Shown piece after piece: positions 1-64,000 of a DNA stretch of 64,000 nucleotides. The stretch is from contig CAVTBR010000001.1 in NCBI GenBank assembly GCA_963733055.1, positions 64,001 to 128,000 of the forward strand. The letters are read 5' to 3'. Every line of letters begins with the position of its first letter. Within the stretch, counting starts at the first letter, position 1. The notes under the pieces were generated by a model that was not told the origin of the DNA, did no database searches, and worked only from the letters and a program-made list of their open reading frames with translations. This stretch comes from Candidatus Bathyarchaeota archaeon (GTDB lineage: Archaea > Thermoproteota > Bathyarchaeia > 40CM-2-53-6). Both the position numbers and the translations under genes were made by a program.

Positions 1-279
1 GGAAATCGAACAGTGGAGATTGGAGTAAGCCGCCTAATTCTGGAACCCAACAAGAAACGGGGAGAATTCGCCGTCGTGGTTGCTGACAAGCATCAAAGAA
101 AGGGGCTTGGGATTAAGCTGGTCGATATGCTGATTGATTTCGCTAAGGAGAAGGGCATTGAGACTATTTATGGAACGGTGATGGCGGAGAACATAGGTAT
201 GATACGGCTCTGCGAGAAACTTGGCTTCTCCACTCGAAGAGAGCAGGAGAACACGATTGCAGAGCTAAAGCTAACCTGA
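1..279 (+). CDS. C-terminal GNAT acetyltransferase domain, probably of an acetate-CoA ligase/GNAT (Pat-like) fusion; 5'-truncated by window edge
   Basis: Frame open from base 1; motif A 'EFAVVVADKHQRKGLGIKL' and 'ENIGMIRLCEKLGF'. Confidence 0.8.
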   Translation, partial: GNRTVEIGVSRLILEPNKKRGEFAVVVADKHQRKGLGIKLVDMLIDFAKEKGIETIYGTVMAENIGMIRLCEKLGFSTRREQENTIAELKLT

Positions 280-304
280 AACACAAGCAATCCAGAACGC
301 GTGG

Positions 305-589
305 TTACTTCTTCTTAACCTTCGACACGGCGAAAAGGATAACCCAGACTATAACCGTCCAGATTACGATATCGAGGATTAGCCGCAGGGGACGAACGAC
401 CCAAGGGAAGTATTGAGGAGCAACCACCATCATCTCCAACCAGGCGAAAGGATATCCATAGTAAACGGCCCCCATCAACATCTCAGGCGTGTTGTTGAAC
501 AGGGCGGTTACGAGTGTTACTATGACTCCACCGACTACTGCGAAAATTACCATCTTCATGCTAGACTTCAACGACTCTACCTCGGCCAA
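305..589 (-). CDS. Small membrane protein
   Basis: Two hydrophobic helices flanking 'YYGYPFAW', basic C-terminus. Confidence 0.65.
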   Translation of the reverse strand: MAEVESLKSSMKMVIFAVVGGVIVTLVTALFNNTPEMLMGAVYYGYPFAWLEMMVVAPQYFPWVVRPLRLILDIVIWTVIVWVILFAVSKVKKK

Positions 590-672
590 CCGTAGGTTTC
601 CTGGAACCCATATTTAGACACTACCCGAAATATGCGATGGAATGGTAGCCTAAGAGGGCTGAATTGTTGGTA

Positions 673-765
673 TGGTGGGCCCGCCCGGATTTGAACCGGG
701 GATCTTCGCCGGTCTCACTCAGGAGATGTGAGGGCGACGTCTTGGCCAGGCTGGACCACGAGCCC
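673..765 (-). tRNA. tRNA-Val(CAC) with 15-nt intron at canonical 37/38 (712-726), CCA encoded
   Basis: Cloverleaf GGGCTCG...CGGGCCC-ACCA; anticodon stem TCGCC/GGCGA; T loop TTCAAAT; BHB helix CTCA/TGAG with CAT and ACC bulges. Confidence 0.95.
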
Positions 766-927
766 GAGACAACGAGTTCGGCAACCTGTTCCTCTAACCC
801 TTGAAGCTTGCGGAATCCTTGGACCGCTCGCTTCGATGCCGGTAATCGTTAATCTTCGAGTCTCTGAAATACGCCACTACATAAGACTCAGGTCTAGGGT
901 CTTGAACATGTTTGGTAGGGCTGAACA

Positions 928-1956
928 GTGCAAGCCGTAATTATCCAAGGGAAAGGAACGGTTCAGATTCAGAACCTCCCTACCCCTGCGATAAGTTCCG
1001 ACGAGATTCTCGTGTCAATGCGAGCGTGCGGGATCTGTGGGACTGATATCGAGAAGGTTCATGGCGAGCATATTACACCGCCAATTCTCGGACACGAAGT
1101 GGCCGGGGTAGTCGAGAGGGTTGGAACAGAGGTCCAAGAATTCGCTGTTGGTGACCGGGTTGTAGTACATCATCACGTATCGTGCAGCCACTGCTATTTC
1201 TGTAAGAATGGTCTCGAAACGCTTTGCGAGGAATATCCGAAAAGCAACCTCGACCCTTGCGGGTTTGCTGAGTATTTCAGGGTTCCAAAGGCACTTATGA
1301 AAGGCGGAACCGTGCACAAGTTGTCCGATTCCATGAGTTTTGAGGAAGGGTCACAGGCGGAACCCACTGCATGTTGCATCAGGGCGCTCCGTAAGTCAGG
1401 GGTATCGGCTGGGAATAGTGTCGCGATTTATGGTGTGGGCCCGGTTGGTCTGACCCATGTACAACTTCTGAAGTGTTTCGGGGGTGGACCTGTGTATGCA
1501 ATCGATGTGATCAAGAAGCGTAGGGAGTTCGCCACTAAGTTGGGCGCGGATTCGGCATTTGATCCTATGACAGACGATGTCCTTAATGCAATTTCCCATT
1601 TGACTGGAGGCCTTGGGGTCGATTACGCGATTGTTGCAACCGCCAACTTGAAAGCATTAGAATCAGCGTTTACCACAGTTCGTAAGGGTGGGACGGTTCT
1701 TCTGTTCGGTGCTCCTACACGGGGCGCATTGATGTCATTAGACATGAGTAAGATGTTTCTCCGAGAGGTGCGCTTTCAATCGAGTTACTCAACGTCCGAA
1801 ACTGAAATGCGAATGGCATTGCAACTAATCGAGAACAAACGTGTGAAACCATCCGTGACTATTACAGATAGGTTCCCTCTCTCTCGAGCAATAGAAGCGC
1901 TTGGGCTCGCGGACAAAGCCAGTGAGGCTGTCAAGATAGTAGTTGAGAATGAATGA
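928..1956 (+). CDS. Zn-dependent MDR dehydrogenase (sorbitol/threonine dehydrogenase-like)
   Basis: CGTD, GHE, CxxCxxCxxxxxxxC, GVGPVG motifs. Confidence 0.92.
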   Translation: MQAVIIQGKGTVQIQNLPTPAISSDEILVSMRACGICGTDIEKVHGEHITPPILGHEVAGVVERVGTEVQEFAVGDRVVVHHHVSCSHCYFCKNGLETLCEEYPKSNLDPCGFAEYFRVPKALMKGGTVHKLSDSMSFEEGSQAEPTACCIRALRKSGVSAGNSVAIYGVGPVGLTHVQLLKCFGGGPVYAIDVIKKRREFATKLGADSAFDPMTDDVLNAISHLTGGLGVDYAIVATANLKALESAFTTVRKGGTVLLFGAPTRGALMSLDMSKMFLREVRFQSSYSTSETEMRMALQLIENKRVKPSVTITDRFPLSRAIEALGLADKASEAVKIVVENE

Positions 1957-2017
1957 AGAATTGCGAAGCTCACATTAGTGCAGGGGCTTAATATCGCCTA
2001 ACCGGCAGGGTTTACGT

Positions 2018-3080
2018 ATGGCAAATAGTATGCTCGCAGTTAGGTTCTACGAACCCGGCGTCCTCAAAGTGGAACAGGTACCCGTTCCTGAACCAGAGCC
2101 GGGAGAGTTGATTGTGAAAAGCGCGGTTGCGTTGACCTGCGGAACAGACGTTAAGATGTACAAACGCGGGCATCTGCTCGCCAAACCACCCCAAATCATG
2201 GGACATGAATTCGCCGGAACAGTGTCCGCGGTAGGAAAGGATGTCGCAAACTTTAGCGTTGGAATGAGAGTGGTCGCAGCAAACTCAGCGCCTTGCAATC
2301 AATGCTTCTACTGCCTCTTGCACCAACCCAACCTATGCGAGCATTTGAATGAAAGCTTAATTGGGTTCACCTGGCCGGGAACATACGCTGAGTACGTGAG
2401 GATTCCGGCGAGAATAGTTCGGCAAAACACGTTTCAAGTGCCGGATAGTGTGCCACTTGAGAGCGTAGCGAGTCTAGAACCTCTGGCGTGCGTAGTTCAT
2501 GGCTGGGATCTAGCCAAAGGGTTCCCTGCTGGAGGAACGGCAGTAATCATCGGTGGTGGACCAATCGGCCTCCTTCATGCCCAACTCGCGCGCCTCAACG
2601 GTGCACGTCATGTGGCATTGTGTGACGTCGTGTCAGATAGGTTGAAGGAGGCGGAGGGAGTAGGAGTGGACGTGACGATAAACTCGTCAACTGAGGATCT
2701 TGTAGCGAGGGTCCGTGAACTTACGGAGGGCAAGGGGGCTGACACGGTCGTAGAAGCGGTTGGTCGACGCAGAAACTTGGGACGCGGCTCCTGGTCTAGC
2801 CAGAAAGGGCGGGACCGTCTTGCTATTCGGAGGTTGCGCATCTGGAACCACCGCTTCGTTCGAAGCCGAGAAGATTCACTATGGGGAACTGCACATCCAA
2901 GGCTCATTCCACCACACACCTTCCTCGGTTGAACACGCCTTTCGGCTAATAGTGTCGGGGCGTGTATCGATCAAGCCACTGATTTCCCACGAGATGCCAC
3001 TAGAACGAGCTGAAGAAGCTCTACAACTTATGGGAAGCGGAAAGGCATTGAAAATTGCACTGCGCCCACCGGCAAAATAA
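2018..3080 (+). CDS. Zn-dependent MDR dehydrogenase; +1 frameshift near 2768 (probable sequencing error)
   Basis: CGTD, GHE, 4-Cys Zn site, GGGPIG; C-terminus 'ETWDAAPGLARKGGTVLLFGG...KALKIAL' is in the second frame. Confidence 0.88.
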
Positions 3081-3118
3081 CCTCCAACACTTCCAATCTG
3101 TCACTCAGGTGGATTGCG

Positions 3119-4285
3119 TTAGAGTAATCCTTCTGGCTCCTCTAGGTTACGTTTCACGTCCCTGAGGAACTTCGTGGCTGGGACGCCGTCGATAATCCGA
3201 TGATCGAAAACTAATGTCAATAGTGTCGATGGTCTCGCGGATACTTGACTTCCATTAGCGAATGGTTTGTAAGCTATCCGGCCGAGCCCGAGAATTGCAC
3301 ATTGGGGCGGGTTTATGACTGGTGCGAATGATTCGATGTCGAACCCACCGAGGTTGGTTACGGTGAATGTGCCGCCGGTCAGGTTCTCGATTGTTAGCCG
3401 ATTCTCACTGGCTTTCTTAGCGAGCTCCTCAATAGTCGAGCTAACCTCCCTTAGAGATAGTTTGTCAGCATTTCTGACGACCGGCGCCACTAAGCCCTGT
3501 TCGGTGTGTATCGCTACCGCGACGTTGACATCTGAGTAAGTTGTAACTTCGTCGCCTTCTATTGTTGAGTTGACATCATGGTGATCACCCAAAGCTTTTG
3601 CAACCGCCTTTACTCCGAAGGCCGTAAACCCAACGTGGCTCTGCTTTTCTTTCATCGCCATTAACTTCGTGGCGTCCGCTTCGACGGTGATTGTAACCGG
3701 GACGACGGTTCTCGCACTAAACGAGAGCCTTTCAGCGACAACCTTTCGGACGCCGGCAAGTTTCGTCTTCTTCATTATGGCCGGTTGGGGAATTCTTGAG
3801 ATCGTTTGGGGGGCCTGCGAGGAAGGGTCACCCTGTTTTGCGGCGAGGATGTCCTCCCGAGTTATTCGGCCCCCGGGGCCAGTTCCCTTTAGGGAGGTCA
3901 AGTCGAGACCGTATTCCTGGGCCAACCGGCGTGCGGCGGGGGATGCTACTACTCGGTCTGAGAGGGGTCCATGACTTGGCGTGGTTGAAGATGGTTCTGG
4001 TCTCGCTTGCTCGGTTCTAGCGGGCGACACTTGCCGAGTTGTTGTTGATCCAGGTTCTCCGATGATTGCGATTGGCTCGGCAACTTGGATGTCGGTCCCG
4101 ACGGTTGCTAGGATCTTGGTCAAGGGTCCGGTGTCGGGGGCTTCAACTTCGAAGGTGGTTTTCTCTCCTTCGACAACGAGTATGGGTTCCCCTTTCCTAA
4201 CCAACTCGCCTTCTTTCTTCAGCCATTCAACGATCTTGCCGGATTGCATTCCGGGATCGAGGCGCGGCATTACAACTTCGGTCAA
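3119..4285 (-). CDS. Dihydrolipoamide acyltransferase E2 of acetoin/2-oxoacid dehydrogenase complex
   Basis: Lipoyl domain (VEGEKT), peripheral-subunit-binding domain (ASPAARRLA...GTGPGGRI), catalytic DHRIIDG. Confidence 0.95.
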   Translation of the reverse strand: MTEVVMPRLDPGMQSGKIVEWLKKEGELVRKGEPILVVEGEKTTFEVEAPDTGPLTKILATVGTDIQVAEPIAIIGEPGSTTTRQVSPARTEQARPEPSSTTPSHGPLSDRVVASPAARRLAQEYGLDLTSLKGTGPGGRITREDILAAKQGDPSSQAPQTISRIPQPAIMKKTKLAGVRKVVAERLSFSARTVVPVTITVEADATKLMAMKEKQSHVGFTAFGVKAVAKALGDHHDVNSTIEGDEVTTYSDVNVAVAIHTEQGLVAPVVRNADKLSLREVSSTIEELAKKASENRLTIENLTGGTFTVTNLGGFDIESFAPVINPPQCAILGLGRIAYKPFANGSQVSARPSTLLTLVFDHRIIDGVPATKFLRDVKRNLEEPEGLL

Positions 4286-4291
4286 GATGGA

Positions 4292-5278
4292 TCACTTGCC
4301 CAGTAGGGTTTGGACGGCATGGATGACGCTTTCAGCGTTTGGCATGTATTGTTGCTCGAGGGGTGGGGAGAATGGGATTGGCATGTCTGGGCACGCGACT
4401 CGCGTAATTGGTGCGTCTAAATAGTCGAACGCGGTCTCGGTGATTGAAGCCGATATCTCCGCACCCACGCCACCTCTCTTTACATCGTCGGACGCGATAA
4501 CCAGTCTGGAAGTTCGCTTGACTGACTCAACGATCGTTTCAAGGTCGAGCGGCTGGATGGTTCTCACGTCTATGACTTCGGCTGAGATGCCCTTATCATC
4601 TAGTTTCTTCGCTGCTGCTAGGGATTCACCTACCATTCTCGAAACGCCTACGATCGTGACGTCGTCTCCTTTCTTTTTCACGGCTGCTTTTCCTAGAGGA
4701 GTTAGGTACTCCTCCTCGGGGACCGGTCCCTTTGTTCGGTAGAGTAGCCCACTCTCCACGAAGAGGACTGGGTTGGGATCTCGGATTGCTGACTTTAGCA
4801 GACCTTTAGCGTCGCTTGGGTCTGCGGGCAACGCCACTTTCAACCCCGGAGCCTGCAGAAACCAAGCGGGGGTGAATTGTGAGTGTTGCGATCCGTGTTG
4901 TCGGCCGAGGCTGTATTGGGTTCGCAAGACCATCGGAACCTGAAGCTGGCCTCCGCTCATGAAACGCATTTTTGCGGCTTGCGTAGACAATTGATCCATG
5001 CAAATCGGGAGGAAATCCATGTACATGATCTCCGCTACAGGCCTCATACCCGCCAGCGCCAAACCTACTGCCGCTCCAGTGATGGCGGCCTCGGAGATTG
5101 GGGTGTCTCTAACACGTTCGGGCCCGAATTCGTCGAGCAAACCCCTAGTAACCTTGTAGACACCGTTGAATACGCCGATTTCTTCCCCTAAGAGTATGAC
5201 GTTCGGATCTCGGATCATCTCTTCGCGGAGCGCTTCACGGAGGGCGTCGGCATATGTGAGTTCCTTCATCCGTATCAC
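4292..5278 (-). CDS. TPP-dependent acetoin/pyruvate dehydrogenase E1 beta (probable start ATG 5269)
   Basis: 'ERVRDTPISE', 'GMRPVAEIMYMDF', 'DYLDAPITRV'. Confidence 0.95.
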   Translation of the reverse strand: MIRMKELTYADALREALREEMIRDPNVILLGEEIGVFNGVYKVTRGLLDEFGPERVRDTPISEAAITGAAVGLALAGMRPVAEIMYMDFLPICMDQLSTQAAKMRFMSGGQLQVPMVLRTQYSLGRQHGSQHSQFTPAWFLQAPGLKVALPADPSDAKGLLKSAIRDPNPVLFVESGLLYRTKGPVPEEEYLTPLGKAAVKKKGDDVTIVGVSRMVGESLAAAKKLDDKGISAEVIDVRTIQPLDLETIVESVKRTSRLVIASDDVKRGGVGAEISASITETAFDYLDAPITRVACPDMPIPFSPPLEQQYMPNAESVIHAVQTLLGK

Positions 5279-6294
5279 TTTGAGTAGACGTAGTTTCCGA
5301 TCTCGCTGAATGGTAACGGTGAACCTTGCATGGCGAACTTAACCGAGTCTTCGATTTCCTGTTGCGTTGCCCTGTCGACTTCTGCAACTTCCGCAGTTGT
5401 TATTATCTTCTGGTCTTGGAGACGCTTCTTGAATGTAAGAATGGGATCGCGTTCGAGCCATTTCGCGACTTCTTCTTTGGGGCGGTACTCTCCTTTGTCA
5501 TAAACGCCGTGGCCTTTCATCTTGTAAGTTAGGCATTCAAGGAACGTTGGGGTAGAGTCTCTGCGAGCTTTTTCGGCTGCTGACTTGGTCGCGGCGTATA
5601 CCGTCACAACATCATTTCCGTTGACAACTGTCGTTTCTATTCCGTAGGAGCGGGCTCGCTCGGCGATGCTTGGGCTTGATACGCTCTTCTTTACGTTGGT
5701 AGACATTCCGTACTGATTGTTCTCGCAGAACAGTAGAACAGGTAGCTTCCAAAGGGCGATGAGGTTTACGCCCTCGTGGAACTCGCCCGTGTTGCAGGCG
5801 CCGTCGCCGAAGAATGTGGCCGCAATCTGTTTCGTCTTCCTTTGCTTGAGGCCGAGTCCAATCCCCGCAGCAATTGGTATTCCGCTACCGACTATAGCTG
5901 TGGCGTAAATGGAGCCAGTTTTAGGGTAGATTGCAACGTGCATCGAGCCGCCTAACCCTTTGCAGTTACCAGTTGATTTTCCAAAGAGTTCTGCCATGCA
6001 GAGGTTGGATGGTACGTCCTTGGCCAAAGCGTGGCCGTGGCCACGGTAGGTGGTTACGGTTAGATCATTGGGCTGAAGAGCCATCATCGCGCCTGTCGCA
6101 ATCGCTTCCTGGCCTAGGTACAGGTGAGATGGTCCTATCAATAATCCTTTGACGATGAATAGTTCTTCGACTTTCTCCTCGAACTTTCTAATAATGAGCA
6201 TCTTCCTGAGCATTTCACGCAACAGGTCTTTCGTTAGACCGTACTTTGCGTAGTCGTTTTGCGGTACTTCTTGTACTTCGGTTATGGTCGCCAT
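5275..6294 (-). CDS. TPP-dependent acetoin/pyruvate dehydrogenase E1 alpha
   Basis: 'HLYLGQEA', 'TYRGHGH', 'KGLGGSMH', TPP motif GDGA-x-ENN. Confidence 0.95.
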   Translation of the reverse strand: MATITEVQEVPQNDYAKYGLTKDLLREMLRKMLIIRKFEEKVEELFIVKGLLIGPSHLYLGQEAIATGAMMALQPNDLTVTTYRGHGHALAKDVPSNLCMAELFGKSTGNCKGLGGSMHVAIYPKTGSIYATAIVGSGIPIAAGIGLGLKQRKTKQIAATFFGDGACNTGEFHEGVNLIALWKLPVLLFCENNQYGMSTNVKKSVSSPSIAERARSYGIETTVVNGNDVVTVYAATKSAAEKARRDSTPTFLECLTYKMKGHGVYDKGEYRPKEEVAKWLERDPILTFKKRLQDQKIITTAEVAEVDRATQQEIEDSVKFAMQGSPLPFSEIGNYVYSK

Positions 6295-6407
6295 TTCTAT
6301 CTCAGCTGGTCAATATTTGCGGGCTGGTTCTTTAGCCATTCTCCGTTTCGGTTCGTTCAATCAATTTCAAGTTCGTGGATGGAACTCATTCTTGGCAGAT
6401 GTTCGTC

Positions 6408-7970
6408 CTATGCCCCGGCGGCTCGGAACATCGGCTGCACGAGACCTTCTTCCACCATCTCTAGCGAGTGCTTGTACACTTTGGACCACTGGGCGTACAA
6501 TTTCAGATATTTACCATGGGTGGTCTGGTTGGGTTCGAATGTTCGCTCCCATTTGACCATGCCCTTCGCGGTTTCTTTCAGGTTCGGAAATATTCCGACG
6601 CCCACTCCCGCGCATATTGCAGCGCCGAGAGCTGTGGATTCTTTGATGGTTGGAACCTTGACCGTGATTCCGAACACGTCTGATAGTATTTGGGGCCACA
6701 GGAAGCCTTTCGACGCTCCCCCGCAGAATACTACTTGTTTCATTTTTCGATGAGTGAGCGCTTGCAATATTTGCAGGTGACCCAACGCTACGTACGCCGC
6801 GCTCTCTTCAATCGCCCTGACGCATTCCTTCTTGCCAGATGCCTGAGGTTGGTTGATGTCGAATTGTAGGAAGGATGGGGAGGCATGAATCCATCTTCTA
6901 GCGTTCATTATGTCCGAGAAAATTGGAATGACGCCGTTTGACCCAGGTTCAACGTGTTCGGCCTGCCTTTCAAGCAAATAGTACGCATCAACCCCTTCCC
7001 GAGTCGCTATCTCCTTCTCTTGCTCGCAGAATGCGTCCCTGAACCATCGCATTGTCAACCCACATAGGAAACCTATCCCTTCGGTCATCCACATACCTTG
7101 AACTGCATGGCAAAGGGTGCGTAAGCGAATCTTTGGGTCTATGATCGGTTTCTCCGTGACTACTGTTTGTTGCCAGAACGTCCCGCCTATCGTCGCTGAA
7201 TCATACGGTTGAACCGCTGCTATGCCGATTAGGCCAAGCTGTGTGTCTGCCCCGCCTACCACTACGGGAGTTCTCGATTTGAAACCAGTCTCGGCGGCGG
7301 CCTCAGCGGTGACCTCCCCCAGCACCGTTCCTGGTTCCTTTACTTCCGGGAAAATACCTCTAGGCAAGGAACACCAATCGATGATCTCGTCCGACCAAGT
7401 TCTTTTCGAGAGTTGAAACAGATTTGAGCTTGAGCCAATCGAGGGATCGGTAGCGAATTTCCCTGACAGTTTCTGAAGAATCCAATCGCTTATCATAGTC
7501 ACGTGGGCAGTTTTCTTGAAGATCTCCGGCTCGTGCTTCTTTATCCAAAGGAATCTTGGCGGCGACGTAATCGCCTGCCAATCCCCAGCCCTAGAGTAGA
7601 TCTTCTTTGCTAGTCCTTTCTTGACCATATGAGTAACTTCGTTTCTCGCCCGCGAGTCGACGTTTGGGCATGCCCAGATCTCTTTGCCAGTTTCATCGTA
7701 GAGAACCATGCCCTCGCGCATGCTGGTCGCGCTAATGCCGCGAATTTCATCGGGTCGAATCTTAGCTTTGTCGATCGCCTCGTGTATTGATTCGCAGATA
7801 AGTGCCCAATTTCGTGCGGTCTCAAAGACAAAGGCGCCCGGATATTGCGGTATAGTAGGATGGACCCACTCTCTTGATGCGATGGCGACTTGATGCCCTT
7901 CGGAGTCAAAGATTACACATCTGCCGCTGCCAGTTCCCGCGTCTATTGCGGCTAGATAGTCGCCATTCAT
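6408..7970 (-). CDS. lsrK: Autoinducer-2 kinase (LsrK)-like FGGY kinase
   Basis: LsrK-specific blocks over the full length: DAGTGSG, SMREG, IWACPNVDSRA, TMISDW, GGTFWQQ, GLTMRWFRDAFC, GVIPIFSD, WIHASPSF, C-terminal PMFRAAGA. Confidence 0.85.
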   Translation of the reverse strand: MNGDYLAAIDAGTGSGRCVIFDSEGHQVAIASREWVHPTIPQYPGAFVFETARNWALICESIHEAIDKAKIRPDEIRGISATSMREGMVLYDETGKEIWACPNVDSRARNEVTHMVKKGLAKKIYSRAGDWQAITSPPRFLWIKKHEPEIFKKTAHVTMISDWILQKLSGKFATDPSIGSSSNLFQLSKRTWSDEIIDWCSLPRGIFPEVKEPGTVLGEVTAEAAAETGFKSRTPVVVGGADTQLGLIGIAAVQPYDSATIGGTFWQQTVVTEKPIIDPKIRLRTLCHAVQGMWMTEGIGFLCGLTMRWFRDAFCEQEKEIATREGVDAYYLLERQAEHVEPGSNGVIPIFSDIMNARRWIHASPSFLQFDINQPQASGKKECVRAIEESAAYVALGHLQILQALTHRKMKQVVFCGGASKGFLWPQILSDVFGITVKVPTIKESTALGAAICAGVGVGIFPNLKETAKGMVKWERTFEPNQTTHGKYLKLYAQWSKVYKHSLEMVEEGLVQPMFRAAGA

Positions 7971-7995
7971 GCTATCTCATGCCCGCGAGGAGGGG

Positions 7996-8697
7996 TCATT
8001 TTGCGGAGGGGTGCTGACCATATCTTGTCCGTTTGAAGACCTTCAGATATGCAAGTTCTTTTCTTGTGAACTCCCTAGGTTTCGCAAGAACCATTGAATG
8101 GACCGCCATGTTGGCAACATCTTCCAGCACTATTGCGGTCTCCAATCCTTCTTCAGGTGTCCTCCCTACAACAACCACCCCATGCTTTCTCAGGAGGGCG
8201 GCATCACATTTCTCTAACGCCTTCAGGATTGCAGCTAACTCGACAGGCTCCGTCGTGCCCGGAAGCGAGTACTTCCGTACTAGAGGTACGCTACCCCCAA
8301 GATAGAACGCCTGTTCCGCCGAAACACATGGAATCTCCATGTTGGCGGCGGCAAAAGCGCAAGCCATCGGCGAGTGCGTATGAATTACCGTACTAATTTC
8401 CGGTCGGTTCCGGTGAATGTAGGTATGCATCGCGGTTTCCACGGACGGCCTGAACTTTCCTTGGACAAGCTTGGCGTCGAGGTCCACAATGATGAGATGC
8501 TGAGTGTTGAGCGTGAGTTTGCTGAAACCACTGGGAGTGATTAGAGCGTAGTCTGTGTTAGGGATTCGGTTACTCACGACACCAAATGTTGACGTTACTA
8601 GATGGTTCTCAAAGAGCCCACGAGCTACTTCCACGGTTTTACTTGCGAGACTATCAATGATCTCTTGTTGAACGCCAGGTATGCTGAAGTCGGACGT
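7996..8697 (-). CDS. Class II aldolase/adducin family protein (FucA/AraD/MtnB-like); likely non-canonical ACG start at 8697, first canonical start GTG 8634
   Basis: ITPSG, RPSVETAMH, IHTHS, RKHG metal-binding motifs; SD AGGTGA 6 nt before the in-frame ACG. Confidence 0.88.
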   Translation of the reverse strand, partial: TSDFSIPGVQQEIIDSLASKTVEVARGLFENHLVTSTFGVVSNRIPNTDYALITPSGFSKLTLNTQHLIIVDLDAKLVQGKFRPSVETAMHTYIHRNRPEISTVIHTHSPMACAFAAANMEIPCVSAEQAFYLGGSVPLVRKYSLPGTTEPVELAAILKALEKCDAALLRKHGVVVVGRTPEEGLETAIVLEDVANMAVHSMVLAKPREFTRKELAYLKVFKRTRYGQHPSAK

Positions 8698-8756
8698 CTG
8701 AAGTCACCTGGGTTTTGTGTTGTGCTCTTCCTGTTTGTATTGTCGACGGATGAATG

Positions 8757-9254
8757 TTAAGGGTAGGTGTAGATAGGATTCATAGAGATCGCGTGGCCGC
8801 TGACTGTTTCTGCAACCATCTTCAACACGGGTTCAGTATTCATGTAATAGAATCTGATGTTTTCACCAAGCCTTCCACTCATCATAACATCAACATCATT
8901 CTTCTTGAAGTCTGCGAGTGCCTTTTCAACATCCTCCGCGGGGCTCACTACGGAAACATGGTGCAGCCCTTCTCCCTTCTCTTCTAAGAACTCCTTGTAG
9001 ATACTTGGGCCCTCCAATGGTTGCAAAATTTCGAAGTCGATCGGGTCACAGTGGACTTCCGCCCCAAGCATAGAGTAATTGGCAGGTTTTCCGTGGAGTT
9101 CCTGATGGTGTAGGATTGGGGGTTTGTGTTCGTAAACACTCCAGGGCCCCCACCCGAGAATCTTGTGGTATGCTTCCATCGTTTTTCGCAAATCTTTCAC
9201 AACCACGGCAACTTGAGTAATCTTCATTCCAGACGGAACTGATGTGCCCATCAA
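8757..9254 (-). CDS. VOC family protein (methylmalonyl-CoA epimerase/glyoxalase-like)
   Basis: 'QVAVVVKDL', 'FEILQPLEGPSIYKEFLEEKGEGLHHV'. Confidence 0.9.
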   Translation of the reverse strand: MMGTSVPSGMKITQVAVVVKDLRKTMEAYHKILGWGPWSVYEHKPPILHHQELHGKPANYSMLGAEVHCDPIDFEILQPLEGPSIYKEFLEEKGEGLHHVSVVSPAEDVEKALADFKKNDVDVMMSGRLGENIRFYYMNTEPVLKMVAETVSGHAISMNPIYTYP

Positions 9255-9309
9255 CTGTCATCTCGCAGAAGAAAGGGCAAGTCGCTTTGTATATTAGCCT
9301 TGGTCTACA

Positions 9310-10179
9310 TTGACGCCGTTCAGCGAGGACCAGTACTTGAAACGCGGAATCGCAGTCACAGGACGAGCAAACCCTAAGCTCATCGAAAGACTCGCCGTAG
9401 AGGCCGAAAGGGCCGAATACGATTATTTCTTGGTAACCGACCATTTCATGCTTCCAAACTCGAACAATCACATCGACGTTTGGTCCTTCCTCCCCTACCT
9501 TGCGGCGAAAACGGCCAAGATTAGACTGGGAACGGCAGTCACACCCCTCCCATTACGCCCGCCCGGCATGCTCGCAAAGATGGCCGCAACGACAGATTAT
9601 CTCTCCGGCGGCCGTTTGATAGTCGGGGTGGGGTTTGGGTGGTACCGGCCCGAATTTGAAGGGTATTCGAAATGGCATGAGAATAAGGAAAGGATAGCGT
9701 TCAGCATTGAAGCGCTGCGATTAATGAAACGCCTATGGACTGAACCGGGACTCGTGGATTTTCATGGCAAATATGTCCGCGCAAATAACGCAGCTCTAGA
9801 GCCTAAACCAATCCAGAAACCTTATCCACCAATATGGTGGGGCGGACACTTGGCAGTCTCGCTTCATACAGCGGGAAAGTATGCTGATGGATGGATGCCA
9901 ATAGGCCCTAGATGGTTTGACGAAAGCTACCCCAAACCTAACGAATACTCGCAAATGCGAAAGGTAATTCTCGACGAGTTGACCAAGCGCAAATATCCCG
10001 AAGAGAAATTTGCATTCACGAACCTCATCAACCGGACAGACATACAAACGCTCCGAAAGGATGTTGAACAGTACGTGGATGCGGGCATGAACCATTTCAC
10101 ATTGGGCGAGAAAGCGGAGGATGAAAAATGCTTGAAAGAGATAGCCCTCGTCGCGAAAGAAATAGGAGGCTCCTTCTAG
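9310..10179 (+). CDS. LLM-class flavin/F420-dependent oxidoreductase
   Basis: 'TDHF', 'IRLGTAVTPLPLRPP', 'SGGRLIVGVGFGW', 'PKPIQKPYPPIWWGG'. Confidence 0.9.
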   Translation: MTPFSEDQYLKRGIAVTGRANPKLIERLAVEAERAEYDYFLVTDHFMLPNSNNHIDVWSFLPYLAAKTAKIRLGTAVTPLPLRPPGMLAKMAATTDYLSGGRLIVGVGFGWYRPEFEGYSKWHENKERIAFSIEALRLMKRLWTEPGLVDFHGKYVRANNAALEPKPIQKPYPPIWWGGHLAVSLHTAGKYADGWMPIGPRWFDESYPKPNEYSQMRKVILDELTKRKYPEEKFAFTNLINRTDIQTLRKDVEQYVDAGMNHFTLGEKAEDEKCLKEIALVAKEIGGSF

Positions 10180-10183
10180 GAAA

Positions 10184-11071
10184 TTGGCAAAACGCTCAGG
10201 CTGGAAGCTATCATTCATTCCTTACTACATGACGTCCCCAGCCGTTTGGACCTCACCCTCAACAGATGAAGCGATCCGTGTAATCTCGAAAGCAGGGTAT
10301 CAAGGCGTCGAATGGATGCTTGGTCAGCATTTCCGGAATACCAAGCAACTAAGGAACTTGGTCAACAAGACGAGGCGGCGCGGTCTTGCGGTCTCGAACA
10401 TCATGTGCTGGCAAGACCTCGTAACAAAGAGCCGGAAAGTCAGGAATAGACGAGTGAAGCTCCTGAATTGCATGCTGAGTGAGGCCAGCGGATTGTCCGT
10501 CCCTTTGATGAATGTCTTCACAGGGCCGATGACCTGGAATCCTGGCTACAATAGGATTGGTCGAGAAATCTCTGAAGGTCAAGCTTGGAAGGTTGTTATC
10601 GACTCATTTGCGGATCTTGTTGACTCGGCTGAGAAGAATCATGTCGTCGTCACAGTTGAGCCTGTATTCGGAATGCTCGTCCACGACTATTACACTGTAA
10701 AGGAGTTCCTCAGCTACTTCGATTCCAAATACTTGGGCGTGAACCTCGACCCATCCCACTTCGTCGTGTACGGAAACGACCCCGTATGGGCGGCGAAAAT
10801 GCTCGGCGAGAAAGTCCGACACGTTCATGTGAAGGATGCATTTGGGAAACCGGGCGGGCTTGGGGAAACTTTCGTCTTTCCGTTTCTTGGCGAGGGCGTT
10901 GTCGATTGGAAGGAGTTCTTTCTCGCTCTTCGCAAATCGCGATACCGTGGCTATCTCTCTCTCGAATTCGAGAATGATAGTTACCTGAACAATGTTTGCG
11001 ATGGGAAATGGTCAAAAGCAGCAGTAGAACTCAGGAATCGAGTTGAGAAGTTCCTGCCAAAACGGGCATAA
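10184..11071 (+). CDS. Sugar phosphate isomerase/epimerase (xylose-isomerase-like TIM barrel)
   Basis: 'GYQGVE', 'VEP', 'NLDPSHF', 'HVHVKD', 'LSLEFE'. Confidence 0.88.
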   Translation: MAKRSGWKLSFIPYYMTSPAVWTSPSTDEAIRVISKAGYQGVEWMLGQHFRNTKQLRNLVNKTRRRGLAVSNIMCWQDLVTKSRKVRNRRVKLLNCMLSEASGLSVPLMNVFTGPMTWNPGYNRIGREISEGQAWKVVIDSFADLVDSAEKNHVVVTVEPVFGMLVHDYYTVKEFLSYFDSKYLGVNLDPSHFVVYGNDPVWAAKMLGEKVRHVHVKDAFGKPGGLGETFVFPFLGEGVVDWKEFFLALRKSRYRGYLSLEFENDSYLNNVCDGKWSKAAVELRNRVEKFLPKRA

Positions 11072-11110
11072 GGAACCTTTGGGAACCATACCGCTGTGGA
11101 TCTGGCGAAG

Positions 11111-11401
11111 TTACAATCGCAGGATTAGTCGGATTAGGGCCACGACGGCTATGGCGCCCCAAACCACATTTAGAACACCATTCTGATACGCCCTCTTAAC
11201 GAATGCCACTAGGCCAAGCCCCACGGCGCCACTCAGGTTCAAGAACTGGTAGACGTAACTGTTTGGGGAAATGAAGCTCAAGCTCACGGTTCCGTAGGCG
11301 ACAACGACGGCTATCAAGCCATACCATCCCAAAATATCCACCAGTACCTGCCGTTTATGACCTACCTTAGCTGAATCCGCGGGAAGCATCTTTGATACCA
11401 C
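11111..11401 (-). CDS. Small 3-TM membrane protein (CBU_0592-like)
   Basis: 'ILGWYG', 'YQFLNLSGA', 'AYQNGVLNVVW'. Confidence 0.7.
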   Translation of the reverse strand: MVSKMLPADSAKVGHKRQVLVDILGWYGLIAVVVAYGTVSLSFISPNSYVYQFLNLSGAVGLGLVAFVKRAYQNGVLNVVWGAIAVVALIRLILRL

Positions 11402-11590
11402 GACTGGCCTTAGAGCGATGTTCCGCCATAAAAGCGACCTGTCACACCGCGTAATTTAATCAGCTTGCGTTCTGTGCAATTCTGAAATGGGCGACCAAGA
11501 AATTCTTGGAGAGCGTCCGTTCGAGTTGGTATGCCAACCCGAAGCGGCCAATGAGTAGGCCGTTGGGGATTCTGGTGTCGTTTAGCTTGC

Positions 11591-11667
11591 TTATTCTGGG
11601 GATATCTCCATTTGTCCTCTGATTAAGTCGAGTCCTTTGCCTTTCAAGTTGAAGTAGCGTGCTAGAT
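11591..11667 (-). repeat. Truncated duplicate of the last 77 bp of the APC permease gene (13419-13495)
   Basis: Manual alignment 67/77 identical; encodes LARYFNLKGKGLDLIRGQMEISPE* vs LARYFYFKGKGLDLIKGQMEIPPE*. Confidence 0.9.
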
Positions 11668-11834
11668 CAGGAAGCTGGAGCCTAATAGTCCTACAATGAA
11701 ACTGAAATCCGCAGTGGGTAAAGAGCTTGTTAGGGGATGCTTTCCCTAAAGAGCAGACACCTACCTGTGTGCGCAAACCTTCGATGACTTACCCTATGTT
11801 GAAAAACATCATATCTCGGTTTTGGTTCATATGA

Positions 11835-12725
11835 ATGCGTGAAGCGGAGTTGTCTGACCGCGTCATAGAGATGCCACCTGAGTGGGGAGGAGTCGTTCCC
11901 ACACGAGTTTTCTTAGATGAGGGTAAACGAATCGTGGACGAAGCCACGAGAGTAGGCATACCGTTAAGGTTGCTGGGTGGCGTTGCGATCCGGTATCATT
12001 GTATGGATTACCTAGACTTCGCGAAGAAACTTGGGCGTCAGGTTGGCGAGGGAGAGCAGGAGTACACCGATCTTGATTATATTTCCTACATGAAATACCG
12101 TGACAATGCAAAGAAACTCTTCGAAGCCTTAGGTTACTCAAGAAGGAAGACGACGTTATCAAGCTCCGCTACTCAACGGCAGATCTTCTTCCATCCTAAG
12201 GGATGGTTCCATGTGGACGTATTCTTCGACAAATTACTAGCCGCAAACCACCCCATAGATTTCAGAAAACGCCTTGAACTCGACTCACCCACCGCCACTC
12301 CCACCGATCTTCTCCTTGAGAAGGCGCAAATTGTTTTCCCGGGCGAGAAGGATGTCAAAGACATGATGCTACTTCTGCGCACTCACGAAATTTCCGCGCG
12401 CGAGGAAGAGAATAAGATAAGCGGGAAATTCATCGCACAGCTTCTATCTTCCGACTGGGGATTCTGGTACACACTTACAAATAATCTCCGCCAATTGAAA
12501 GAATACTCAACCACAATCGAACCACTGTCTACTGACGACAAGGCGGACCTAGCTTCGAAAGCAGACATTCTTTTGAAAATGATTGAGGATGAACCGAAGA
12601 GTACAGGTTGGAAGATGCGATCAGCCATCGGAACCAAAAAGAAGTGGTATAATCCCGTAGAGACCACACAAACGGTCGGAGAATTTGGCCTCTGGAAACT
12701 GAAAGAAAAAACCCAAGACTCTTAA
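11835..12725 (+). CDS. Uncharacterised nucleotidyltransferase-fold protein
   Basis: 'LRLLGGVAI' followed by 'YTDLDY' (hG[GS]...DxD) and 'VDVFFD'. Confidence 0.65.
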   Translation: MREAELSDRVIEMPPEWGGVVPTRVFLDEGKRIVDEATRVGIPLRLLGGVAIRYHCMDYLDFAKKLGRQVGEGEQEYTDLDYISYMKYRDNAKKLFEALGYSRRKTTLSSSATQRQIFFHPKGWFHVDVFFDKLLAANHPIDFRKRLELDSPTATPTDLLLEKAQIVFPGEKDVKDMMLLLRTHEISAREEENKISGKFIAQLLSSDWGFWYTLTNNLRQLKEYSTTIEPLSTDDKADLASKADILLKMIEDEPKSTGWKMRSAIGTKKKWYNPVETTQTVGEFGLWKLKEKTQDS

Positions 12726-12759
12726 GCGCAAAACGTGACTTGACCTCGAAACATCTTTA

Positions 12760-13143
12760 GTGATTAACGCCTTCAGGAAGGAAGCCCATGTCTTTCTTGA
12801 GAGTTTACGTCACCGTAAGTGGGCGCTGAGCTATTTAGTCGTCTTAACTTGTGTTAGCACCGTCATCTTCTCGTTTGTAGAGAATCATACCCCATTTGAT
12901 TCGTTTTACTGGACAATTACCGTATTTACAACCGTAGGCTTCGGAGACATAACACCCCACACAATAATTGGGAAGGTACTGTTTCTCTTCGATGCGATCT
13001 CAGGCATAACCACCTACATCTACCTAATCACCAGTTGGCAAACCTCAGTAATCGAAGCGAGACTTGAACGGAAACTATGGCAAATCGCCGACGCCGACTT
13101 CAAAGAACAGACACGAAAATCTAAGTCAAAATTCCAGAATTAG
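12760..13143 (+). CDS. KcsA-like 2-TM potassium channel
   Basis: Selectivity filter TTVGFGD between two TM helices. Confidence 0.9.
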   Translation: MINAFRKEAHVFLESLRHRKWALSYLVVLTCVSTVIFSFVENHTPFDSFYWTITVFTTVGFGDITPHTIIGKVLFLFDAISGITTYIYLITSWQTSVIEARLERKLWQIADADFKEQTRKSKSKFQN

Positions 13144-13418
13144 CCATTCACAAGAGTTTAGAGATGATCTTTAACCGCCAAAAGTAGAGGTCCCGACCTG
13201 TAACACCCAAAGTTAAGCCCCTAGAACGTAACAGTACCATTTCGATGCAAATACATCTCCCGCACCTTTACAGAAAGGAACCGCTACCGAATATTTGACA
13301 GACCCCGAAATGAACCGATTTTATCCACCCTCAGCCGTCGACCGAAGTATCCGTTACCGACTGTAGAGTGTTTGGAGCTTGGCGTTTGTTCAGGGACTTA
13401 TTGTCTCGATCTCTTGTC

Positions 13419-14996
13419 TTATTCTGGCGGTATCTCCATTTGTCCTTTGATTAAGTCTAGGCCTTTGCCCTTGAAGTAGAAGTAGCGCGCGAGATAGATG
13501 AGTACAGCGGACCCGAATATCACGACTAGCAGAACGCTTGATCCTAAAGTCGAGGGCCCAATGGCAGGATTTGTTACAGACCAGTAGAATGTGGTTCCCA
13601 TGCCTATGATTGTTAGAACGCCAAAGATTGGTAATAACCATCGACCGCCGATGAGACCCTTGGCGAATTCTTTCTTCCAGAATGGAAGGACAATGGCCGA
13701 TATTCCTACCAAAATCCAGACGACGGCCCAAATCGTGACCACATTGAGCAGTTGTCCGATGTATGTCGTGTATATGGCGATGTATGTTAGGATGACGGAT
13801 ATTACGAAGGTCAACCCGATCGCTTTCAACGGGACGTGGAGTCTATCGTTCACATCCGCGAAAACGGTTGGAAGTACGCGGTCGAAGGAGAATGCGAACA
13901 CGTACCTCGAGATGCAAATGGCGAGGCCTGCGGCCCACCAGAAGTTGAACAATAGGAAGCCGATCTCGACGAAACTCGAAAGGTATGGGTTGCTTAGGAC
14001 TGCTGGGATGAAAACGGGCGACCATGGAGAAACTCCTAAGGAGAGTTTACCGGCGCCGAATAACCCAAACACTGCTTGCATGAATGGGTAGCTTTCCGCG
14101 TTCGTTATGAAGTAGAGGCCTGTTACATCGAGAACTCCGCAGATCAAGAGTGCAACCATCACACCCCATAGCATTCCATTCTTCACATTCCTCACTTCGC
14201 CTGAGATGTATACGGAATAATTGAATCCGTTGAATAGCAAGACGCCGAATGGAATGGCTAGGAACGTGGCGGTTTGATTCACAGGAACGAATGCCATACC
14301 CGCCGAAGCGGCTTGAGATACTACCCCATTAACCGTCATACTTCCACCCGTTAAATTACTCAACCCTGTCGCAAATGATGAACTTGTTGCGGTCGCGAAG
14401 GCGCCGATGAAGATGAAAGAGGCGATGAAGATTATAGCAGCCAAAACAAGCATAATACGACTGTAAACTCTTGGCGTGCAACTGGCAATAACAATTCCAA
14501 CAATTATCGTGAGCAGTGTCCCAGCGAATAGATTTGTGGTGCTACTCGCGAAGTTCTGTCCCCATGAAATTAGTCCCGGATTATTCCAGATGTATCCCAA
14601 GGCCACGCCTACGTCTGGCATAACGACCGCGGGTTCCGTTACAGATGCACTTGCTAGAAGCGCAATGAATGAAATGAACATAGCCCAACCCCCAACAAAT
14701 CCCAAAATTGGATTCAGCGTCCGCCCAAGCCACACATAGTCCCCTCCTGATCTTGGCATCTGAACCGAAAAGATGTAGTATACTACGGCGAGGGGGATCA
14801 TGAACAGGAACCCAATAATCGCGGAAACTGTAAAGTCCGCTCCAGGACCGTTAGGGGCTACGTAGCCGATTTGAGAGGACATCCCGAATAGGGTCGGCCC
14901 GGTTACGGCCAGACTCAATATAGTCGCATCATACCACGTGAAGGATCTGACTAATCCGGTTGCTTCCCGTAGGAATACCTTCTGCTTAGTAGACAA
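13419..14996 (-). CDS. APC family (amino acid/polyamine) permease
   Basis: 'FLREATGLVR', 'MPRSGGDYVW', 'SRYVFAFSFDRVLP', about 12 TM. Confidence 0.9.
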   Translation of the reverse strand: MSTKQKVFLREATGLVRSFTWYDATILSLAVTGPTLFGMSSQIGYVAPNGPGADFTVSAIIGFLFMIPLAVVYYIFSVQMPRSGGDYVWLGRTLNPILGFVGGWAMFISFIALLASASVTEPAVVMPDVGVALGYIWNNPGLISWGQNFASSTTNLFAGTLLTIIVGIVIASCTPRVYSRIMLVLAAIIFIASFIFIGAFATATSSSFATGLSNLTGGSMTVNGVVSQAASAGMAFVPVNQTATFLAIPFGVLLFNGFNYSVYISGEVRNVKNGMLWGVMVALLICGVLDVTGLYFITNAESYPFMQAVFGLFGAGKLSLGVSPWSPVFIPAVLSNPYLSSFVEIGFLLFNFWWAAGLAICISRYVFAFSFDRVLPTVFADVNDRLHVPLKAIGLTFVISVILTYIAIYTTYIGQLLNVVTIWAVVWILVGISAIVLPFWKKEFAKGLIGGRWLLPIFGVLTIIGMGTTFYWSVTNPAIGPSTLGSSVLLVVIFGSAVLIYLARYFYFKGKGLDLIKGQMEIPPE

Positions 14997-15208
14997 GGGA
15001 ATCTGAAAAGGTGGGTCTTCGAACGATATTTAACACTTGGCATGAAAGCGTCGGATTTCAAGGATCAAATTGAACGTTCGAGGGCTCGTAACTTGATTAA
15101 TATTCGATTTCTCATGGAGGGTTGAGGCAAAACCAATCTGCTAGTCAGAAAGGTCATGGTATGCGATCCTCGAAGAAGATTTTAGAATGAAGACCCGATG
15201 TCTCCCTT

Positions 15209-15970
15209 GTGATTTCCCACATGAAGCTGAAAGATAGGATAACAATCGTTACCGGGGCTTCGCGCGGAATCGGCAGCGCCATTGCCCGAAGATTCGCGGT
15301 TGAAGGTTCCAAGGTTGTCATCAACTACCACAATTCGGAGAAGGAGGCTTCTCGGTTAGTGGACGAGATAAGAAGGAACGACGGAGAGGCTATTGCGGTA
15401 AGAGCCGACGTATCTAAGCCAGATGAAGTGAGACATCTTGTAAAGGAAACGGTCGACGCCTACGGGAGAGTGGATATCCTAGTGAACAACGCGGGAGTGA
15501 TGTTTCAGAATACGTTCCTTGACGCTACCGAGGAAATCTGGGACAAAACTATCGACATCAATCTGAAAGGGGCTTACCTTTGCTCGAAAGAGGTAGCCCC
15601 AATCATGTTGAAACAGAAGAAGGGGAAGATAATCAACATCTCATCCAACTCTGGGACTTATCATCCCTCCGCTCTCCGGTTCGTGGAATACGTAGTCTCA
15701 AAAGCGGGAATGAATGGATTAACTCGAGCGCTCGCGCTGAAACTCGGCCCTTATGTTAACGTCAACGCAATCTGCCCAGGTTGGATCAAGACCGAAATGG
15801 TCGGAGACATAGACCCAGAAATCCAACGGATGATCCTTGAGGAAACGGCGTTGAAGAGGTACGGGACTCCGGACGAGGTAGCGAATGCTGCACTCTATCT
15901 GGCTTCTGACGAGTCCAACTTCGTTACTGGAGAGCTCCACATGATCACTGGCGGTCGTGGAATGCACTAA
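15209..15970 (+). CDS. SDR family oxidoreductase (FabG-like)
   Basis: TGASRGIG, NNAG, YxxxK (YVVSK), NAICPGWIKT. Confidence 0.92.
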   Translation: MISHMKLKDRITIVTGASRGIGSAIARRFAVEGSKVVINYHNSEKEASRLVDEIRRNDGEAIAVRADVSKPDEVRHLVKETVDAYGRVDILVNNAGVMFQNTFLDATEEIWDKTIDINLKGAYLCSKEVAPIMLKQKKGKIINISSNSGTYHPSALRFVEYVVSKAGMNGLTRALALKLGPYVNVNAICPGWIKTEMVGDIDPEIQRMILEETALKRYGTPDEVANAALYLASDESNFVTGELHMITGGRGMH

Positions 15971-16049
15971 ATCTCAAGAACCAACCTAGACTGTTCACGC
16001 ATTGTTCTTATTACCGTAGGCTTTCCGTTGGACTTGAGGGCTTAGTGAG

Positions 16050-17222
16050 TTGTCGCAACTAAGCACGAATTCTTACCAAGAATTCAACGAGATCCATGAG
16101 CGAGTACGTAGTGCCTACCGCTCTGCGATCGGCAAGCGGCGCCGCGAGCTCATAACTCCAGCACTGATTTTGGATCTGGACCTCGCTCGCAGTAATATCG
16201 ATTTCATGGCGAAGCGTTTGAAGTCACTGCATGCCAAACTCAGGCCGCATATCAAGGTACAGAAAAGCCTTGAACTGGCGAAGTTGCAGGTCGCCGCCGG
16301 AGCCATCGGCGTATGTACCGCTACAGTTTGGGAGGCGCTTGCCATGAGCAGGGGGGGAATCAAGGATGTTTTGATAGCGAATGAGGTGGTTGGTAAAGAG
16401 AAGATCGCTGCCCTGGCCGACTTGGCTAAAGATCGGTACATCACAGTCACCTTAGATGACGCACATAATGCGGATGACCTCTCCAAAGCCGTCACGAGGG
16501 TTGGGAGCAAACTTGATGTCATTATTGAGATCGACGTCGGAATGGGGCGCGGCGGCATTCGCTCTCCGGAAGAAGCGGTTAGCTTGGCCCAGCATCTCGG
16601 TACGCTTTCTGGGCTCAGGTTTCGAGGGGTACAGGGCTATGAAGGCCACTGCATGTTGGAACCGGACCGCGAGTTGAGAGTAAAGAAGGCGCGGGCGGCT
16701 ATGGATCACGTAGGTACGGTCGTCGATACCCTGGCCCAGTCTGGATTCAAATGTGAGATCGTTTCGGCTGGGGGAACTGGTACTTATGATATTACGGGCG
16801 CCGATCTTCGCGTTACCGAGATTCAAGCTGGGTCTTACGTTTTCATGGATAATTTCCACGGAAACTTAGTCCCGGGCTTCTCGAAATCGCTCACTGTTCT
16901 AGGGACGATTGTGATACAGCATGGCGATACTATCGTATTTGATTGTGGTCGAAAGTCAGTCGGCGTCGACTTTCAGCAACCCACGATGTTGGATTACCCA
17001 TTCTACGCGGCGCGCTACTTCGCCGAGGAACACGCCCTCTTCGATATCGACAAACGATGCAAACTCAAACTTGGAGACACCATGGAGTTCATCCCAGGCT
17101 ATGGGCCAACTACGGTAAACCTCTACGACGCGTACCACGTTGTCGAAGACGGAGTAGTTGTCGACATTTGGCCGATCATTCCCCGAGGGCCAGGACATGG
17201 AGGCTTGCTCACAGCAAGGTAG
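16050..17222 (+). CDS. DSD1/D-threonine aldolase family PLP enzyme (alanine racemase fold)
   Basis: 'TPALILD', 'RPHIK' PLP lysine, 'QGYEGH', 'GGTGT', 'EEH'. Confidence 0.88.
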   Translation: MSQLSTNSYQEFNEIHERVRSAYRSAIGKRRRELITPALILDLDLARSNIDFMAKRLKSLHAKLRPHIKVQKSLELAKLQVAAGAIGVCTATVWEALAMSRGGIKDVLIANEVVGKEKIAALADLAKDRYITVTLDDAHNADDLSKAVTRVGSKLDVIIEIDVGMGRGGIRSPEEAVSLAQHLGTLSGLRFRGVQGYEGHCMLEPDRELRVKKARAAMDHVGTVVDTLAQSGFKCEIVSAGGTGTYDITGADLRVTEIQAGSYVFMDNFHGNLVPGFSKSLTVLGTIVIQHGDTIVFDCGRKSVGVDFQQPTMLDYPFYAARYFAEEHALFDIDKRCKLKLGDTMEFIPGYGPTTVNLYDAYHVVEDGVVVDIWPIIPRGPGHGGLLTAR

Positions 17223-17263
17223 GTCCCTGACACTTAGAGCGGCCGAACCAAAACAATGCCCCG

Positions 17264-17743
17264 CTACCAATACGTGCTGCGTTTCCAAGTGTTTCTTTCT
17301 AGGACCTCAATTGTCGTACCGGAGGTCTTGCTCTCGGGCAGGTATGCGTACTTGTTGTCATCACCTGGAATCGAACACCATTTCTTGCTCTCCGGCAAAG
17401 GCCGGCCCATTGGGTCACAGAGAGTGATGCCTCTCGCTTTCATTTCATCGTAGAATTGGTCGATACTGTCAACTTCGACACACAATTCGAACATTGTTCC
17501 AGCCCCCTTCTTCTCTAGCAGTTGCTTGCTCGGGCCCCGGACTGGGGCAAGAAGTTCCACATAATTGTCTCCCCTAGGCAGCGGGAGGTATACGTAGTTC
17601 ATTTCCTCGTCTTCGTTGCTGACGCGGAAGTACTTGGGTTTCTCGCAGCCAAGCACTTGGCGGTAGAAATCGATTAGTGAATCATCAAGTTTCTCGACTA
17701 ATATGCCGACATGATCGAGTTTCGCTTTCAACCCTGAATCCAT
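17264..17743 (-). CDS. VOC family protein (methylmalonyl-CoA epimerase-like)
   Basis: 'LDHVGILV', 'VELLAP', 'TSGTTIEVLE'. Confidence 0.85.
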   Translation of the reverse strand: MDSGLKAKLDHVGILVEKLDDSLIDFYRQVLGCEKPKYFRVSNEDEEMNYVYLPLPRGDNYVELLAPVRGPSKQLLEKKGAGTMFELCVEVDSIDQFYDEMKARGITLCDPMGRPLPESKKWCSIPGDDNKYAYLPESKTSGTTIEVLERNTWKRSTYW

Positions 17744-17855
17744 CCAGGAGAAGTAAAATCAATTCTAGTACTTTAGGGCCACGAAATGCCGCTGCTTAAA
17801 TTGCCGGGGTAAAATCATTCTCCAAACGGTAACTCTGAGGAGTCATGCGTAAGAG

Positions 17856-18635
17856 ATGGGGGAATCGAGGGTTCTTTACGCTATTGCTGAGAGTTGCCCG
17901 TTCGATGCGGTTCTTGTGCGAGATATGAGAAATGCGGTCAATTCTTTGCTGCAACTTAACCTTAAGCGATTTAGGGTTCCCCAGAAGAACCTCGCCAAGT
18001 ATTCTGCATTAGACATTGTAAAACAGGCATTGGAACTTCTCTTCGAATTTTCGCCCTCTGAGAAGAATTACCGCGAAGCCACGCGCACGCTCCAAGTCTA
18101 CTCTGAAGGCGACACAGAAATGCTAAAGGTACTGCAATCGAGTTTTCGTTTGATCGCCAACGCAGTGTATAACGCCTACAGCGGGCAGAGACAAGCGGAA
18201 TCGTTAGCCCCACAAATCTTGTTTCTTCAAGGAGTGCCGTTCCAGCCAAGCGAACTCGAACAATCGTTCAGGTTCGTCGGCGTCAGACCACCCGAGGTCA
18301 GCCCACCCAGCGTTAAGAAGACGATCTTTCTCGACGAAGGATTCGGCTTGTACACATTATTGTTGGAGGGGAAGATTACTGGAAAGGAAGCTGAGAAGGG
18401 TAGGGAGGAACACTGGGCGAAACTAATTCGCGAAAACATGGCCGAGGAGAACGGAACATCCCTCATTCGGGCTGGAACTGAGCACGTTGCTCAACGAAGT
18501 GCAGGGACGAGTAGCGTCCTAGGTAAGCTTCGAATCTCTAGGAGCGGCAAGTTGCACGCACTTCTAGGGGAGAGTGGGATAGACATCCAAGTTATCCACA
18601 AGATCGCAGACGTGAATCAGGTTTTCGGAAAATAG
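17856..18635 (+). CDS. Hypothetical protein
   Basis: 259-aa ORF filling the gap between genes; no motif recognised. Confidence 0.6.
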   Translation: MGESRVLYAIAESCPFDAVLVRDMRNAVNSLLQLNLKRFRVPQKNLAKYSALDIVKQALELLFEFSPSEKNYREATRTLQVYSEGDTEMLKVLQSSFRLIANAVYNAYSGQRQAESLAPQILFLQGVPFQPSELEQSFRFVGVRPPEVSPPSVKKTIFLDEGFGLYTLLLEGKITGKEAEKGREEHWAKLIRENMAEENGTSLIRAGTEHVAQRSAGTSSVLGKLRISRSGKLHALLGESGIDIQVIHKIADVNQVFGK

Positions 18636-18642
18636 ATTCGCT

Positions 18643-19338
18643 CTATTTTCTTTTCTTCTGTGGTGTGAGGAGGTGTTCGTAGGTGAACCCTGCGAGAAGG
18701 GCACCTGCGATTGGACCTACCCAGTAGACCCAGAAGCTGTCAAAGTCCAGTGAGGCAACGGCGGGGCCAAGCCATCTCGCGGGGTTAGCCGCGCCACCAG
18801 TTAGAGGGCCGGCGATGAGTACATCCACAGCCAAGGTCATCCCAATCAGCAACCCGGAGGCGGCGGGATGCACCTTGCCCGAGTAAAGAACTGCGTAAAC
18901 CGAGAACATTAGGAAGAAGGTGATGATGAGTTCCACGAGAACCGCGACAAGTTCGCTCGAACCGATTATAGGTGACGGCGCAGGTAGTCCGAACTTTATG
19001 AGCGATCCATTCCCAGGCTGAATTATCCCATCAACCGCACCCGCCAGAATGGCTCCTAAGACTTGCGCTACTAAGTACGCAACGCCATCCCCAGCCTCCA
19101 TCTTCTTCAATGCGACGGCGGTGATCGTTATTGCGGGGTTGATGTGACAGCCGGAAATCCATCCAATCGCGTAAACCATGATCATCAATATCAGCCCGTG
19201 TGTGAGGGCGATGGCGATGAACGATGATTGGGGCGAACCAAAGCCGAGGGCCGGAAAGTACACGATAAGCGACATTGAGCCGAAGAAGACAAGCGCGAAA
19301 GTCCCGATGAATTCAGCCACGTAAGCTTGTCGTCCCAT
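18643..19338 (-). CDS. Aquaporin/MIP channel
   Basis: 'AEFIGTF', 'SGCHINPA', 'ANPAR', 'WVYWVGP'. Confidence 0.95.
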   Translation of the reverse strand: MGRQAYVAEFIGTFALVFFGSMSLIVYFPALGFGSPQSSFIAIALTHGLILMIMVYAIGWISGCHINPAITITAVALKKMEAGDGVAYLVAQVLGAILAGAVDGIIQPGNGSLIKFGLPAPSPIIGSSELVAVLVELIITFFLMFSVYAVLYSGKVHPAASGLLIGMTLAVDVLIAGPLTGGAANPARWLGPAVASLDFDSFWVYWVGPIAGALLAGFTYEHLLTPQKKRK

Positions 19339-19394
19339 CTTCAAACCGAACACAACACGGCGCTTACCGAAGGCCCTTGCTATAAAACACTTCT

Positions 19395-20291
19395 TCAGCT
19401 CTCGGCCACCGCGAAGATCGACATGAGTACTAGAATCGCGCCTAGAAGTGTTGCAGCAGTATAACCCTCACTAAGTAGTACGGTGGAAAGTACCATGGCC
19501 GCCACGATCTCCAACAATCCTACAACAGACGTAAGCGTTGCCGTAACTGCCTTCAACGCAAAGATCCATAACACGTACGGTATTACAGTGCAAGCAATCG
19601 CAGTAAACGCCACCCACCCCCAGCCCACTACCGAAATATTTCCCATCCTTAGGCCCCCCAACAATAGAGCTGCGGGAAAGAGGACGATTGATGTTGCAAG
19701 CATGACCACGGACGACATCTCGATCACGTTTCTATCGCGCTGCATTTGCAGCCGTTTATGAATGACAATGAACAGTGCGAAGATGAGCCCCGAAACGAAA
19801 GCAAACAAATCACCCTCGAGTTGGCCCTGCGTAAGACCGGATAAATCTCCGTTCGTAGTAATCAGCGCCGCTCCGACGACGCCCAGCACTACACCCAGCT
19901 GCTTCCGTAACCCGAATGATTCGCCAAAAATTCTCCAACTGAGTATGGCCACCACGATTACGTTCAAGTCGATTAGTAAGGCGGTCTTTGCGGCCGTTGT
20001 GTATTCAAGCCCGAGGAACTGGAATAGATAACCCATTCCGCTGATCAAGCCAAGTCCCCAGACCGCAGGCTCTCTAAGGGCACTCGACCTGAAACTCCCG
20101 CACCACGCGAGAACAACTAAGAGTATACTTGCGGTTACGATTGACCTTAGGAAAGCGAAGTCGTATGGGTCGACGAATGTTAGTCCTATTTTTATGGAAA
20201 CAAAAGAGGCGCCCCAGAGAACGCTGGTAACGACGAGGAGCGCTATCGCTGAGTTATTGCCCTGTTCCATTCGAGAAGTTAGGCGCCGCAT
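19395..20291 (-). CDS. DMT/EamA family transporter
   Basis: 'LWGASFVSIK', two EamA halves, about 10 TM. Confidence 0.9.
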   Translation of the reverse strand: MRRLTSRMEQGNNSAIALLVVTSVLWGASFVSIKIGLTFVDPYDFAFLRSIVTASILLVVLAWCGSFRSSALREPAVWGLGLISGMGYLFQFLGLEYTTAAKTALLIDLNVIVVAILSWRIFGESFGLRKQLGVVLGVVGAALITTNGDLSGLTQGQLEGDLFAFVSGLIFALFIVIHKRLQMQRDRNVIEMSSVVMLATSIVLFPAALLLGGLRMGNISVVGWGWVAFTAIACTVIPYVLWIFALKAVTATLTSVVGLLEIVAAMVLSTVLLSEGYTAATLLGAILVLMSIFAVAES

Positions 20292-20310
20292 TTACGGGAG
20301 CAGGCTAGGG

Positions 20311-20775
20311 TTAGACCTGTTGCCCGATTCGGTACGTGTAGATAGTGTGTCCCAGAAGCTCGTCGTAAACCGCGCTGGGTTTCCAACCGGGAACTTTGAA
20401 ATCATGCGATACGACGCGGGCTCCTTGTTTCAATTCCGATTCAAGCTTCGGTCTAAGTCGGTCGTTTGCGCTTGAGGTGAGGTAAAGCGTGACTACGTCT
20501 GCGTCTGAGATATTGACATCGAAGAAGTTCCCCTGAATCACTTTCACTTTGTCTTCGACGTTCAGACGCTTGATCTCTGTTCTCGCCCGCTCAACTAGAT
20601 CCTCCCTTAACTCGACTCCGGTAGCCTTGGCGCCAGCGTCTTTGCCAGCAAGTATGATCAGCCGACCGTCTCCACACCCTAGATCGTAGAGGCTTTCTCC
20701 CGGTTTGACTTGAGAGAGTTCAAGCATCTTCTTCGCTACTTCTAGCGGTGTCTGAACAAAAGGCGCAATGCTCAT
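20311..20775 (-). CDS. Class I SAM-dependent (protein-lysine-type) methyltransferase
   Basis: 'APFVQTP', 'YDLGCGDGR', 'ADVVTLYL', 'VVSHDF'; start placed at ATG 20775. Confidence 0.9.
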   Translation of the reverse strand: MSIAPFVQTPLEVAKKMLELSQVKPGESLYDLGCGDGRLIILAGKDAGAKATGVELREDLVERARTEIKRLNVEDKVKVIQGNFFDVNISDADVVTLYLTSSANDRLRPKLESELKQGARVVSHDFKVPGWKPSAVYDELLGHTIYTYRIGQQV

Positions 20776-20815
20776 CGGTTGAGGCTTCCAAAACTGCGGT
20801 CCGAGGCTGTGTGAT

Positions 20816-21181
20816 TTATGCGTATCGTCTCTCAGCTTCGGCGCGTTCACCCTTGGCCGTCTTCGACCCAACTGGCAGACTCTTCTCCTTTTTCCCGGTC
20901 CATCTGACGTCTTCCTCTAGAAATTGAACGCAGACATCCTTGAATTGCTTGAAGATCTCTTTCAACTCCTCATGAGTGAAGGTGTCGATGAAAGATGGAT
21001 TCCTGAGCCAGCTGTCCCAACCGCGGACGCTCTCGAAGAGCGCAGAATTCATGCGAATCAAAGACGCATACAGAGCGAGCCGATCCGCCGGTTCAAGCTT
21101 CTTAATCTCGTCCAATGCCTTGTTTCGTTCATCAGTCCAAGACAAATTTTCAGGAGCACCTTTCCCGCCCACAGTGGCCAC
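20816..21181 (-). CDS. Conserved archaeal protein (DUF2153-like)
   Basis: 'DRLALY...SVRGWDSWLRNP...EELKEI...FLEED'. Confidence 0.65.
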   Translation of the reverse strand: MATVGGKGAPENLSWTDERNKALDEIKKLEPADRLALYASLIRMNSALFESVRGWDSWLRNPSFIDTFTHEELKEIFKQFKDVCVQFLEEDVRWTGKKEKSLPVGSKTAKGERAEAERRYA

Positions 21182-21323
21182 CGTAATTTAGCCTTATTCC
21201 TGAAATCAGAAAAACCAACCATCCACTGATCCCATAATCGCCGTGTTCGCAAACCAAAAGCAGCAACCACGACACTACCAACGCTTAGATAGGCTATTGC
21301 AGACAGCATTTGGGGCAGCAAAG

Positions 21324-22109
21324 TTGGTTAAGATAGAACCCGTTGTGATCAAACTAGCCGAGACTAAGCTTGACCCAGCAGGCGTTCAGAAATTTATGGA
21401 AGTTTACAAGGCGAGTGATTGGCTCCAGAGAGTTAGACCAACCCAAGCGAATGACACCGAATTTCTTATCGAACTCTCCGGCCGCGCTTGCTACAAATCT
21501 TACGGCGTAGGTCTCAACCCCAATGTAACTAAGATCCGGGAAGACTCTCGTGCCTACCTGACTAACGTCCTTGAGAAAGGGGACGGAAGCATACTTGAAC
21601 ATGCGACCGTGACCTTCGCATTCCTCAATGTTAGTCGCGTTATGACGCATGAGTTAGTCCGCCACAGAGCCGGGACCGCAATAAGTCAAGAAAGTCTACG
21701 ATACGTTCGTCCCCGCGAAATTTCTCTGTGGCTGCCCCCAGACCTGGAATCAGTCTCGAAAGAGTTCCAAAATGTCGTTCAGGAAATCGAAAAACAGTAT
21801 CACGAGCTAGAGTCGAAATTTGACTGGGATAGGATGCCTTTCGACCAAAAGAAACGGGTCACTTCGGCCTTGCGCAGGATTCTTCCCGACGGGATAGCGA
21901 CCAATGTTATTTGGACCGCTAACCATCGAACGTTACGGTGGGTTATCGAGATGCGCACCGACCCAAGCGCGGAGGTTGAGATTCGCAAGGTCTTTGGCCA
22001 GGTCGCTGAAATTTGCATGCGAGACTATCCGATCCTCTATTCGGACTTTACAAAGAAACAGCTTCCGGATGGGACCTGTCAGTACACACCAAAGTTTTCC
22101 AAAGTGTAA
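21324..22109 (+). CDS. thyX: FAD-dependent thymidylate synthase
   Basis: 'SILEH', ThyX motif RHR-x-SQESLRY, 'EIR'; likely TTG start at 21324. Confidence 0.93.
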   Translation: MVKIEPVVIKLAETKLDPAGVQKFMEVYKASDWLQRVRPTQANDTEFLIELSGRACYKSYGVGLNPNVTKIREDSRAYLTNVLEKGDGSILEHATVTFAFLNVSRVMTHELVRHRAGTAISQESLRYVRPREISLWLPPDLESVSKEFQNVVQEIEKQYHELESKFDWDRMPFDQKKRVTSALRRILPDGIATNVIWTANHRTLRWVIEMRTDPSAEVEIRKVFGQVAEICMRDYPILYSDFTKKQLPDGTCQYTPKFSKV

Positions 22110-22114
22110 GCTAG

Positions 22115-22333
22115 TCAGCCAAGCAACAACAGCAACGACCCGACCAAATAATAGAACAGCAGCACCGAACCGAAACCCAATCTAACGATACTGTGCGTAG
22201 CAGGAAGATTTCGCCCAAAGAAATCGAAAGTACCTTGACCTTTCGTTATGGCGTACCGGTATACGTTAGTGTCATAGACACCGAAGATTAGTAAACAGAC
22301 ACCAACGAATTTCAAGAATAGCCCAGGTAACAT
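22115..22333 (-). CDS. Small 2-TM membrane protein
   Basis: Two hydrophobic segments. Confidence 0.5.
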   Translation of the reverse strand: MLPGLFLKFVGVCLLIFGVYDTNVYRYAITKGQGTFDFFGRNLPATHSIVRLGFGSVLLFYYLVGSLLLLLG

Positions 22334-22450
22334 GCCACCCTACCTGAAGTAGTTTAGAACAAAAGAGGCTATAACGTCAATGATCCATGCTTCTGAACGG
22401 GATTGAGCGGCGCAAATTCATGGCGCTAGCTCGATTAGAGGGAAAAAATA

Positions 22451-23236
22451 TTGTCTGAACCATTCTGGAAAACGGCTATTTCGAAAGTTGAACCGAACAA
22501 GATTGTAGTTCGAGGTTACAACCTAATGGACTTAGTCGGCAAATACAGTTACGCGGGCTTGACCTACTTGCTTTGGCGCGGGGAGCTTCCCACGGAGGAG
22601 CAATCCCGCATGATGGACGCGCTCTTGGGTGTCTGCCTTGAACATAGCCTCAACTCGCCGTCTGTTGATGCTACACGTTTTGTGGCCTCGTGTGGGGTTC
22701 CATTGCAGTCAGCAGTTTCCGCTGGGGTTTCAGCCATTGGAGACTGGCACGGAGGAGCAATCGAGCAGGCAGCAAAACTCCTTCAGGATGGAGTCTCAAA
22801 AGCGAGAGATAGCAAAGGTTCGCAGCGGGATACAGCTGAAGCCATTCTCCAGAGATACAGTGAGCGTAAAGAGAAAGTGCCTGGATACGGCCACCCCACC
22901 CACACTCATGATCCACGGACAAAGAAACTTCTTGAAATTGCAGACCAGACTCGACTGCGTGGATCACACGTCGAACTTGCCGAGAACATCGAATCGTTAA
23001 CCGAGAGGTTCTTTCACAACCATCTGATCTTGAACGTGGATGGTTGCATAGCGGCAATAATTTCTGACATGGGGTTTGACTGGAGATTGGGCAAGGGGTT
23101 CTTCATCGTGAGTCGCACTCCAGGATTGGTAGCTCACGCCTACGAGCAGATGTACTTCGATAAACCCTACAAATCGGCAAGTTGGAATGAGATTGTGTAC
23201 ACCGGCCCCGCTGAGAGACGGGCGCCGGGACAGTAA
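22451..23236 (+). CDS. Citryl-CoA lyase (citrate-synthase small-domain family)
   Basis: 'WKTAISK', 'IGDWHGGAIE', 'PGYGH', 'DPR', 'NVDG', 'RTPGLVAH'. Confidence 0.88.
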   Translation: MSEPFWKTAISKVEPNKIVVRGYNLMDLVGKYSYAGLTYLLWRGELPTEEQSRMMDALLGVCLEHSLNSPSVDATRFVASCGVPLQSAVSAGVSAIGDWHGGAIEQAAKLLQDGVSKARDSKGSQRDTAEAILQRYSERKEKVPGYGHPTHTHDPRTKKLLEIADQTRLRGSHVELAENIESLTERFFHNHLILNVDGCIAAIISDMGFDWRLGKGFFIVSRTPGLVAHAYEQMYFDKPYKSASWNEIVYTGPAERRAPGQ

Positions 23237-23257
23237 GAGTTCGGTGGACTTGTCGAT

Positions 23258-23866
23258 TTAGATGTCCGAATTGCTTAGCTTGCGTGCGGTCCTAAAGTTG
23301 CCTGACCGTTCATAGTATTTTGCGGCCCATTCGTTTGCCTCTCTAGCTAGTTTGGGCATTTTCTCTTTCTTGAACTGTTCCGCGGTATCTGCGAAGAACT
23401 GTGCGGCTCTATTGAAATCCCGAATCCTTGTGCAGAGGTGCGCCGCGAAGAGCATCTCGTGGCTATAGCCCTCCTTGCCGGCCCCTAGGCAGATGCTAAG
23501 CGCGTTTAGGTAGCCCCTGGCCGCATTACGCATCGCCAGGCGAGGCGCGTAGTCTTGTATGGCGGAACGAAATTCAACCATACCGTAATAGGCCCTCTCC
23601 GATGCTCCCATGATTTTGTTTGGGAGCTTCATGTAGCCCTGTCCAGCTTTCTCATGCCAATGTGCGGCTTGGTTCATTGAACCGAGTTTCTCGTAGCACC
23701 TAGCTATGGCCTGATAGATTCCCACACGGTCTAGACTAGAACCTCGTGTCGCAAGTTTTCTGTAGCACACGATGGCCCCACGATAATCCGCTTTGAGCTC
23801 AGCTTCAATTGCTGAGTTCAGAAGATCCATATGTCGGAGCTTCCAAACTAAGAATTTAGCATTCAC
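23258..23866 (-). CDS. TPR-like helical repeat protein
   Basis: Repeated 'A..Y/F..A...Y' helices. Confidence 0.6.
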   Translation of the reverse strand: MNAKFLVWKLRHMDLLNSAIEAELKADYRGAIVCYRKLATRGSSLDRVGIYQAIARCYEKLGSMNQAAHWHEKAGQGYMKLPNKIMGASERAYYGMVEFRSAIQDYAPRLAMRNAARGYLNALSICLGAGKEGYSHEMLFAAHLCTRIRDFNRAAQFFADTAEQFKKEKMPKLAREANEWAAKYYERSGNFRTARKLSNSDI

Positions 23867-24512
23867 TTTCGAGAATCTTGACTTCGCATTTTACTAGCTT
23901 CTGAAGAGCTTCGGCGTCCTTTCGCTCGCCAACAATTGCCCCGTAGTGCATGGGAATTACTACCTTCGGGTTTATCGCCTTCGTAGCCTCAGCCGCCTCC
24001 TGAACGGTCATTACGTAAGTGCCAGACACCGGAAGAAGAGCAACCTCGGCCCGCGTTGTTTTCATCTCTGGTATGTGATCAGTGTCACCCGCATGGTATA
24101 TGCGGACGCCGTTCAGGGTTAGCACGAAACCCAACTTCCCGTCTTCCTTTGGATGGAATACCTTACCCGGTTCTCTGAATTTGTTTACATTGTACGCCGG
24201 AACAGCTTCGACTTCAAGCCCGCCGACTTTGATCTTGTCTCCCGGTTTCATTATCTTGATTTCTTTCGGTTTCAGTTTTGAGAGTTCATCTTTCGATTGA
24301 TGATGGGCAATGATGGTCGTGTTGGGTCCCATGATCTGCTTCAGATCGTCCGCGCTAAGGTGGTCGAAGTGTTCATGGCTTATGAGAACAACGTCAGCCT
24401 TCCGGTCACTGCCCTTGATCTTAAACGGGTCAATGTAGATCGTTTGGCCGTTTTGAATTCGAAAACCGTCATGCCCTAACCAAGTTATCTTAACGCCTTT
24501 GTAGTCGTACAT
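23856..24512 (-). CDS. MBL-fold metallo-hydrolase (UPF0173-like)
   Basis: 'WLGHDGF', 'SHEHFDH', 'YHAGDT', 'IPMHYG'. Confidence 0.92.
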   Translation of the reverse strand: MYDYKGVKITWLGHDGFRIQNGQTIYIDPFKIKGSDRKADVVLISHEHFDHLSADDLKQIMGPNTTIIAHHQSKDELSKLKPKEIKIMKPGDKIKVGGLEVEAVPAYNVNKFREPGKVFHPKEDGKLGFVLTLNGVRIYHAGDTDHIPEMKTTRAEVALLPVSGTYVMTVQEAAEATKAINPKVVIPMHYGAIVGERKDAEALQKLVKCEVKILESEC

Positions 24513-24661
24513 ACTCGAATCTAGTGAATACTAGAATCGATTTTAGTTTAAAAACGATACCTCCCATTATAACCCACGCTTTGTGACCCGCCAACATCTC
24601 CAATCCTTTTGAATGCCCTACCTCCATCTTAACATGCAGGGCATGATCGCGAGGCATTAGG

Positions 24662-27519
24662 ATGTCTCAACAGGTCTTCCAGAACCTTTCAGAGCCGATT
24701 CGACTCGCGCTCGCCGAGTCCGGAATCCGAACGCCAACTCCGCCTCAGACAATTGCCATTCCGAAGATAATGGCGGGGGGCAACATCTTGCTCATAGCTC
24801 CGACAGGATCTGGCAAGACGGAGGCAGTTCTCCTGCCGATTCTGGACCAACTTACGAAATTGGAAAGGCGCCAAGGGATTTCGATCATCTACATTACCCC
24901 CTTGCGGGCGTTGAATCGCGACTTACTCAAGAGACTGGATTATTGGCATTCTAAACTTGGGTTTACAGTTGAAATTCGCCACGGGGATACTCCTCAGAAG
25001 GATAGACGAAGACAATCGCTCAAGCCACCCGACTTCCTGGTAACGACGCCAGAAACGCTACAAGCAATCTTGCCTGGGAAACGGATGCGGTCACACTTGA
25101 GCAATGTTCGTTGGGTGATTATTGATGAAGTTCATGAATTGGCCGGGGAGAGGCGTGGCGCACAGTTAACGGTGGGACTGGAGAGGCTAAGGAAGGTTAC
25201 GGGCAAAGATTTCCAAAGAATTGGGCTTTCAGCTACGATTGGGAACCCCGAACAGGTTGCCGGATTTGTCTCCGGCGAACGACCAGTTGAGGTGGTTCAG
25301 GTTCTGCCGCCGAAAGAAGCGAAGTATTTCGTTGAATTTCCTCACCCCACCGATGAGGACAACGTAGTGGCACAGAGCCTGTACACGGCGCCCGAAGCTG
25401 CTGCACGTTTGAACAGGATCTGGGAACTTGCTGAGAATCACGACTCAACTTTGATTTTTGTAAATAGTCGTACTAACGCTGAAACCCTTGGTTCTAAGTT
25501 TCATCAGTTAAAGCGCAACGTAGGCGTGCATCATGGCTCGCTTCCGAAGGAGGAACGAGTACGAGTGGAGAATGAGTTCAAGAGCGGAAAAATCAAAGCC
25601 TTAGTGTGTACCTCCACCCTTGAACTCGGCATCGACATTGGAAACGTGGATTTGACGATCCAGTACATGTCTCCCAGGCAAGTCTCTGCACTTATCCAAC
25701 GAGTGGGCAGGTCAGGCCACAGCCTCGACCGTGTCTCCGAAGGACAAATCATGGCCGTATCAACTGAAGATATTCTCGAATCAGTTCGCGGCCATTCAGA
25801 AAGCTTTGGAGAAGTCTGTTGAGCCGATCACGATTCATGAAAAATCGTTAGATGTACTTGCGCATCAAATCGCAGGAATCATCCTGGAATCAGACGGAGA
25901 GATTGGAGCGGACGAAACGCTTGAGCTGATTCGCCGTGCCTACCCATACCGAGAGCTCACTATGGTGGAATTCGATAGGGTAGTTGCGTTCATGGAGAAG
26001 ATGCGCTACCTCTACCATGATTCCGGCGTCCTCCGACGAGGGAGTAGGCTTCGCCAGTATTATTTCGAGAACCTCTCCATGATTCCCGACGAACGCAGGT
26101 ATCAGGTCATTGATGTTTCGACCCAACAGTCAGTAGGAATTCTCGGAGAGGAATTCATGATGACCAAGGCAAGGCTCGGCTTACATTTCATCATAAAAGG
26201 AAAAGTTTGGCAAATCGAACAGATCTCCGACGACGCAAAGGTCTACGTCACTCCAGTGGAGGACCCAACAGCAGCCGTCCCAGGATGGGACGGCGAAATG
26301 CTACCACTCCCATTCGAGCTAGCACAGAGAGTCGGCCGGCTCAGATCAGAGACCTCCGACTCCCTAGAGAAGAATGGAGTTAGCGGCGCAGTGGAACACA
26401 TCGCAAAGGCCTGGCCCACTGAACGGTTCGCAGTACGCAAAGTCGTCGAAGAACTCCACGACCACCGAGAAACCGGCGCCCCTGTCCCAACAGATGAGTT
26501 GATGTTGCTCGAAGGTTTCGATCGTTTCTTGATAATCCACGCCGCTTTCGGAGAGACGGTGAACAACACCCTCGGTGAGCTCTATGAAGAGCTGCTTTCA
26601 AGGGAAGGGTTGGTTAGGCAATGGTGGGCGGACGGATACAGGATACTTCTAGAACTAACCACAACTACCCAAGACCTATCCCTTGAAGACATGCGTAGAA
26701 AGCTATTCGAAGTAGAGCCCGGCGCTCTTGAAGGCATATTCAAAGGAGTTCTGCACAGGCACTTTCCGTTCGGATACTACATGAAATTTATCGCGGAACG
26801 TTTCGGCGCTCTTCGCCGTCGGCCTAATGTTCTCAGGAGACAACCTGAGAGAACTAGGAGTAAGGTTCAGAATGACACCAATATACGACGAAACGATTCG
26901 CGAAGCCCTAATGCTTCATGTTGATTTCCCGAGAGTGCGAGAAATCTACGGGCGCATAAAGGAGGGGGATATGGAGGTTGCAATTTTCAAGTCCCAGGAC
27001 AAACCGACCCCACTCGCATTCCACCTTCTCAACAAACACATCGACGTCCCAGAATTGATAGCGCCTGAGACCGTTGAGAGAGATACTATCGAAAGGTTGC
27101 GATTCAGTCTTGACAATATGACCGTGGACCTACTATGCTTTGAATGCGGAGAAATCAACCAGGCAGAAACCGTTAAGAAACTTTCAACGAAACCCAAGTG
27201 CAATTCATGCGGCTCGTCGCTCCTCGCCGTTTCAACTTGGTCTTCAGATTACCTCTCAAGAATCCTAGAGAAGAAACGCAAAGCCGACCCCCTCGAGGAC
27301 GATGAGCGTGAATCGCTCTCGCGGGCACGACGCTCAGCCGACCTCGTACTATCCTACGGTCGGCGAGCCATTGTCGCACAATGCGTCTATGGAATCGGCC
27401 CCCAAACGGCCAGCAGAATCTTAGCCAGAATGCATGATGACGAGAAATCATTCTACAAAGACCTCCTCCAAGCCAAGCTGAAGTTCATTACCACTCGGCA
27501 GTTCTGGGACAAACCTTAG
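24662..27519 (+). CDS. lhr: Lhr-family DEAD/DEAH helicase with C-terminal Zn finger; +1 frameshifts near 25787 and 26820
   Basis: APTGSGKT, DEVH, SAT, QRVGRSGH, 'FENLSMIPDE', CxxC...CxxC, 'YGIGP'; three consecutive frames. Confidence 0.9.
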
Positions 27520-27615
27520 GTAGAAAAGTAGAACTATTTCCCTTCGCTACCAAAGGTCCAAGTATTCCAAGCCAACTTAATTACCAAACAGGCAGAAGCT
27601 TCAGGGTGGTCTGAC

Positions 27616-27807
27616 ATGCACCGTTTCCACGAGCATGAATTTCATCACGCAATGCCCATGGGGACACTGCGTTGCGTGTACTGCGGTACTCCGAAGGAAA
27701 TACTTCGGTGGTACGCTGGGAATTCGAACCTCAAGACCAGACTAAGCATCTCCGCAGGCAAAGAATCGTTCCGGATGAGCAAAATTAGGCATCCGACGTT
27801 AAACTGA
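27616..27807 (+). CDS. His-rich CxxC small protein
   Basis: MHRFHEHEFHH...CVYCG; TATA-like 'TTAATTA' about 35 nt upstream. Confidence 0.5.
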   Translation: MHRFHEHEFHHAMPMGTLRCVYCGTPKEILRWYAGNSNLKTRLSISAGKESFRMSKIRHPTLN

Positions 27808-27873
27808 AAGCAAAAGTCTGGCGGAGCGCTCCGTTTTTAAAGCTAGCCCGCTCAGCCTCGACAAAATCGAGGC

Positions 27874-28596
27874 GTGACGCGAGTGGTTGGTGACCTTCAA
27901 CGCAGGCTGGTCGAACTAAGGTTCTTTGACGGCATCGAAAAGGTCGAACATGTACTCTACTCCACAGGAGACCAGTTTTGGGTGAGATTCAACCACAAAC
28001 TGGATTTCGGAAAATTCGAGGACATCTCGAAAAAACACGGGTACGTTATGGTAAACTTCGCAAGCCTACCTTCAAAGTTACCGCGGCCAATTGCAGAGAT
28101 CATGTGGAACGGCGTCAGCCACATCATAACCAAGAATTTGAACGGCTGGTCGAAGTTCACCGCATCCTTTGGATTTGAACCGGACGGAATCGCAAAAATC
28201 GCAACCGACCTACACGGCCCCTACGAACTTTTCATTACGACACAGGAGGAGGGAGTGCAGATACTCTACGAGTATCTCGGCCTCAAATATACCGCACCCA
28301 CACCACTGACGAAAGCGGTCGCCCCTCCCAAAGCTCCGACCCCAGCACCCTTGTCGAAGCCTGCCTCCCCTGCGCCTAGGCCAGTTGCTCCTCCAGTTGC
28401 TTCAGTACCAGCACCTGCCGCTACAAAACCGGTTCAAGTGGCTCCTCCACCTGCCCAACCCTCCCCCGCTACTCCACAAACGATTCCTAAAGGGCAATAC
28501 AGACCGCACGCGTGGGGCCAATTACTCACGAGTGAGCCAAAACCTGCCCAAGAGAAAGCGACTGACCAAAAAACATCGGATAACCAAAGTAGCTAG
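27874..28596 (+). CDS. Hypothetical protein with Pro/Ala-rich C-terminal tail
   Basis: Globular ~140-aa N-terminus, then low-complexity P/A/T tract. Confidence 0.65.
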   Translation: MTRVVGDLQRRLVELRFFDGIEKVEHVLYSTGDQFWVRFNHKLDFGKFEDISKKHGYVMVNFASLPSKLPRPIAEIMWNGVSHIITKNLNGWSKFTASFGFEPDGIAKIATDLHGPYELFITTQEEGVQILYEYLGLKYTAPTPLTKAVAPPKAPTPAPLSKPASPAPRPVAPPVASVPAPAATKPVQVAPPPAQPSPATPQTIPKGQYRPHAWGQLLTSEPKPAQEKATDQKTSDNQSS

Positions 28597-28626
28597 GCTT
28601 AAGGGTCTTCTACCATGATTTGGCCC

Positions 28627-29874
28627 TCAACTCGGCTCTGGCGGAAGGACGTCTACTTTCTTTGGTGAGACCGTAAACAATACACCCTCTTCAGTGTCGA
28701 GGGAATGTGAATACAGTACCTCACCTAGGACTCTGGAGCCGGGTTCGACGTGAATGTCAACTCCATGAATCATTGTTGCCCTGCTCCGCTCCTCCAAAAT
28801 GATGGTTTTGCCATAGATTGCTTCAACATCGGCTCTCTCGCCTACCCTTATGGTGTCGGCGTAGAGTGGTCCCCTCACTCTTCCTCGATCTCCGATGACG
28901 ATGGACTCCGCCTTGACGCCGTTCTTTGTCGAGATGGCGCCGCCAATTTCAATGTCTTTGACGCTCACAGTATCTGCATCGAGGGACCCACCGATCTCTA
29001 CTCTTCCTGCGCTCAGGACTTTCTCAACTTTACACCTACCTCCCACCTCTAAACCGTCGCTCAGGGTTAGGTTGCCGCTTACCTGCAGGACCCCACCAAC
29101 ATCAATCTCCTCGCCCTCGGCATCGCCTTCGATCTCCACCTTCCCACCTACGTCTATCTCTTCGAACTTCAGGTTGCCTGAGACATTGAAGATGCCGCCA
29201 ATGTCTATTCTTTTCCCCGTGCAATTGCCTTTCAGTCGCACGGACCCACCCACATCTATTTCGTTGAATTCAAGTGGCCCTGTGGATTCGAAGCTTCCCC
29301 CTACGTCGATATCATCAGTAACTTTACCCCCTCCCACTACAACGGAGCCACCAACATCTATCGATTCGGCGTTTACTTGCTTTGTAATTCGCACAGAACC
29401 TCCGACGTCTATTTCTTCCACGTCCGCGCCCTCCGCCGCTTCTAAAGAGCCCCCTACCTCGACCGATTCCGCCTTCAGTTGGCCGTGAATTGCAATTCGG
29501 CTCCCGGTCTGTAGCCGTGCTGCGGTTAGGGCGCCCAGTACCTCGAGGTGGCGGTCGACGTCAACATCGGCCGCTGAGAGTGATCCTGATACGTGCAGGC
29601 TGCCATCCGAGATTTTGATATCATCTGAAATCTCCAGATTCCCGCGTATGTCTAGGTCGCCGTCGCGGCCGTGCAGCTCTGAAGCTTTGAGTCCGCCTTC
29701 GAAGACTACAGGGCCTTCAGTTTCCACACGCCCATCTACGGTCACAAGCTTGTCTTCCGCGTAGACTATGGCGTCTCTCTCGACTTCAAGGTCACCGTCA
29801 ACGTGACCGAGAGTTGCCTTTGATCGGCGTGCGACTGCTACGTCAGGCGTGGTTGTTTTCTCCTTCTTGTCTAG
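28627..29874 (-). CDS. Polymer-forming cytoskeletal (bactofilin-like) beta-helix protein; true start upstream of GTG 29745, probably non-canonical
   Basis: About 17-aa repeats 'EEIDVGGSV.I.G'; repeat-bearing frame continues 43 codons upstream without ATG/GTG/TTG. Confidence 0.8.
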   Translation of the reverse strand, partial: LDKKEKTTTPDVAVARRSKATLGHVDGDLEVERDAIVYAEDKLVTVDGRVETEGPVVFEGGLKASELHGRDGDLDIRGNLEISDDIKISDGSLHVSGSLSAADVDVDRHLEVLGALTAARLQTGSRIAIHGQLKAESVEVGGSLEAAEGADVEEIDVGGSVRITKQVNAESIDVGGSVVVGGGKVTDDIDVGGSFESTGPLEFNEIDVGGSVRLKGNCTGKRIDIGGIFNVSGNLKFEEIDVGGKVEIEGDAEGEEIDVGGVLQVSGNLTLSDGLEVGGRCKVEKVLSAGRVEIGGSLDADTVSVKDIEIGGAISTKNGVKAESIVIGDRGRVRGPLYADTIRVGERADVEAIYGKTIILEERSRATMIHGVDIHVEPGSRVLGEVLYSHSLDTEEGVLFTVSPKKVDVLPPEPS

Positions 29875-30089
29875 TGTATGGCTTGCTGCATTCTTGGCGT
29901 GTATGCAATAGCCATTTCGCGCCTAAATTCAATTCGGCTTAGGGCTTCTCGGTCTTTGCGTTCGAGTAGGTGCAGAGGTTTCGCCTTGTGGTGGTATACG
30001 TTATGTGCCTTGACCTGATTCCACGCGCTCGAGACAAGGCATAGAGTTCTTGTCCAATCAAATATCTTAGTTCGGAACATTTCAATCAC
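29871..30089 (-). CDS. Hypothetical small protein
   Basis: 72-aa ORF after TATA-like CTTTAATG; stop overlaps the extended frame of the next gene. Confidence 0.45.
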   Translation of the reverse strand: MIEMFRTKIFDWTRTLCLVSSAWNQVKAHNVYHHKAKPLHLLERKDREALSRIEFRREMAIAYTPRMQQAIH

Positions 30090-30127
30090 AGAATGTTCCT
30101 ATGATTTTCGTCCATTAAAGGGCAGGG

Positions 30128-30177
30128 CACGTTGCGTAATGACAGAGGGTGGTCACAAAATGTGACTACGCAATGTG
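30128..30177. promoter_or_regulatory. Nested inverted repeat (operator or terminator)
   Basis: 17-bp arms 14/17 complementary (30128-30144, 30161-30177) plus perfect GTCACA-AAA-TGTGAC. Confidence 0.45.
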
Positions 30178-30178
30178 A

Positions 30179-30469
30179 TCATTGCTGGTCGCTTCCCAAG
30201 TACGTCATGAACCCCTGGACTTTCCGGTAGGCATCGAGAAATTCTAACCCTCTCCGGGTTATGTGGTAGAATCGACTTTCACCCGAAACGCGAACTGAAA
30301 GCAAACCGAAGTTTGCTAAGGATTCGAGCATGGGTTTGACTCGATCGAGCGGAAGCCCCGCACCATAGGAGATTCTTGTCACTAGAGCCCCCTCAGGGCG
30401 ATGCTTGAGCACCTCCATGATATCCGCGTAGATATCGACACGGGCCCGCTTCTTCAAGAAATACACCAC
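30179..30469 (-). CDS. Winged-helix transcriptional regulator (archaeal HTH_45-like)
   Basis: 'RARVDIYADIM...TRISYGAGL...YHITRRGLEFL'. Confidence 0.85.
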   Translation of the reverse strand: MVYFLKKRARVDIYADIMEVLKHRPEGALVTRISYGAGLPLDRVKPMLESLANFGLLSVRVSGESRFYHITRRGLEFLDAYRKVQGFMTYLGSDQQ

Positions 30470-30493
30470 GTACGTTTGCTCATCCTTCTCAAC

Positions 30494-33302
30494 TCACACA
30501 CGCCCACTCTTTCTGCGGGCCTTGAGATTCATGACAAGTAGAAAAATGAAAGCTAGAGCAGAGAGAATTAACCATGGATTCTGCCATGGGTTTGTGACTT
30601 CTTGTGGGTTAGTTGTGCTATTCCACACGGCGTTAACGGTTGCTGGTGAGGCTACTTGGATTATGGTTCTCACTTGTGATTGATTCAGTCCAGTTGTCCA
30701 ATCCGAGAAGAGAACCGGTGGCTCGTTGAGCATTGGTGGTTGGACGAGGATTGTGGCTAGTGATTTTGCGTCGTACCATCCTGAGCCTGAAGTCTGCCCG
30801 TATGGCGAGTTGACCTGTAGGAGGTACTGTTGCGTGTAAATGGGGTCGAGGGCAGTGTCTCCGTCGAGGTTCAATTGCCTCGTGGTGGCGTTAGTCGAGT
30901 CTTCCCAAGCTATGAAGCGGTATCTTGAGGCGTTGCTCAAGTAAATGAACAGTTGGATCTGCATCGTGTGCTGGCCTGGAGGAGTATGAATTTCGGCCAA
31001 GCCACTGGAATTCGTGACGAATCTGGTGCCATCGAATGAGAATACTATGCCTGGGACGGAGGAGTTGACGGTCACGGTTACGAGATTACTAACTGCTACA
31101 TTTGCGGAGTATGTGTTGGAGGCTTGTGACCAGTTGCCGTTGGAGTTCTGAAGAACGAAGAAGGAAATGGATGATTCGGAGCTGTTCAGGATTGAGGGAA
31201 TCACTATGGGGACCATTCTGCTATCATTCGCTAACCCGGTTTCGCTTAGCATCAATCTTTGACCGGCGTCATAGGCAGCAAGAATCCTTTGGCCGCCTTG
31301 AGCGCTTAAAGTTAGATTGCAGTTGATTACGAAGGCTTCGCCTTCGGTTACCTTCTTTGGGGTCAGCACTGATGTTATCTGAGCCGTCGAAACTTCTGTA
31401 GAATTGCCTACAGATGAAGGCGCCAAACCGGTTGGGAGTTGAAGCACTTTCGATCTTTCAATGAACCCGACAATCAAGTTGAGGGCACGAGTGTCGTACT
31501 GCGCCAGTGGCGCGGATTGTCCAGACCTCGTGTCCAACATCTTCGATCACGTGGAATTCTTTGTGGGTGTACTGCGTTCCGACGGACCCTTTGCGCGAGG
31601 TGCTATTGAAGTACTGGCTGCCAGTGGCCTCGTAATCGGGCAAATTTCCTCCATAGATTATGAATAGATTAGTCCGTAATTCGTTTGCGTTCTTGAGCAC
31701 GTCTTGGCCAAAGGGGACTGTGATCAGGATGAGTCCGTCTTGAGTTGACCACTCTTGGGGATGAGTGAGGGTAAGTTCGGCGGTGGCGGCTTGACCCCCC
31801 ACCGAGTAACCTACTACGAAAGTATGCTGATAACCCTGCCCGATGATCCATTCGTGCACTTCTTCTATTACGCGTGTCTGCGGGGTGAAGAGTTCTTGGT
31901 AGATGGTTCGGTTCGCCGCAGGATTGAAGCCCACGGTTGACCCCTGTTGTAAAGCTAGGACACAATAGAAACTCGCTAAGTCCTGGATAAAGCGGATCGT
32001 TCCAAACGATTCGTAATCGAATGGGTTAATCAGATACCCGTACGACCCGGGTTCTGCTATTTGAGGAATTCCGCCCCCAAGCCAAAGAAGACAGGTATCG
32101 CTGCCGGGTCGATTCCAATAGTACCATTCGGCATCACCAATCTTCACGATTGAGGCCCGAGGTTGTGAAGGCATTTGGGCATGAACAGCGGGAAACGTCA
32201 TAGAAACGATAAGCAGAAACAATCCCAAGCCGATAAGTCTGGTCGTAGATCCAGCACGTTGAATTGGAGAACGCGACCCGCTGTCTCGGTGCCGATACCG
32301 AACGAAGGCTATTCGGGCACCCAACAGTAGGCAGCCTAGCAGGAGAAGGTCGACTAGGACAGTTTGGTCAATTCGGGTGCTGTCCTCGATCCAGTTGGCG
32401 TTGATCTGCTTTGGGGTATTCATTGTTAGGGTTAAGATGTAGCTTGTTGAACTGCTGTCCCCAGACCAGCCGTTGAACCGATATTCACCGGTCAACCCGA
32501 GGAAAGATGGGACACTGATGGTTGGAGTAATGGCAACCGTGGCCTGTGCGCCTTTTTCGTACCATCCTTTGCCGACCACTTGCCCCTTATCCGACTGGGC
32601 GGACAAGTAATATTCAATCCTATACAGGGCGGTTAACGTGGTGGGTTGTGTCAGGAATATTTGGTGTGGATCTGAGTTAACACTGTCACTCCAACCGACG
32701 AAGACATACCTTACTCCAGCATCACCCTGCACAATCAATGGTGCCCGCAACGAATGCGGTCCCCGTTGAATTGTGAGTGGTGTAAACGATCCGTTTTGAA
32801 TCTGGTAAGAAGCGTTGTCAACCATGATCTGCGCACTGGTAATAACAGAGCCCAGCGTTAGTGTCACATTGTTTGACGGGTTCTCCACCGATACCGTGAA
32901 AGGACTGGACCCTCCGTTAGGATCTTCATACCATGCATCTTGCCACCAGACACGATTAATGGCGATTAGATTCCATTGTCCACTTGTCGACGGAGCGGTC
33001 AAGGAAAGCTGGAATGTTACGTTGCCTGGGCCAGTAAACTGGCTGATGAGCGTAAAGCTCTGAACCATCAACCCCGCTGCTGCATCCCAGATGCCAACGT
33101 CCGCCAAGAATTTGTCAGAATATTCGGCGTGAATATTCACTTGGAATGGCGAACCTGGGGAAACGAGTTGCGGATAGGCAACTGAAGTTACTTTTGCAGT
33201 TGGGTAAGTCGTCGCTTCGGCGATAGGGATTTGACTATTGGCGCAACATAGCACGGCCGCACTTGCCACAATTAGTACCAATGTTCTGAAGTTACGGCGC
33301 AT
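30494..33302 (-). CDS. Multidomain secreted/membrane protein with beta-repeat domains and an alpha/beta-hydrolase domain; +1 frameshift near 31499
   Basis: Signal peptide; 'YVFVGWSD', 'YRFNGWSG', 'GSGWY' repeats; GYSVGG elbow and 'GHE'; internal and C-terminal TM. Confidence 0.75.
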
Positions 33303-33442
33303 GCAGACTTCGTTTCATACCTAGAGAGGGTTTTATTCAAAGCCACCGCCCCCAGGCCGCGATCAGTCACCGTTCTATTCAATTCGTCGCTCCGAACAGA
33401 ACTCTATTTTATGAGAGGGGAGTTGACTCTAGCGGCCGGTGT

Positions 33443-33591
33443 GCCGGGGTAGCCAAGAGATCCTAACCCTGATCTGGCAACCTGGTATGGCGTCGGATTG
33501 CTAATCCGATGACCGCAAGGTCTCGTGGGTTCAAATCCAGCCGAGGGGTATTTCGGATACACCCCCGGTGGTGAAAATCCCACCCCCGGCG
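33443..33591 (+). tRNA. tRNA-Ser(GCT) with two non-canonical introns: 15/16 (33458-33480, 23 nt) and 59/60 (33536-33577, 42 nt)
   Basis: Acceptor GCCGGGG/CCCCGGC; anticodon arm TCGGA-TTGCTAA-TCCGA; long variable arm GACC-GCAA-GGTC; BHB helices GCCA/TGGC and TTCA/TGAA. Confidence 0.93.
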
Positions 33592-33711
33592 CCTCACAAA
33601 TCCAGTGCACTCTGCGCAAGTCGGAAAGAACATGACATCCTATGGGAATTCTGGGTTCAGTAAATGTAAATAGCTCAATTCAGTGGACTCATCAATTAGG
33701 CATCTCGCAAC

Positions 33712-36700
33712 TTGACAAGCACTGAAGCGTCAGCTAGTCCCAGTGTTCGCGCAAAGGTTTCCACGGGTTACAATATGTTAGATGAGGCTCTGCAAGGCGG
33801 CTTCCTAGCTGGAGCAGCAATCGTCCTTAGTGCTCCCGCAAGTGATGAGGTACCGCTTCTTATCGGAAACTTCCTCAGAGCCCCCAAGGAACAAGGCCTC
33901 TTAGTATGTCGCACGCTTTCCTCCGCCGAAATGATCACGCAGAATATGGGTGAGAATGTGAGGTCGCTGATTTGCAGCGATAAACCCGTCTCACCCTCGA
34001 GAACCATCCTACCCGGCAAGGGCATCGAGAACCTAACCGAGCTGAACCTGCAGATCGGTGAAGTAATCGCTTCAACTCAACCCAAACGTTTGGTCATAGA
34101 CATCCTTTCGGATATCCTACTCCGCCATAAGGCGTTGCAGACACGAAAATGGCTCACGGAACTACTTGAACGATTACGATCCAAAGAGATCACCACTCTA
34201 GCAGTAATCAACCCCCTCATGCATTCCGCCGAGGACGTCCAAGCCGTCATAGATTTATTCGATGGCAACTTGGAAATATTCGAAGACGAACTCGAGGGGA
34301 CGCTTAGAAAGCATCTTAGAATAAAATGGATGCACGGCATCGAAGTTTCCGAAAAGGAGGTTCAGTTGCACGACCTAGCTCCAGAAACTTCCCCACAGCC
34401 AGCCACCGCACCGGTTCCCGCTTCTTCGAGGGAGCCCCGCTGGCTCACTCCACTCGTGAGTCGAACCGAAGAGCTTTCCCGGCTCAAATCCGCTTTCGAC
34501 GACGCACTCGCCAAAAAATCGACCGTCGTTGCCATTCATGGTGAACCGGGCGTTGGAAAGACTCGACTGATGCAGGAACTAGCGGTCTACGCTGGGACGA
34601 AAAAAACTGTCGTCCTGTCAGGTAGCGCCTCCGAGCACGGAATCGCCTATGGGCCTTGGATTGAAGTTGCGAGGCAATATGTGTCGCAAGCTCCGGGTGA
34701 ACTGCTCCGTAGAATGCTCGTAGGAGCGCAGATATCCGAATTTGCAAGATTGGTTCCCGACATTGCCGTTAAGCTGGGGACCATTCCTCCTTCAAAATCG
34801 CTAGGTGACCAACAGCTAGACAAGATGCGACTCTTTGAAGCCGTCACACAATTCTTCAGGTCAATATCCAGTGAAGCCCCGTTACTCGTGTTGCTTGACG
34901 ACATGCAACTAGCCGACCAGGCATCATTGGACCTCTTGGACTACTTCGTAAGGGGCACAGGCAACCTTCCTATCCTCACTATATGTTCGTTGCCGGCGGA
35001 ACGTGACATCGACGCCACCAGCCCCCTTGAGCAGACATTCATGAAGCTTAACAAGCAGCGTTTACTCGAAAAGATACCCCTCAGGAACCTTAGTAGGATA
35101 GAGACGACTGAGCTGATCAAGCAGATATTCGGGGAACAGACTCTTTCCGCGGATTTCGCTGACCTGATCTACAAGGTGACGGATGGCAACCCATTCTTCG
35201 TAGAGGAAGTTCTCCGCTCATTAGTCGACGACGGGACCATCTTCCGAACCGAGAAGGGATGGGATAGGAAACCGATACAGGAACTCGTTGTGCCAAAGAG
35301 CGTGAAGGCCACCCTAAGGTCTAGGTTGAAGTTCCTCGACCAAGAATCTCTTAACATTCTAACTTGGGCAGCTGTAATTGGAGGCGAATTCGACTACGAG
35401 GTTCTAAAAGAAGCAACAGAACTGCCGGAGGAAACGTTGCTCGAGAAGCTTGAGAGCGTCCATAATGCAGGCCTAGTGGTCGAAGCTCCGGGAAGCAAGA
35501 CAGTATTCCGCTTCGCCGATAACAGGATCAGAGAACTCCTACTAGACGACATAATTCGCATCAGACGAACTAGATATCACCTGAAAATTGCAGAAGCAAT
35601 GGAGAAAGTATTCGCTGGGAAACTTGATCGACATGCCGAATCAATGGCGCATCATTTTTCCGAAGCAGGCGACACAAAACGAGCCATCCACTATTCTATC
35701 ATGGCTGGAGACTTCAGCCAATCTATCCACGCCTACGACCACGCGGCGGACAACTACAAGCGGGCCGTGGCCCTAATGGACATGGAAAGTGGTGATGGCC
35801 AGGAGAAGGCGATTGTGCTGGAGAAACTGGCTGGGGCATACTATTACTCAAACCGAGCGACCGAGAGTACTAAATGCTATAGCCAGTCTCTTGAAATCTT
35901 CGAAAAGCTGCACGACGGTAAGTCTTGCGCCAGATTATGCGCAAGCTTAGCAAAGGCGACATATGAAATTAAGTTTGACCTCTCAAAGGCCTCCGAAGTT
36001 CCACAGATCCTAAAGAGAGGGCTAGGATATATCGAAAACGAGTCGGAAAGTTTTGAGGCTGCTTCGATTTACGCTACCCTTGGTGATTATTATGAACTCT
36101 TGGACCAATACGACGAAGCCAACCCGTTCATTGAGAAAGCCATACAGATTGGCGAAAAGACAGGAAATTTCGGTGCATTCGCTACCGCGCTACTAGGTCA
36201 AGGTTATTCTTTAGCGGATTCGGGGAACGTAGATGACGGGCTGCCTCTGATGGAACGTGCCCTTGACGTAGCACTGAAACACGAACAAAACAGTGTCACA
36301 GTTTTTTGCTTGATGAACTTGAGCGCTTACACTTACCCCAGGAATCTCGCGAAGTCCAGGGAGTATTCTCTTCGTCTTCTTGAGTTTAGCAAACGTATGG
36401 GAGCGGTGTTTGGAGAGGTCAGAGGGTTGGGTTGTCTGTGGTTCGCTGACTGGATGTTGGGAAACTGGGAGGCAGCGGGAAAGGAGTTCAGTGACGGATT
36501 AGCTCTTAAAGAACGCATCGGAACAACAACGACCAGGCTTGTTGAGGGAATGAGGGTATGGTTCTCACTTAGCACGGGTGATTTGGACGCGGCGGAAAGA
36601 TACCTTCACGCTGCTTTGGCCAGCGAGGATTCAAAGATAACTCACATCGTAATCAATAATCTTCCCGCAGCGCTGTTACGATTGGAACAAGGCAAAGAGG

Positions 36701-37170
36701 ATGAGGCAAGGGCACATCTTGAAACCTGCGTAAACGCCTTCAAGAATTCAGAATTCACCACAGATCCCCTCCTCCATGTCGAAACCCTCCTCCATCTAAC
36801 CAGCCTTTACGCTCGGAGTGGAGAGTTTGAGAAGGCGGCCAACATGTCTCAGTGGGCGAGGAGGCTGGCGGAGAAACTCCATAGTGATGCGGGGCTTGCG
36901 ATGGCAGCTCAGGCCGAAGCCTCTCTCTTCTTGGCTCAAGGTAACCAGATAGGGGCTGAAGGGGCTTACGTTAAGTCCTTGGATTTGTGGGAGAAGGCTG
37001 GTTGGCCGTATTACAAGGCCAAGGCGTTAGTAGCTTATTCGCATGCGATCGCTCAGTCAAATCCCCAAGAATTCAGGAAGATGTTGCTTGAAGCCGTGGA
37101 GATATTCAGAAAACTAGGCGCAAGACATGACCTGGAAAAAGCCGAAGCTAAACTCTCGGCTAAAGCGTAG
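33712..37170 (+). CDS. Degenerate RecA/KaiC-like domain + STAND AAA ATPase + TPR repeats
   Basis: 'STGYNMLDEALQGGF' with broken Walker A; 'LVSRTEEL', GEPGVGKT, LLDD, 'TDGNPFFVEE'; C-terminal helical repeats. Confidence 0.85.
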   Translation: MTSTEASASPSVRAKVSTGYNMLDEALQGGFLAGAAIVLSAPASDEVPLLIGNFLRAPKEQGLLVCRTLSSAEMITQNMGENVRSLICSDKPVSPSRTILPGKGIENLTELNLQIGEVIASTQPKRLVIDILSDILLRHKALQTRKWLTELLERLRSKEITTLAVINPLMHSAEDVQAVIDLFDGNLEIFEDELEGTLRKHLRIKWMHGIEVSEKEVQLHDLAPETSPQPATAPVPASSREPRWLTPLVSRTEELSRLKSAFDDALAKKSTVVAIHGEPGVGKTRLMQELAVYAGTKKTVVLSGSASEHGIAYGPWIEVARQYVSQAPGELLRRMLVGAQISEFARLVPDIAVKLGTIPPSKSLGDQQLDKMRLFEAVTQFFRSISSEAPLLVLLDDMQLADQASLDLLDYFVRGTGNLPILTICSLPAERDIDATSPLEQTFMKLNKQRLLEKIPLRNLSRIETTELIKQIFGEQTLSADFADLIYKVTDGNPFFVEEVLRSLVDDGTIFRTEKGWDRKPIQELVVPKSVKATLRSRLKFLDQESLNILTWAAVIGGEFDYEVLKEATELPEETLLEKLESVHNAGLVVEAPGSKTVFRFADNRIRELLLDDIIRIRRTRYHLKIAEAMEKVFAGKLDRHAESMAHHFSEAGDTKRAIHYSIMAGDFSQSIHAYDHAADNYKRAVALMDMESGDGQEKAIVLEKLAGAYYYSNRATESTKCYSQSLEIFEKLHDGKSCARLCASLAKATYEIKFDLSKASEVPQILKRGLGYIENESESFEAASIYATLGDYYELLDQYDEANPFIEKAIQIGEKTGNFGAFATALLGQGYSLADSGNVDDGLPLMERALDVALKHEQNSVTVFCLMNLSAYTYPRNLAKSREYSLRLLEFSKRMGAVFGEVRGLGCLWFADWMLGNWEAAGKEFSDGLALKERIGTTTTRLVEGMRVWFSLSTGDLDAAERYLHAALASEDSKITHIVINNLPAALLRLEQGKEDEARAHLETCVNAFKNSEFTTDPLLHVETLLHLTSLYARSGEFEKAANMSQWARRLAEKLHSDAGLAMAAQAEASLFLAQGNQIGAEGAYVKSLDLWEKAGWPYYKAKALVAYSHAIAQSNPQEFRKMLLEAVEIFRKLGARHDLEKAEAKLSAKA

Positions 37171-37318
37171 TCGGATTTCGTTCACTGATGGATGTCGACC
37201 TAAGAGTTTAGTGTGAGACAGGCAATATGTGTGAACGAGACCTGATATGTCCGACGAGAGACAGTCTTCCTCCAACGAATTTCGTGGGTTCATCCAGTCA
37301 AGCACGGAAAAACGCGGA

Positions 37319-37341
37319 GGTTCAAATCCCACCCCCGGCGC
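37319..37341 (+). repeat. att-like copy of the spliced tRNA-Ser 3' end (GGTTCAAATCCCACCCCCGGCGC)
   Basis: Exact match to 33528-33535 joined to 33578-33592. Confidence 0.85.
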
Positions 37342-37584
37342 TTTCAATTCATCTTAGCAAATTTGGCCTCGAAATCAATTTCGACTCCTCCCAACTGACA
37401 ATCCGAAGAACTTCAAGAGATACTCAACGCCAGAGGAAATCGCCATAATCCGTCGCATGCTCAGAGAGAAAGACAGCGGCTTCCGATGAATGAAGAATCC
37501 CTAGGAGGCCGAGACGCGAACTTACTACTACCGTTAATATACTGACACCATTCACCAGACGCACCTGTTAAAGGAGAATCGGGT

Positions 37585-38298
37585 ATGGCTACATTCGTCC
37601 TCGTGCCGGGAGCTTGGTTAGGAGGGTGGGCCTGGAAGAAAGTCGTCCCACTGCTCGAGAAGAAGGGGCACGAAGTCCATGCCGTCACTTTGACAGGGAC
37701 CGGGGAAAGAGTACATCTCTCATCCAGGGAAGTTGGCATTGAAACCGCAGTTCAAGACGTTCTGAACGTGATCAAATACAACGACCTTGACGATTTCGTG
37801 CTAGTAGGTCACAGTTTTGCGGGAAAGGTAGTGGCAGCTGTGGCAGACCGGGCACCTGAAAAGGTGAAGACGCTTCTCTACCTCGACGCGTTTCGGCCCC
37901 AGAAGGTCAGGACACCGCAGGGAAGCTTCGATCCTACCAGCGAGTTTGGAAGTCTCAAGCCAGGTGAATGGGCGATTCCTCTAACTGAAGAAATCCTTGA
38001 CAATATCGGCAAAGATGTCAAGGGTCCAGATCGAAAGTGGATGCTAGCTAAGGCGACGCTATGGCCCATGAAGCACGCAAGCGAACCAGTGATCCTCTCA
38101 AAGAATTTTGATTCGGTGAAGAGCGCCTACATATTCTGCACGGGCGGCGGTGACTCCGTCGACGAAATCCTGAAAGAAAAGTGGGGAAAGCTGGACGGCC
38201 CCTACAAAGTCATCGATTCAGGGCACTGGCCGATGATAACGAAACCCGATGAGCTAGTCGAAGACATGGTCTTTCTCGCCGGCAACTCCACGCGATAA
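37585..38298 (+). CDS. Alpha/beta hydrolase (esterase)
   Basis: 'LVPGAWLGGW', GHSFAG, 'SGHWPM'; SD AAGGAG. Confidence 0.9.
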   Translation: MATFVLVPGAWLGGWAWKKVVPLLEKKGHEVHAVTLTGTGERVHLSSREVGIETAVQDVLNVIKYNDLDDFVLVGHSFAGKVVAAVADRAPEKVKTLLYLDAFRPQKVRTPQGSFDPTSEFGSLKPGEWAIPLTEEILDNIGKDVKGPDRKWMLAKATLWPMKHASEPVILSKNFDSVKSAYIFCTGGGDSVDEILKEKWGKLDGPYKVIDSGHWPMITKPDELVEDMVFLAGNSTR

Positions 38299-38351
38299 TT
38301 TCCAACTCTCATGTCTGAGGAAATGATAGCGCCTACAGGGACTGAGCTAGC

Positions 38352-38370
38352 TCTCCTGGGTGCAAATCCA
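38352..38370 (+). repeat. Degenerate copy of tRNA-Ser T-arm/intron junction
   Basis: TCTCCTGGGTGCAAATCCA vs TCTCGTGGGTTCAAATCCA (33521-33539), 17/19. Confidence 0.55.
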
Positions 38371-38444
38371 ATCAAAATTTAATTGCGCAACGCAAATAAA
38401 ACAAAGGCCATCAGGGTTCATCGTAGGCTCAGAAGGGTAATTCG

Positions 38445-39152
38445 TTGAATTCCCAAGAACCCGACGGATCAATTCGACTCTTCCAGGAAATCAGAAACGG
38501 TGACATGGAGGCTGTTCAGGCAATCATAGATAAAGAACCCAAACTCGTGAACGCTCGCGATGAGAAAGGCCTAAGTCCCGTAATTGTGGCCCTTTACTGC
38601 GGCAGAAAGGACATTGCCGACTGCCTCATCGCGCAAGGGGCTGTCTTGGACATTTTCGAGGCTTCAGCTGCGGGCCGATCGGATCGAATCAGGGAACTGC
38701 TGAAACAGAATCCAAGTCTGATTAATCGTTTCTCATCAGACGGGTTTAACCCGCTGCACTTGGCAGCATTTTTCGGAAACTACGACACTGCCCGATTGCT
38801 GTTGGAACAGGGTGCGATAGTCAACGCCCAGTCACACAATCCCATGAAGGTAACGTCTCTTCATTCAGCCGTGGCCGGGAACCAGACAGAGGTTGCGATC
38901 ATCTTGATTGAGAAAGGTGCCGACGTCAATGCAAATCAGGAAGGCGGGTTCACTCCGCTGCACTCCGAGGCTCAGAACGGGAACTTGGAGCTAACGGAAT
39001 CTCTCCTGAAGCATGGGGCGAGCATCAATGCAAGGACGGTGGACGGAAAAACCCCTCTTGGACTAACAAAGGAGGAAAGCAACGAAGCGGGACCGAAAGA
39101 ACTGCGCGTTCAAGTCGCTCAGCTGCTCATGAAGTCCGGAGCGGTTGAGTAA
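38445..39152 (+). CDS. Ankyrin repeat protein
   Basis: GFNPLHLAA, TSLHSAV, GFTPLH, GKTPL repeats. Confidence 0.93.
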   Translation: MNSQEPDGSIRLFQEIRNGDMEAVQAIIDKEPKLVNARDEKGLSPVIVALYCGRKDIADCLIAQGAVLDIFEASAAGRSDRIRELLKQNPSLINRFSSDGFNPLHLAAFFGNYDTARLLLEQGAIVNAQSHNPMKVTSLHSAVAGNQTEVAIILIEKGADVNANQEGGFTPLHSEAQNGNLELTESLLKHGASINARTVDGKTPLGLTKEESNEAGPKELRVQVAQLLMKSGAVE

Positions 39153-39199
39153 TTAGCGGTCGTGTGTGCGAGGATCTCTAGTGCGAGTAGAGCGAACAT

Positions 39200-39289
39200 C
39201 TACTTGCGCAGCAGTAGGAAACCAGTCGCTAGGCCCCATATGCCGAAGATCGCAATTGCGACAACGGCGAGGATTCGACGCGGGCAAAT
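39200..39289 (-). pseudogene. Start-less fragment of a membrane protein C-terminus
   Basis: Translates to ICPRRILAVVAIAIFGIWGLATGFLLLRK*, preceded by an in-frame stop. Confidence 0.35.
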
Positions 39290-39319
39290 CTAATATTTCA
39301 GTTTCCCGCGATCCCTGGT

Positions 39320-39604
39320 GTGAATCGGATGTTAGCTAGCGAGCTCAATGGGCTTAAGGTGTATGCGGCGGGTATGAAGATCGTGGGCAACGTTGTTGAT
39401 GAAGTCATTGACCCTCAGGCGTACAATCTAACTGACCTCCAGCTGAAACTTGAGAAGAGCGCCGCGAGAATGATTTTTGGTGAGAAGTTCACCTTCGGAA
39501 GCCCCAATGTCCGTGTTCCAGTGTCAGCAATCGACAAGATCGGCGACGCGGTGATCCTGAAGTTCGCCATAGATCAGTTGAAGGAACACGTCCAGAAGAT
39601 CTGA
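39320..39604 (+). CDS. PRC-barrel domain protein
   Basis: 'ASELNGLKVY...VGNVVD', 'VPVSAIDKIGDAVIL'. Confidence 0.85.
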   Translation: MNRMLASELNGLKVYAAGMKIVGNVVDEVIDPQAYNLTDLQLKLEKSAARMIFGEKFTFGSPNVRVPVSAIDKIGDAVILKFAIDQLKEHVQKI

Positions 39605-39726
39605 CACTACTCAAGTGTGGCGCACGTACCCAGCCCCCCGTCCCGTTGAAGTAAACAGGCAGTTGCCTCGCTTTGTAGCAATAACCATGTTAGGGAGCGT
39701 TTCAGTATTGATGTCCGGCGCGAGGT

Positions 39727-40278
39727 ATGTTCGAGACTCCTGTCACGAAGAAGACTGTGGTCAGAGCCATCCGTATCACGGAAGAATTGGACCGAATTCT
39801 GAGAGAGGAAGCAGAGGCTAAGAACATTAGCGTCGCCTCATTGGTCCAGAGCATATTCACAAGGCACGCTGAGTGGGATAGGTATACAGCGAAGTTTGTC
39901 TACTACTCGCTCCCCTCCGATGGTTTCAAGGCGATCATTGACGCCGCCAACGAAGAAACGATGCTGAGAAACGTTGATGAAGAGTCTCCCAAAGCAGTGA
40001 AAGCCTTCTCGCTGTACTGGTTCAAAGAATTCAACGTCGATTCCTTCCTTAGAATCTTAGCACTCAACAGTAAATACGGTCGGCACTATGATTGCCAGAT
40101 ATCGAACGATGGAAAGCGGACTAGGATCAGTATCCACCACGAACTCGGCAAGAAATGGTCAAATATGCTTTCAAAGCAGTTCGGTGGAACACTGAAAATG
40201 CTGGGGATAATCCCACAATTTGACTCGATAACCGAGGAATCAGTCGTATTCGGGTTCCCTTACACGCCCAAAAGGTGA
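39727..40278 (+). CDS. Ribbon-helix-helix DNA-binding domain plus V4R-like domain
   Basis: 'VRAIRITEELDRILREEAEAKNISVASLV', 'IHHELGKKWS'. Confidence 0.7.
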   Translation: MFETPVTKKTVVRAIRITEELDRILREEAEAKNISVASLVQSIFTRHAEWDRYTAKFVYYSLPSDGFKAIIDAANEETMLRNVDEESPKAVKAFSLYWFKEFNVDSFLRILALNSKYGRHYDCQISNDGKRTRISIHHELGKKWSNMLSKQFGGTLKMLGIIPQFDSITEESVVFGFPYTPKR

Positions 40279-40348
40279 TCCGTCAGGATTCACAAGTCCG
40301 ACCGCGAGCATTACCTCAAACGATCCGTATCGTGATGGCGAACTCAAA

Positions 40349-40756
40349 TCATTCGTCAAGCATGTACAGATAGAGTTCTTCCTGCTTCTTCAATTTAGTT
40401 CGAACAACTTCGAGAAGGTCTTTCATGCGCACTGGTTTCAATAAGTAGGCGTCGGCGCCGTTGTTCACGGCTTCCACAGCATTCTGGAGAGTAGGGTAGC
40501 CTGTCAGAATTATTGTGCTCATCTCCGGCCTACCTTGCTTCATTCCCGTAAGGAGCTTCGTTCCTTCCATATCTGGAAGTCGAATGTCTAGTAGAGCTAA
40601 ATCGAAAACGGTCGTCTTTGACTTCTCGAAAGCCTCACTGCCGTCTTTTGCAGTGTCCACTAGATATCCTGCATCCTGCAGTCCCGTCGAAATGACCTCC
40701 AGGATGTTCTCATCATCGTCTACAATGAGAATTCGCTGAGTCCTTTTCCTAGTCAT
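40349..40756 (-). CDS. Single-domain response regulator
   Basis: ILIVDDD, LLDIRLPD, ILTG, YLLKP. Confidence 0.93.
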   Translation of the reverse strand: MTRKRTQRILIVDDDENILEVISTGLQDAGYLVDTAKDGSEAFEKSKTTVFDLALLDIRLPDMEGTKLLTGMKQGRPEMSTIILTGYPTLQNAVEAVNNGADAYLLKPVRMKDLLEVVRTKLKKQEELYLYMLDE

Positions 40757-43526
40757 CGATATCGGCCTCCTTTCGATTCGGGTTGATCGGAATCTTCAGC
40801 CTGATGCATGAACCTTCACCGACCTTGCTTTCTACTGAGATTGACCCCCCATGCGCTTCAATTATCCTTCTGCTAATCGCCAGTCCTAGTCCTATGCCCT
40901 TTGCCTTCGTCGTAAAGAGGGGGGTGAAGATCTTCTCGAGAACATCTTCCGTCATCCCAATTCCTGTGTCAGTAATCACAAATTCAACTTCGCTACCTAC
41001 GGGTTTGCTTGAGATCGTCACTTCCCCACCGCCAGGCATGGCTTGAATAGCGTTTTCGATAACATGCTGTAGGGCCCTTCGCATTTTTCCTCGGTCGATG
41101 TTCACGATGGGTCTCTCTTCGGTTCGGTCCGAGACTTTGATATTCGCGGGAACAACTAGATGCGCGATTGTCTCTCTGACAATTGCTTGAGGTGTCGATC
41201 TGGAGAGTTCCAATCGCAACTCTCTTGAGAAATCCAGCAAATCATTAATTATCTGATTCGAATAGTCAACGCCGTCCTTGATGATTGCTAGCATCTTGCT
41301 AGTTTGCGTATTCGATGGGTCCAACCTCGTTTCTAGGTTGTCTGTAGCACCAATTATGCTCTGTAACGGGTTACGTATGTCATGACCCAGCATAGCAGCC
41401 ATCTCCCCAATTGCAGCCATTCGCTCCACTTTCACAAGGCGATCATTAACCTCCTTTAGTTCTCTTACCTTCGAATCGACGAGCTCTTCCAAGTGCTCGG
41501 AGTGAAGTCGAAGTTGTTCCTCCAATCTTTTGCGTTCACCGATGTCGATGGCTATTCCGACAAGGCATGGCTTTCCTTCAAATTCAACTCGCAATGCTGT
41601 CACTATGTGGGGCAACCTCGTTCCATTCTTAGTGACGAAAGTGCCCTCGCTTGTCGCGCTTCCCTTTTCAAAAGCTTCTTGTGCTTTTTGTTGGATGAGT
41701 GCTTTGTCCTCTTCAGCCCAGAAGAATCCCCATTCGTTTACTCGTTTGATTTCATCCGCCGAATAGCCACTAAGACTTTCGAGGTTCTTGTTCCATCGCA
41801 AGAACTTGCCTGTAGCGTCCTTTAAATAAACTACTCCCGGAAGACTCTCCAAGAGTGATGCGGAGAAGTTCTTCTCCCTTCTGATGGCTTCCTCGCTCTT
41901 TCTGCGTTCGGTGATATCCCTGGTGACGAGCATAATGGCCCTATTACCTTCATGGTCGACCAGCCTGCCGCGAACTTCTAAGTCTCGAATCACCCCCTCC
42001 TTGCCTATGCTTTTGACTTCGAATGAAGCAGAACCTTCGTCCACTATCATTTTGATTCTTTCAGGAAACCTTGCTACGGTTTCCTGATCGGCTAATTGTT
42101 TGAGATTCATATGCAGTAGTTCCTCTCTACCGTGTCCCGTTCTCGTTTCCATAGCTGAGTTTGCATCAAGTATGTTCCCTTCAAGATCGGACACGATGAT
42201 AGTGTCAGGCTGGAGGTCGAAGAGTTCTCTGTATCTTCGTTCACTAGCCTGCAAAGAACTAAAGGACGCGTCCAGATGTTCAGCCATGTGGTTGAATGAA
42301 CTGGCTAATTCGCCCACCTCGTCACGGCGGTCGATCACGACCTTCTGAGTCCAATCGCCATTCGCCAATGCTTTCGCGGATTGATTCAGGCGTGAGAGTG
42401 GTTTTGTGACCCAGCGGGCCGTCATTGAGGTGACCATGACCGCGCATGCAAGTAAGGACACGACTACGATTAATCCAGTGTTGACATTGCTGGCGTTTAT
42501 TTGTGACATGTAGTCTGATTCAGGGGTGACGACCATGATCAACCAGTTCAGCCCATACTTGTCCTGATATGGAAGCACTTCCGCAAGTTGTTGTTCCCCT
42601 GCTGCGGAAAAATAGAACTGGTCGCTGCCCTTGATATTGGAAAGATTTCCGAATTGTTGTCTTAGATCCTGAACCGTCGCTCGAATAAGTGTGTTGTTGG
42701 AATCAAAGGCAGAGAACCGATTGTACGCACTTCCCGACGTTGTGTAAGGTTTGATTGATGATGACGCGACCAAGAGTCCAGAGGGTTCGACGATCATTAT
42801 CTGTTCGCGGTCTGTGGCATTCAAGGTCTGTAGGAAGTCGCTTATACTATTCAGCGTCAGTGAAGTGTCAAGGACCCCGGCCAGTTTTCCCTCCTTGTAA
42901 ACCGGGACAACTGCGTCAAGGCCAATGTCAGTAGAATTTGTCCAGATGTAAATTGGAGTCCACGTCTCGATGCCTGCTTGGACAGCGGCCTGATACCAAG
43001 GACGAGATCTTACATCATACCCTTGGGCAGATCCCCCAAGATATGCCAACCTATTCCCATGACTGTCAATCCCGTACACTTCCAATCGATGGTTAGTCCC
43101 ATTGTTGGAAATACCAAGTACGAGATTTTCACCGAGAACGTTACGAACAGGCCCGATGTAGTCATTTTGTTCGTTAGCAAAAGCGATCGATTTTACGGAA
43201 TCAAACCTTAACATTTGGGCCAAGAAGTGCTGCTGCAGCACGTTGAAGTCACTCACGTTCAATTGGCCGGAGTTAATCTCGTCCAGGTTCAGTTGATTGA
43301 TGACAAGGGCGGTACTCAGATAGCTATCCAAACGCTGCTCCGCACTGACCGTGACCTCTCTGTGAAGTTGGCTGGCCAGAACATTGACCGCTCCTTGACC
43401 GTTTAGATAACCAAGATAACCCGTCAGTCCCACAGTGGTTACGATAATAATCACGAAGGGGACCGTAAAGACCGTCTTGAGTGAAACCCATTTCTTCCTG
43501 CGCATCGGGCTTTTCATCATTCTCAC
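40749..43526 (-). CDS. Sensor histidine kinase (Cache-HAMP-PAS-PAS-HisKA-HATPase)
   Basis: 2 TM, 'RPWYQ', 'DEVGELASSFN', 'HDIRNPL', 'DTGIG', 'GIGLGL'. Confidence 0.93.
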   Translation of the reverse strand: MRMMKSPMRRKKWVSLKTVFTVPFVIIIVTTVGLTGYLGYLNGQGAVNVLASQLHREVTVSAEQRLDSYLSTALVINQLNLDEINSGQLNVSDFNVLQQHFLAQMLRFDSVKSIAFANEQNDYIGPVRNVLGENLVLGISNNGTNHRLEVYGIDSHGNRLAYLGGSAQGYDVRSRPWYQAAVQAGIETWTPIYIWTNSTDIGLDAVVPVYKEGKLAGVLDTSLTLNSISDFLQTLNATDREQIMIVEPSGLLVASSSIKPYTTSGSAYNRFSAFDSNNTLIRATVQDLRQQFGNLSNIKGSDQFYFSAAGEQQLAEVLPYQDKYGLNWLIMVVTPESDYMSQINASNVNTGLIVVVSLLACAVMVTSMTARWVTKPLSRLNQSAKALANGDWTQKVVIDRRDEVGELASSFNHMAEHLDASFSSLQASERRYRELFDLQPDTIIVSDLEGNILDANSAMETRTGHGREELLHMNLKQLADQETVARFPERIKMIVDEGSASFEVKSIGKEGVIRDLEVRGRLVDHEGNRAIMLVTRDITERRKSEEAIRREKNFSASLLESLPGVVYLKDATGKFLRWNKNLESLSGYSADEIKRVNEWGFFWAEEDKALIQQKAQEAFEKGSATSEGTFVTKNGTRLPHIVTALRVEFEGKPCLVGIAIDIGERKRLEEQLRLHSEHLEELVDSKVRELKEVNDRLVKVERMAAIGEMAAMLGHDIRNPLQSIIGATDNLETRLDPSNTQTSKMLAIIKDGVDYSNQIINDLLDFSRELRLELSRSTPQAIVRETIAHLVVPANIKVSDRTEERPIVNIDRGKMRRALQHVIENAIQAMPGGGEVTISSKPVGSEVEFVITDTGIGMTEDVLEKIFTPLFTTKAKGIGLGLAISRRIIEAHGGSISVESKVGEGSCIRLKIPINPNRKEADIDD

Positions 43527-43687
43527 GGTTCGAGGAGGAAGCTCAGTTGATCTCTATGTCCAACCGTGAATAAAGTGTGAGTTTACGAAGTTTACATCGT
43601 AAACGTTGTTCACAACGCAAACGTCCCACTTATTTCACAATCTACGCAACGGGAGATTATGAGAATGATTTGGTGAGATGAACTCGA

Positions 43688-44164
43688 TTGACTGAGGATT
43701 TCTCCTGGGATACGGATAAGGGTGAACTCCGGATCTTAGGCCAACGACACACGGCAATAGATGCCCAGAGCCTCTGCAATTTCCTTGATTCTCTGGTGGG
43801 GGTCCAAGTTGGAGAGGTAATAATGCATAACCTTGAATTTCGATTGGGCAAGTTGGATGGTGCCAAACTCAAAAGTGAAAGACCTGGTGCCACGCTAAGC
43901 GAGCACGTTGAACATCTGGCCAAATCAGACCGTCTATCTGGGATAGGGATAACAAATGTTTCTTTGTCTGAGAAGCCATCGGAATCGATACAAATCGAGA
44001 CCCTTAATCCAAGCGTTAAGGGTTCAGCCGGAGCGGCTAAGTCGTTTGTCTTCGCGTGGTGGGCTGGCGCGCTGACCTCGCTCGTCGGTAGGGAGCTTGA
44101 TGTAAACGGCGTTGAGTACTCTGAAAGTAAGAACTTGATCAAGTGCCGAATCGTACCAAGGTGA
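43688..44164 (+). CDS. V4R-like small protein
   Basis: 'WDTDKGELRILGQRH', 'SGIG', 'WWAGALTSLVG...VEY...C'. Confidence 0.55.
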   Translation: MTEDFSWDTDKGELRILGQRHTAIDAQSLCNFLDSLVGVQVGEVIMHNLEFRLGKLDGAKLKSERPGATLSEHVEHLAKSDRLSGIGITNVSLSEKPSESIQIETLNPSVKGSAGAAKSFVFAWWAGALTSLVGRELDVNGVEYSESKNLIKCRIVPR

Positions 44165-44553
44165 TTGTGAACATGAGTAACAAGACGCTCGCTGTCGTCA
44201 GTGCTGAGGAGATTTTCGCCATAGACAAGAACGTTAGGTGGGTGGGTTTAATCTCCGTTAGGGGAGACATCATACTCAATAAGATGCGCCCTAGCATCAA
44301 ATCATCTTCTCCGCCAGATTTTGATGCAGAATTTCTGAGACTCGGTCCATTGACTATGCTAGGCGTGGCGGAGAAGTACTCCCCATACTTGCTTGAACTG
44401 GAAGCGGTCGTAGTATGGTATGGCCTCATGGCCCTAGTCTATTCAAGGCTAGGCTCGCAAATTGTTGCCATCTCCGTAGAAAACCGCAAAGACACGCTTT
44501 CAATAGTCAGAAGCTGGCTAAAGAAAAGGAAAATAGAACTTAGAAAGAACTGA
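44143..44553 (+). CDS. Roadblock/profilin-like fold small protein (DUF6659-like)
   Basis: 'IFAIDKNVRWVGLISVRGDII', 'IVAISVE'. Confidence 0.5.
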   Translation: MPNRTKVIVNMSNKTLAVVSAEEIFAIDKNVRWVGLISVRGDIILNKMRPSIKSSSPPDFDAEFLRLGPLTMLGVAEKYSPYLLELEAVVVWYGLMALVYSRLGSQIVAISVENRKDTLSIVRSWLKKRKIELRKN

Positions 44554-44656
44554 ATCACAGACTCCAGTGTTTTCGGAGAGGCGTGCAACGACGGAGCGCT
44601 TACGCCATTGATAGTCGAAAGACTACTGGGCACTCAAACGAGACCGCGTGCGCTTG

Positions 44657-45022
44657 TCAGTTGTTCCTCCGAACAGGGTCAACTTCGATTATGACGCGTC
44701 CTCTTCCATGGAGATGATTTAGTAACCAAAATTGGAGGCCGTATTTCTTTCTAATTAGCCCAGTAGGTTGCATAGAGTCGCCAGGATTAAGGAACCGGGC
44801 TTTAGCTTCGACCCATTCACCCTTTGGCTTGCCGCTAGCTGATGAGGGGGTGACGCGAACCTCGGAACCATTTCGAATGCGTTTGGCTTTTCCAGAGTTA
44901 GTAAGAGTCCAGATGTACAACTTGGCGCTATCCTCAATGAACCAGACAGTTGTCTTGACTCCTTGCCCATTTCGCTTGAAAGTTTCGAGAGTGATGTATC
45001 GTTGCCCCTCGAATTGAGTCAA
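44657..45022 (-). CDS. PPOX-class F420-dependent oxidoreductase
   Basis: 'YITLETFKRNG...TTVWF', 'SGKAKRIRN', 'KKYG'; TTG start at 45022. Confidence 0.88.
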   Translation of the reverse strand: MTQFEGQRYITLETFKRNGQGVKTTVWFIEDSAKLYIWTLTNSGKAKRIRNGSEVRVTPSSASGKPKGEWVEAKARFLNPGDSMQPTGLIRKKYGLQFWLLNHLHGRGRVIIEVDPVRRNN

Positions 45023-45057
45023 GAAAACTCGAGCACTCCATGGAGGAATCGGTTGGG

Positions 45058-45270
45058 TCACTGTTGAGAAACTGTCTTTCGTCCCTTGACACCCGTCACG
45101 ACCAGTGCCGCACCAAGAATTACAGTAAGGCCGCCCGCTACGGCCCAGAATGTTGAGCCGGTCATAATGCTGCCCGGAAGAATTCCGATGCCTTGAAGGA
45201 ACCAAATTAGACCCATGAATAGGATAACTGCGCCGACCGGAATTGCGACTACTCTGAAGCGCATTGTCAA
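45058..45270 (-). CDS. Small 2-TM membrane protein
   Basis: 'GLIWFLQGIGILPGSIMTGSTFW'. Confidence 0.7.
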   Translation of the reverse strand: MTMRFRVVAIPVGAVILFMGLIWFLQGIGILPGSIMTGSTFWAVAGGLTVILGAALVVTGVKGRKTVSQQ

Positions 45271-45333
45271 TTCCTCAATTATTGTTGCCCACGATCATGC
45301 CCGTTCTACTCTCTGCCTCTTCCAAGTACCTAC

Positions 45334-45744
45334 TCACATACCGCGCAGCTTGGCCGGTGTGACACGGATCAGAGTGCTGTATGAGGCGGCCAAGGATTCA
45401 GGCGTGAGACCAATTTTAGGAATGTGCTCGCGGTACTTCTCGATATATCTTGAGTCGTGCTCTGGAGGCTTCTTGTCTATCGAGGCGTCACCCGTAAGAA
45501 CAATAAAATCAACACCTTCATCGTTTGCCTGAAAATTAACCGACACCTTCGGGCTGCGAGCGATATTCCCAACCTTGTGAGCCGCAGGCTGGCTGTAGAT
45601 GAGAAGCGACTTTCCGTCCCAATAAAACCAGACAGGATTAGGTTGCGGAGTTCCATCCGGCGACGTAGTAGTTAACCAGATGATGTAGTCTTCTTTAAGC
45701 CTCTTGGCGGCCTGAACCCCTAGCTCGGTGGTTAGGTCAATCAT
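45334..45744 (-). CDS. PPOX-class F420-dependent oxidoreductase (Rv3369-like)
   Basis: 'WLTTTSPDGTPQPNPVWF', 'KVGNIARSPKV'. Confidence 0.88.
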   Translation of the reverse strand: MIDLTTELGVQAAKRLKEDYIIWLTTTSPDGTPQPNPVWFYWDGKSLLIYSQPAAHKVGNIARSPKVSVNFQANDEGVDFIVLTGDASIDKKPPEHDSRYIEKYREHIPKIGLTPESLAASYSTLIRVTPAKLRGM

Positions 45745-45762
45745 CTTTCATCTTCCCGAGTT

Positions 45763-47205
45763 ATGGCCCTCCCGAGTAATAGTGCTTCTGGGAATAGCCA
45801 TCCAGATCTGCACGCCTGCGTTTGGCCTGATTCGCCGCCGATAGGCTTGCATAGAAAACAAAACAAGGCGGTCCATGCTACCTTGCCTGCTTGGCGTAGA
45901 GTATTGGAAGAGGAGTATGATGGTTTCAAGTTCAGGGTGCTCTTCAACAAGTATGGATACAGCCCCCATCATGCCGAGCATTTCGTTGAGAACGGATTCG
46001 AAAAACTGCTCATGGCGGATCCGCACATCCGCCGATCGGTTATCATCTACAACATAGACAAGAAAGAGATAGAGTGGGAATATCCGGTCAAGGGTGATGC
46101 GACCTCCGCCAACCCACATGTCGTAAGAATCTTGCCCCAAGACATACCTGAGATTGGCGCCTCACAAGGGAGCATAATGTTCGCGGATCGCAATAACGAA
46201 TGGAACTTCGTTCAAATAAGCTCGGGCAATGTACAGTGCAAAGTAACCATGCCCGAAGTGAAATGGGCTCATGATATTCTTCTATCGAAGAACGGGGATG
46301 GCTTCATTGTCACAGACTACTCAGCGCAGTTCCTCAGCAAGATAAACTTCAAGGGAAACATAATCTGGCGACACGGGGATTTCGGTCCAATGGCCAAACT
46401 ATCACTGATAGAAGGAAAGACACCGAGTGGCGTTCATTCAAACACTCTCGGGGGTGACTACCTGGCAGTGCGCAACTCAATACCTTACGGGGTTTTTGAG
46501 ATAAAGGATGAGGATGGAACAGTTGTGGAAAGCATACCTCGCGGCCGAGGAACCCTAAACAACTTCTGGTGTTACGCACCCCACTCCGCGTTCAGAAAAG
46601 GGATTGTTGAAGCCAACGGGCACTTGACCGTGGTGGGCTTTGAAGCAGGAGGCGGCATCGTGGGGCTGGATCAATGGCAAAGGCCCAGGTGGGGCGTGAT
46701 GAAAGGCTTCACAGACGTAGGTGGCCCAAGGTATATTCCGTCACGTTACGGCCTGACCGAGACGACCCATGTTTTCCCTACCCTATCCGGAGGCGTTGGA
46801 GCCATAGACTGGTCGGGCACTTACTCTTCGCGCGTAATTGAGATTCTAAAATGGCCAAGATCCAACCTGAGCTTCATGCTTGCTTGGGAATACGACCCAG
46901 GCGAAGGTTCCTTCCTCGATCCACCATTAGATGTCATGGAATACAATGAAATTTCCATCAGCCTAACGAATACGGGCGAGGCCGCGGTCACCGGAACGCT
47001 GTATGAAACCGCGTTGCCAATCATCTTCGCCAGTGATGTGAGAGGCAGTGGATGGACCCCCATATTGCCGTCACTGGACGTGGGGCCGGGAGAAACCAGG
47101 AGGATAGAAATGCCGACCAGAGGGCGCAGCTTCCTAAGACTGTTTCTGAAGCGATCTGACTTGCAAAAAGCCACTACCGTAAACGTTGTCGCGTCCTACC
47201 AATGA
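45763..47205 (+). CDS. Hypothetical protein, probable beta-propeller plus C-terminal beta-sandwich
   Basis: Blade-like units 'EIEWEY', 'NPH', 'WAHD', 'GNIIW', 'APHSA'. Confidence 0.6.
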   Translation: MALPSNSASGNSHPDLHACVWPDSPPIGLHRKQNKAVHATLPAWRRVLEEEYDGFKFRVLFNKYGYSPHHAEHFVENGFEKLLMADPHIRRSVIIYNIDKKEIEWEYPVKGDATSANPHVVRILPQDIPEIGASQGSIMFADRNNEWNFVQISSGNVQCKVTMPEVKWAHDILLSKNGDGFIVTDYSAQFLSKINFKGNIIWRHGDFGPMAKLSLIEGKTPSGVHSNTLGGDYLAVRNSIPYGVFEIKDEDGTVVESIPRGRGTLNNFWCYAPHSAFRKGIVEANGHLTVVGFEAGGGIVGLDQWQRPRWGVMKGFTDVGGPRYIPSRYGLTETTHVFPTLSGGVGAIDWSGTYSSRVIEILKWPRSNLSFMLAWEYDPGEGSFLDPPLDVMEYNEISISLTNTGEAAVTGTLYETALPIIFASDVRGSGWTPILPSLDVGPGETRRIEMPTRGRSFLRLFLKRSDLQKATTVNVVASYQ

Positions 47206-47329
47206 AGCAACCCCTGCTCTAAGCTTCCTAGAGCATGCTTCCCTAAGGCTAGGCTTTGGAGAATAGAGTCCCAGAACTGGGGCTATACGGAGGGAAAGGG
47301 TTGACCAAAGTCAATGGGTATTTTTAGAG

Positions 47330-47452
47330 TTAGAGTTCGAAGCCGCAGTCTGGGTTGGTGCATTTCCAAGTACCGCTTCCAACCGGAAGTAGGACACCCG
47401 ACTCACATTTCTTGCACTGCGGAAATCCACTTACGCTTATGTTCACTGCCAA
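47330..47452 (-). CDS. 40-aa zinc-ribbon microprotein (not in ORF track)
   Basis: SD GAGGTGA, TTG start; MAVNISVSGFPQCKKCESGVLLPVGSGTWKCTNPDCGFEL*. Confidence 0.75.
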   Translation of the reverse strand: MAVNISVSGFPQCKKCESGVLLPVGSGTWKCTNPDCGFEL

Positions 47453-47472
47453 TCAGCTCACCTCTGCAGCTC

Positions 47473-47724
47473 TTACTCATAGATCATCAAGCAGTTGCCC
47501 GCAAGGATTTCCCCGCGGAAACGAGCGGTGGATATAGGAATTAGCGGGTGGTTTGAAGGAGTTACCCTGCTCGGCCAATAGGGGTCATAAGTGAACTCAT
47601 GAGTCGGAAGAGGAATCACAATTGGAATTGGAGCTGGAGCCGGATACGCATACGGGACCGCTTCGGGGTAAGGGTTGTACATTGCTTCTTGGTAGGGGTT
47701 GTACATTTGTTGGCATTGACACAT
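47473..47724 (-). CDS. Pro/Tyr-rich small protein with tandem MYNPY repeat
   Basis: MCQCQQMYNPYQEAMYNPYPEAVPYAYPAPAP...; weak SD AGGCGA. Confidence 0.6.
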   Translation of the reverse strand: MCQCQQMYNPYQEAMYNPYPEAVPYAYPAPAPIPIVIPLPTHEFTYDPYWPSRVTPSNHPLIPISTARFRGEILAGNCLMIYE

Positions 47725-47894
47725 AATCTATCGCCTAACGTGAACTCTTTAGATAATGTGCAATTAAGCGTATGTGGTGGATCACGTCGCCATTTCGTTA
47801 CCTATGCTCAACAATGCGACAGTGGACGCTCGCATTTGCACATCTCGATACATCCAAGAACTACGCAATTACACTTCCTAGGTCAACAGGAAAC

Positions 47895-47925
47895 AAAGAA
47901 GGGTAGGGAGAGGGATCTCCTCTCT
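47895..47925 (-). terminator. Hairpin plus pyrimidine tract after the 39-aa peptide gene
   Basis: Minus strand GAGAGG-AGATC-CCTCTC followed by CCTACCCTTCTTT. Confidence 0.4.
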
Positions 47926-47958
47926 CAACGTCTCGCTTCACTTATCGGTTCAATACGC

Positions 47959-48078
47959 TTAGTATTCCCAGACGTAGTAGCCGTACCATGGGTAGTAGTA
48001 CGGGTAGGTAGGGGCGTAGTATGGAAACGCCGCATAGCCCGGATACCAGTCGGGAACTTTCATTTTCACAGTTTTCAT
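47959..48078 (-). CDS. 39-aa Tyr/Pro/Trp-rich peptide (not in ORF track)
   Basis: Strong SD GGAGGTGA; MKTVKMKVPDWYPGYAAFPYYAPTYPYYYPWYGYYVWEY*. Confidence 0.75.
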   Translation of the reverse strand: MKTVKMKVPDWYPGYAAFPYYAPTYPYYYPWYGYYVWEY

Positions 48079-48284
48079 CGCGGTATTTCACCTCCTCCAA
48101 TCTACACCTCAGTTTTCTCTCTGCACCTCAACGAGGCGTGCGGAGGTTGGTCCCCGAGCTCCGTTAACGGTTAGTAGAAGAAGTAGAACCCCGAACCCAC
48201 TAGTGCCGGAGGCACGTTCAAGTCAGGCACTCAGGGTCCAGATGAAATGGAGCAAGTTCATATGAGCTTCAAGAGATACTCAGC

Positions 48285-49035
48285 GTGACTATGCTAATTG
48301 TTCAGGTTTCTGACATTCACGTCGGCCCCGAATTTCAGGAAGAGATCTTTCAGAAAGGAGTTGAAGAAGTCAACGGTCTGAAGCCGGATGTGCTCTTGGT
48401 TACCGGTGATTTGACCGAGAACGGCCTCCTTTCGCAGTATCAGCGAGCGTCGGAATTGATGAAGGGTTTCACTTGTCGTTCTAAGATTTACACCAGCGGG
48501 AACCACGATTACCGGAATACGGGATACTTGCTGTTCAAGCACTTCTTTCCATCCAAGCCAGTGGCCCGGAAGAAGGGAGTGACGATCACGGTGGTGAGCA
48601 CGGCTCGGCCCGAGCGAAATGATGGAGAGGCGGGATACCGACAGATCGTCTGGCTTGAGAAAGCCCTTGCACATGAGAAGGGTCTCAAGCTGATAATGAT
48701 GCACCACCACCTAGTTCCCGTGCCGGATACGGGACCGAATACCATTCCGATCCTAGATGCAGGAGACGTTCTTCGAGCTCTGGGCCGATCGAAACCAGAC
48801 CTAATTGTGTGCGGGCACCGTCACAGACCCTGGAAGTGGACCATAAACCACATCCCAATAGTTCACGCCGGAAGCTTCTCATCAGAACGCTTGCGCAGGC
48901 TTCTTCTCCAACTCCTACAACGTAGTCAAGGCGGGCGATGGAAAATTCGATGCTTGGCTAAAGATAATCGACGGCCCACGTCTTGAATTCGACAAAATTA
49001 CGAAGGGAGAATCGGGTCTTTCAAACCTTCCCTGA
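48285..49035 (+). CDS. Calcineurin-like metallophosphoesterase; +1 frameshift near 48896
   Basis: SDIH, TGD, GNHD, HHH, GHRH; C-terminus GFFSNSYNVV... lies in the next frame. Confidence 0.88.
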
Positions 49036-49061
49036 TCCTCCTCAAACGGGAGTAGATCAAC

Positions 49062-50036
49062 TTAGAAATAGTGTTCAATGATTTCGCGTACGTTGGCTTC
49101 GTAGCCCCCGAATGGTGATGGGGCTATGAATACGTCGTCGACACCGGACGTGTGATATTCTTTTACTCGCTCCCTTAGATCTTGGATCGTGCCAAGAACA
49201 GTCAGTCTCTTCACCATCTCAGGAGATACGACTTTTTTCACCGCACTCCGATCCTTAGCCTTCCAACCGTCCATCATCGCTTTCGCCTCTGATCCGTAGC
49301 CGAGGCTTGTGAATAGGGTGGAGTAGGCGGGGGCGCTTGCATAGAATGCGACGAGTTCCTTTCCCGCGTCAATCCCTTTCTCGTTGTCTCCGAGGACGTA
49401 TGAGTATAGCATCACTGAGAGGTTGGGACGTGCTTTCCCTCCCGCCTCACGGCAAGCTTCATTGATAATTGATAGGTCACGTTCGATCCGGTCAGGCGGA
49501 TGCAGATTCAGAATTATCCTGTCTGCAACCTGCGCAGCTTTCGCCATCATTCGGTCGTTCAGGGCGGCTAGAGCAATCTTCGGAGGAAAACCGGTCTTCA
49601 TCCTAGCCCCTTTCGGTGTCGAGTACTCGCCGTTATAGATGACTTTCTCTCCAGAGAAATATTGGCGTAGGAGTTTGACCGTCTCGTCTAGCCTGTGATT
49701 TGGTTTCTGAAAATGTTGCCCGTGCCAGTTCTCCACTATCGCAGCCGTGCTCACACCTAGGCCCAAAGTGAACCGACCCGCACTGAATTCGTTAAGGGTC
49801 GCGGCGAGTAATGCGAGTTGACTTGGCGTTCTTGTGAAGACGTTTAGAATCGATGTACCGAGCTGAATCTTCTTAGTTGCACCTGCGGCAAGCGTTGCGA
49901 GTATGGATGCGTCGCGTAGGGTGGTTTCACCGAACCAGAGGCCGTCAAAGCCGCGCTGTTCTGCTTGCTGGCTGATCTGGGGAACGCGTTGGGAAGAAAG
50001 CTCGCCGTTTCCGCTCAATATTATGCTAGTATACAT
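49062..50036 (-). CDS. LLM-class (Mer-like) F420-dependent oxidoreductase
   Basis: 'GFDGLWFGE', 'IQLGTSILNVFTRTP', 'GRFTLGLGVS'. Confidence 0.88.
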   Translation of the reverse strand: MYTSIILSGNGELSSQRVPQISQQAEQRGFDGLWFGETTLRDASILATLAAGATKKIQLGTSILNVFTRTPSQLALLAATLNEFSAGRFTLGLGVSTAAIVENWHGQHFQKPNHRLDETVKLLRQYFSGEKVIYNGEYSTPKGARMKTGFPPKIALAALNDRMMAKAAQVADRIILNLHPPDRIERDLSIINEACREAGGKARPNLSVMLYSYVLGDNEKGIDAGKELVAFYASAPAYSTLFTSLGYGSEAKAMMDGWKAKDRSAVKKVVSPEMVKRLTVLGTIQDLRERVKEYHTSGVDDVFIAPSPFGGYEANVREIIEHYF

Positions 50037-50197
50037 TGCAAACGCTACGACTTCACCAGTGTGGATAAAAGGCTAAAGAACATTCGTATGCGACGAGTAA
50101 TCGATTCAAGCCAAACTCTTATGTCACAATAAAACGAGTACGCCACAGAAGAAAGGCACAGGCAAACCGCTCGTTAACACCGCAGTGTTGAAAGCAA

Positions 50198-51814
50198 TTG
50201 AATGAGATTGAAATCAGCAACCTCTCGTTTACATACGAAAATCGAAATGACCGTGCCTTAGACGAAATCAATCTTCAGATAAGAAACAAGGATTTTCTAC
50301 TTCTTGCTGGAGCGAGTGGCTCAGGCAAGTCTACTCTGATAAAATGCATTAACGGCCTCATACCCCACAGGTATGTAGGTGAATATTCAGGGGATGTTAA
50401 GATCAGAGGGCAGCCCGTACCCGAAGCGCACTTCCTTCAACTGTCCCTCACAGTCGGCACTGTGCTGCAAGAAGCCGACAAGCAGCTCGTCTCGTCAATC
50501 GTAGAGGACGATGTAGCCTTCGGACCCGGCAACCTCGCATTGCCACGAATAGAGATTGACCGACGAGTCAAACAGGGACTGGCCGCGATGGATATTCTGG
50601 GATTACGTGAAAGATCCATTTTTGGAATTTCTGGCGGTCAAAGACAGAGAGTCGCTATCTCTGACGTCCTCGCGATGGAACCGGACATCCTTCTCTTCGA
50701 CGAGCCGCTTGCCAACCTCGATTCAAATGGCGTCCGCCTAATGCAGAGCATTTTCCGAACGCTTCACGAGTCTGGTAAGACCGTTATCGTTAGCGAGCAC
50801 AGAACTGAGGAGGTCCTCCGAGCTAACCCGACTAGAGTGGCAGTGATCGAGAAGGGACGGCTAATAGCTGAAAGCGAGGATCCCAAAATCCTGGGCAAAT
50901 TCCGAGACGTTCTAAAGGTCCCCGCGGAATATTTCCTAGGAAACAACCTGGAAACGACCGGTGCCTCAACCAACCCCACATTCGCTCCCTACGTCCCGTC
51001 GACAGAAGAGCTCGTACAAGTCAAAGATGTGAGCTTCGAGTATTCTGGCGGGATCAAAGCGCTCCAACACATCAACTTAACAATCCACGCCGGAGAAAGA
51101 ATCGCTCTCCTCGGAAACAATGGAGCAGGAAAATCAACACTCGCCCTCAGCCTTGTAGCCCTCCTGAAACCAACCACCGGACATGTCATCGTGCATGGGA
51201 AAGACACTAAAGACCTGTCCACTTCAGAAATCGCACGAACGCTCTGTCTAGTATTTCAGAGCCCGTTCTCCATGCTCTTCGCCAAGACAGTGCGCGACGA
51301 ACTGAGCTTCGGCCCAAAGAACCTGGGATTCACGGCTGAGGAGATTTCGAAGATTGTGCCTGAGACGGCGAGTAGGTGCTCGATCGCCCATCTGCTTGAC
51401 AAATCTCCTTTCGCATCAAGTTTCGGGGAGAAGAAGCGAATTTGCGTAGCGTCCGTGCTTACGATGCAACCGGAATGCATCATCCTAGATGAACCTACTG
51501 CGGGGCAAGATTACAGAAGTTACTCGAACTTCATGAACTTCATCTGTTCGCTAAGGGAACGTGTGAAGTCATTCATAGTAATCACGCACGATCCAGACCT
51601 TGCGATTGAGTATACAGACAGGGCGATCGTTCTCAATGATGGAAAAATAATCGCCGACGGACCCACACACAAAGTGCTGGCGGATCACACTATTCTCAAG
51701 GAAGGAGCGATCCGCGAAACATCTCTAATCGAACTCTCCTTAAAGGCGACTCAAGGCAAGGAAGTGTGTAGCCTAGAGCAACTGGAAAGGTTGGATCGTA
51801 TTGCTAGCTCTTAA
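50198..51814 (+). CDS. ECF transporter fused A/A' ATPase
   Basis: Two NBDs: GASGSGKS/SGGQRQR/DEP and GNNGAGKS/SFGEKKR/DEP. Confidence 0.93.
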   Translation: MNEIEISNLSFTYENRNDRALDEINLQIRNKDFLLLAGASGSGKSTLIKCINGLIPHRYVGEYSGDVKIRGQPVPEAHFLQLSLTVGTVLQEADKQLVSSIVEDDVAFGPGNLALPRIEIDRRVKQGLAAMDILGLRERSIFGISGGQRQRVAISDVLAMEPDILLFDEPLANLDSNGVRLMQSIFRTLHESGKTVIVSEHRTEEVLRANPTRVAVIEKGRLIAESEDPKILGKFRDVLKVPAEYFLGNNLETTGASTNPTFAPYVPSTEELVQVKDVSFEYSGGIKALQHINLTIHAGERIALLGNNGAGKSTLALSLVALLKPTTGHVIVHGKDTKDLSTSEIARTLCLVFQSPFSMLFAKTVRDELSFGPKNLGFTAEEISKIVPETASRCSIAHLLDKSPFASSFGEKKRICVASVLTMQPECIILDEPTAGQDYRSYSNFMNFICSLRERVKSFIVITHDPDLAIEYTDRAIVLNDGKIIADGPTHKVLADHTILKEGAIRETSLIELSLKATQGKEVCSLEQLERLDRIASS

Positions 51815-51851
51815 ATACTAAGAACCCGCCAACCAACGAGCAGGGAAAAAC

Positions 51852-52424
51852 ATGAGCAAAAAAGGAATGAAGGAATCATTCTTCTCAGCAAAACAAATTG
51901 TAGCTATGGCAGTTGGAACCGCACTCTACGCAGCCCTCACGATCCCGTTCAACATATTCCAAATACCCGGTGCCGGCGGCCTAATCGCAATCAGACCAAC
52001 CGTAGCTATTCCAATGCTATTCGGAATCGTTTTCGGACCCATCACAGGATTCGTTACAGGACTACTCGGCAACATAATCTCTGACGGCGTGTCCTTCGGC
52101 GGATTCTACTGGAACTGGGACATCGGCAACGGACTACTTGGTGCAGTTCCTGGAATCGCGTACTTTGTGATCAAGAGAACAGACTGGACCAAAGCAAAGA
52201 CTCTAGCGATAACCGCCGGTCTAGCGGTAGTCGCCGCAATTGTCGGAATCGGATTCGCAGCAATGACAGATCTAGCCTTCCAAATCGGCCTCAGCACGAT
52301 GGACGCAGCATTAGCCGAATTCTATTCCGCTGCAGGAACCGACGCAATTAACGGTGCAATACTCACGCCCATACTGCTCTACGCATACGCTACCGCCACA
52401 GCCGGAAGAGCTCGGCGAGTCTAA
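51852..52424 (+). CDS. ECF transporter S component
   Basis: 'IVAMAVGTALYAAL', 'FGPITGFVTGLLGN', 'WNW'. Confidence 0.88.
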   Translation: MSKKGMKESFFSAKQIVAMAVGTALYAALTIPFNIFQIPGAGGLIAIRPTVAIPMLFGIVFGPITGFVTGLLGNIISDGVSFGGFYWNWDIGNGLLGAVPGIAYFVIKRTDWTKAKTLAITAGLAVVAAIVGIGFAAMTDLAFQIGLSTMDAALAEFYSAAGTDAINGAILTPILLYAYATATAGRARRV

Positions 52425-52435
52425 CAAGAGAGTCA

Positions 52436-53245
52436 ATGATTCGGATCAAATACTTTCCCGGGAACACCCTACTTCATAGGTTGGACCCGAGAACAAAATT
52501 TCTACTTGTTGTTTTATTCATCTTCATCGAAGTAGCCTTCCTAGACATCAGACTACTCCTCTTCCCATTCGTAGCCTCAATCCTCCTCTACCTTTCAGCT
52601 AGGATACCATTCAAAGAAGTAAAGGGAACATGGAAATTTCTTCTCACAATCATCGTACTCATAACCTCAGTCAACACTTTCTTTACGCTTCTAGGTACAA
52701 ACGTCCCACACCCACACATCATTGCGCAGTTCTGGGTCTTCAAAGCCACCACAGAAGGAATATCCTTGGCGGCGGGAGCGATGATGCGATTCCTGTCCTT
52801 AGCCGTGGTATCAATGTGCCTGGTCAACACCACCGATCCGGGCCTCTACGCGCCAGCCCTTGCGAAACTCAAAATGCCATACAAGGGCGCTTTCGTAGTA
52901 GACCTCGCGATGCGGTACCTTCCCGTGTACGTTGAGGAGTTAGAGACAACAATGAACGCACAAATGGCCAGAGGATACAAGGTGAAAGTCAGGGGCGGCT
53001 TCTTCGCCCGCATACTCAACACTGTACCCCTAATCGTACCGGTCGCGATGAACGCGATGTTGAGCATTTATGATGTAGCCGATGCGATGGAACTGCGCGC
53101 GTTCGGCGCTGAGAAGACACGAACCTGGTATAGGACAGTAAATTTCAAGAAGATAGACTACGCTTCCGTCGCCATTCTCTTCACTATGCTCGCCGTCGCC
53201 ATCTTTCTGAGAACCAAGTTCACTACCTATTGGATTCCAGCGTAG
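52436..53245 (+). CDS. ECF transporter T component
   Basis: 'LHRLDPRTK', 'AQMARG', 'AMELRAF'. Confidence 0.92.
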   Translation: MIRIKYFPGNTLLHRLDPRTKFLLVVLFIFIEVAFLDIRLLLFPFVASILLYLSARIPFKEVKGTWKFLLTIIVLITSVNTFFTLLGTNVPHPHIIAQFWVFKATTEGISLAAGAMMRFLSLAVVSMCLVNTTDPGLYAPALAKLKMPYKGAFVVDLAMRYLPVYVEELETTMNAQMARGYKVKVRGGFFARILNTVPLIVPVAMNAMLSIYDVADAMELRAFGAEKTRTWYRTVNFKKIDYASVAILFTMLAVAIFLRTKFTTYWIPA

Positions 53246-53314
53246 CGGGTTCGGCCCCGTAGGGGAATCCCCAGGCGTTGAACTCGTCATGTTATGTTTG
53301 AAGGGTTTTACGTC

Positions 53315-54304
53315 TCATCGGTTCAGTAATTGCATAGTTGCCTCAGGGTAGCGTTCACCGGCAAATGTCCCTCGGGGCAACGCTTCTTCTATGCGTCGGA
53401 GATCGTTCGCTGTTAATTTCACTTCTAGTGAAGCGACGTTTTCTTCGAGATACCTTCTCCTTTTCGTGCCGACGATGGGGACGATATGTTCTCCTTGTGC
53501 CAAGACCCATGCCAACGCGAGTTGAGCAGGGGCGCATCCTTTCTCTTTTGCAATCGCTTCAAATCGGCGAAGAGCCTCGAGATTTTTCTTGAGGTTATCG
53601 CCTTGGAAGCGCGGTGCCGCCTGCCGCCAGTCGCTTTGAGGCAATTCAGTCATATTCTTGATTTGGCCCGTTAGGAAGCCACGACCGAGTGGGCTGTAGG
53701 CGACGAAACCAATACCCAGCTTTTTACAGGTGGCTAACAGTTCGTCTTCAGGGTCCCTGGTCCAGAGCGAGTATTCGGTCTGCAACGCCGCGATTGGATG
53801 TACTGCGTGCGCACGGCGCAGTGTTTGTGGTGAAGCCTCCGAAAGCCCTAGGTACCTTACCTTACCCTCCTTGACTAATTGGGCCATCGCCCCAACGGTC
53901 TCTTCGATCGGAGTGTTTGGGTCAACTCGATGTTGATAGTAGAGGTCGATCGTGTCTACACCGAGTCGGCGGAGGCTTTCTTCGCAGCAGGAGCGAACAT
54001 ACTCGGGTTTCCCATTCACTCCTCGGCGCTTCGGATTCGCATCGTCCCGCACAATTCCGAACTTAGTGGCCACAACAACCTCGTCGCGTCGATCGCGAAT
54101 GGCGCGGCCGACTAGCTCTTCATTAGTATATGGTCCGCATATGTTCGAAGTATCGAGGAAGTTAACACCCAAGTCGAGGGCTCGATGAATGGTCGCGATG
54201 GACTCTTCGTCATCGCGTTTTCCATAGAATTCGGACATGCCCATGCAACCCAAACCAATCGCTGAAACCTTCAGTCCAGTCTTACCTAACTCTCGCATCA
54301 ACAT
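53315..54304 (-). CDS. Aldo/keto reductase
   Basis: 'GLGCMGMS', 'DLYYQHRVD', 'YSPLGRG'. Confidence 0.95.
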
Positions 54305-54449
54305 GTTCTAGACCATCCAATCGCAGCGATTCAGAGGGATATCATGCTTTTGTCTTCTTGCCCTTCGCCGCCTGGTTTGAGGAAGCGTTTTTATGAGTCG
54401 AGCTTCTCTCAGCCATATACAATCCATACGTAATAAAAGGCGCTAGAAA

Positions 54450-54836
54450 ATGGCCACAGTAATGGAATCCCAACCACAGCTCGAGTTCACAGCGAAGGCA
54501 CTGGAGAGAGCCAAGGCCATACTCCAAAAACCTGAGAATTCCGGGAAGGCGCTTCGAGTTTTCGTTTTCGGCGGTGGTTGCGCTGGCCTCAATTATGGTA
54601 TGGCGATGGGGTTTGTGAAGCCGGACGATTTCGTGCTTGAAAGCGACGGGTACAAGATTGTCGTTGATCCGAAGAGTATGGAGCTATTGAAGGGGATGAA
54701 TGTGGATTACTATGAGAGCATACAATCCTCAGGGTTCAAGTTCAACAACCCCAACGCAATAGCAAGCTGCGGCTGCGGCCTATCCTTCAAGACAGCCCAG
54801 AAGACCGACATGGCGCAGACGAAACCCTGCCACTAG
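54450..54836 (+). CDS. HesB/IscA family Fe-S cluster carrier
   Basis: GGCAG and CGCGLSF. Confidence 0.92.
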   Translation: MATVMESQPQLEFTAKALERAKAILQKPENSGKALRVFVFGGGCAGLNYGMAMGFVKPDDFVLESDGYKIVVDPKSMELLKGMNVDYYESIQSSGFKFNNPNAIASCGCGLSFKTAQKTDMAQTKPCH

Positions 54837-54845
54837 AACGAGCAC

Positions 54846-55067
54846 TTACTCGGCGGGTAGTCTCTTGATTGCGAGCTGGATGTCCTGAGCTTTCACGGTT
54901 TTTCTGCCCGCGTGTCGAGCTAGCCCCGTAGCTTCTTTACCGACCTTGATCGCGTACTCCTCGAGTACCTTGCCAAGTTCTTCCACGGCGTCGTCGCCGA
55001 CCCTGTCTGCTCCTGCCATCTCGATAAGTCGTCGGACTGCGGCTGTAGAAAGCTCATCGGGCGGCAA
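54846..55067 (-). CDS. Archaeal histone (HMf-like)
   Basis: 'AGADRV..DA', 'HAGRKTVKAQDI'. Confidence 0.93.
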   Translation of the reverse strand: MPPDELSTAAVRRLIEMAGADRVGDDAVEELGKVLEEYAIKVGKEATGLARHAGRKTVKAQDIQLAIKRLPAE

Positions 55068-55280
55068 GAAAAACCACGATTTCTAATCGCGTGCCCTTGG
55101 AAGCTATTAAAATTTCCCCAGTCGGCTGAACTGGGCTCGATAGAGAGATGTTTTGATTTGATTAGCCTACATTGGGCGAAACGAACAGTTTTGTTGCAAA
55201 AAACGCCCCGCCCACCTGCCTCATCAGGCTAGAACGAGCTATCACTCACCTTAAGCAATCTGATTCCACTGGTTCGAGCC

Positions 55281-56051
55281 ATGAGTTTTGTCGACGCCCA
55301 CATCCACCTAGCCGACCCAGGCTACGCAGGGAAGGTTGAAGAGGTGGTTGAAAACGCAAACCAACACAACGTTTCCAGTATGCTCTCTAACGCCACAGAC
55401 TACGAAACCTCACTAGCAACCATAAGCCTAGCCAAACAGTATCCAACCAGAGTCCTTGCGGCCGTAGGCGTTCACCCATTCACAGCCACCCAAACCACAG
55501 TCTTTCACCTGGACAAGTTCGCTCCTCTCCTCGAGGAGAACCGAGACTGCGTTAGGGCTGTGGGCGAGATAGGGCTCGACGGAAAGTACACGCAAGATGA
55601 ACGGATCAAGAAGCGTCAGCAAGAGATTTTCCGATACTGCCTAAACCTGGCGGAAGAACGAAATCTCCCTGCAGTCGTGCACTCACGGCAAGCGTTGCCA
55701 GAGATACTGGACACGTTAGCTGACTTCAAAGCTCTGAAGATCCTATTCCATTGGTACGACGGGCCGATCGAAAACCTTCAACTCTTCAAGGAACGAGGAT
55801 ACTCGATTTCAATCGGCCCGGCCATATTGTACTCACGCCGAATTAGCGAAATTGCACGCGCCGCTGATATCAACATAATTCTGAGCGAGACTGACGGACC
55901 CGTGAACTATCGCGGTCTCTTCGGGGGCAAACTTACGCAACCGTCGTTCGTAATCGATGTGGTTCGAAAAATCGCCGAAACAAAAGCAATGAATACCGAG
56001 TCGGTACGAGACCAAATCCTCTCCAACTTTCAGAGGTTCACATCGGCCTGA
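55281..56051 (+). CDS. tatD: TatD family hydrolase
   Basis: DAHIH, GVHP, GEIGLD, HSR, SETDGP. Confidence 0.92.
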   Translation: MSFVDAHIHLADPGYAGKVEEVVENANQHNVSSMLSNATDYETSLATISLAKQYPTRVLAAVGVHPFTATQTTVFHLDKFAPLLEENRDCVRAVGEIGLDGKYTQDERIKKRQQEIFRYCLNLAEERNLPAVVHSRQALPEILDTLADFKALKILFHWYDGPIENLQLFKERGYSISIGPAILYSRRISEIARAADINIILSETDGPVNYRGLFGGKLTQPSFVIDVVRKIAETKAMNTESVRDQILSNFQRFTSA

Positions 56052-56155
56052 TGACCTCCTCATTAATTGGCAGAACCCCCGTCGGAATCAAAGTTGAGGG
56101 AGAAAATAAGTGGAGAACTCTAATCGAAAATGTGAGCAAGAAGGAGTGAGAGGTC

Positions 56156-56821
56156 GTGTCCAAGGTAGTATGTAATTTCCATCAGAATATGGTTCTCTGC
56201 AAGAGAAATGAGGGAGCTACATATTGGGACGCTTTTGGATTCCTAGGTGCAGGCTGGACGGGCAAGAGTTCAACCAGTTTTATTCTGGCTAGACTTTTGG
56301 TAGAAAAGGATGGGTTCATAGTCAAAAAGGGAACTTCGCTCAAGGTAATCGACGATAACTTCCGTCTTGAGAATGGAGTAGTTTCAAGTAATGATTGGGG
56401 GGGAGACAAGTCAGGCAAATGTTGCGAGTTCGTAGAATGCCTAGAGAAACATGGGCACTCGCATCAAGAGGCTCGTCCAAATGACCAAGAATTCAAGTTA
56501 GGGAGTTTCATCGGTTGGCTCATGGTTTCTGATGATGTACCGACGTATGTTATTGAGAAGAGTAATCGGGATGAATTCATGAACAAGTTACTGCGCCTAA
56601 ATCCATGCCATCGCCCTAGTCAAGACGAGATAAATGCTAACCCAGAATTGAGAGAGCAGATTCGGAACCGATTTAACCCGTCATGGGAATACTCGATTAC
56701 AAGAAGAAGAAATACACAAAGTGCAGAAGATAACCCTCTCTTAGAAAATCTAGGGCAGAAAGCCTACGATGTGTGGCACTTACACCCGACGATTTTTGAC
56801 AGCGAAAAGGAAGGGCAGTAA
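56156..56821 (+). CDS. Hypothetical protein (AT-richer segment)
   Basis: 221-aa ORF with SD GAGG; no motif recognised. Confidence 0.6.
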   Translation: MSKVVCNFHQNMVLCKRNEGATYWDAFGFLGAGWTGKSSTSFILARLLVEKDGFIVKKGTSLKVIDDNFRLENGVVSSNDWGGDKSGKCCEFVECLEKHGHSHQEARPNDQEFKLGSFIGWLMVSDDVPTYVIEKSNRDEFMNKLLRLNPCHRPSQDEINANPELREQIRNRFNPSWEYSITRRRNTQSAEDNPLLENLGQKAYDVWHLHPTIFDSEKEGQ

Positions 56822-56824
56822 CCG

Positions 56825-57061
56825 ATGGAGACTTTACATAACCCTGATTAGGGTTCTGTCAAAGGTAAGGGACATGCTCTAAGTTTTCTGGACTGTCAAG
56901 TCGAGGGACATGTTGTCGGTATATCTATAGCTCAAGGAGCAGGATACTCTCGTATGCACAGGATTACTGACAAAGGGCTTCTAATGAGACTAGAGGAAAA
57001 GTGTTTACTGATGACGCTCTTGGAAGTGCAATGCTCAAAATCACTGGTCAAGGACTACTAG
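56825..57061 (+). pseudogene. Possible decayed winged-helix gene (in-frame TAG at codon 9)
   Basis: METLHNPD*GSV...HRITDKGL..., wing-like motif. Confidence 0.25.
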
Positions 57062-57086
57062 CGTTAAGGGAACTCCTCGCCAAAAC

Positions 57087-57734
57087 GTGGAAGTGAGAGA
57101 ACAGAAACCGCGTCGGGTTAAAACTGAGAACAGATTAATCAAAGAAAGGCAGAGAACCCAAATGACCGTTAATCAGTTCGACATCGCAACAATCCTGAAT
57201 CTGCTCACGGCCATAGCAGCGTTATCTGCCGTTATACTTGCGATTCTCTCTGAGAATAGAGCGCAGAAAAGATACAAACAAGATATTGAACGTCAGGAGA
57301 AACTAGCGGCTGCCAGTGTTAGACCTGCGTTGACTATCGACAAGGACCGCATTTTCACGACAACGCAGATCTTTTTGAGGAATCAAGGGCTAGGTACCGC
57401 TAAGAGTATCGATTTCACATTCACCAAAAACGGACGTCAATCGAAATGTCGCATAATCGACGTCTTTGACCCGACATATGCCGATCCTTTTGACAGTGTC
57501 ATGAGTTTTTACGACAAAGAACAAAATCATCTAAGACCCGGTGGCGAATACGTTCTTTTCAAAATAACGAGAGAGAACCTAGAGAAACAAGGAATCACCC
57601 CAGAGGGTATCGGCAGAATCTTCGCAGAGCTTGATAAGCAGATTCAGGGACTAACAATAGTGGTAAACTACGAGGATGTGCTTGGAAACCAGCAGAAGGA
57701 GTTCCGTATAACTTTAACATCGGTCGATGTTTAG
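57087..57734 (+). CDS. Hypothetical protein with single N-terminal TM
   Basis: TM helix then 'SVRP', 'LRNQGLGTA', 'YEDVLGN'. Confidence 0.65.
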   Translation: MEVREQKPRRVKTENRLIKERQRTQMTVNQFDIATILNLLTAIAALSAVILAILSENRAQKRYKQDIERQEKLAAASVRPALTIDKDRIFTTTQIFLRNQGLGTAKSIDFTFTKNGRQSKCRIIDVFDPTYADPFDSVMSFYDKEQNHLRPGGEYVLFKITRENLEKQGITPEGIGRIFAELDKQIQGLTIVVNYEDVLGNQQKEFRITLTSVDV

Positions 57735-57933
57735 CAGACGATTTTCTACAGGCACATGAAGCCTGCGTGTTAGACGAGGACGTTACGTTAACTTACAAAT
57801 GAGCCGCCAGTTAACGCCCCGAAAACGTGACCACCAAATTCGGTCGTGAGCCGTGAACTTAACAGAACCCTGATTAGCAAAGTTTATGTTGAATGCGACT
57901 TGCATGTCGATTTCCGCATCAGGGCTGTTAGAG

Positions 57934-58191
57934 TTGGGTAAGGTTCGAATTGACGTCGTAAAGCGGACGTCCCGGGAGTTGCTCAGGAAGTACCCTGAGC
58001 GTTTTTCCGGCGAATTCGAATCAGACAAGCAAGCTGTAAATGAGCTTGTAATTACACCATCGAAACGGTTGCGAAATCGTATTGCAGGCTATGTAACTCG
58101 CCTGAAGGTTGTTGAAGCGGAGCGTGCGGCTGCGACGGAAGTAACCGAAGTGGAACCCGAGCCTAGCGATCCCGGCATCGACGAAGAGTAA
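57934..58191 (+). CDS. rps17e: 30S ribosomal protein S17e
   Basis: MGKVR...KRLRNRIAGYVT; TTG start at 57934. Confidence 0.95.
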   Translation: MGKVRIDVVKRTSRELLRKYPERFSGEFESDKQAVNELVITPSKRLRNRIAGYVTRLKVVEAERAAATEVTEVEPEPSDPGIDEE

Positions 58192-58340
58192 AACCTCCCA
58201 CTCAGAACTGTCCAGCCTCCATTTACTAAAGCACTAGACCGAAAATTTCGGCAGTGAGTCGTTGCGGGAAATGCTAAAAGGTCACGTTGTAGACCACGCC
58301 TAAATCGAATTCAAGAATACCCGCGAAGGGTCGAGACTCA

Positions 58341-60221
58341 TTGCATATTGTCGTCTGCGTCAAACATGTCCCTGATGCAACCGACATCCGTTTCGACCCC
58401 ATCACCCTCAACCTAATCCGCGAAGGTGTTCCTTCGATCGTCAACCCCTTCTGCCTAAACGCCATCGAAGAAGCCGTCAGGATGAAAGAGAAGCTAGGGG
58501 CTACGATTACAGCTGTCGCGATGGGACCTCTTCAAGCACAAGAAGGCCTACGGGAAGCACTAGCGATGGGCGTGGACAAGGCGGTTATGGTTTCTGATAG
58601 AGAGATGGCGGGGGCAGATACGCTAGCCACCTCCTACACACTGTGGAAGAGTATCGAGACGATCGCGCGTGCGAACCCATTCGACCTGATCCTAACCGGA
58701 AAGGTCGCCATCGACGGTGAAACCGGCCAGGTCCCACCAGGCTTAGCCGTCAGGTTCAATATTCCTATCATATCCAACGTAACGAAAATCGAAAAAATTG
58801 ACCCTCAATCCAAAACAGTAGTTGTGAAGCATCGCTTCGATGATGGCATCGAAACGGTCCAAGCGAAACTTCCCGCGGTCCTCACCATCACCGAGGAGGC
58901 GAACAAACCTAGAAGGTTCACGATAGAGGGCATGCTGAAGGCGGAGCGTACAAAAATTGAGGTTTGGAATAAAGACAAAATCCAAGCAGACCCAAACCTG
59001 CTCGGCCTAAAGGGTTCTCCAACAATCGTAAAGAAAGTCTTCCCACCCCCCGGCAGAAAACAGGGAGAGATGTTCGACGGAACAAATGACCCACAAGCGG
59101 CCGCAAGGTGGCTAACTCAGAAACTAATGGGAGTCCATGTCCTAGAAAAGGGCCGGCAAGAATCATCCACGCCCGTGCCCCCGATAGCGAACAACAATGT
59201 CACTACCCAATCGACGGGTAATGGGAAGTTTGGTGAAGTATGGGTTTTCGTAGAACATTTGCACGGTAAGTCAATTCAGGTTCCTTGGGAACTGTTGGGG
59301 GAAGGAAGGCGTCTAGCGAATATTTACGGCACTAAATTGGGCGCTTTGGTGATCGGACATAATGTTGGGCACCTGGCCAAGGAGGCTTTCGTGCACGGTG
59401 CGGACAAGGTGTACTTGGTTGAAGATGAGAGGCTTGAGCACTATCGCACGCAACCCTACGCGGTAGCGATGGAGGATGCGGTTAGGAAGTTCAAGCCCGA
59501 AGCGCTATTGGTGGGCGGCACGGTGAGGGGACGCGACCTTGCGGGATCGGCCGCGACCTTTCTCGAAACCGGTCTTATCGCCGATTGTACTGGATTGGAT
59601 GTTGACATGGAAACTGGGACGTTCATGGGTACAAGGCCGGATTACGGTGGTAATCTCATGTCGACCATAATCTGTCCCAAACAAAGGCCGACTATGGCGA
59701 GCGTTCGTCCCAGGGTTATGAAGAGCCTACCCGTTGACGCGGAACGAGACGGCGAAATAGTGAGGCTGGAACCGAACCTGAAACCCGACGACCTGAATAC
59801 AGAAGTGATTGAATTCGTCCCAATCGAACGGTTCGGCGTCCGCCTCGAAGACGCACAGATCATCGTGTCTGGCGGAAGAGGATTGGGTTCCGCGAAGAAC
59901 TTGGCATTAGTCGAAGAACTCGCGAACATTCTGCATGCTCAAGTTGGGGCGTCTAGAGCTGCCGTACGGGCGGGGTGGATCGGCCCTGATCACCAGGTGG
60001 GTCAGACCGGTTTCACGGTGAGGCCGCGCTTGTACATTGCGGTTGGAATTTCGGGGGCAATTCAACACATCGTCGGAATCATGAACGTCGACTACATTGT
60101 CGCCATAAACCGTGACCCTGAAGCGTCAATCTTCAAAATGGCAAACTTCGGAGTGGTCGGAGACCTATTCAAAATTGTTCCAGCGTTCATTGAAGAATTG
60201 AAGAAAAGCTGGCTTAGCTGA
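58341..60221 (+). CDS. Fused electron transfer flavoprotein beta-alpha (FixA-FixB)
   Basis: EtfB 'CVKHVPD', 'GADTLATS', 'DGETGQV'; linker; EtfA 'SGGRG', 'QVGQTG', 'GISGAIQH'. Confidence 0.93.
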   Translation: MHIVVCVKHVPDATDIRFDPITLNLIREGVPSIVNPFCLNAIEEAVRMKEKLGATITAVAMGPLQAQEGLREALAMGVDKAVMVSDREMAGADTLATSYTLWKSIETIARANPFDLILTGKVAIDGETGQVPPGLAVRFNIPIISNVTKIEKIDPQSKTVVVKHRFDDGIETVQAKLPAVLTITEEANKPRRFTIEGMLKAERTKIEVWNKDKIQADPNLLGLKGSPTIVKKVFPPPGRKQGEMFDGTNDPQAAARWLTQKLMGVHVLEKGRQESSTPVPPIANNNVTTQSTGNGKFGEVWVFVEHLHGKSIQVPWELLGEGRRLANIYGTKLGALVIGHNVGHLAKEAFVHGADKVYLVEDERLEHYRTQPYAVAMEDAVRKFKPEALLVGGTVRGRDLAGSAATFLETGLIADCTGLDVDMETGTFMGTRPDYGGNLMSTIICPKQRPTMASVRPRVMKSLPVDAERDGEIVRLEPNLKPDDLNTEVIEFVPIERFGVRLEDAQIIVSGGRGLGSAKNLALVEELANILHAQVGASRAAVRAGWIGPDHQVGQTGFTVRPRLYIAVGISGAIQHIVGIMNVDYIVAINRDPEASIFKMANFGVVGDLFKIVPAFIEELKKSWLS

Positions 60222-60230
60222 GTCGGCGAC

Positions 60231-61511
60231 ATGACAGAGAAGTTCGACTCAATAGTCGTGGGAGCAGGACCCGCCGGGATAGCCGCAGCCTACACGATGG
60301 CGAAGGGTGGGCTGAATGTCCTCGTTCTTGAAAAGGGGGAGAAACCCGGCGCAAAGAACATGTTCGGCGGCGTCATCTTCAGGCACCATACCGAGAAGCT
60401 AGCACCAGAATTTTGGAAAACGGCACCCGTCGAAAGACACGTCGTCGAATACCAATACTGGTTTCTCTCCAAAGACTCCCACCTCCTCGTAAGCCATAGA
60501 AACCAGAAGTTCAACGGCCAATACAACGCATTCACGGTTCATCGAGCAAAATTCGATCCTTGGTTCGCAAAAATCGCAGAAGACGCGGGCGCCGTACTCA
60601 TCAACAGAACCACCGTAGACGACGTCCTGAAAGAGGATGGAAGGGTCGTCGGAGTCAAAACTGAACGCGGAGACGTCATGGCTGATGTTGTAATCGCCGC
60701 GGACGGCGTCAACTCGATGCTCGCGAAACAAGCGGGCATTAGAGAAGAAATACCTGAGAACGCAGTCGTGCTTGCCGTAAAGGAAGTGATTGCACTTCCT
60801 AAACAGAGAATCGAGGAACGCTTCAACCTCGGCCCCGACGAAGGGGTCGCGGCCTTGCTCGTTGGCTGCGGTCCTGGGATGCATGCTGGTTTCATGTACA
60901 CAAACCGAGACACCATCTCCCTCGGAATCGGCATAAGCATGCGCGACCTTGACAAGAGCAAGCAACGGCCAAACGATTTGTTCGAACAATTCAAGAACCA
61001 TCCCTCCATCGCGCCGCTCGTGAAAGACGGAGAACTCAAGGAATACTCAGCCCACCTAATCCCCGAAGGTGGTTACGATTATGTCTCCAAAGTTTGCACC
61101 GACGGAATGTTAGTCGCAGGGGACGCCGCGATGCTGGTAAACGCCATAAACTGGGAAGGCACCAACCTCGCAATGACCTCGGGCATTCTAGCTGGCCAGA
61201 CGGCGATCGAAGCCAAGAAAAGAAACGACTTCTCCACAAAGACCTTGTTCAGGTATCGGCAGCGATTAGAGGACAGCTTTGTCTTGAGGGACCTGAAGAA
61301 ATACCGGGATGTTCCGAACTTCTTCTCTTCGAACCCACACTTCTTCACAACCTACCCAGAGGCAATGAACGAACTCGCTTACACGTGGCACATCGTAGAC
61401 GACGAATTGAAAGCGGATAGGATCAAGAGAATGAAGTCTATGCTCTTCAAGCGAAGATCCAAGCTTGGCCTCCTGAAGGACGCTTACCACTTGTGGAGGC
61501 TTTTCTCATGA
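60231..61511 (+). CDS. fixC: FixC-like ETF:quinone oxidoreductase
   Basis: GAGPAG, 'GAKNMFGG', 'EYSAHLIPEGG', 'GDAA'. Confidence 0.9.
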   Translation: MTEKFDSIVVGAGPAGIAAAYTMAKGGLNVLVLEKGEKPGAKNMFGGVIFRHHTEKLAPEFWKTAPVERHVVEYQYWFLSKDSHLLVSHRNQKFNGQYNAFTVHRAKFDPWFAKIAEDAGAVLINRTTVDDVLKEDGRVVGVKTERGDVMADVVIAADGVNSMLAKQAGIREEIPENAVVLAVKEVIALPKQRIEERFNLGPDEGVAALLVGCGPGMHAGFMYTNRDTISLGIGISMRDLDKSKQRPNDLFEQFKNHPSIAPLVKDGELKEYSAHLIPEGGYDYVSKVCTDGMLVAGDAAMLVNAINWEGTNLAMTSGILAGQTAIEAKKRNDFSTKTLFRYRQRLEDSFVLRDLKKYRDVPNFFSSNPHFFTTYPEAMNELAYTWHIVDDELKADRIKRMKSMLFKRRSKLGLLKDAYHLWRLFS

Positions 61512-61795
61512 GCACCCAAAAAACACTGACGATTACGGACAAGCTATACCGGAACAGGTACAAAGTCGACGAAGACTCACACCTGTGGATCAAGGATCCC
61601 AAAATGTGCGTGAAATGCCCCTTCGATTTCGCCTGCATTCGAGTCTGTCCCACGGACGTATACAAGTGGGAGGAGAGTAAAATCACAATTACCTACGACG
61701 CCTGCGTGGAGTGTGGGGCGTGCAGAATCGCGTGCTACGATGTGGGTTGGAAGAACCCTAAGGGCGGGTTTGGGATCTCATACAAGTACGGCTAA
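61508..61795 (+). CDS. fixX: FixX ferredoxin-like protein
   Basis: CxxC...CxxxCP, CVECGAC, 'PKGGFGISYKYG'; ATGA overlap with fixC. Confidence 0.9.
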   Translation: MSTQKTLTITDKLYRNRYKVDEDSHLWIKDPKMCVKCPFDFACIRVCPTDVYKWEESKITITYDACVECGACRIACYDVGWKNPKGGFGISYKYG

Positions 61796-61798
61796 GCG

Positions 61799-62890
61799 CT
61801 ACAGTTTCGTAGATTCGTAACTTATCCGCAGGCCTCCGTTTGTATTGCTCCAGTGAAACTCAGGCACGTGCCTTCGGAGTCGTTTGAACCGTTGGCTAAG
61901 GCCGTGAGCGACGATGGGTAGAGCGATGGTTGCGTCCGTGAAACACTGAACCATCCTCGACTGTCGGTTATACTTCCCCCAGCTTTGCGCCTCCTCGAAC
62001 GTGGAACCACTCAACCCGCCCCATTGCGGAACGTCGGTGGTGAATTGTATGGCAAAGTCATGCGTATGGTCATGTCGGGTCTGATAGCTCGCAATTACGG
62101 CGGTTTGTTGTATGAAGTTCTTAGGAACCCCTCCTCCGACCACGATCACAGCCGTGTGGCGGGCTTTCTCAGTTATCCTCGAGCTTTCGTCAACATCGCG
62201 CATGTGATCGACTATGACACGCCGCTTCCTGCGGCGATTGGCGAACATTAGGGAGAATCCGAGACCACTGTCGCAGAATGCAGGTACGAAGACGGGGACA
62301 CCCATTTCGTACGCGGCCACGCATATTCCGTCTCGATCCTTCTTCTTCTCGCTAATCCACTTTCCAAATTCATGCATTATCTCCCTCGAGGAATAAGGCC
62401 TGTTAGATTGGAAGCGGTTAGAGAATTCCTTCTCAATCATGACATCCAAATGATAGAACTTGTTCTCATCTGCGTAGACATCATAAACTCGGTCGATCCG
62501 GTGCCGACGCAGCATCACGTTATCTATGACGTCAGTTCCCAGAAAGTGCTTCCCGCCGATGGTCTCGTAGGCGTCATGGTAGAGCGTTGCGCCTGTAGTG
62601 ACAAGTACGTCGACCATTCGCCGCCTAACCAGATAGGTGATTAATTCTCGCATGCCGGCCGGAACCATCGCCCCCGCCAAACCCATCCAGATTACAATCT
62701 CACGTTTCTTCAGCATCGCCGTCCATACATCGGCCGCCTCGCCGAGCTTCCTGCCCTGAAAGCCAGTGAGCGCCATTTCACTAAGCAATTGGCTAATGGT
62801 CTTATCAGGCTCAACCTCAACAGGACGCGTCGGACGCCGTAGTACCTGCTCTCTTGTCTGCAAAGTCCCCACCAAATAGTATGTTTTCAC
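61799..62890 (-). CDS. dhs: Deoxyhypusine synthase
   Basis: 'GFQGRKL', 'VTTGA', 'GGGVPKN', 'GGLSGSTFEEAQSWGK'. Confidence 0.93.
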   Translation of the reverse strand: MKTYYLVGTLQTREQVLRRPTRPVEVEPDKTISQLLSEMALTGFQGRKLGEAADVWTAMLKKREIVIWMGLAGAMVPAGMRELITYLVRRRMVDVLVTTGATLYHDAYETIGGKHFLGTDVIDNVMLRRHRIDRVYDVYADENKFYHLDVMIEKEFSNRFQSNRPYSSREIMHEFGKWISEKKKDRDGICVAAYEMGVPVFVPAFCDSGLGFSLMFANRRRKRRVIVDHMRDVDESSRITEKARHTAVIVVGGGVPKNFIQQTAVIASYQTRHDHTHDFAIQFTTDVPQWGGLSGSTFEEAQSWGKYNRQSRMVQCFTDATIALPIVAHGLSQRFKRLRRHVPEFHWSNTNGGLRISYESTKL

Positions 62891-62940
62891 GTCAAATAAA
62901 ACATGCGAAAGTTGGATTTTTCAAAGAATATTGGTGGCGA

Positions 62941-63141
62941 CTAGGATTTTCCGAGAATTTGGTCAATCAAATCGCCTTCGGATTTGGCGGTTTTGTAATT
63001 CTTCCAGTGTTTCTCAAATCGATTAATTACCGCCAATACATCACTTAGCGGAACCCAGTTCGAAGTTATTGGATACATTTTCTCGGCCGCAGGAGCTTTT
63101 CCGAGATTCTCAATCTCTTTCTTCATCTGTCCAACGTTCAC
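62941..63141 (-). CDS. Hypothetical small protein
   Basis: 66-aa ORF in the same orientation as neighbours, SD-like AGGTA. Confidence 0.55.
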   Translation of the reverse strand: MNVGQMKKEIENLGKAPAAEKMYPITSNWVPLSDVLAVINRFEKHWKNYKTAKSEGDLIDQILGKS

Positions 63142-63208
63142 TACCTAAACGCCCCAACCAAACAGCCTCCTGATCGCGATTTAGGCTCTTCTAAACGATT
63201 CTCTGGCA

Positions 63209-64000
63209 TTATTTCAGGGCCTTCAAAACTATCCCGGAGGCCTTAGCGTCAAGAGAATCCACCTTTACTATCTGCACTCTGACTTTTCCTCTAAATTTCC
63301 TCTTGATCGATTCAGCTATTCGTTCTTGCCATGTTACATGCACGACCATGACGCAACGGGAGTATCGGAACCTCTTGAGGTAGTTCTCCATACGTACGCG
63401 TGTGAGCTTAATCGCCGCGGGTGAAGCTGTGAGGGCGGTCTCTGTTTGCGATAGGGGGTATACGTCGAGCAATTCCTGCGGAACGATAGCGTATGTGAGG
63501 CCATAGGAGCAGAGGTGAACGTCCCTTCGTCGTTCCAGTCTTTCAATCGGGCCTCCATCTCCTAAAATTTCGCGGAACGGCCTAAGATGTTCTTCAGGTA
63601 GGAGGAGGAGCTTCTTCACTCTGTGCGGAGGTTGATATCTCTCCAACAACCGCTGTTGGTGCCGGATGACCTCGGGTCGGGAGAGCGATTCTTCCGACAA
63701 AATAAACGGACCTTTCCTCTTTCGAATAGGGGTCTCAAGTTCGAATTTGTCGGAATATGCAAGCATACGCTGGAACGCTGCCCGGAGAGTTGGGTGGTTT
63801 CGCGATCTGGTCTCGATGAGTTCCCACAACCTTCCATCTAAAATAGCCTGTTTGATTGTTTGAAGTTCCGCGTGGCAGGCGTAGAGGTTGTGGGCGGCTA
63901 GGAAGCGTTCACGTTCCATGAGCAATAATCTTCTTACCTTCTCGGGCGTCTTCTTATCGCACGCCGGGCAGCTGCAAGGGAAATACTCTAGCTCGTCAAT
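63209..64000 (-). CDS. tgtA: Archaeosine tRNA-guanine(15) transglycosylase, 5'-truncated by window edge
   Basis: 'FPCSCPAC...AAHNL' Zn site, 'IKQAILDGRLWELIETRSRNHP', 'YPLSQ'. Confidence 0.9.
   Translation of the reverse strand: MDELEYFPCSCPACDKKTPEKVRRLLLMERERFLAAHNLYACHAELQTIKQAILDGRLWELIETRSRNHPTLRAAFQRMLAYSDKFELETPIRKRKGPFILSEESLSRPEVIRHQQRLLERYQPPHRVKKLLLLPEEHLRPFREILGDGGPIERLERRRDVHLCSYGLTYAIVPQELLDVYPLSQTETALTASPAAIKLTRVRMENYLKRFRYSRCVMVVHVTWQERIAESIKRKFRGKVRVQIVKVDSLDAKASGIVLKALK

Follow-up and report, generated by a model that had tools for sequence, protein, structure and literature searches.

Introduction

In Escherichia coli and Salmonella, the Lsr system consists of the LsrACDB importer, the LsrK kinase, which captures AI-2, a quorum-sensing signal, the LsrG isomerase, the LsrF thiolase and the LsrR repressor. 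To our knowledge, an isomer of phosphorylated DPD (AI-2) is the only substrate of LsrF. The lsr loci of the Bacillus cereus group keep LsrR and, in four of five loci, the LsrACDB importer, and a small non-ABM metal-fold protein such as the 135-aa cupin of locus L013 lies between lsrK and lsrF. An FGGY kinase with a class II aldolase is otherwise the classical fuculose/rhamnulose module. In the DrdK/DrdI/DrdA, FucK/FucA and RhaB/RhaD pathways, a metal-dependent class II aldolase acts on a ketose-1-phosphate with a methyl end and releases DHAP and a small aldehyde; DrdA converts 5-deoxyribulose-1-phosphate to DHAP and acetaldehyde. AcoABC(L) is the acetoin dehydrogenase complex of Pelobacter carbinolicus and Bacillus subtilis, and acetoin dehydrogenase E1 cleaves methyl alpha-hydroxyketones. 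Haloferax volcanii has an acetoin-dehydrogenase-related E1 pair, oadhAB3 (HVO_0669/0668), for which the pertinent part of the published account identifies no substrate; for the 2-oxoacid-dehydrogenase-like operons of this organism, that part excludes pyruvate and 2-oxoglutarate (PMC8305020). This pair comes from a different phylum, is likened to the E1 described below by its description, and is linked to no kinase in that part of the account (PMC8305020).

Here we describe a gene cluster from a peat-soil archaeon with a Bathyarchaeia genome. An earlier note had read it as an LsrK operon in which a TPP-dependent complex takes the place of LsrG and LsrF.

Results

The window, a 64,000-nucleotide stretch of the host genome, carries six co-oriented minus-strand genes at 3119-9254, as first described, and all six open reading frames were verified (Table 1). 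The archaeal SSU model scores 1452 bits in this genome, which identifies the host as an archaeon. Among public records, a Bathyarchaeia MAG is the closest; its kinase and that of the window are 93% identical.

Table 1. Genes of the cluster and its surroundings in the window
Feature	Position	Strand	Remarks
ADH1, Zn-dependent alcohol/polyol dehydrogenase	928-1956	+	ADH_N + ADH_zinc_N; convergent with E2
ADH2, second Zn-dependent dehydrogenase	2018-3080	+	two frames, 2018-2932 and 2760-3080
E2 dihydrolipoamide acyltransferase	3119-4285	-	388 aa; lipoyl + E3-binding + 2-oxoacid_dh catalytic domains
E1 beta subunit	4292-5278	-	328 aa; Transket_pyr PF02779 + Transketolase_C PF02780
E1 alpha subunit, TPP/lipoamide dehydrogenase complex	5275-6294	-	339 aa; E1_dh, PF00676
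LsrK-family FGGY kinase	6408-7970	-	520 aa; FGGY_N + FGGY_C
Class II aldolase-family protein (Aldolase_II)	7996-8634	-	212 aa; PF00596
VOC (Glyoxalase_4) protein	8757-9254	-	165 aa; PF13669
Luciferase-like (F420-type) oxidoreductase	9310-10179	+	PF00296; divergent from VOC
Xylose-isomerase-like TIM-barrel protein	10184-11071	+	PF01261
APC-superfamily permease	13419-14996	-	AA_permease_2; candidate substrate importer
Short-chain dehydrogenase/reductase (SDR)	15209-15970	+	adh_short_C2 222 bits

Assignment of the kinase to the LsrK family is supported. It scores 668.7 bits against the NCBIfam model NF008187 'autoinducer-2 kinase' (cut-off 528), shares 45.6% identity with E. coli LsrK and can be aligned over its full length with the structure of that enzyme, 5YA0 (514 bits); against models for xylulokinase, fuculokinase, ribulokinase and rhamnulokinase it falls far under each cut-off. 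Four blocks proposed as LsrK-specific, SMREG, IWACxNVD, GGTFWQQ and GLTMRWFRDAFC, are all present in both E. coli LsrK and the window kinase, and in none of the 11 non-LsrK FGGY kinases examined. In the phylogeny, the kinase falls within an LsrK-family clade that has a support of 100/100. The archaeal kinases form a single clade (92/92) beside the one of E. coli and Bacillus. Because they are not nested within the characterised LsrKs, and the sub-clades form a polytomy, a shifted substrate is possible. The kinase is rare, occurring in two of the 401 genomes of the phylum sample.

The remaining Lsr genes were not found. Profile searches of the window's open reading frames bore out the claim that lsrF, lsrG, lsrR and lsrABCD are absent from it, and neither lsrF nor lsrG turned up elsewhere in the 96%-complete host genome, where the best LsrF HMM score is 179 bits (cut-off 297) and the LsrG HMM gives only a generic ABM match of 24.9 bits on a different contig. 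A tblastn search of this genome with E. coli LsrR, LsrB, LsrC, LsrD and LsrG returned nothing at E<=1e-3, and a search for LuxS was also negative. Among the genomes searched, the LsrF HMM stays below its cut-off in G000, G339, G525, G650 and G583 and has no match in G509; LsrG was not found with its HMM in any of the six kinase-bearing archaeal genomes searched. Sequence comparison thus supports the presence of an LsrK-family kinase in an archaeon without detected LsrF or LsrG.

The VOC protein matches PF13669 (48 bits) and scores 43.9 bits against a methylmalonyl-CoA epimerase model, under the cut-off of 114.95. Its nearest structure, 3GM5, is a protein of unknown function. The aldolase matches PF00596 (143 bits) and reaches no NCBIfam cut-off, the top model being the L-ribulose-5-P 4-epimerase subfamily (161 against 251). 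Its top family and structure matches are AraD, DrdA and FucA, with DrdA (6BTD) the second-best structure. The HxH and H metal ligands are kept, as is a FucA/DrdA-type Glu, of the kind proposed as the base of DrdA; Asp120 of AraD is replaced by Phe. In contrast to the Drd, Fuc and Rha pathways, the aldolase here, which reaches no family cut-off, accompanies an LsrK-type kinase and not a fuculokinase or rhamnulokinase. DrdK is an MtnK-type kinase, a type to which the window kinase does not belong.

We used 80 metagenome loci, each centred on a VOC gene; 21 are long, extending 4 kb or more to either side, and as the loci share kinship the counts are not of independent samples. VOC orthologues (75-95% identical) adjoin a kinase in 18 of the 21 long loci. 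The kinase is missing from L214, L215 and L216, and in L215 a few kb separate the VOC gene from an E1/E2 complex. A class II aldolase occurs in 40 of the 80 loci, LsrF in 14 and both in none; likewise, every one of the 18 kinase-bearing long loci has one of the two, the aldolase or a true LsrF, and none has both. We take this strict alternation to argue that the two enzymes act on the same intermediate. L011 and L017 belong to a related archaeal lineage, with a kinase 60% and a VOC protein 80% identical to those of the window. Their LsrF is genuine: it scores 398 bits (cut-off 297), is 52% identical to E. coli LsrF and keeps the KTYY lysine. Across the LsrF-type loci, the VOC protein is 75-80% identical to that of the window and the kinase is of the same clade. 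Judged by sequence, kinase, VOC and true LsrF in L011 and L017 would link the archaeal kinase to phospho-DPD chemistry.

Since VOC, and with it either the class II aldolase or LsrF, tracks the kinase, these partners are stronger candidates than the TPP complex for the parts played by LsrG and LsrF. We propose that VOC may be a phospho-DPD isomerase analogous to LsrG, and that the aldolase may be the C-C cleaving enzyme in the position of LsrF. L011 has its VOC gene between lsrK and lsrF, where L013 of the Bacillus cereus group has the cupin; the latter offers a precedent, by analogy, for a different small isomerase fold in place of LsrG. The Bacillus loci differ in having a cupin and not VOC, and neither class II aldolase nor E1/E2. 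Compared with E. coli and Salmonella, what is shared is the full-length LsrK-family kinase and, in related archaeal loci, true LsrF. What differs is the archaeal host with no LuxS found, the lack of detected LsrG, LsrF, LsrR and LsrB/C/D, an APC permease for the ABC importer, and VOC and class II aldolase at the positions expected for LsrG and LsrF.

Several flanking genes recur in related loci. Orthologues of the APC permease adjoin VOC-aldolase-kinase in many loci (74-94% identical) and occur in LsrF-type loci (54-70%). The luciferase-like oxidoreductase (PF00296, 157 bits; TIGR03619, 162.2 against 166.9) and the TIM-barrel protein (PF01261, 124 bits; weak matches to IolE and sugar epimerases) have orthologues in both aldolase-type and LsrF-type loci, at 60-87% and 55-87% identity, respectively. 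SDR orthologues (58-89%) are near VOC in most long loci.

E1alpha matches PF00676 (263 bits), has the TPP motif GDG...NN at residue 163 and lies under both PDH E1alpha equivalog cut-offs (348 against 393.85; 234 against 411); the JGI name for its relatives is 'TPP-dependent pyruvate/acetoin dehydrogenase alpha subunit'. E1beta exceeds the cut-off of subfamily NF006667 (384 against 321). E2 has the motif DHRIIDG at residue 361 and reaches no NCBIfam E2 equivalog cut-off. No E3 lies inside the cluster; one is encoded about 740 kb away, and a second complete complex exists elsewhere in the genome. In ADH2, the N-terminal frame covers ADH_N and positions 1-70 of the ADH_zinc_N profile, and frame 2760-3080 covers positions 69-128. 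The set resembles AcoABC(L) in combining a heteromeric PDH/acetoin-type E1alpha/E1beta with an E2 that bears a lipoyl domain, next to alcohol dehydrogenases of the diol-to-ketol type. It departs from AcoABC(L) in lacking E3, in the linkage of the predicted complex, in some lineages, to a block with an LsrK-type kinase, and in the company of its nearest bacterial E1alpha homologues (43-47%). These lie in sugar-uptake clusters in all four regions inspected, with a PTS or ABC transporter, a SorC-type regulator and sometimes a class II FBP aldolase, and not in 2-oxoacid contexts.

The cluster is made of two modules, the older E1alpha-E1beta-E2 set with two Zn-dehydrogenases and an accessory VOC-aldolase-kinase block. 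The window and all five same-genus regions retrieved that bear the kinase place it directly upstream of E1alpha; aldolase and VOC in turn lie upstream of the kinase, except that VOC follows E2 in G648. E1/E2 genes also persist without the kinase: five same-genus genomes of 89-100% completeness in which no kinase was found all keep E1alpha/E1beta, four keep E2 and four ADH1-ADH2. ADH1 stays beside E2-E1beta-E1alpha in most related genomes, kinase or not. The 113-nt gap between kinase and E1alpha lacks a T-run terminator, and an AT-rich TATA-like box in it precedes the start of E1alpha by about 20-26 nt, features that allow, but do not show, separate transcription of E1alpha.

In the long loci, the linkage of kinase, VOC and aldolase recurs, whereas E1/E2 is near the kinase in only 9 of 18 (8 of 13 aldolase-type, 1 of 5 LsrF-type). 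Kinase and E1/E2 are neighbours in three arrangements: the window type; G339, with divergent kinase and E1/E2 operons, no VOC and a cupin adjoining the kinase operon; and L011/L017/L223, whose E1/E2 is more distant (42-45% identical). The earlier interpretation is therefore upheld for an LsrK-family kinase without LsrF or LsrG and for its adjacency to E1/E2 in at least three arrangements. Its central claim, the TPP complex as a substitute for LsrG and LsrF, is not supported, given the five genomes that keep E1alpha/E1beta with no kinase found and the 9 of 18 loci. L011 and L017 hold E1/E2 and true LsrF together, so there E1/E2 is not 'instead of' LsrF.

Discussion

We tentatively prefer, at a little under an even chance, a reading of two neighbouring modules, a variant archaeal Lsr pathway and a facultative lipoamide complex. 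The first module, accessory and patchy, would comprise VOC, aldolase and LsrK-family kinase with the APC permease, SDR, F420-type oxidoreductase and TIM-barrel genes, and would target phosphorylated DPD or a very similar C5 diketo- or keto-sugar with a methyl end. The permease would import the compound and the kinase phosphorylate its terminal CH2OH. A metal-dependent VOC would then shift the carbonyl from 2,3-dione-4-ol to 2,4-dione-3-ol, the job of LsrG. The aldolase, its metal holding the DHAP-like end, would break the C-C bond, the job of LsrF, either directly or on a 5-deoxypentulose-1-phosphate formed when a dehydrogenase reduces the distal keto group. Predicted products are DHAP and a C2 unit, for example acetaldehyde or acetate. 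The second module, E1alpha-E1beta-E2 with two Zn-dehydrogenases, may be an acetoin-dehydrogenase-like lipoamide complex using the distant E3, a facultative companion that perhaps converts the C2 or ketol product to acetyl-CoA and not a replacement for LsrF/LsrG. Against this reading, a neutral sugar-like molecule would be unusual cargo for an APC permease. Three long VOC loci lack the kinase, and the separate archaeal kinase clade leaves room for a shifted substrate. The polyol dehydrogenases, TIM-barrel isomerase and DhaK/DhaL, among others, resemble ordinary polyol or ketose catabolism. The three kinase-E1/E2 arrangements exceed chance, and the role of E1/E2 may be more central.

It is also possible, though rather unlikely, that the kinase has lost its action on DPD and that the genes here form an ordinary catabolic island for a polyol or (deoxy)ketose. 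An imported polyol would be oxidised by Zn-ADH, SDR or F420 enzyme, the TIM-barrel protein would isomerise the product, the FGGY kinase yield a ketose phosphate, and the aldolase cleave (as FucA, RhaD and DrdA do) or epimerise that; VOC and E1/E2 would handle side products, for example lactaldehyde, hydroxyacetone or acetoin. The classical kinase-aldolase pairing, the AraD, DrdA and FucA matches and the separate archaeal kinase clade are consistent with this. So are two further FGGY kinase and class II aldolase pairs in the host genome (C2:187-189 kb and C1:192-196 kb), the DhaK/DhaL, class II FBP aldolase, xylulokinase-like gene and second TIM-barrel protein of some loci, and a CUT1-type sugar ABC transporter at the G339 locus. 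However, the kinase lies 140 bits over the AI-2-kinase equivalog cut-off with other sugar kinase models far below theirs, genuine LsrF accompanies the same kinase clade and VOC, and aldolase and LsrF strictly alternate.

We find it improbable that E1/E2 oxidatively cleaves a 1-deoxypentulose-5-phosphate-type ketol, derived from phospho-DPD by isomerisation or reduction, to acetyl-CoA and triose phosphate. The three arrangements, the sugar-uptake context of the bacterial homologues, the sub-cut-off PDH scores of E1alpha and the known chemistry of acetoin dehydrogenase E1 count for it. The aceE gene encodes PDH E1. Mutations in E. coli aceE, which reportedly enable strains without DXP synthase to survive (PMC3424233), point the same way. 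Yet E1alpha/E1beta persists in five genomes with no kinase found, the Zn-ADH pair in four of them, the complex is near the kinase in half of the long loci, L011 and L017 add true LsrF, and the mutual exclusion of aldolase and LsrF would be left without a reason.

Least probable of all is an adjacency without metabolic meaning, in which the kinase block simply came to sit next to a dehydrogenase cluster for acetoin/2,3-butanediol: each module does occur without the other and the kinase-E1alpha gap allows separate transcription, but the complex lies within a few kb of the kinase in three arrangements and two diverged E1/E2 lineages, and given the rarity of the kinase and E1alpha-like genes in 96 of 301 class genomes, about one third, repeated chance adjacency is unlikely.

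On the preferred reading of two neighbouring modules, the paired VOC and aldolase beside an archaeal LsrK-type kinase may replace both known downstream enzymes.

An LsrK-family kinase in a six-gene archaeal run

The Bathyarchaeia genome G000 (2.88 Mb, 96% complete, archaeal 16S rRNA at 1452 bits) contains the window at G000:C1:64001-128000 and, within it, a minus-strand run from position 9254 down to 3119 in which every ORF has a clear Pfam assignment. ORFs and domains bear out the six co-oriented genes described in the earlier note, VOC, class II aldolase, FGGY kinase, E1alpha, E1beta and E2, separated in this order by 122, 25, 113, -4 and 6 nt. The run is flanked by two Zn-dependent dehydrogenases (ADH1 and ADH2), an F420-type luciferase-like oxidoreductase, a xylose-isomerase-like TIM-barrel protein, an APC permease and an SDR. 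We refer to VOC, aldolase and kinase as Module 1 and to E1alpha-E1beta-E2 with the two dehydrogenases as Module 2.

Features of the cluster, its surroundings and related sites (window positions unless prefixed by genome and contig or by locus)
Feature	Position	Strand	Length	Assignment or remark
tRNA-Gly(CCC)	673-765	-	93 nt	just outside the ADH1 end of the cluster
ADH1	928-1956			Zn-dependent dehydrogenase; flanks cluster
ADH2	2018-3080	+		second Zn-dependent dehydrogenase; split over two frames
ADH2, first ORF	2018-2932			ADH_N and first half of ADH_zinc_N
ADH2, second ORF	2760-3080			second half of ADH_zinc_N; other frame, overlapping
VOC		-	165 aa	Pfam PF13669
Class II aldolase		-	212 aa	Pfam PF00596
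FGGY kinase		-	520 aa	Pfam
E1alpha		-	339 aa	Pfam
E1beta		-	328 aa	Pfam
E2		-	388 aa	lipoyl, E3-binding and catalytic domains
Gap between TIM-barrel gene and permease	11835-13143	+		296-aa ORF without family; 127-aa two-TM potassium-channel-like gene
Citrate synthase ORF	22451-23236	+	261 aa	C-terminal half alone (profile positions 164-349)
Lhr-type helicase	24662-27519	+		three overlapping ORFs (DEAD + Helicase_C; WH_Lhr + DEAD_assoc; DEAD_assoc C-terminus)
FGGY-kinase/class II aldolase pair	G000:C2:187300-189360
FGGY-kinase/class II aldolase pair	G000:C1:191100-198520			adjoined by APC permease and transketolase-like E1beta homologue
E3	G000:C1:814832-816196			TIGR01350, 571.7 bits (cut-off 408.8)
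Class I aldolase homologue	G000:C1:1209935			LsrF HMM, 179 bits
Kinase ORF, Nitrososphaerota MAG	L011:9980-11311		443 aa	ends early
Cupin-like ORF, Bacillus cereus group	L013:11538-11945	+	135 aa	between lsrK and lsrF

The split of ADH2 is a frameshift or an assembly indel; its first ORF reaches a tblastn coverage of 82-89% in related genomes, as expected with an out-of-frame tail. The length of the tRNA-Gly(CCC) gene suggests an intron. In L171, the closest metagenome locus, only about 600 nt separate the TIM-barrel gene from the permease, and what fills this gap in the window therefore looks like a local insertion. Farther along, either the Lhr-type helicase gene is broken or assembly indels are present, and the citrate synthase ORF is possibly a truncated gene. 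Besides the kinase-aldolase pair of the run, G000 has the two others listed in the table, and more than 20 APC permease paralogues.

The kinase scores 668.7 bits against the NCBIfam equivalog for autoinducer-2 kinase (NF008187, cut-off 528). The next-best family, XylB, reaches 220.5 against a cut-off of 380.25, and all other FGGY models fall far under theirs. Residues 5-519 align with 23-539 of E. coli LsrK (PDB 5YA0) at 514 bits, with 45.6% identity by tblastn. Four sequence blocks that had been singled out as LsrK-specific are shared by the window kinase and E. coli LsrK and are absent from all 11 other FGGY kinases examined. A maximum likelihood tree of 31 kinases places 20, the window kinase among them, in an LsrK-family clade supported at 100/100. 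Within the clade, E. coli and Bacillus group together (99/93), and the eleven archaeal kinases, including that of the window, form a group of their own (92/92) beside, not within, the E. coli and Bacillus clade, in a polytomy with four further bacterial branches. By sequence, then, the protein is a member of the LsrK family. Its closest public relative, 93% identical, is in a Bathyarchaeia MAG. The kinase ORF of L011, a locus from a MAG labelled Nitrososphaerota, stops at 81% of full length, which is probably an assembly frameshift.

The remaining Lsr components

The kinase belongs to the LsrK family; the other parts of the Lsr operon are missing from G000. The best score against the LsrF HMM is 179.3 bits (cut-off 297), and the best against the LsrG HMM is 24.9 (cut-off 135), a generic ABM match on another contig. 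Neither lsrF nor lsrG was found elsewhere in this genome, which is 96% complete. E. coli LsrR, LsrB, LsrC, LsrD and LsrG gave no tblastn match in G000 at E<=1e-3, and LsrA gave generic ABC ATPase matches alone (25-30%). LuxS was not found in G000 by a search that was positive in five control genomes. With LsrG, LsrF, LsrR and the ABC importer missing, the system falls outside the definition of an Lsr operon.

The class I aldolase homologue in G000 was considered as a hidden LsrF and rejected, as its score is far under the cut-off and resembles that of the equivalent housekeeping gene in other archaeal genomes. The LsrF cut-off is passed in two related archaeal genomes, G658 and G661. No LsrG was found with the LsrG HMM in any of the six kinase-bearing archaeal genomes searched, including the two with LsrF; a single-sequence query with E. 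coli LsrG, run without a positive control, also gave no match in five archaeal genomes.

VOC and the class II aldolase

VOC is placed in its superfamily by Glyoxalase_4 (PF13669, 48 bits). It scores 43.9 against the methylmalonyl-CoA epimerase equivalog (cut-off 114.95), its nearest structure, 3GM5, has no assigned function, and an Atlas look-up returned generic 'VOC family' clusters alone. Four longer VOC-domain proteins (344-375 aa) contain VOC domains only, none of them fused to kinase, LsrF or aldolase.

The aldolase scores 143 bits against PF00596 and carries HTHS and KHG motifs and, in PSVET, the Glu of FucA/DrdA-type enzymes; we take its three His to be metal ligands as in FucA. Domain and motifs place it in the class II (metal) aldolase superfamily, with the predicted metal ligands and acid/base Glu. 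An AraD-type epimerase (L-ribulose-5-phosphate 4-epimerase) was considered and rejected: in the alignment to 1JDI, Phe occupies the position of Asp120, a catalytic residue of AraD, with Glu at the position of Asp76, and the best AraD-type model reaches 161 (cut-off 251). The second-best structure match is DrdA, which, according to PMC6079011, uses Glu76 as base and splits 5-deoxyribulose-1-phosphate into DHAP and acetaldehyde.

To see what accompanies VOC, we scanned metagenome contigs with it and mapped the cluster proteins on all 80 loci obtained (72-95% identity). These loci come from related, non-independent organisms, so the counts are to be read as patterns rather than statistics: an LsrK-type kinase is present in 49, a class II aldolase in 40 and LsrF in 14, and aldolase and LsrF never share a locus (0/80). 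The majority of kinase-free loci end within 3 kb of VOC. Among the 21 long loci, with at least 4 kb on either side of VOC, 18 have the kinase, 13 the aldolase and 5 LsrF; the 18 with aldolase or LsrF are exactly the kinase-bearing ones, and three (L214, L215 and L216) have no kinase. Both locus types carry orthologues of the F420-type oxidoreductase, the TIM-barrel gene, the permease and an SDR.

VOC is the most conserved protein of the set, and in LsrF-type archaeal loci it lies between or beside kinase and LsrF. Its versions in aldolase-type and LsrF-type loci are 75-80% identical, which suggests that both probably make the same product. To our knowledge, the only known substrate of LsrF is the phospho-DPD isomer that LsrG produces. 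Glyoxalase I and other VOC enzymes carry out metal-assisted proton shifts via enediolates, and LsrG performs such chemistry without a metal. Because LsrK and LsrF occur without LsrG, with VOC adjoining and its fold suited to enediolate chemistry, we propose VOC as a putative LsrG analogue.

E1/E2 with and without the kinase

By domains, Module 2 holds a pyruvate/acetoin-dehydrogenase-type lipoamide complex; E1alpha has the GDG...NN TPP motif and E2 has DHRIIDG, a form of the DHRxxDG motif. E1alpha is under both pyruvate dehydrogenase equivalogs, TIGR03182 (348.4 against 393.85) and TIGR03181 (233.6 against 411.35), and E1beta is over one subfamily model only (384 against 321). The model libraries used have no acetoin-specific model, and 'pyruvate/acetoin' is the JGI label on metagenome relatives of E1alpha ('TPP-dependent pyruvate/acetoin dehydrogenase alpha subunit'). 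The E3 gene lies about 740 kb from the cluster, adjoining a second E1alpha/E1beta/E2 set of G000. Two genes of the BPL/LplA/LipB family are present in the genome.

The kinase is rare and E1alpha is common. The kinase was found in 2 of 401 genomes sampled from the phylum, G000 counted, and in 12 of 59 genomes of the family at E<=1e-80, 10 of them over the cut-off; with G000 excluded, these fall in the window's genus (10/22) and a sister genus (1/10), with none in three others (0/26). E1alpha-like genes are present in 96 of 301 genomes of the class at E<=1e-60 and in all 12 sampled from the window's genus, as ten full-length orthologues (73-82%), one partial (93%) and one 46% match only.

We fetched 20 regions and mapped the window proteins onto each. 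Five kinase-bearing same-genus regions (G525, G583, G650, G655 and G648) share the aldolase-kinase order directly upstream of E1alpha, as in the window; VOC is upstream of the aldolase, or after E2 in G648. In five other genomes of the genus (G634, G598, G619, G541 and G559; completeness 92, 100, 95, 93 and 89%) the kinase was not found and the E1alpha-E1beta cluster is kept, with the exceptions that G559 lacks E2 there and G541 lacks a nearby ADH pair. Retention of E1/E2 and the two dehydrogenases without the kinase marks them as an older unit that is stably kept, and VOC, aldolase and kinase, together with the permease, as an accessory block. L137 (in G559) and L140 (G509:C5) have an ADH1-ADH2/E1beta-E1alpha cluster with no E2 gene between ADH2 and E1beta, which would be an E1-only variant of Module 2.

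More distant genomes combine the parts differently. In G339, from another family of the phylum, one operon contains a CUT1 ABC transporter, aldolase, kinase, ADH1 and ADH2 and is divergent from E1alpha-E1beta-ORF159-E2; there is no VOC, and a small cupin adjoins the operon. L011 and L017, in MAGs labelled Nitrososphaerota, have permease, TIM barrel, SDR, E1alpha, E1beta, E2 and ORF117, followed by SDR, 2-hydroxyacid dehydrogenase, kinase, a VOC 80% identical to that of the window, and LsrF (398 bits against 297; 52% identical to E. coli LsrF), in which the lysine that we take to be the Schiff-base residue is kept. Neither ORF117 (117 aa, beside E2) nor ORF159 (159 aa, between E1beta and E2) has a Pfam family or a meaningful PDB match. 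A 10-kb contig of G509 holds SDR, VOC, a PF04199 'cyclase', kinase, DhaK, DhaL, a class II FBP aldolase, a xylulokinase-like gene and a TIM-barrel gene, with E1/E2 on another contig. In the metagenome loci, E1/E2 orthologues adjoin the kinase in 8 of the 13 long loci of aldolase type, and a more distant E1/E2 is present in one of the five of LsrF type (L223). E1/E2 is absent from the other 9 of the 18 kinase-bearing long loci.

The nearest bacterial E1alpha homologues (43-47%) were in sugar clusters in all four regions inspected, from 657 plasmid records with a match. These regions (L251, L252, L253 and L254), on Rhizobium, Nitratireductor and Brevibacillus plasmids, contain E1alpha-E1beta-E2, in some with E3, 43-47% identical to those of the window, together with a glucitol-type or other PTS or an ABC transporter. 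A SorC-type regulator and a 440-aa 'NAD(P)H-dependent oxidoreductase' each occur in three of the four, and a class II FBP aldolase in one. This raises the possibility that the E1 lineage acts on sugar-derived ketols generally.

Proposed pathway and alternatives

Our preferred reading, held tentatively and at somewhat less than even confidence, is of two modules in which VOC and the aldolase are analogues of LsrG and LsrF. VOC would isomerise phospho-DPD, and the aldolase, as the exclusive alternative to LsrF, would act on its product. The route would lead from kinase to VOC, through the SDR or an ADH, to the aldolase, with release of DHAP and acetaldehyde. Reducing the LsrG product at the distal keto group gives a 5-deoxypentulose-1-phosphate, which would make the aldolase route chemically straightforward. 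Alternatively, the final step could be a direct hydrolytic or thiolytic cleavage. E1/E2 might make acetyl-CoA from the C2/ketol product or from a deoxypentulose that is reduced and carries no phosphate. The complex is not needed for the core, since it is missing from half of the kinase loci and occurs without the kinase; adjacency of kinase and E1/E2 in three arrangements, with two diverged E1/E2 lineages, nevertheless argues for a metabolic link. E1/E2 also accompanies the aldolase version more often than the LsrF version; the former would release an aldehyde or ketol, whereas the latter yields acetyl-CoA itself.

A fuller reading, which we consider unlikely, is that archaea from soil and peat, both Bathyarchaeia and MAGs with a Nitrososphaerota label, have a complete, largely non-orthologous system for AI-2 uptake and destruction, consisting of permease, LsrK, VOC, aldolase and lipoamide complex. 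DPD would enter through the APC permease and be trapped by LsrK. VOC would be a new phospho-DPD isomerase, convergent with the ABM-fold LsrG and perhaps with a Bacillus cupin, and the class II metal aldolase would be a new stand-in for the LsrF thiolase. The C2 aldehyde or ketol set free would be converted oxidatively into acetyl-CoA by the acetoin-dehydrogenase-like lipoamide complex. If so, these archaea would be quenchers or scavengers of an interspecies bacterial signal. The model of the earlier note, in which E1 itself cleaves a deoxypentulose phosphate, is quite improbable; it explains neither the alternation of aldolase and LsrF nor the kinase-free E1/E2 clusters.

Relation to known systems

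Uptake and destruction of AI-2 via LsrK, LsrG and LsrF is known from bacteria. On our reading, with VOC and aldolase in the LsrG and LsrF roles, the archaeal system would work like the Lsr processing pathway made from other folds. The Bacillus cereus-group locus L013 differs from the E. coli arrangement in having a cupin-like ORF, not an ABM-fold LsrG, between lsrK and lsrF, and E. coli LsrG gave no tblastn match in five Bacillus loci (L012-L016) at the thresholds used. One of these, L012, has oddly contiguous same-frame ORFs; its flanks were left out of Pfam annotation and tblastn was used instead. A cupin in LsrG's place is a precedent for replacing LsrG. The G339 cupin is only 29% identical to that of Bacillus, which is at most a hint. 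Quan and Bentley (2012; PMC3420918) report that a 'sugar phosphate isomerase' is a constant neighbour of lsrK.

Literature searches found no archaeal LsrK or Lsr-type pathway and no account of this gene set in the accessible texts; supplementary tables of metagenome quorum-sensing surveys may list archaeal lsrK. Nothing was found for 'autoinducer-2 kinase' with Bathyarchaeota, and nothing related for acetoin dehydrogenase with sugar phosphate or PTS. In a cold-seep survey (PMC12781772), 'AI-2 genes' are counted in archaeal MAGs but, as far as its available text goes, not analysed in this way; 'LsrK' appears there once, in the methods, and 'Bathyarchae' is absent.

The results draw attention to E1/E2 lipoamide complexes in sugar-catabolic clusters of archaea and of rhizobial and Bacillales plasmids. 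Should the kinase have shifted to a different sugar, the locus would be an ordinary catabolic island with a misleading automatic name, which would be relevant to metagenome studies that count 'AI-2 genes'. The strict alternation of aldolase or LsrF yields a clean, testable prediction. If the kinase works on DPD, the VOC and class II aldolase folds would be added solutions for the LsrG and LsrF steps, and archaea that abound in peat and sediment could clear an interspecies signal of bacteria.

Follow-up and report, generated by a model that had tools for sequence, protein, structure and literature searches.

A T-loop intron in an archaeal tRNA-Ser(GCT) gene, probably delivered by the attachment site of an integrative element

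Mobile elements at archaeal tRNA genes

For tRNA-Thr(GGU) of Caldiarchaeum subterraneum, a model in which the intron is borne by attP has been proposed (Sugahara et al. 2012, PLoS One, PMC3293823); in that paper's account, the case comprises one locus, observed in fosmid variants, whose tRNA fragment is on the 5′ side, whose intron is at position 24/25 and whose 1.8-kb insert encodes a recombinase. A review cites this intron route as a proposal and, for pNOB8-type elements, describes an integrase kept intact beside a rebuilt tRNA gene whose 3′ part is duplicated, with tandem arrays and integrase-less remnants also known (Badel et al. 2021, PMC8371274). The targets reported for Thaumarchaeota elements comprise 29 intron-less and 10 intron-containing tRNA genes (Krupovic et al. 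2019, PMC6563490). The Caldiarchaeum locus is the sole mobile-element route for tRNA introns that we found in the published literature. Small att-flanked units that lack a recombinase and are stacked at one site occur in CIME/ICE accretion and in integron cassette arrays.

The locus described here lies in the window, a 64,000-nt stretch of a Candidatus Bathyarchaeota genome, where the T-loop intron of tRNA-Ser(GCT) was in all likelihood delivered to an intron-less gene by an element's own attP through site-specific integration. The resemblance to the Sugahara model as published is close: an intron-free attB would meet an intron-containing attP, yielding an intron-containing tRNA gene beside the insert, together with a direct repeat in the form of a displaced tRNA piece, in a pNOB8-like layout. 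Compared with the Caldiarchaeum locus as that paper presents it (PMC3293823), integration here is on the 3′ side, the intron sits in the T-loop at position 58/59, the integrase has been lost locally, and a family stands behind the case, its arm, core and intron junctions found in several genomes and in metagenomes, its targets comprising four tRNAs and an intact integrase being present in two examples; the other intron position and the whole element family are what is new. With pNOB8-type elements, as the review outlines them, the family shares the integrase beside a rebuilt tRNA, the duplicated 3′ part, the arrays and the remnants, its own integrases being classed by PF00589 only; unlike in those elements, the exact repeat is limited to 11 bp, since an intron breaks up the 3′-end copy that the element carries. 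The Thaumarchaeota elements (PMC6563490) are alike in targeting both types of tRNA gene, in tandem re-use of one site and in their many cryptic members; integration into intron-containing tRNAs is what the survey reports for them, whereas here the element would deliver the intron. The likeness to CIME/ICE and integron systems lies in the recombinase-less att-flanked units stacked at one site, whereas the present arrays have no adjacent integrase, no attC-type hairpin and mixed gene orientation.

The case is fuller than the earlier one in having an empty site, both junctions, a predicted attP met in nature, four target tRNAs and intact integrases, so the attP-borne model becomes testable at the bench. 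Introns are usually taken to shield tRNA genes against integration; that view would be reversed, since the intron would be a product of integration with the core lying upstream of it. If true, a general reading of such introns as att-site cargo would point to a specific and testable way for tRNA introns to reach archaeal genomes.

The insertion in tRNA-Ser(GCT) and its borders

The original prediction named three repeats of the tRNA 3′ end, here relic 1 (37319-37341), relic 2 (37282-37297) and relic 3 (38352-38370), and all three strings are present at these positions. The features of the locus are as follows.

33443..33591, + strand: tRNA-Ser(GCT) gene with D-region insert and T-loop intron (ARAGORN after in-silico removal of both)
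33528..33538, + strand: core copy 1, GGTTCAAATCC, left junction, where the chromosomal tRNA ends and the element begins (comparison with G019, G013, G012 and G009)
33535..33576, + strand: T-loop intron, 42 nt, position 58/59, probably element-supplied (hand-built hBHBh′ fold; register ambiguous within AAATCC)
33577..33593, + strand: replacement 3′ exon, probably element-supplied, with the copy of the tRNA's last 15 bases at 33577-33591 (read from the sequence)
33594..33618, + strand: stub of the element's integrase-proximal arm, CTCACAAATCCAG... (CTCACAAA stub; similarity to G018, G021 and G020)
33712..37170, + strand: cargo gene, KaiC-like ATPase with STAND (AAA_16) NTPase and TPR, 1152-aa ORF, likely ATG at 33775
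37192..37318, + strand: conserved element arm, ~130 nt, includes relic 2 (profile of 21 arms and alignments)
37319..37346, + strand: core copy 2 with the original tRNA 3′ end, intron-less and now displaced, plus 5 nt of flank (relic 1); right junction (28/28 identity with G019, hydrolase synteny downstream)
37585..38298, + strand: alpha/beta hydrolase, cargo of an older cassette common to G019 (Abhydrolase_6, 1.4e-19)
38352..38370, + strand: relic 3, possible decayed junction (17/19 to the tRNA; BLAST 20/24, E 0.28)
38445..39152, + strand: ankyrin-repeat gene between relic 3 and a conserved PRC-barrel gene (Ank_2, 1.3e-28; PADLOC PDC-M72A, 1.9e-26)

The source genome (G000) is a metagenome-assembled genome (MAG) of 2.88 Mb, 96% complete with 5.3% contamination, and the genomes of its relatives are likewise MAGs. 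Comparison with the closest syntenic relative, G019, placed an insertion of 3,791 bp (window 33528-37318) in the T-loop of tRNA-Ser(GCT), because G019 fuses the 5′ part of this gene straight to the 37319-37346 sequence, followed by the hydrolase gene. Its contig C75 is an empty site with conserved flanks, aligning with window 31000-33538 at 84%, then with 37319-37346 at 28/28, then with the hydrolase gene at 82%. Three further genomes (G013, G012 and G009) have the same intron-less joint, their plain 3′ end following directly after the 33528-33538 point. The insert is flanked by an exact direct repeat of merely 11 bp, GGTTCAAATCC, at 33528-33538 and 37319-37329. At its left end it holds the 42-nt bulge-helix-bulge (BHB) intron, the replacement 3′ exon and the ~25-nt stub; one cargo gene follows, and the ~130-nt conserved arm closes its right end. 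Either the element was gained in the lineage of the window or it was lost in that of G019, and the intron goes with the element either way. An assembly or binning artefact, with unrelated contigs fused at a repeated tRNA end, is extremely improbable: the genome is indeed a MAG in which the tRNA end is repeated, but the locus is internal to a 1.57-Mb contig and the same architecture occurs in independent MAGs and metagenome contigs.

We propose that the insert derives from a Bathyarchaeia family of site-specific integrative elements, one of which recombined with the tRNA-Ser(GCT) gene at the 11-bp core, which covers parts of the T-loop and T-stem, by a recombination chemistry whose crossover presumably fell inside these 11 bp. 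Beyond the core, on its 3′ side, the attP would have carried the 42-nt BHB intron and then a copy of the final 15 bases of the tRNA, and therefore the intron-less T-loop would have become intron-containing on integration. The old 3′ end would have been displaced 3.8 kb downstream, beside the conserved arm. Cleavage of the pre-tRNA by the splicing endonuclease and religation would leave the mature tRNA unchanged. The integrase gene would have been lost later, leaving the stub, one cargo gene and the arm, with the older hydrolase cassette behind them. The window holds a remnant and not a complete element, because it has no PF00589 gene and merely ~25 nt of the integrase-proximal side; the claim that it contains no integrase holds, the six PF00589 genes of the genome all lying elsewhere according to Pfam.

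As it stands, the tRNA-Ser(GCT) gene is missed by default ARAGORN and by Rfam at the gathering threshold. When the T-loop intron and a D-region segment were removed in silico, ARAGORN called tRNA-Ser(gct) in 261 of 440 deletion variants (22 starts x 20 lengths), so that a canonical tRNA is restored where no call was made before removal. Joining the 5′ exon to the replacement 3′ exon likewise restores the T-arm and acceptor. The only other genomic copy of its anticodon arm, at C3:149890, lies outside any recognised tRNA. The sole match in an Rfam E-value scan of 33380-38480 was to sR46 and, at 17.9 bits, fell short of the gathering score of 50; it was disregarded.

The intron can be folded as an hBHBh′ motif in which two 3-nt bulges (AAT/AAT) enclose a 4-bp central helix (TTCA/TGAA), flanked by the T-stem (GTGGG/CCCAC) and an intron helix. 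This structure was built by hand and tested instead of the minimum free energy (MFE) fold of the region and the RNAalifold result, neither of which returned the BHB; its energy is -24.8 kcal/mol, and that of the MFE fold is -25.8 kcal/mol. Across 15 related junctions, three pairs of the central helix are present in 15/15 and the fourth in 13/15. Of the cells, 86% pair, against 54-61% after sliding by 1-2 columns, and covariation is modest, with 4 pairs changed on both sides. The T-loop BHB signature occurs once in the whole genome, which encodes two EndA-family genes (PF01974; 83.9 and 54.7 bits), and the pre-tRNA is probably spliced at this intron. One EndA gene is located at C3:228623-228877 and one at C1:1338756-1338995.

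Relic 1, 23 nt long, matches the spliced tRNA at 23/23 and the unspliced gene at 21/23. In the 2.88-Mb genome the 23-mer has two exact occurrences, one being relic 1 and one the 3′ terminus of a second tRNA (C1:686039-686061), so the 23-mer alone cannot tell its source; this was settled by synteny, since 37319-37346 is identical over 28/28 positions to the 3′ end of the G019 tRNA-Ser plus its flank. That relic 1 keeps the intron-less state was thus foreseen correctly: it is the displaced original 3′ end. The second tRNA, at C1:685923-686063, is called by ARAGORN as Pro(UGG) with a 62-nt intron and by Rfam as a tRNA at 42 bits.

Relic 2 had been taken for a copy of the exon-intron junction. It does resemble that junction, with a 2-nt gap, and at 0-1 mismatch it has no other match in the genome, but it is not a separate relic. 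Of 21 homologous arms in relatives, 13 have its motif GGTTCATCCAG (at most 1 mismatch) at the equivalent position, seven of them at intron-less junctions and others at junctions that hold the intron; it is therefore a motif of the family's conserved arm. The right-hand junction thus consists of the conserved arm, the 11-bp core and the displaced 3′ end, with relics 1 and 2 as parts of this one junction. These observations make it very improbable that the intron was gained independently, with relic 1 as a scar of integration before the gain and relic 2 as a scar from after it, as had been suggested from the spliced-form match of the one and the junction-like sequence of the other: relic 2, in a single conserved arm, precedes relic 1 by 21 nt, many arms of other genomes carry its motif irrespective of an intron, and the intron is contiguous with the inserted DNA and missing from the empty site (attB). 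The serial integrations before and after intron gain are accordingly not borne out. The second option of the original prediction, an attP matching an intron-less allele, came close, the precise form being an intron-bearing attP recombining with an intron-less attB. As part of the inserted DNA, the intron would have come with the element and not as a guard against integration; the locus had been put forward as a test of intron blocking, yet no blocking is seen, the crossover core being 5′ of the intron.

Relic 3 matches the tRNA at 17/19, as predicted, and at up to 2 mismatches the genome-wide matches are relic 3 and the tRNA only. It has no arm upstream (nhmmer E 1.7) and no 3′ exon after it, and may be a weak candidate for a decayed junction on its sequence similarity. 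One cargo gene does lie between successive relic sites, and the view of the locus as a cassette-like accretion site is supported: it is a place at a tRNA where remnants of integrated elements have accumulated.

The intron in relatives and metagenomes

Intron state and locus content, the comparison proposed at the outset, both vary among relatives. The T-loop intron of tRNA-Ser(GCT) was found in 3 of 18 scorable genomes of the genus (G000, G018 and G021), the other 15 being plain and five further genomes not scorable; in outgroup genera, the T-loop was plain in 3/3 genomes. An anticodon-loop intron is present in the tRNA-Ser(GCT) of G018 and G021 and missing from that of the window. An old, vertically inherited T-loop intron, with an unrelated cargo insertion and precise intron loss in relatives, is a very improbable explanation of this distribution. 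This genome is rich in archaeal tRNA introns, and the D-region insert has been kept in every tRNA-Ser(GCT) gene examined, three genes from other genera included, but the 15 plain genomes and the plain outgroups would need many precise losses, and inheritance leaves unexplained both the displaced intron-less 3′ end and the occurrence of the same intron behind arms and in other tRNAs beside integrases.

Delivery by attP would account for this wider occurrence. Among 35 catalogued junctions, five have the form arm, core and intron, one more has this form with a variant arm, and in four this intron sits in another tRNA. A genus-wide pattern search gave 19 matches in 10 of 23 genomes; eight have a tRNA context, with four tRNAs represented, and another eight are behind arms. 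The reversed pattern gave 0. The same intron thus occurs in three tRNAs besides tRNA-Ser(GCT), in two of which a full-length tyrosine integrase follows directly after the 3′ exon. Junctions with arm, core and intron outside any tRNA were found in G011, G020, G021, G016 and metagenome loci; a metagenome scan added 13 further loci, 11 of which show this form in the printed contexts read by eye. One of these loci, L085, carries exactly the attP predicted from the two junctions of the window, with the stub type of the window after its arm, core, intron and 3′ exon. No match to the intron-type pattern was found in viral contigs. Such junctions outside a tRNA could be either free elements or tandem junctions. 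A tandem order with later re-use of intron-bearing sites was considered from them and rejected; the order is unreadable, because integration into either junction yields the same product. No free circle or excision joint of the insert was found in four sequencing runs, whose Logan contigs cover the stretch in fragments; the loose ends in these contigs, in plain and in arm, core and intron forms, belong to relatives only.

Arms, integrases and cargo

The stub is shared with G018, G021 and G020 over only about 25 nt, and its position corresponds in relatives to the start of the integrase gene: in intact family members, a tyrosine integrase gene begins directly after the tRNA 3′ end. This is seen in G014:C16 and G017:C5, where full-length PF00589 integrases (306 and 318 aa aligned) follow the 3′ exon; N-terminal fragments follow it in G016:C41 and G020:C6. 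Beside the intron-type tRNA-Ser(GCT) and tRNA-X sites, only fragments and no intact integrase were found. The layout thus departs from that of SSV-type elements, where attP lies within the integrase ORF and Int(N) and Int(C) fragments end up on either side of the insert: the integrases of the family are whole and begin beyond the tRNA end, and the right arm shows 1-nt indels and nothing similar to an integrase.

A profile of 21 arms, the arm of the window among its rows, has a single strong match in the genome (E 6.3e-32), at 37192-37329 including the core. Two other readings of the arm were rejected, one as a structured RNA, given a consensus fold energy of -0.85 kcal/mol, and one as the coding remnant of a split integrase, given the 1-nt indels and the lack of any tblastn match.

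Arrays in G015, G018, G011, G020 and G004 consist of ~0.4-3.8 kb units, each closed by a well-kept ~130-nt arm. None of the 129 ORFs at 10 loci of the relatives' arrays has PF00589 by Pfam, N-terminal fragments being detected by tblastn only, and therefore most arrays have either decayed or been moved in trans. The latter would extend rather than contradict delivery by attP, with integrase-less cassettes moved by integrases encoded elsewhere into an integron-like or CIME-like array at the tRNA. We consider this rather unlikely. The arm-ended units without an intact integrase, the arm of the window, which fits the profile at E 6e-32 (its own row included) despite the loss of the integrase, and the six integrases of the family encoded elsewhere in the genome would suit such a system; the N-terminal fragments after several junctions point instead to the decay of once-complete elements, no circles were seen, and integron-type traits are lacking, with no integrase beside the tRNA or the arrays, mixed gene orientation in relatives and an arm that has no consensus fold. 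As a broader and tentative possibility, the 58/59 tRNA introns of the genus might in general be cargo of the att sites of one integrase family, integration and excision switching the intron state, and the integrase-less arm units might be mobilised in trans as an archaeal cassette system anchored at tRNAs. A complete relative of the element, ~19 kb long, occupies tRNA-Glu in the same genome; it has a 31-nt repeat, integrases and a flank resembling the arm.

The cargo ATPase matches AAA_16 (3.7e-26), KaiC (8.1e-13) and TPR_12 (4.3e-16) in Pfam; no defence system is named for it, because PADLOC gave generic TPR and P-loop matches only. The ankyrin-repeat gene has no counterpart at this place in G019, whose synteny with the window returns at 39280. 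Over 704 nt, the hydrolase gene and L001:5526-6226 share 82% identity, and the hydrolase cassette of G019 has an intact arm plus core at its end (L001:8404). The KaiC-STAND-TPR gene is missing at this locus in G019, and a homologue in G011 (L005:7097-10543) lies between two junctions of the arm, core and plain 3′ end type.

Empty site, insertion and tRNA-Ser(GCT) gene

BLASTN comparison of window positions 31000-40300 with 40 relatives revealed an empty site. On contig C75 of the relative G019, 31000-33538 aligned at 84% identity, continued without a gap into 37319-37346 at 100%, and then ran into a hydrolase gene at 82%, indicating that G019 carries a tRNA-Ser(GCT) with an intron-less (plain) T-loop followed by the hydrolase, without the KaiC-STAND-TPR gene (STAND gene, 33712-37170). 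The same plain joint was found in G013, G012, and G009; 33528-37318 is thus an insertion bounded by an 11-bp direct repeat, GGTTCAAATCC, the core (33528-33538 and 37319-37329), and measures 3,791 bp with one core copy counted. All three strings named in the original prediction as repeats of the tRNA 3′ end are present, at 37319-37341, 37282-37297, and 38352-38370. The first matches 21/23 positions of the unspliced window gene and, extended to 37346, the tRNA-Ser 3′ end of G019 at 28/28 positions, including 5 nt of flank; this repeat is the tRNA-Ser's original 3′ end. Its 23 nt occur exactly twice genome-wide, here and as the 3′ end of another tRNA (the second tRNA; C1:686039-686061), whose T-arm and acceptor are those of tRNA-Ser(GCT).

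The interrupted gene was missed by ARAGORN in default mode and by Rfam, and was called by ARAGORN after in silico removal of 42 nt of the T-loop (33535-33576; register ambiguous within AAATCC) and a D-region segment:

33443-33591, + strand, tRNA-Ser(GCT) gene

Among deletion variants of this gene, 261/440 were called as tRNA-Ser(gct). The sole other genomic copy of its anticodon arm, at C3:149890, lies outside any recognized tRNA, so 33443-33591 is probably the genome's only tRNA-Ser(GCT) gene and must work. This copy, an exact 17-nt match on the minus strand, lies some 500 nt away from an integrase and tRNA-Arg(CCG) and may represent either a pseudo-tRNA or part of an extended attP. The D-region insert, with a small hairpin at approximately 33456-33477, has comparable counterparts in the tRNA-Ser(GCT) genes of the relatives examined, three from other genera included, and is thus old, unlike the T-loop intron. 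The window's sole tool-detected tRNA (673-765, minus strand; Rfam tRNA, 48 bits) was read by ARAGORN as Gly(ccc) in default mode but, in intron mode, as Val(cac) containing a 15-nt intron.

The window (C1:64001-128000) belongs to a genome of 2.88 Mb in 3 contigs with a G+C content of 50.5%; this genome and those compared with it are all MAGs. By DNA pattern, eight of nine near-relative records were MAGs labelled Bathyarchaeia or Bathyarchaeota, the ninth being a 3.7-kb contig labelled Acidiferrales.

Predicted T-loop intron and its distribution

When folded by hand, the exon-intron borders formed an hBHBh′ (bulge-helix-bulge) motif (T-stem GTGGG/CCCAC; central helix TTCA/TGAA; bulges AAT and AAT; then the intron helix), placing the intron at 58/59. 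The energy of this fold was -24.8 versus an MFE of -25.8 kcal/mol; RNAalifold alone did not recover it. Across 15 related junctions, three central-helix pairs were kept in 15/15 and the fourth in 13/15, four pairs were altered on both sides, and 86% of the aligned cells were paired, versus 54-61% with partners slid by 1-2 columns. The genome encodes two EndA-family proteins, and a strict genome search for the T-loop signature gave one match, at tRNA-Ser(GCT). We infer splicing of this intron, as well as recombination and its crossover point.

The T-loop intron was found in tRNA-Ser(GCT) of the window genome, G018, and G021, in each case preceding the same stub, the short segment after the 3′ exon; the plain T-loop was found in 15 genus genomes, 18 of the 23 being scorable, and in 3/3 from other genera. 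An anticodon-loop intron present in G018 and G021 is absent from the window gene, which suggests that the T-loop intron was acquired more than once. Plain and intron-bearing junctions were catalogued together (n = 35), excluding duplicates (L019-L021, L023, L024, L026) and own-genome loci (L028-L031).

Table. Junctions by left flank and form of the right side (arm, conserved element end at 37192-37318 in the window)
tRNA-Ser, plain: 9
tRNA-Ser, intron: 3
second tRNA, plain: 1
second tRNA, intron: 4
arm, plain: 11
arm, intron: 5
variant arm, intron: 1
other tRNA-like flank, plain: 1

A metagenome scan yielded 13 loci with arm and core followed by ARCC, 11 of which run into intron and 3′ exon (contexts read by eye). 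One locus, L085, carries the window's own stub and so has the attP expected when the two junctions of the window are joined. At another arm-core-intron junction (L080:5032), the 3′ TGAA box of the intron is replaced by a second T-loop copy, and the junction looks like a hybrid of the intron-bearing and plain forms. The second tRNA (C1:685923-686063) was read by ARAGORN as Pro(UGG) with an oddly placed 62-nt intron; the T-loop intron family described here recurs in its homologues in G001, G020, and G016 and on contig L027 (3.7 kb).

For a single tRNA-Thr locus of Caldiarchaeum, Sugahara et al. (2012; PMC3293823) proposed an attP-borne intron route; the proposed route is the same as here, whereas that locus has a 5′-side fragment and an intron at 24/25. 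The route is cited as a proposal in a review on tyrosine recombinases of archaea from 2021 (PMC8371274), and a preprint from 2026 that deals with tRNA introns in Asgard archaea treats the arrival route as still open. Krupovic et al. (2019; PMC6563490) described integration into both intron-containing and intron-less tRNA genes and tandem re-use of sites. In the literature covered, we found no report of T-loop introns borne by an integrase family, nor of such introns in Bathyarchaeia.

Element ends and integrases

At its left end, the insert runs from the core directly into the 42-nt intron, then into a repeat of the final bases of the tRNA, and then into the stub (CTCACAAATCCAG...), which the window has in common with G018, G021, and G020 over only about 25 nt. 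The right end is the arm of about 130 nt, which aligns with 20 arms of relatives and showed no consensus RNA fold and no integrase similarity. Searched against the genome, a profile built from the aligned arms had one strong match, the window arm (E 6.3e-32); its one weak match adjoins a 31-nt tRNA-Glu repeat closing a separate integrase-bearing element of about 19 kb. That element (C3:527900-546930, outside the window) is integrated at a tRNA-Glu gene, the 3′ end of which recurs as the closing 31-nt direct repeat, has an arm-like left flank, and encodes two PF00589 integrases, one starting directly after the tRNA. The second repeat (37282-37297), unique genome-wide at 0-1 mismatch, had been taken for a copy of the exon-intron junction. 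Its resemblance to core plus intron start is real, but the motif, GGTTCATCCAG, belongs to the conserved arm, occurring (≤1 mismatch) at the same place in 13/21 arms, at intron-bearing and plain junctions alike. The likeness may stem from an old duplication or from a recombinase site that is present in repeat.

As the original prediction states, the window contains no integrase (PF00589), and the genome's six integrases all lie elsewhere. A Pfam search of 129 ORFs from ten arrays detected no integrase; when the genome's own integrases served as tblastn queries, N-terminal fragments appeared immediately behind several junctions. Homologous integrases are encoded in 14/23 genus genomes and adjoin various tRNAs at the 3′ end. 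Two of the contigs, G014:C16 and G017:C5, have a full-length PF00589 integrase starting directly after the 3′ exon, a layout that is pNOB8-like, not SSV-like. The genus-wide pattern of core, 20-75 nt, and GAAMATCCC gave 19 matches in 10/23 genomes versus 0 for the reversed pattern; eight were in tRNA context (four different tRNAs), eight behind arms, and two in other contexts, and one was probably spurious. On G016:C7 (L025:6066-6846), a frame-broken integrase N-terminus follows an arm-core-intron junction, and the next two small ORFs resemble, by eye, an RHH antitoxin and a toxin of the RelE/ParE type. On G004:C14 (L015:5126), a tRNA-Ser-like gene with the anticodon loop TTGTTAA versus TTGCTAA heads an array; a normal tRNA-Ser(GCT) lies on a different contig of that genome.

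Locus history and cargo

An older element would have brought the hydrolase to the locus; in G019, the older hydrolase element ends with an intact arm and core (L001:8404). A second element, whose attP bore the intron, would then have entered the tRNA in the window lineage, or been lost from that of G019, its integrase being deleted after entry. The third repeat (38352-38370) matches the tRNA at 17/19 positions (BLAST, 20/24, E 0.28); no arm accompanies it (nhmmer E 1.7), and it may mark where the older hydrolase cassette once ended, now decayed. Sequencing runs over the element contained no joint across it, the contigs being fragmentary.

The cargo expected between the repeat sites was confirmed as a 1152-aa KaiC + AAA_16/STAND + TPR protein and an alpha/beta hydrolase. 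The STAND gene has two paralogues (C1:188396-190338 and C3:498509-500522; 64-66% nucleotide identity) and a homologue inside an att-flanked unit of G011. An ankyrin-repeat protein encoded at 38445-39152 hit the candidate defence family PDC-M72A in PADLOC (E 1.9e-26), and G019 lacks it at the equivalent position.
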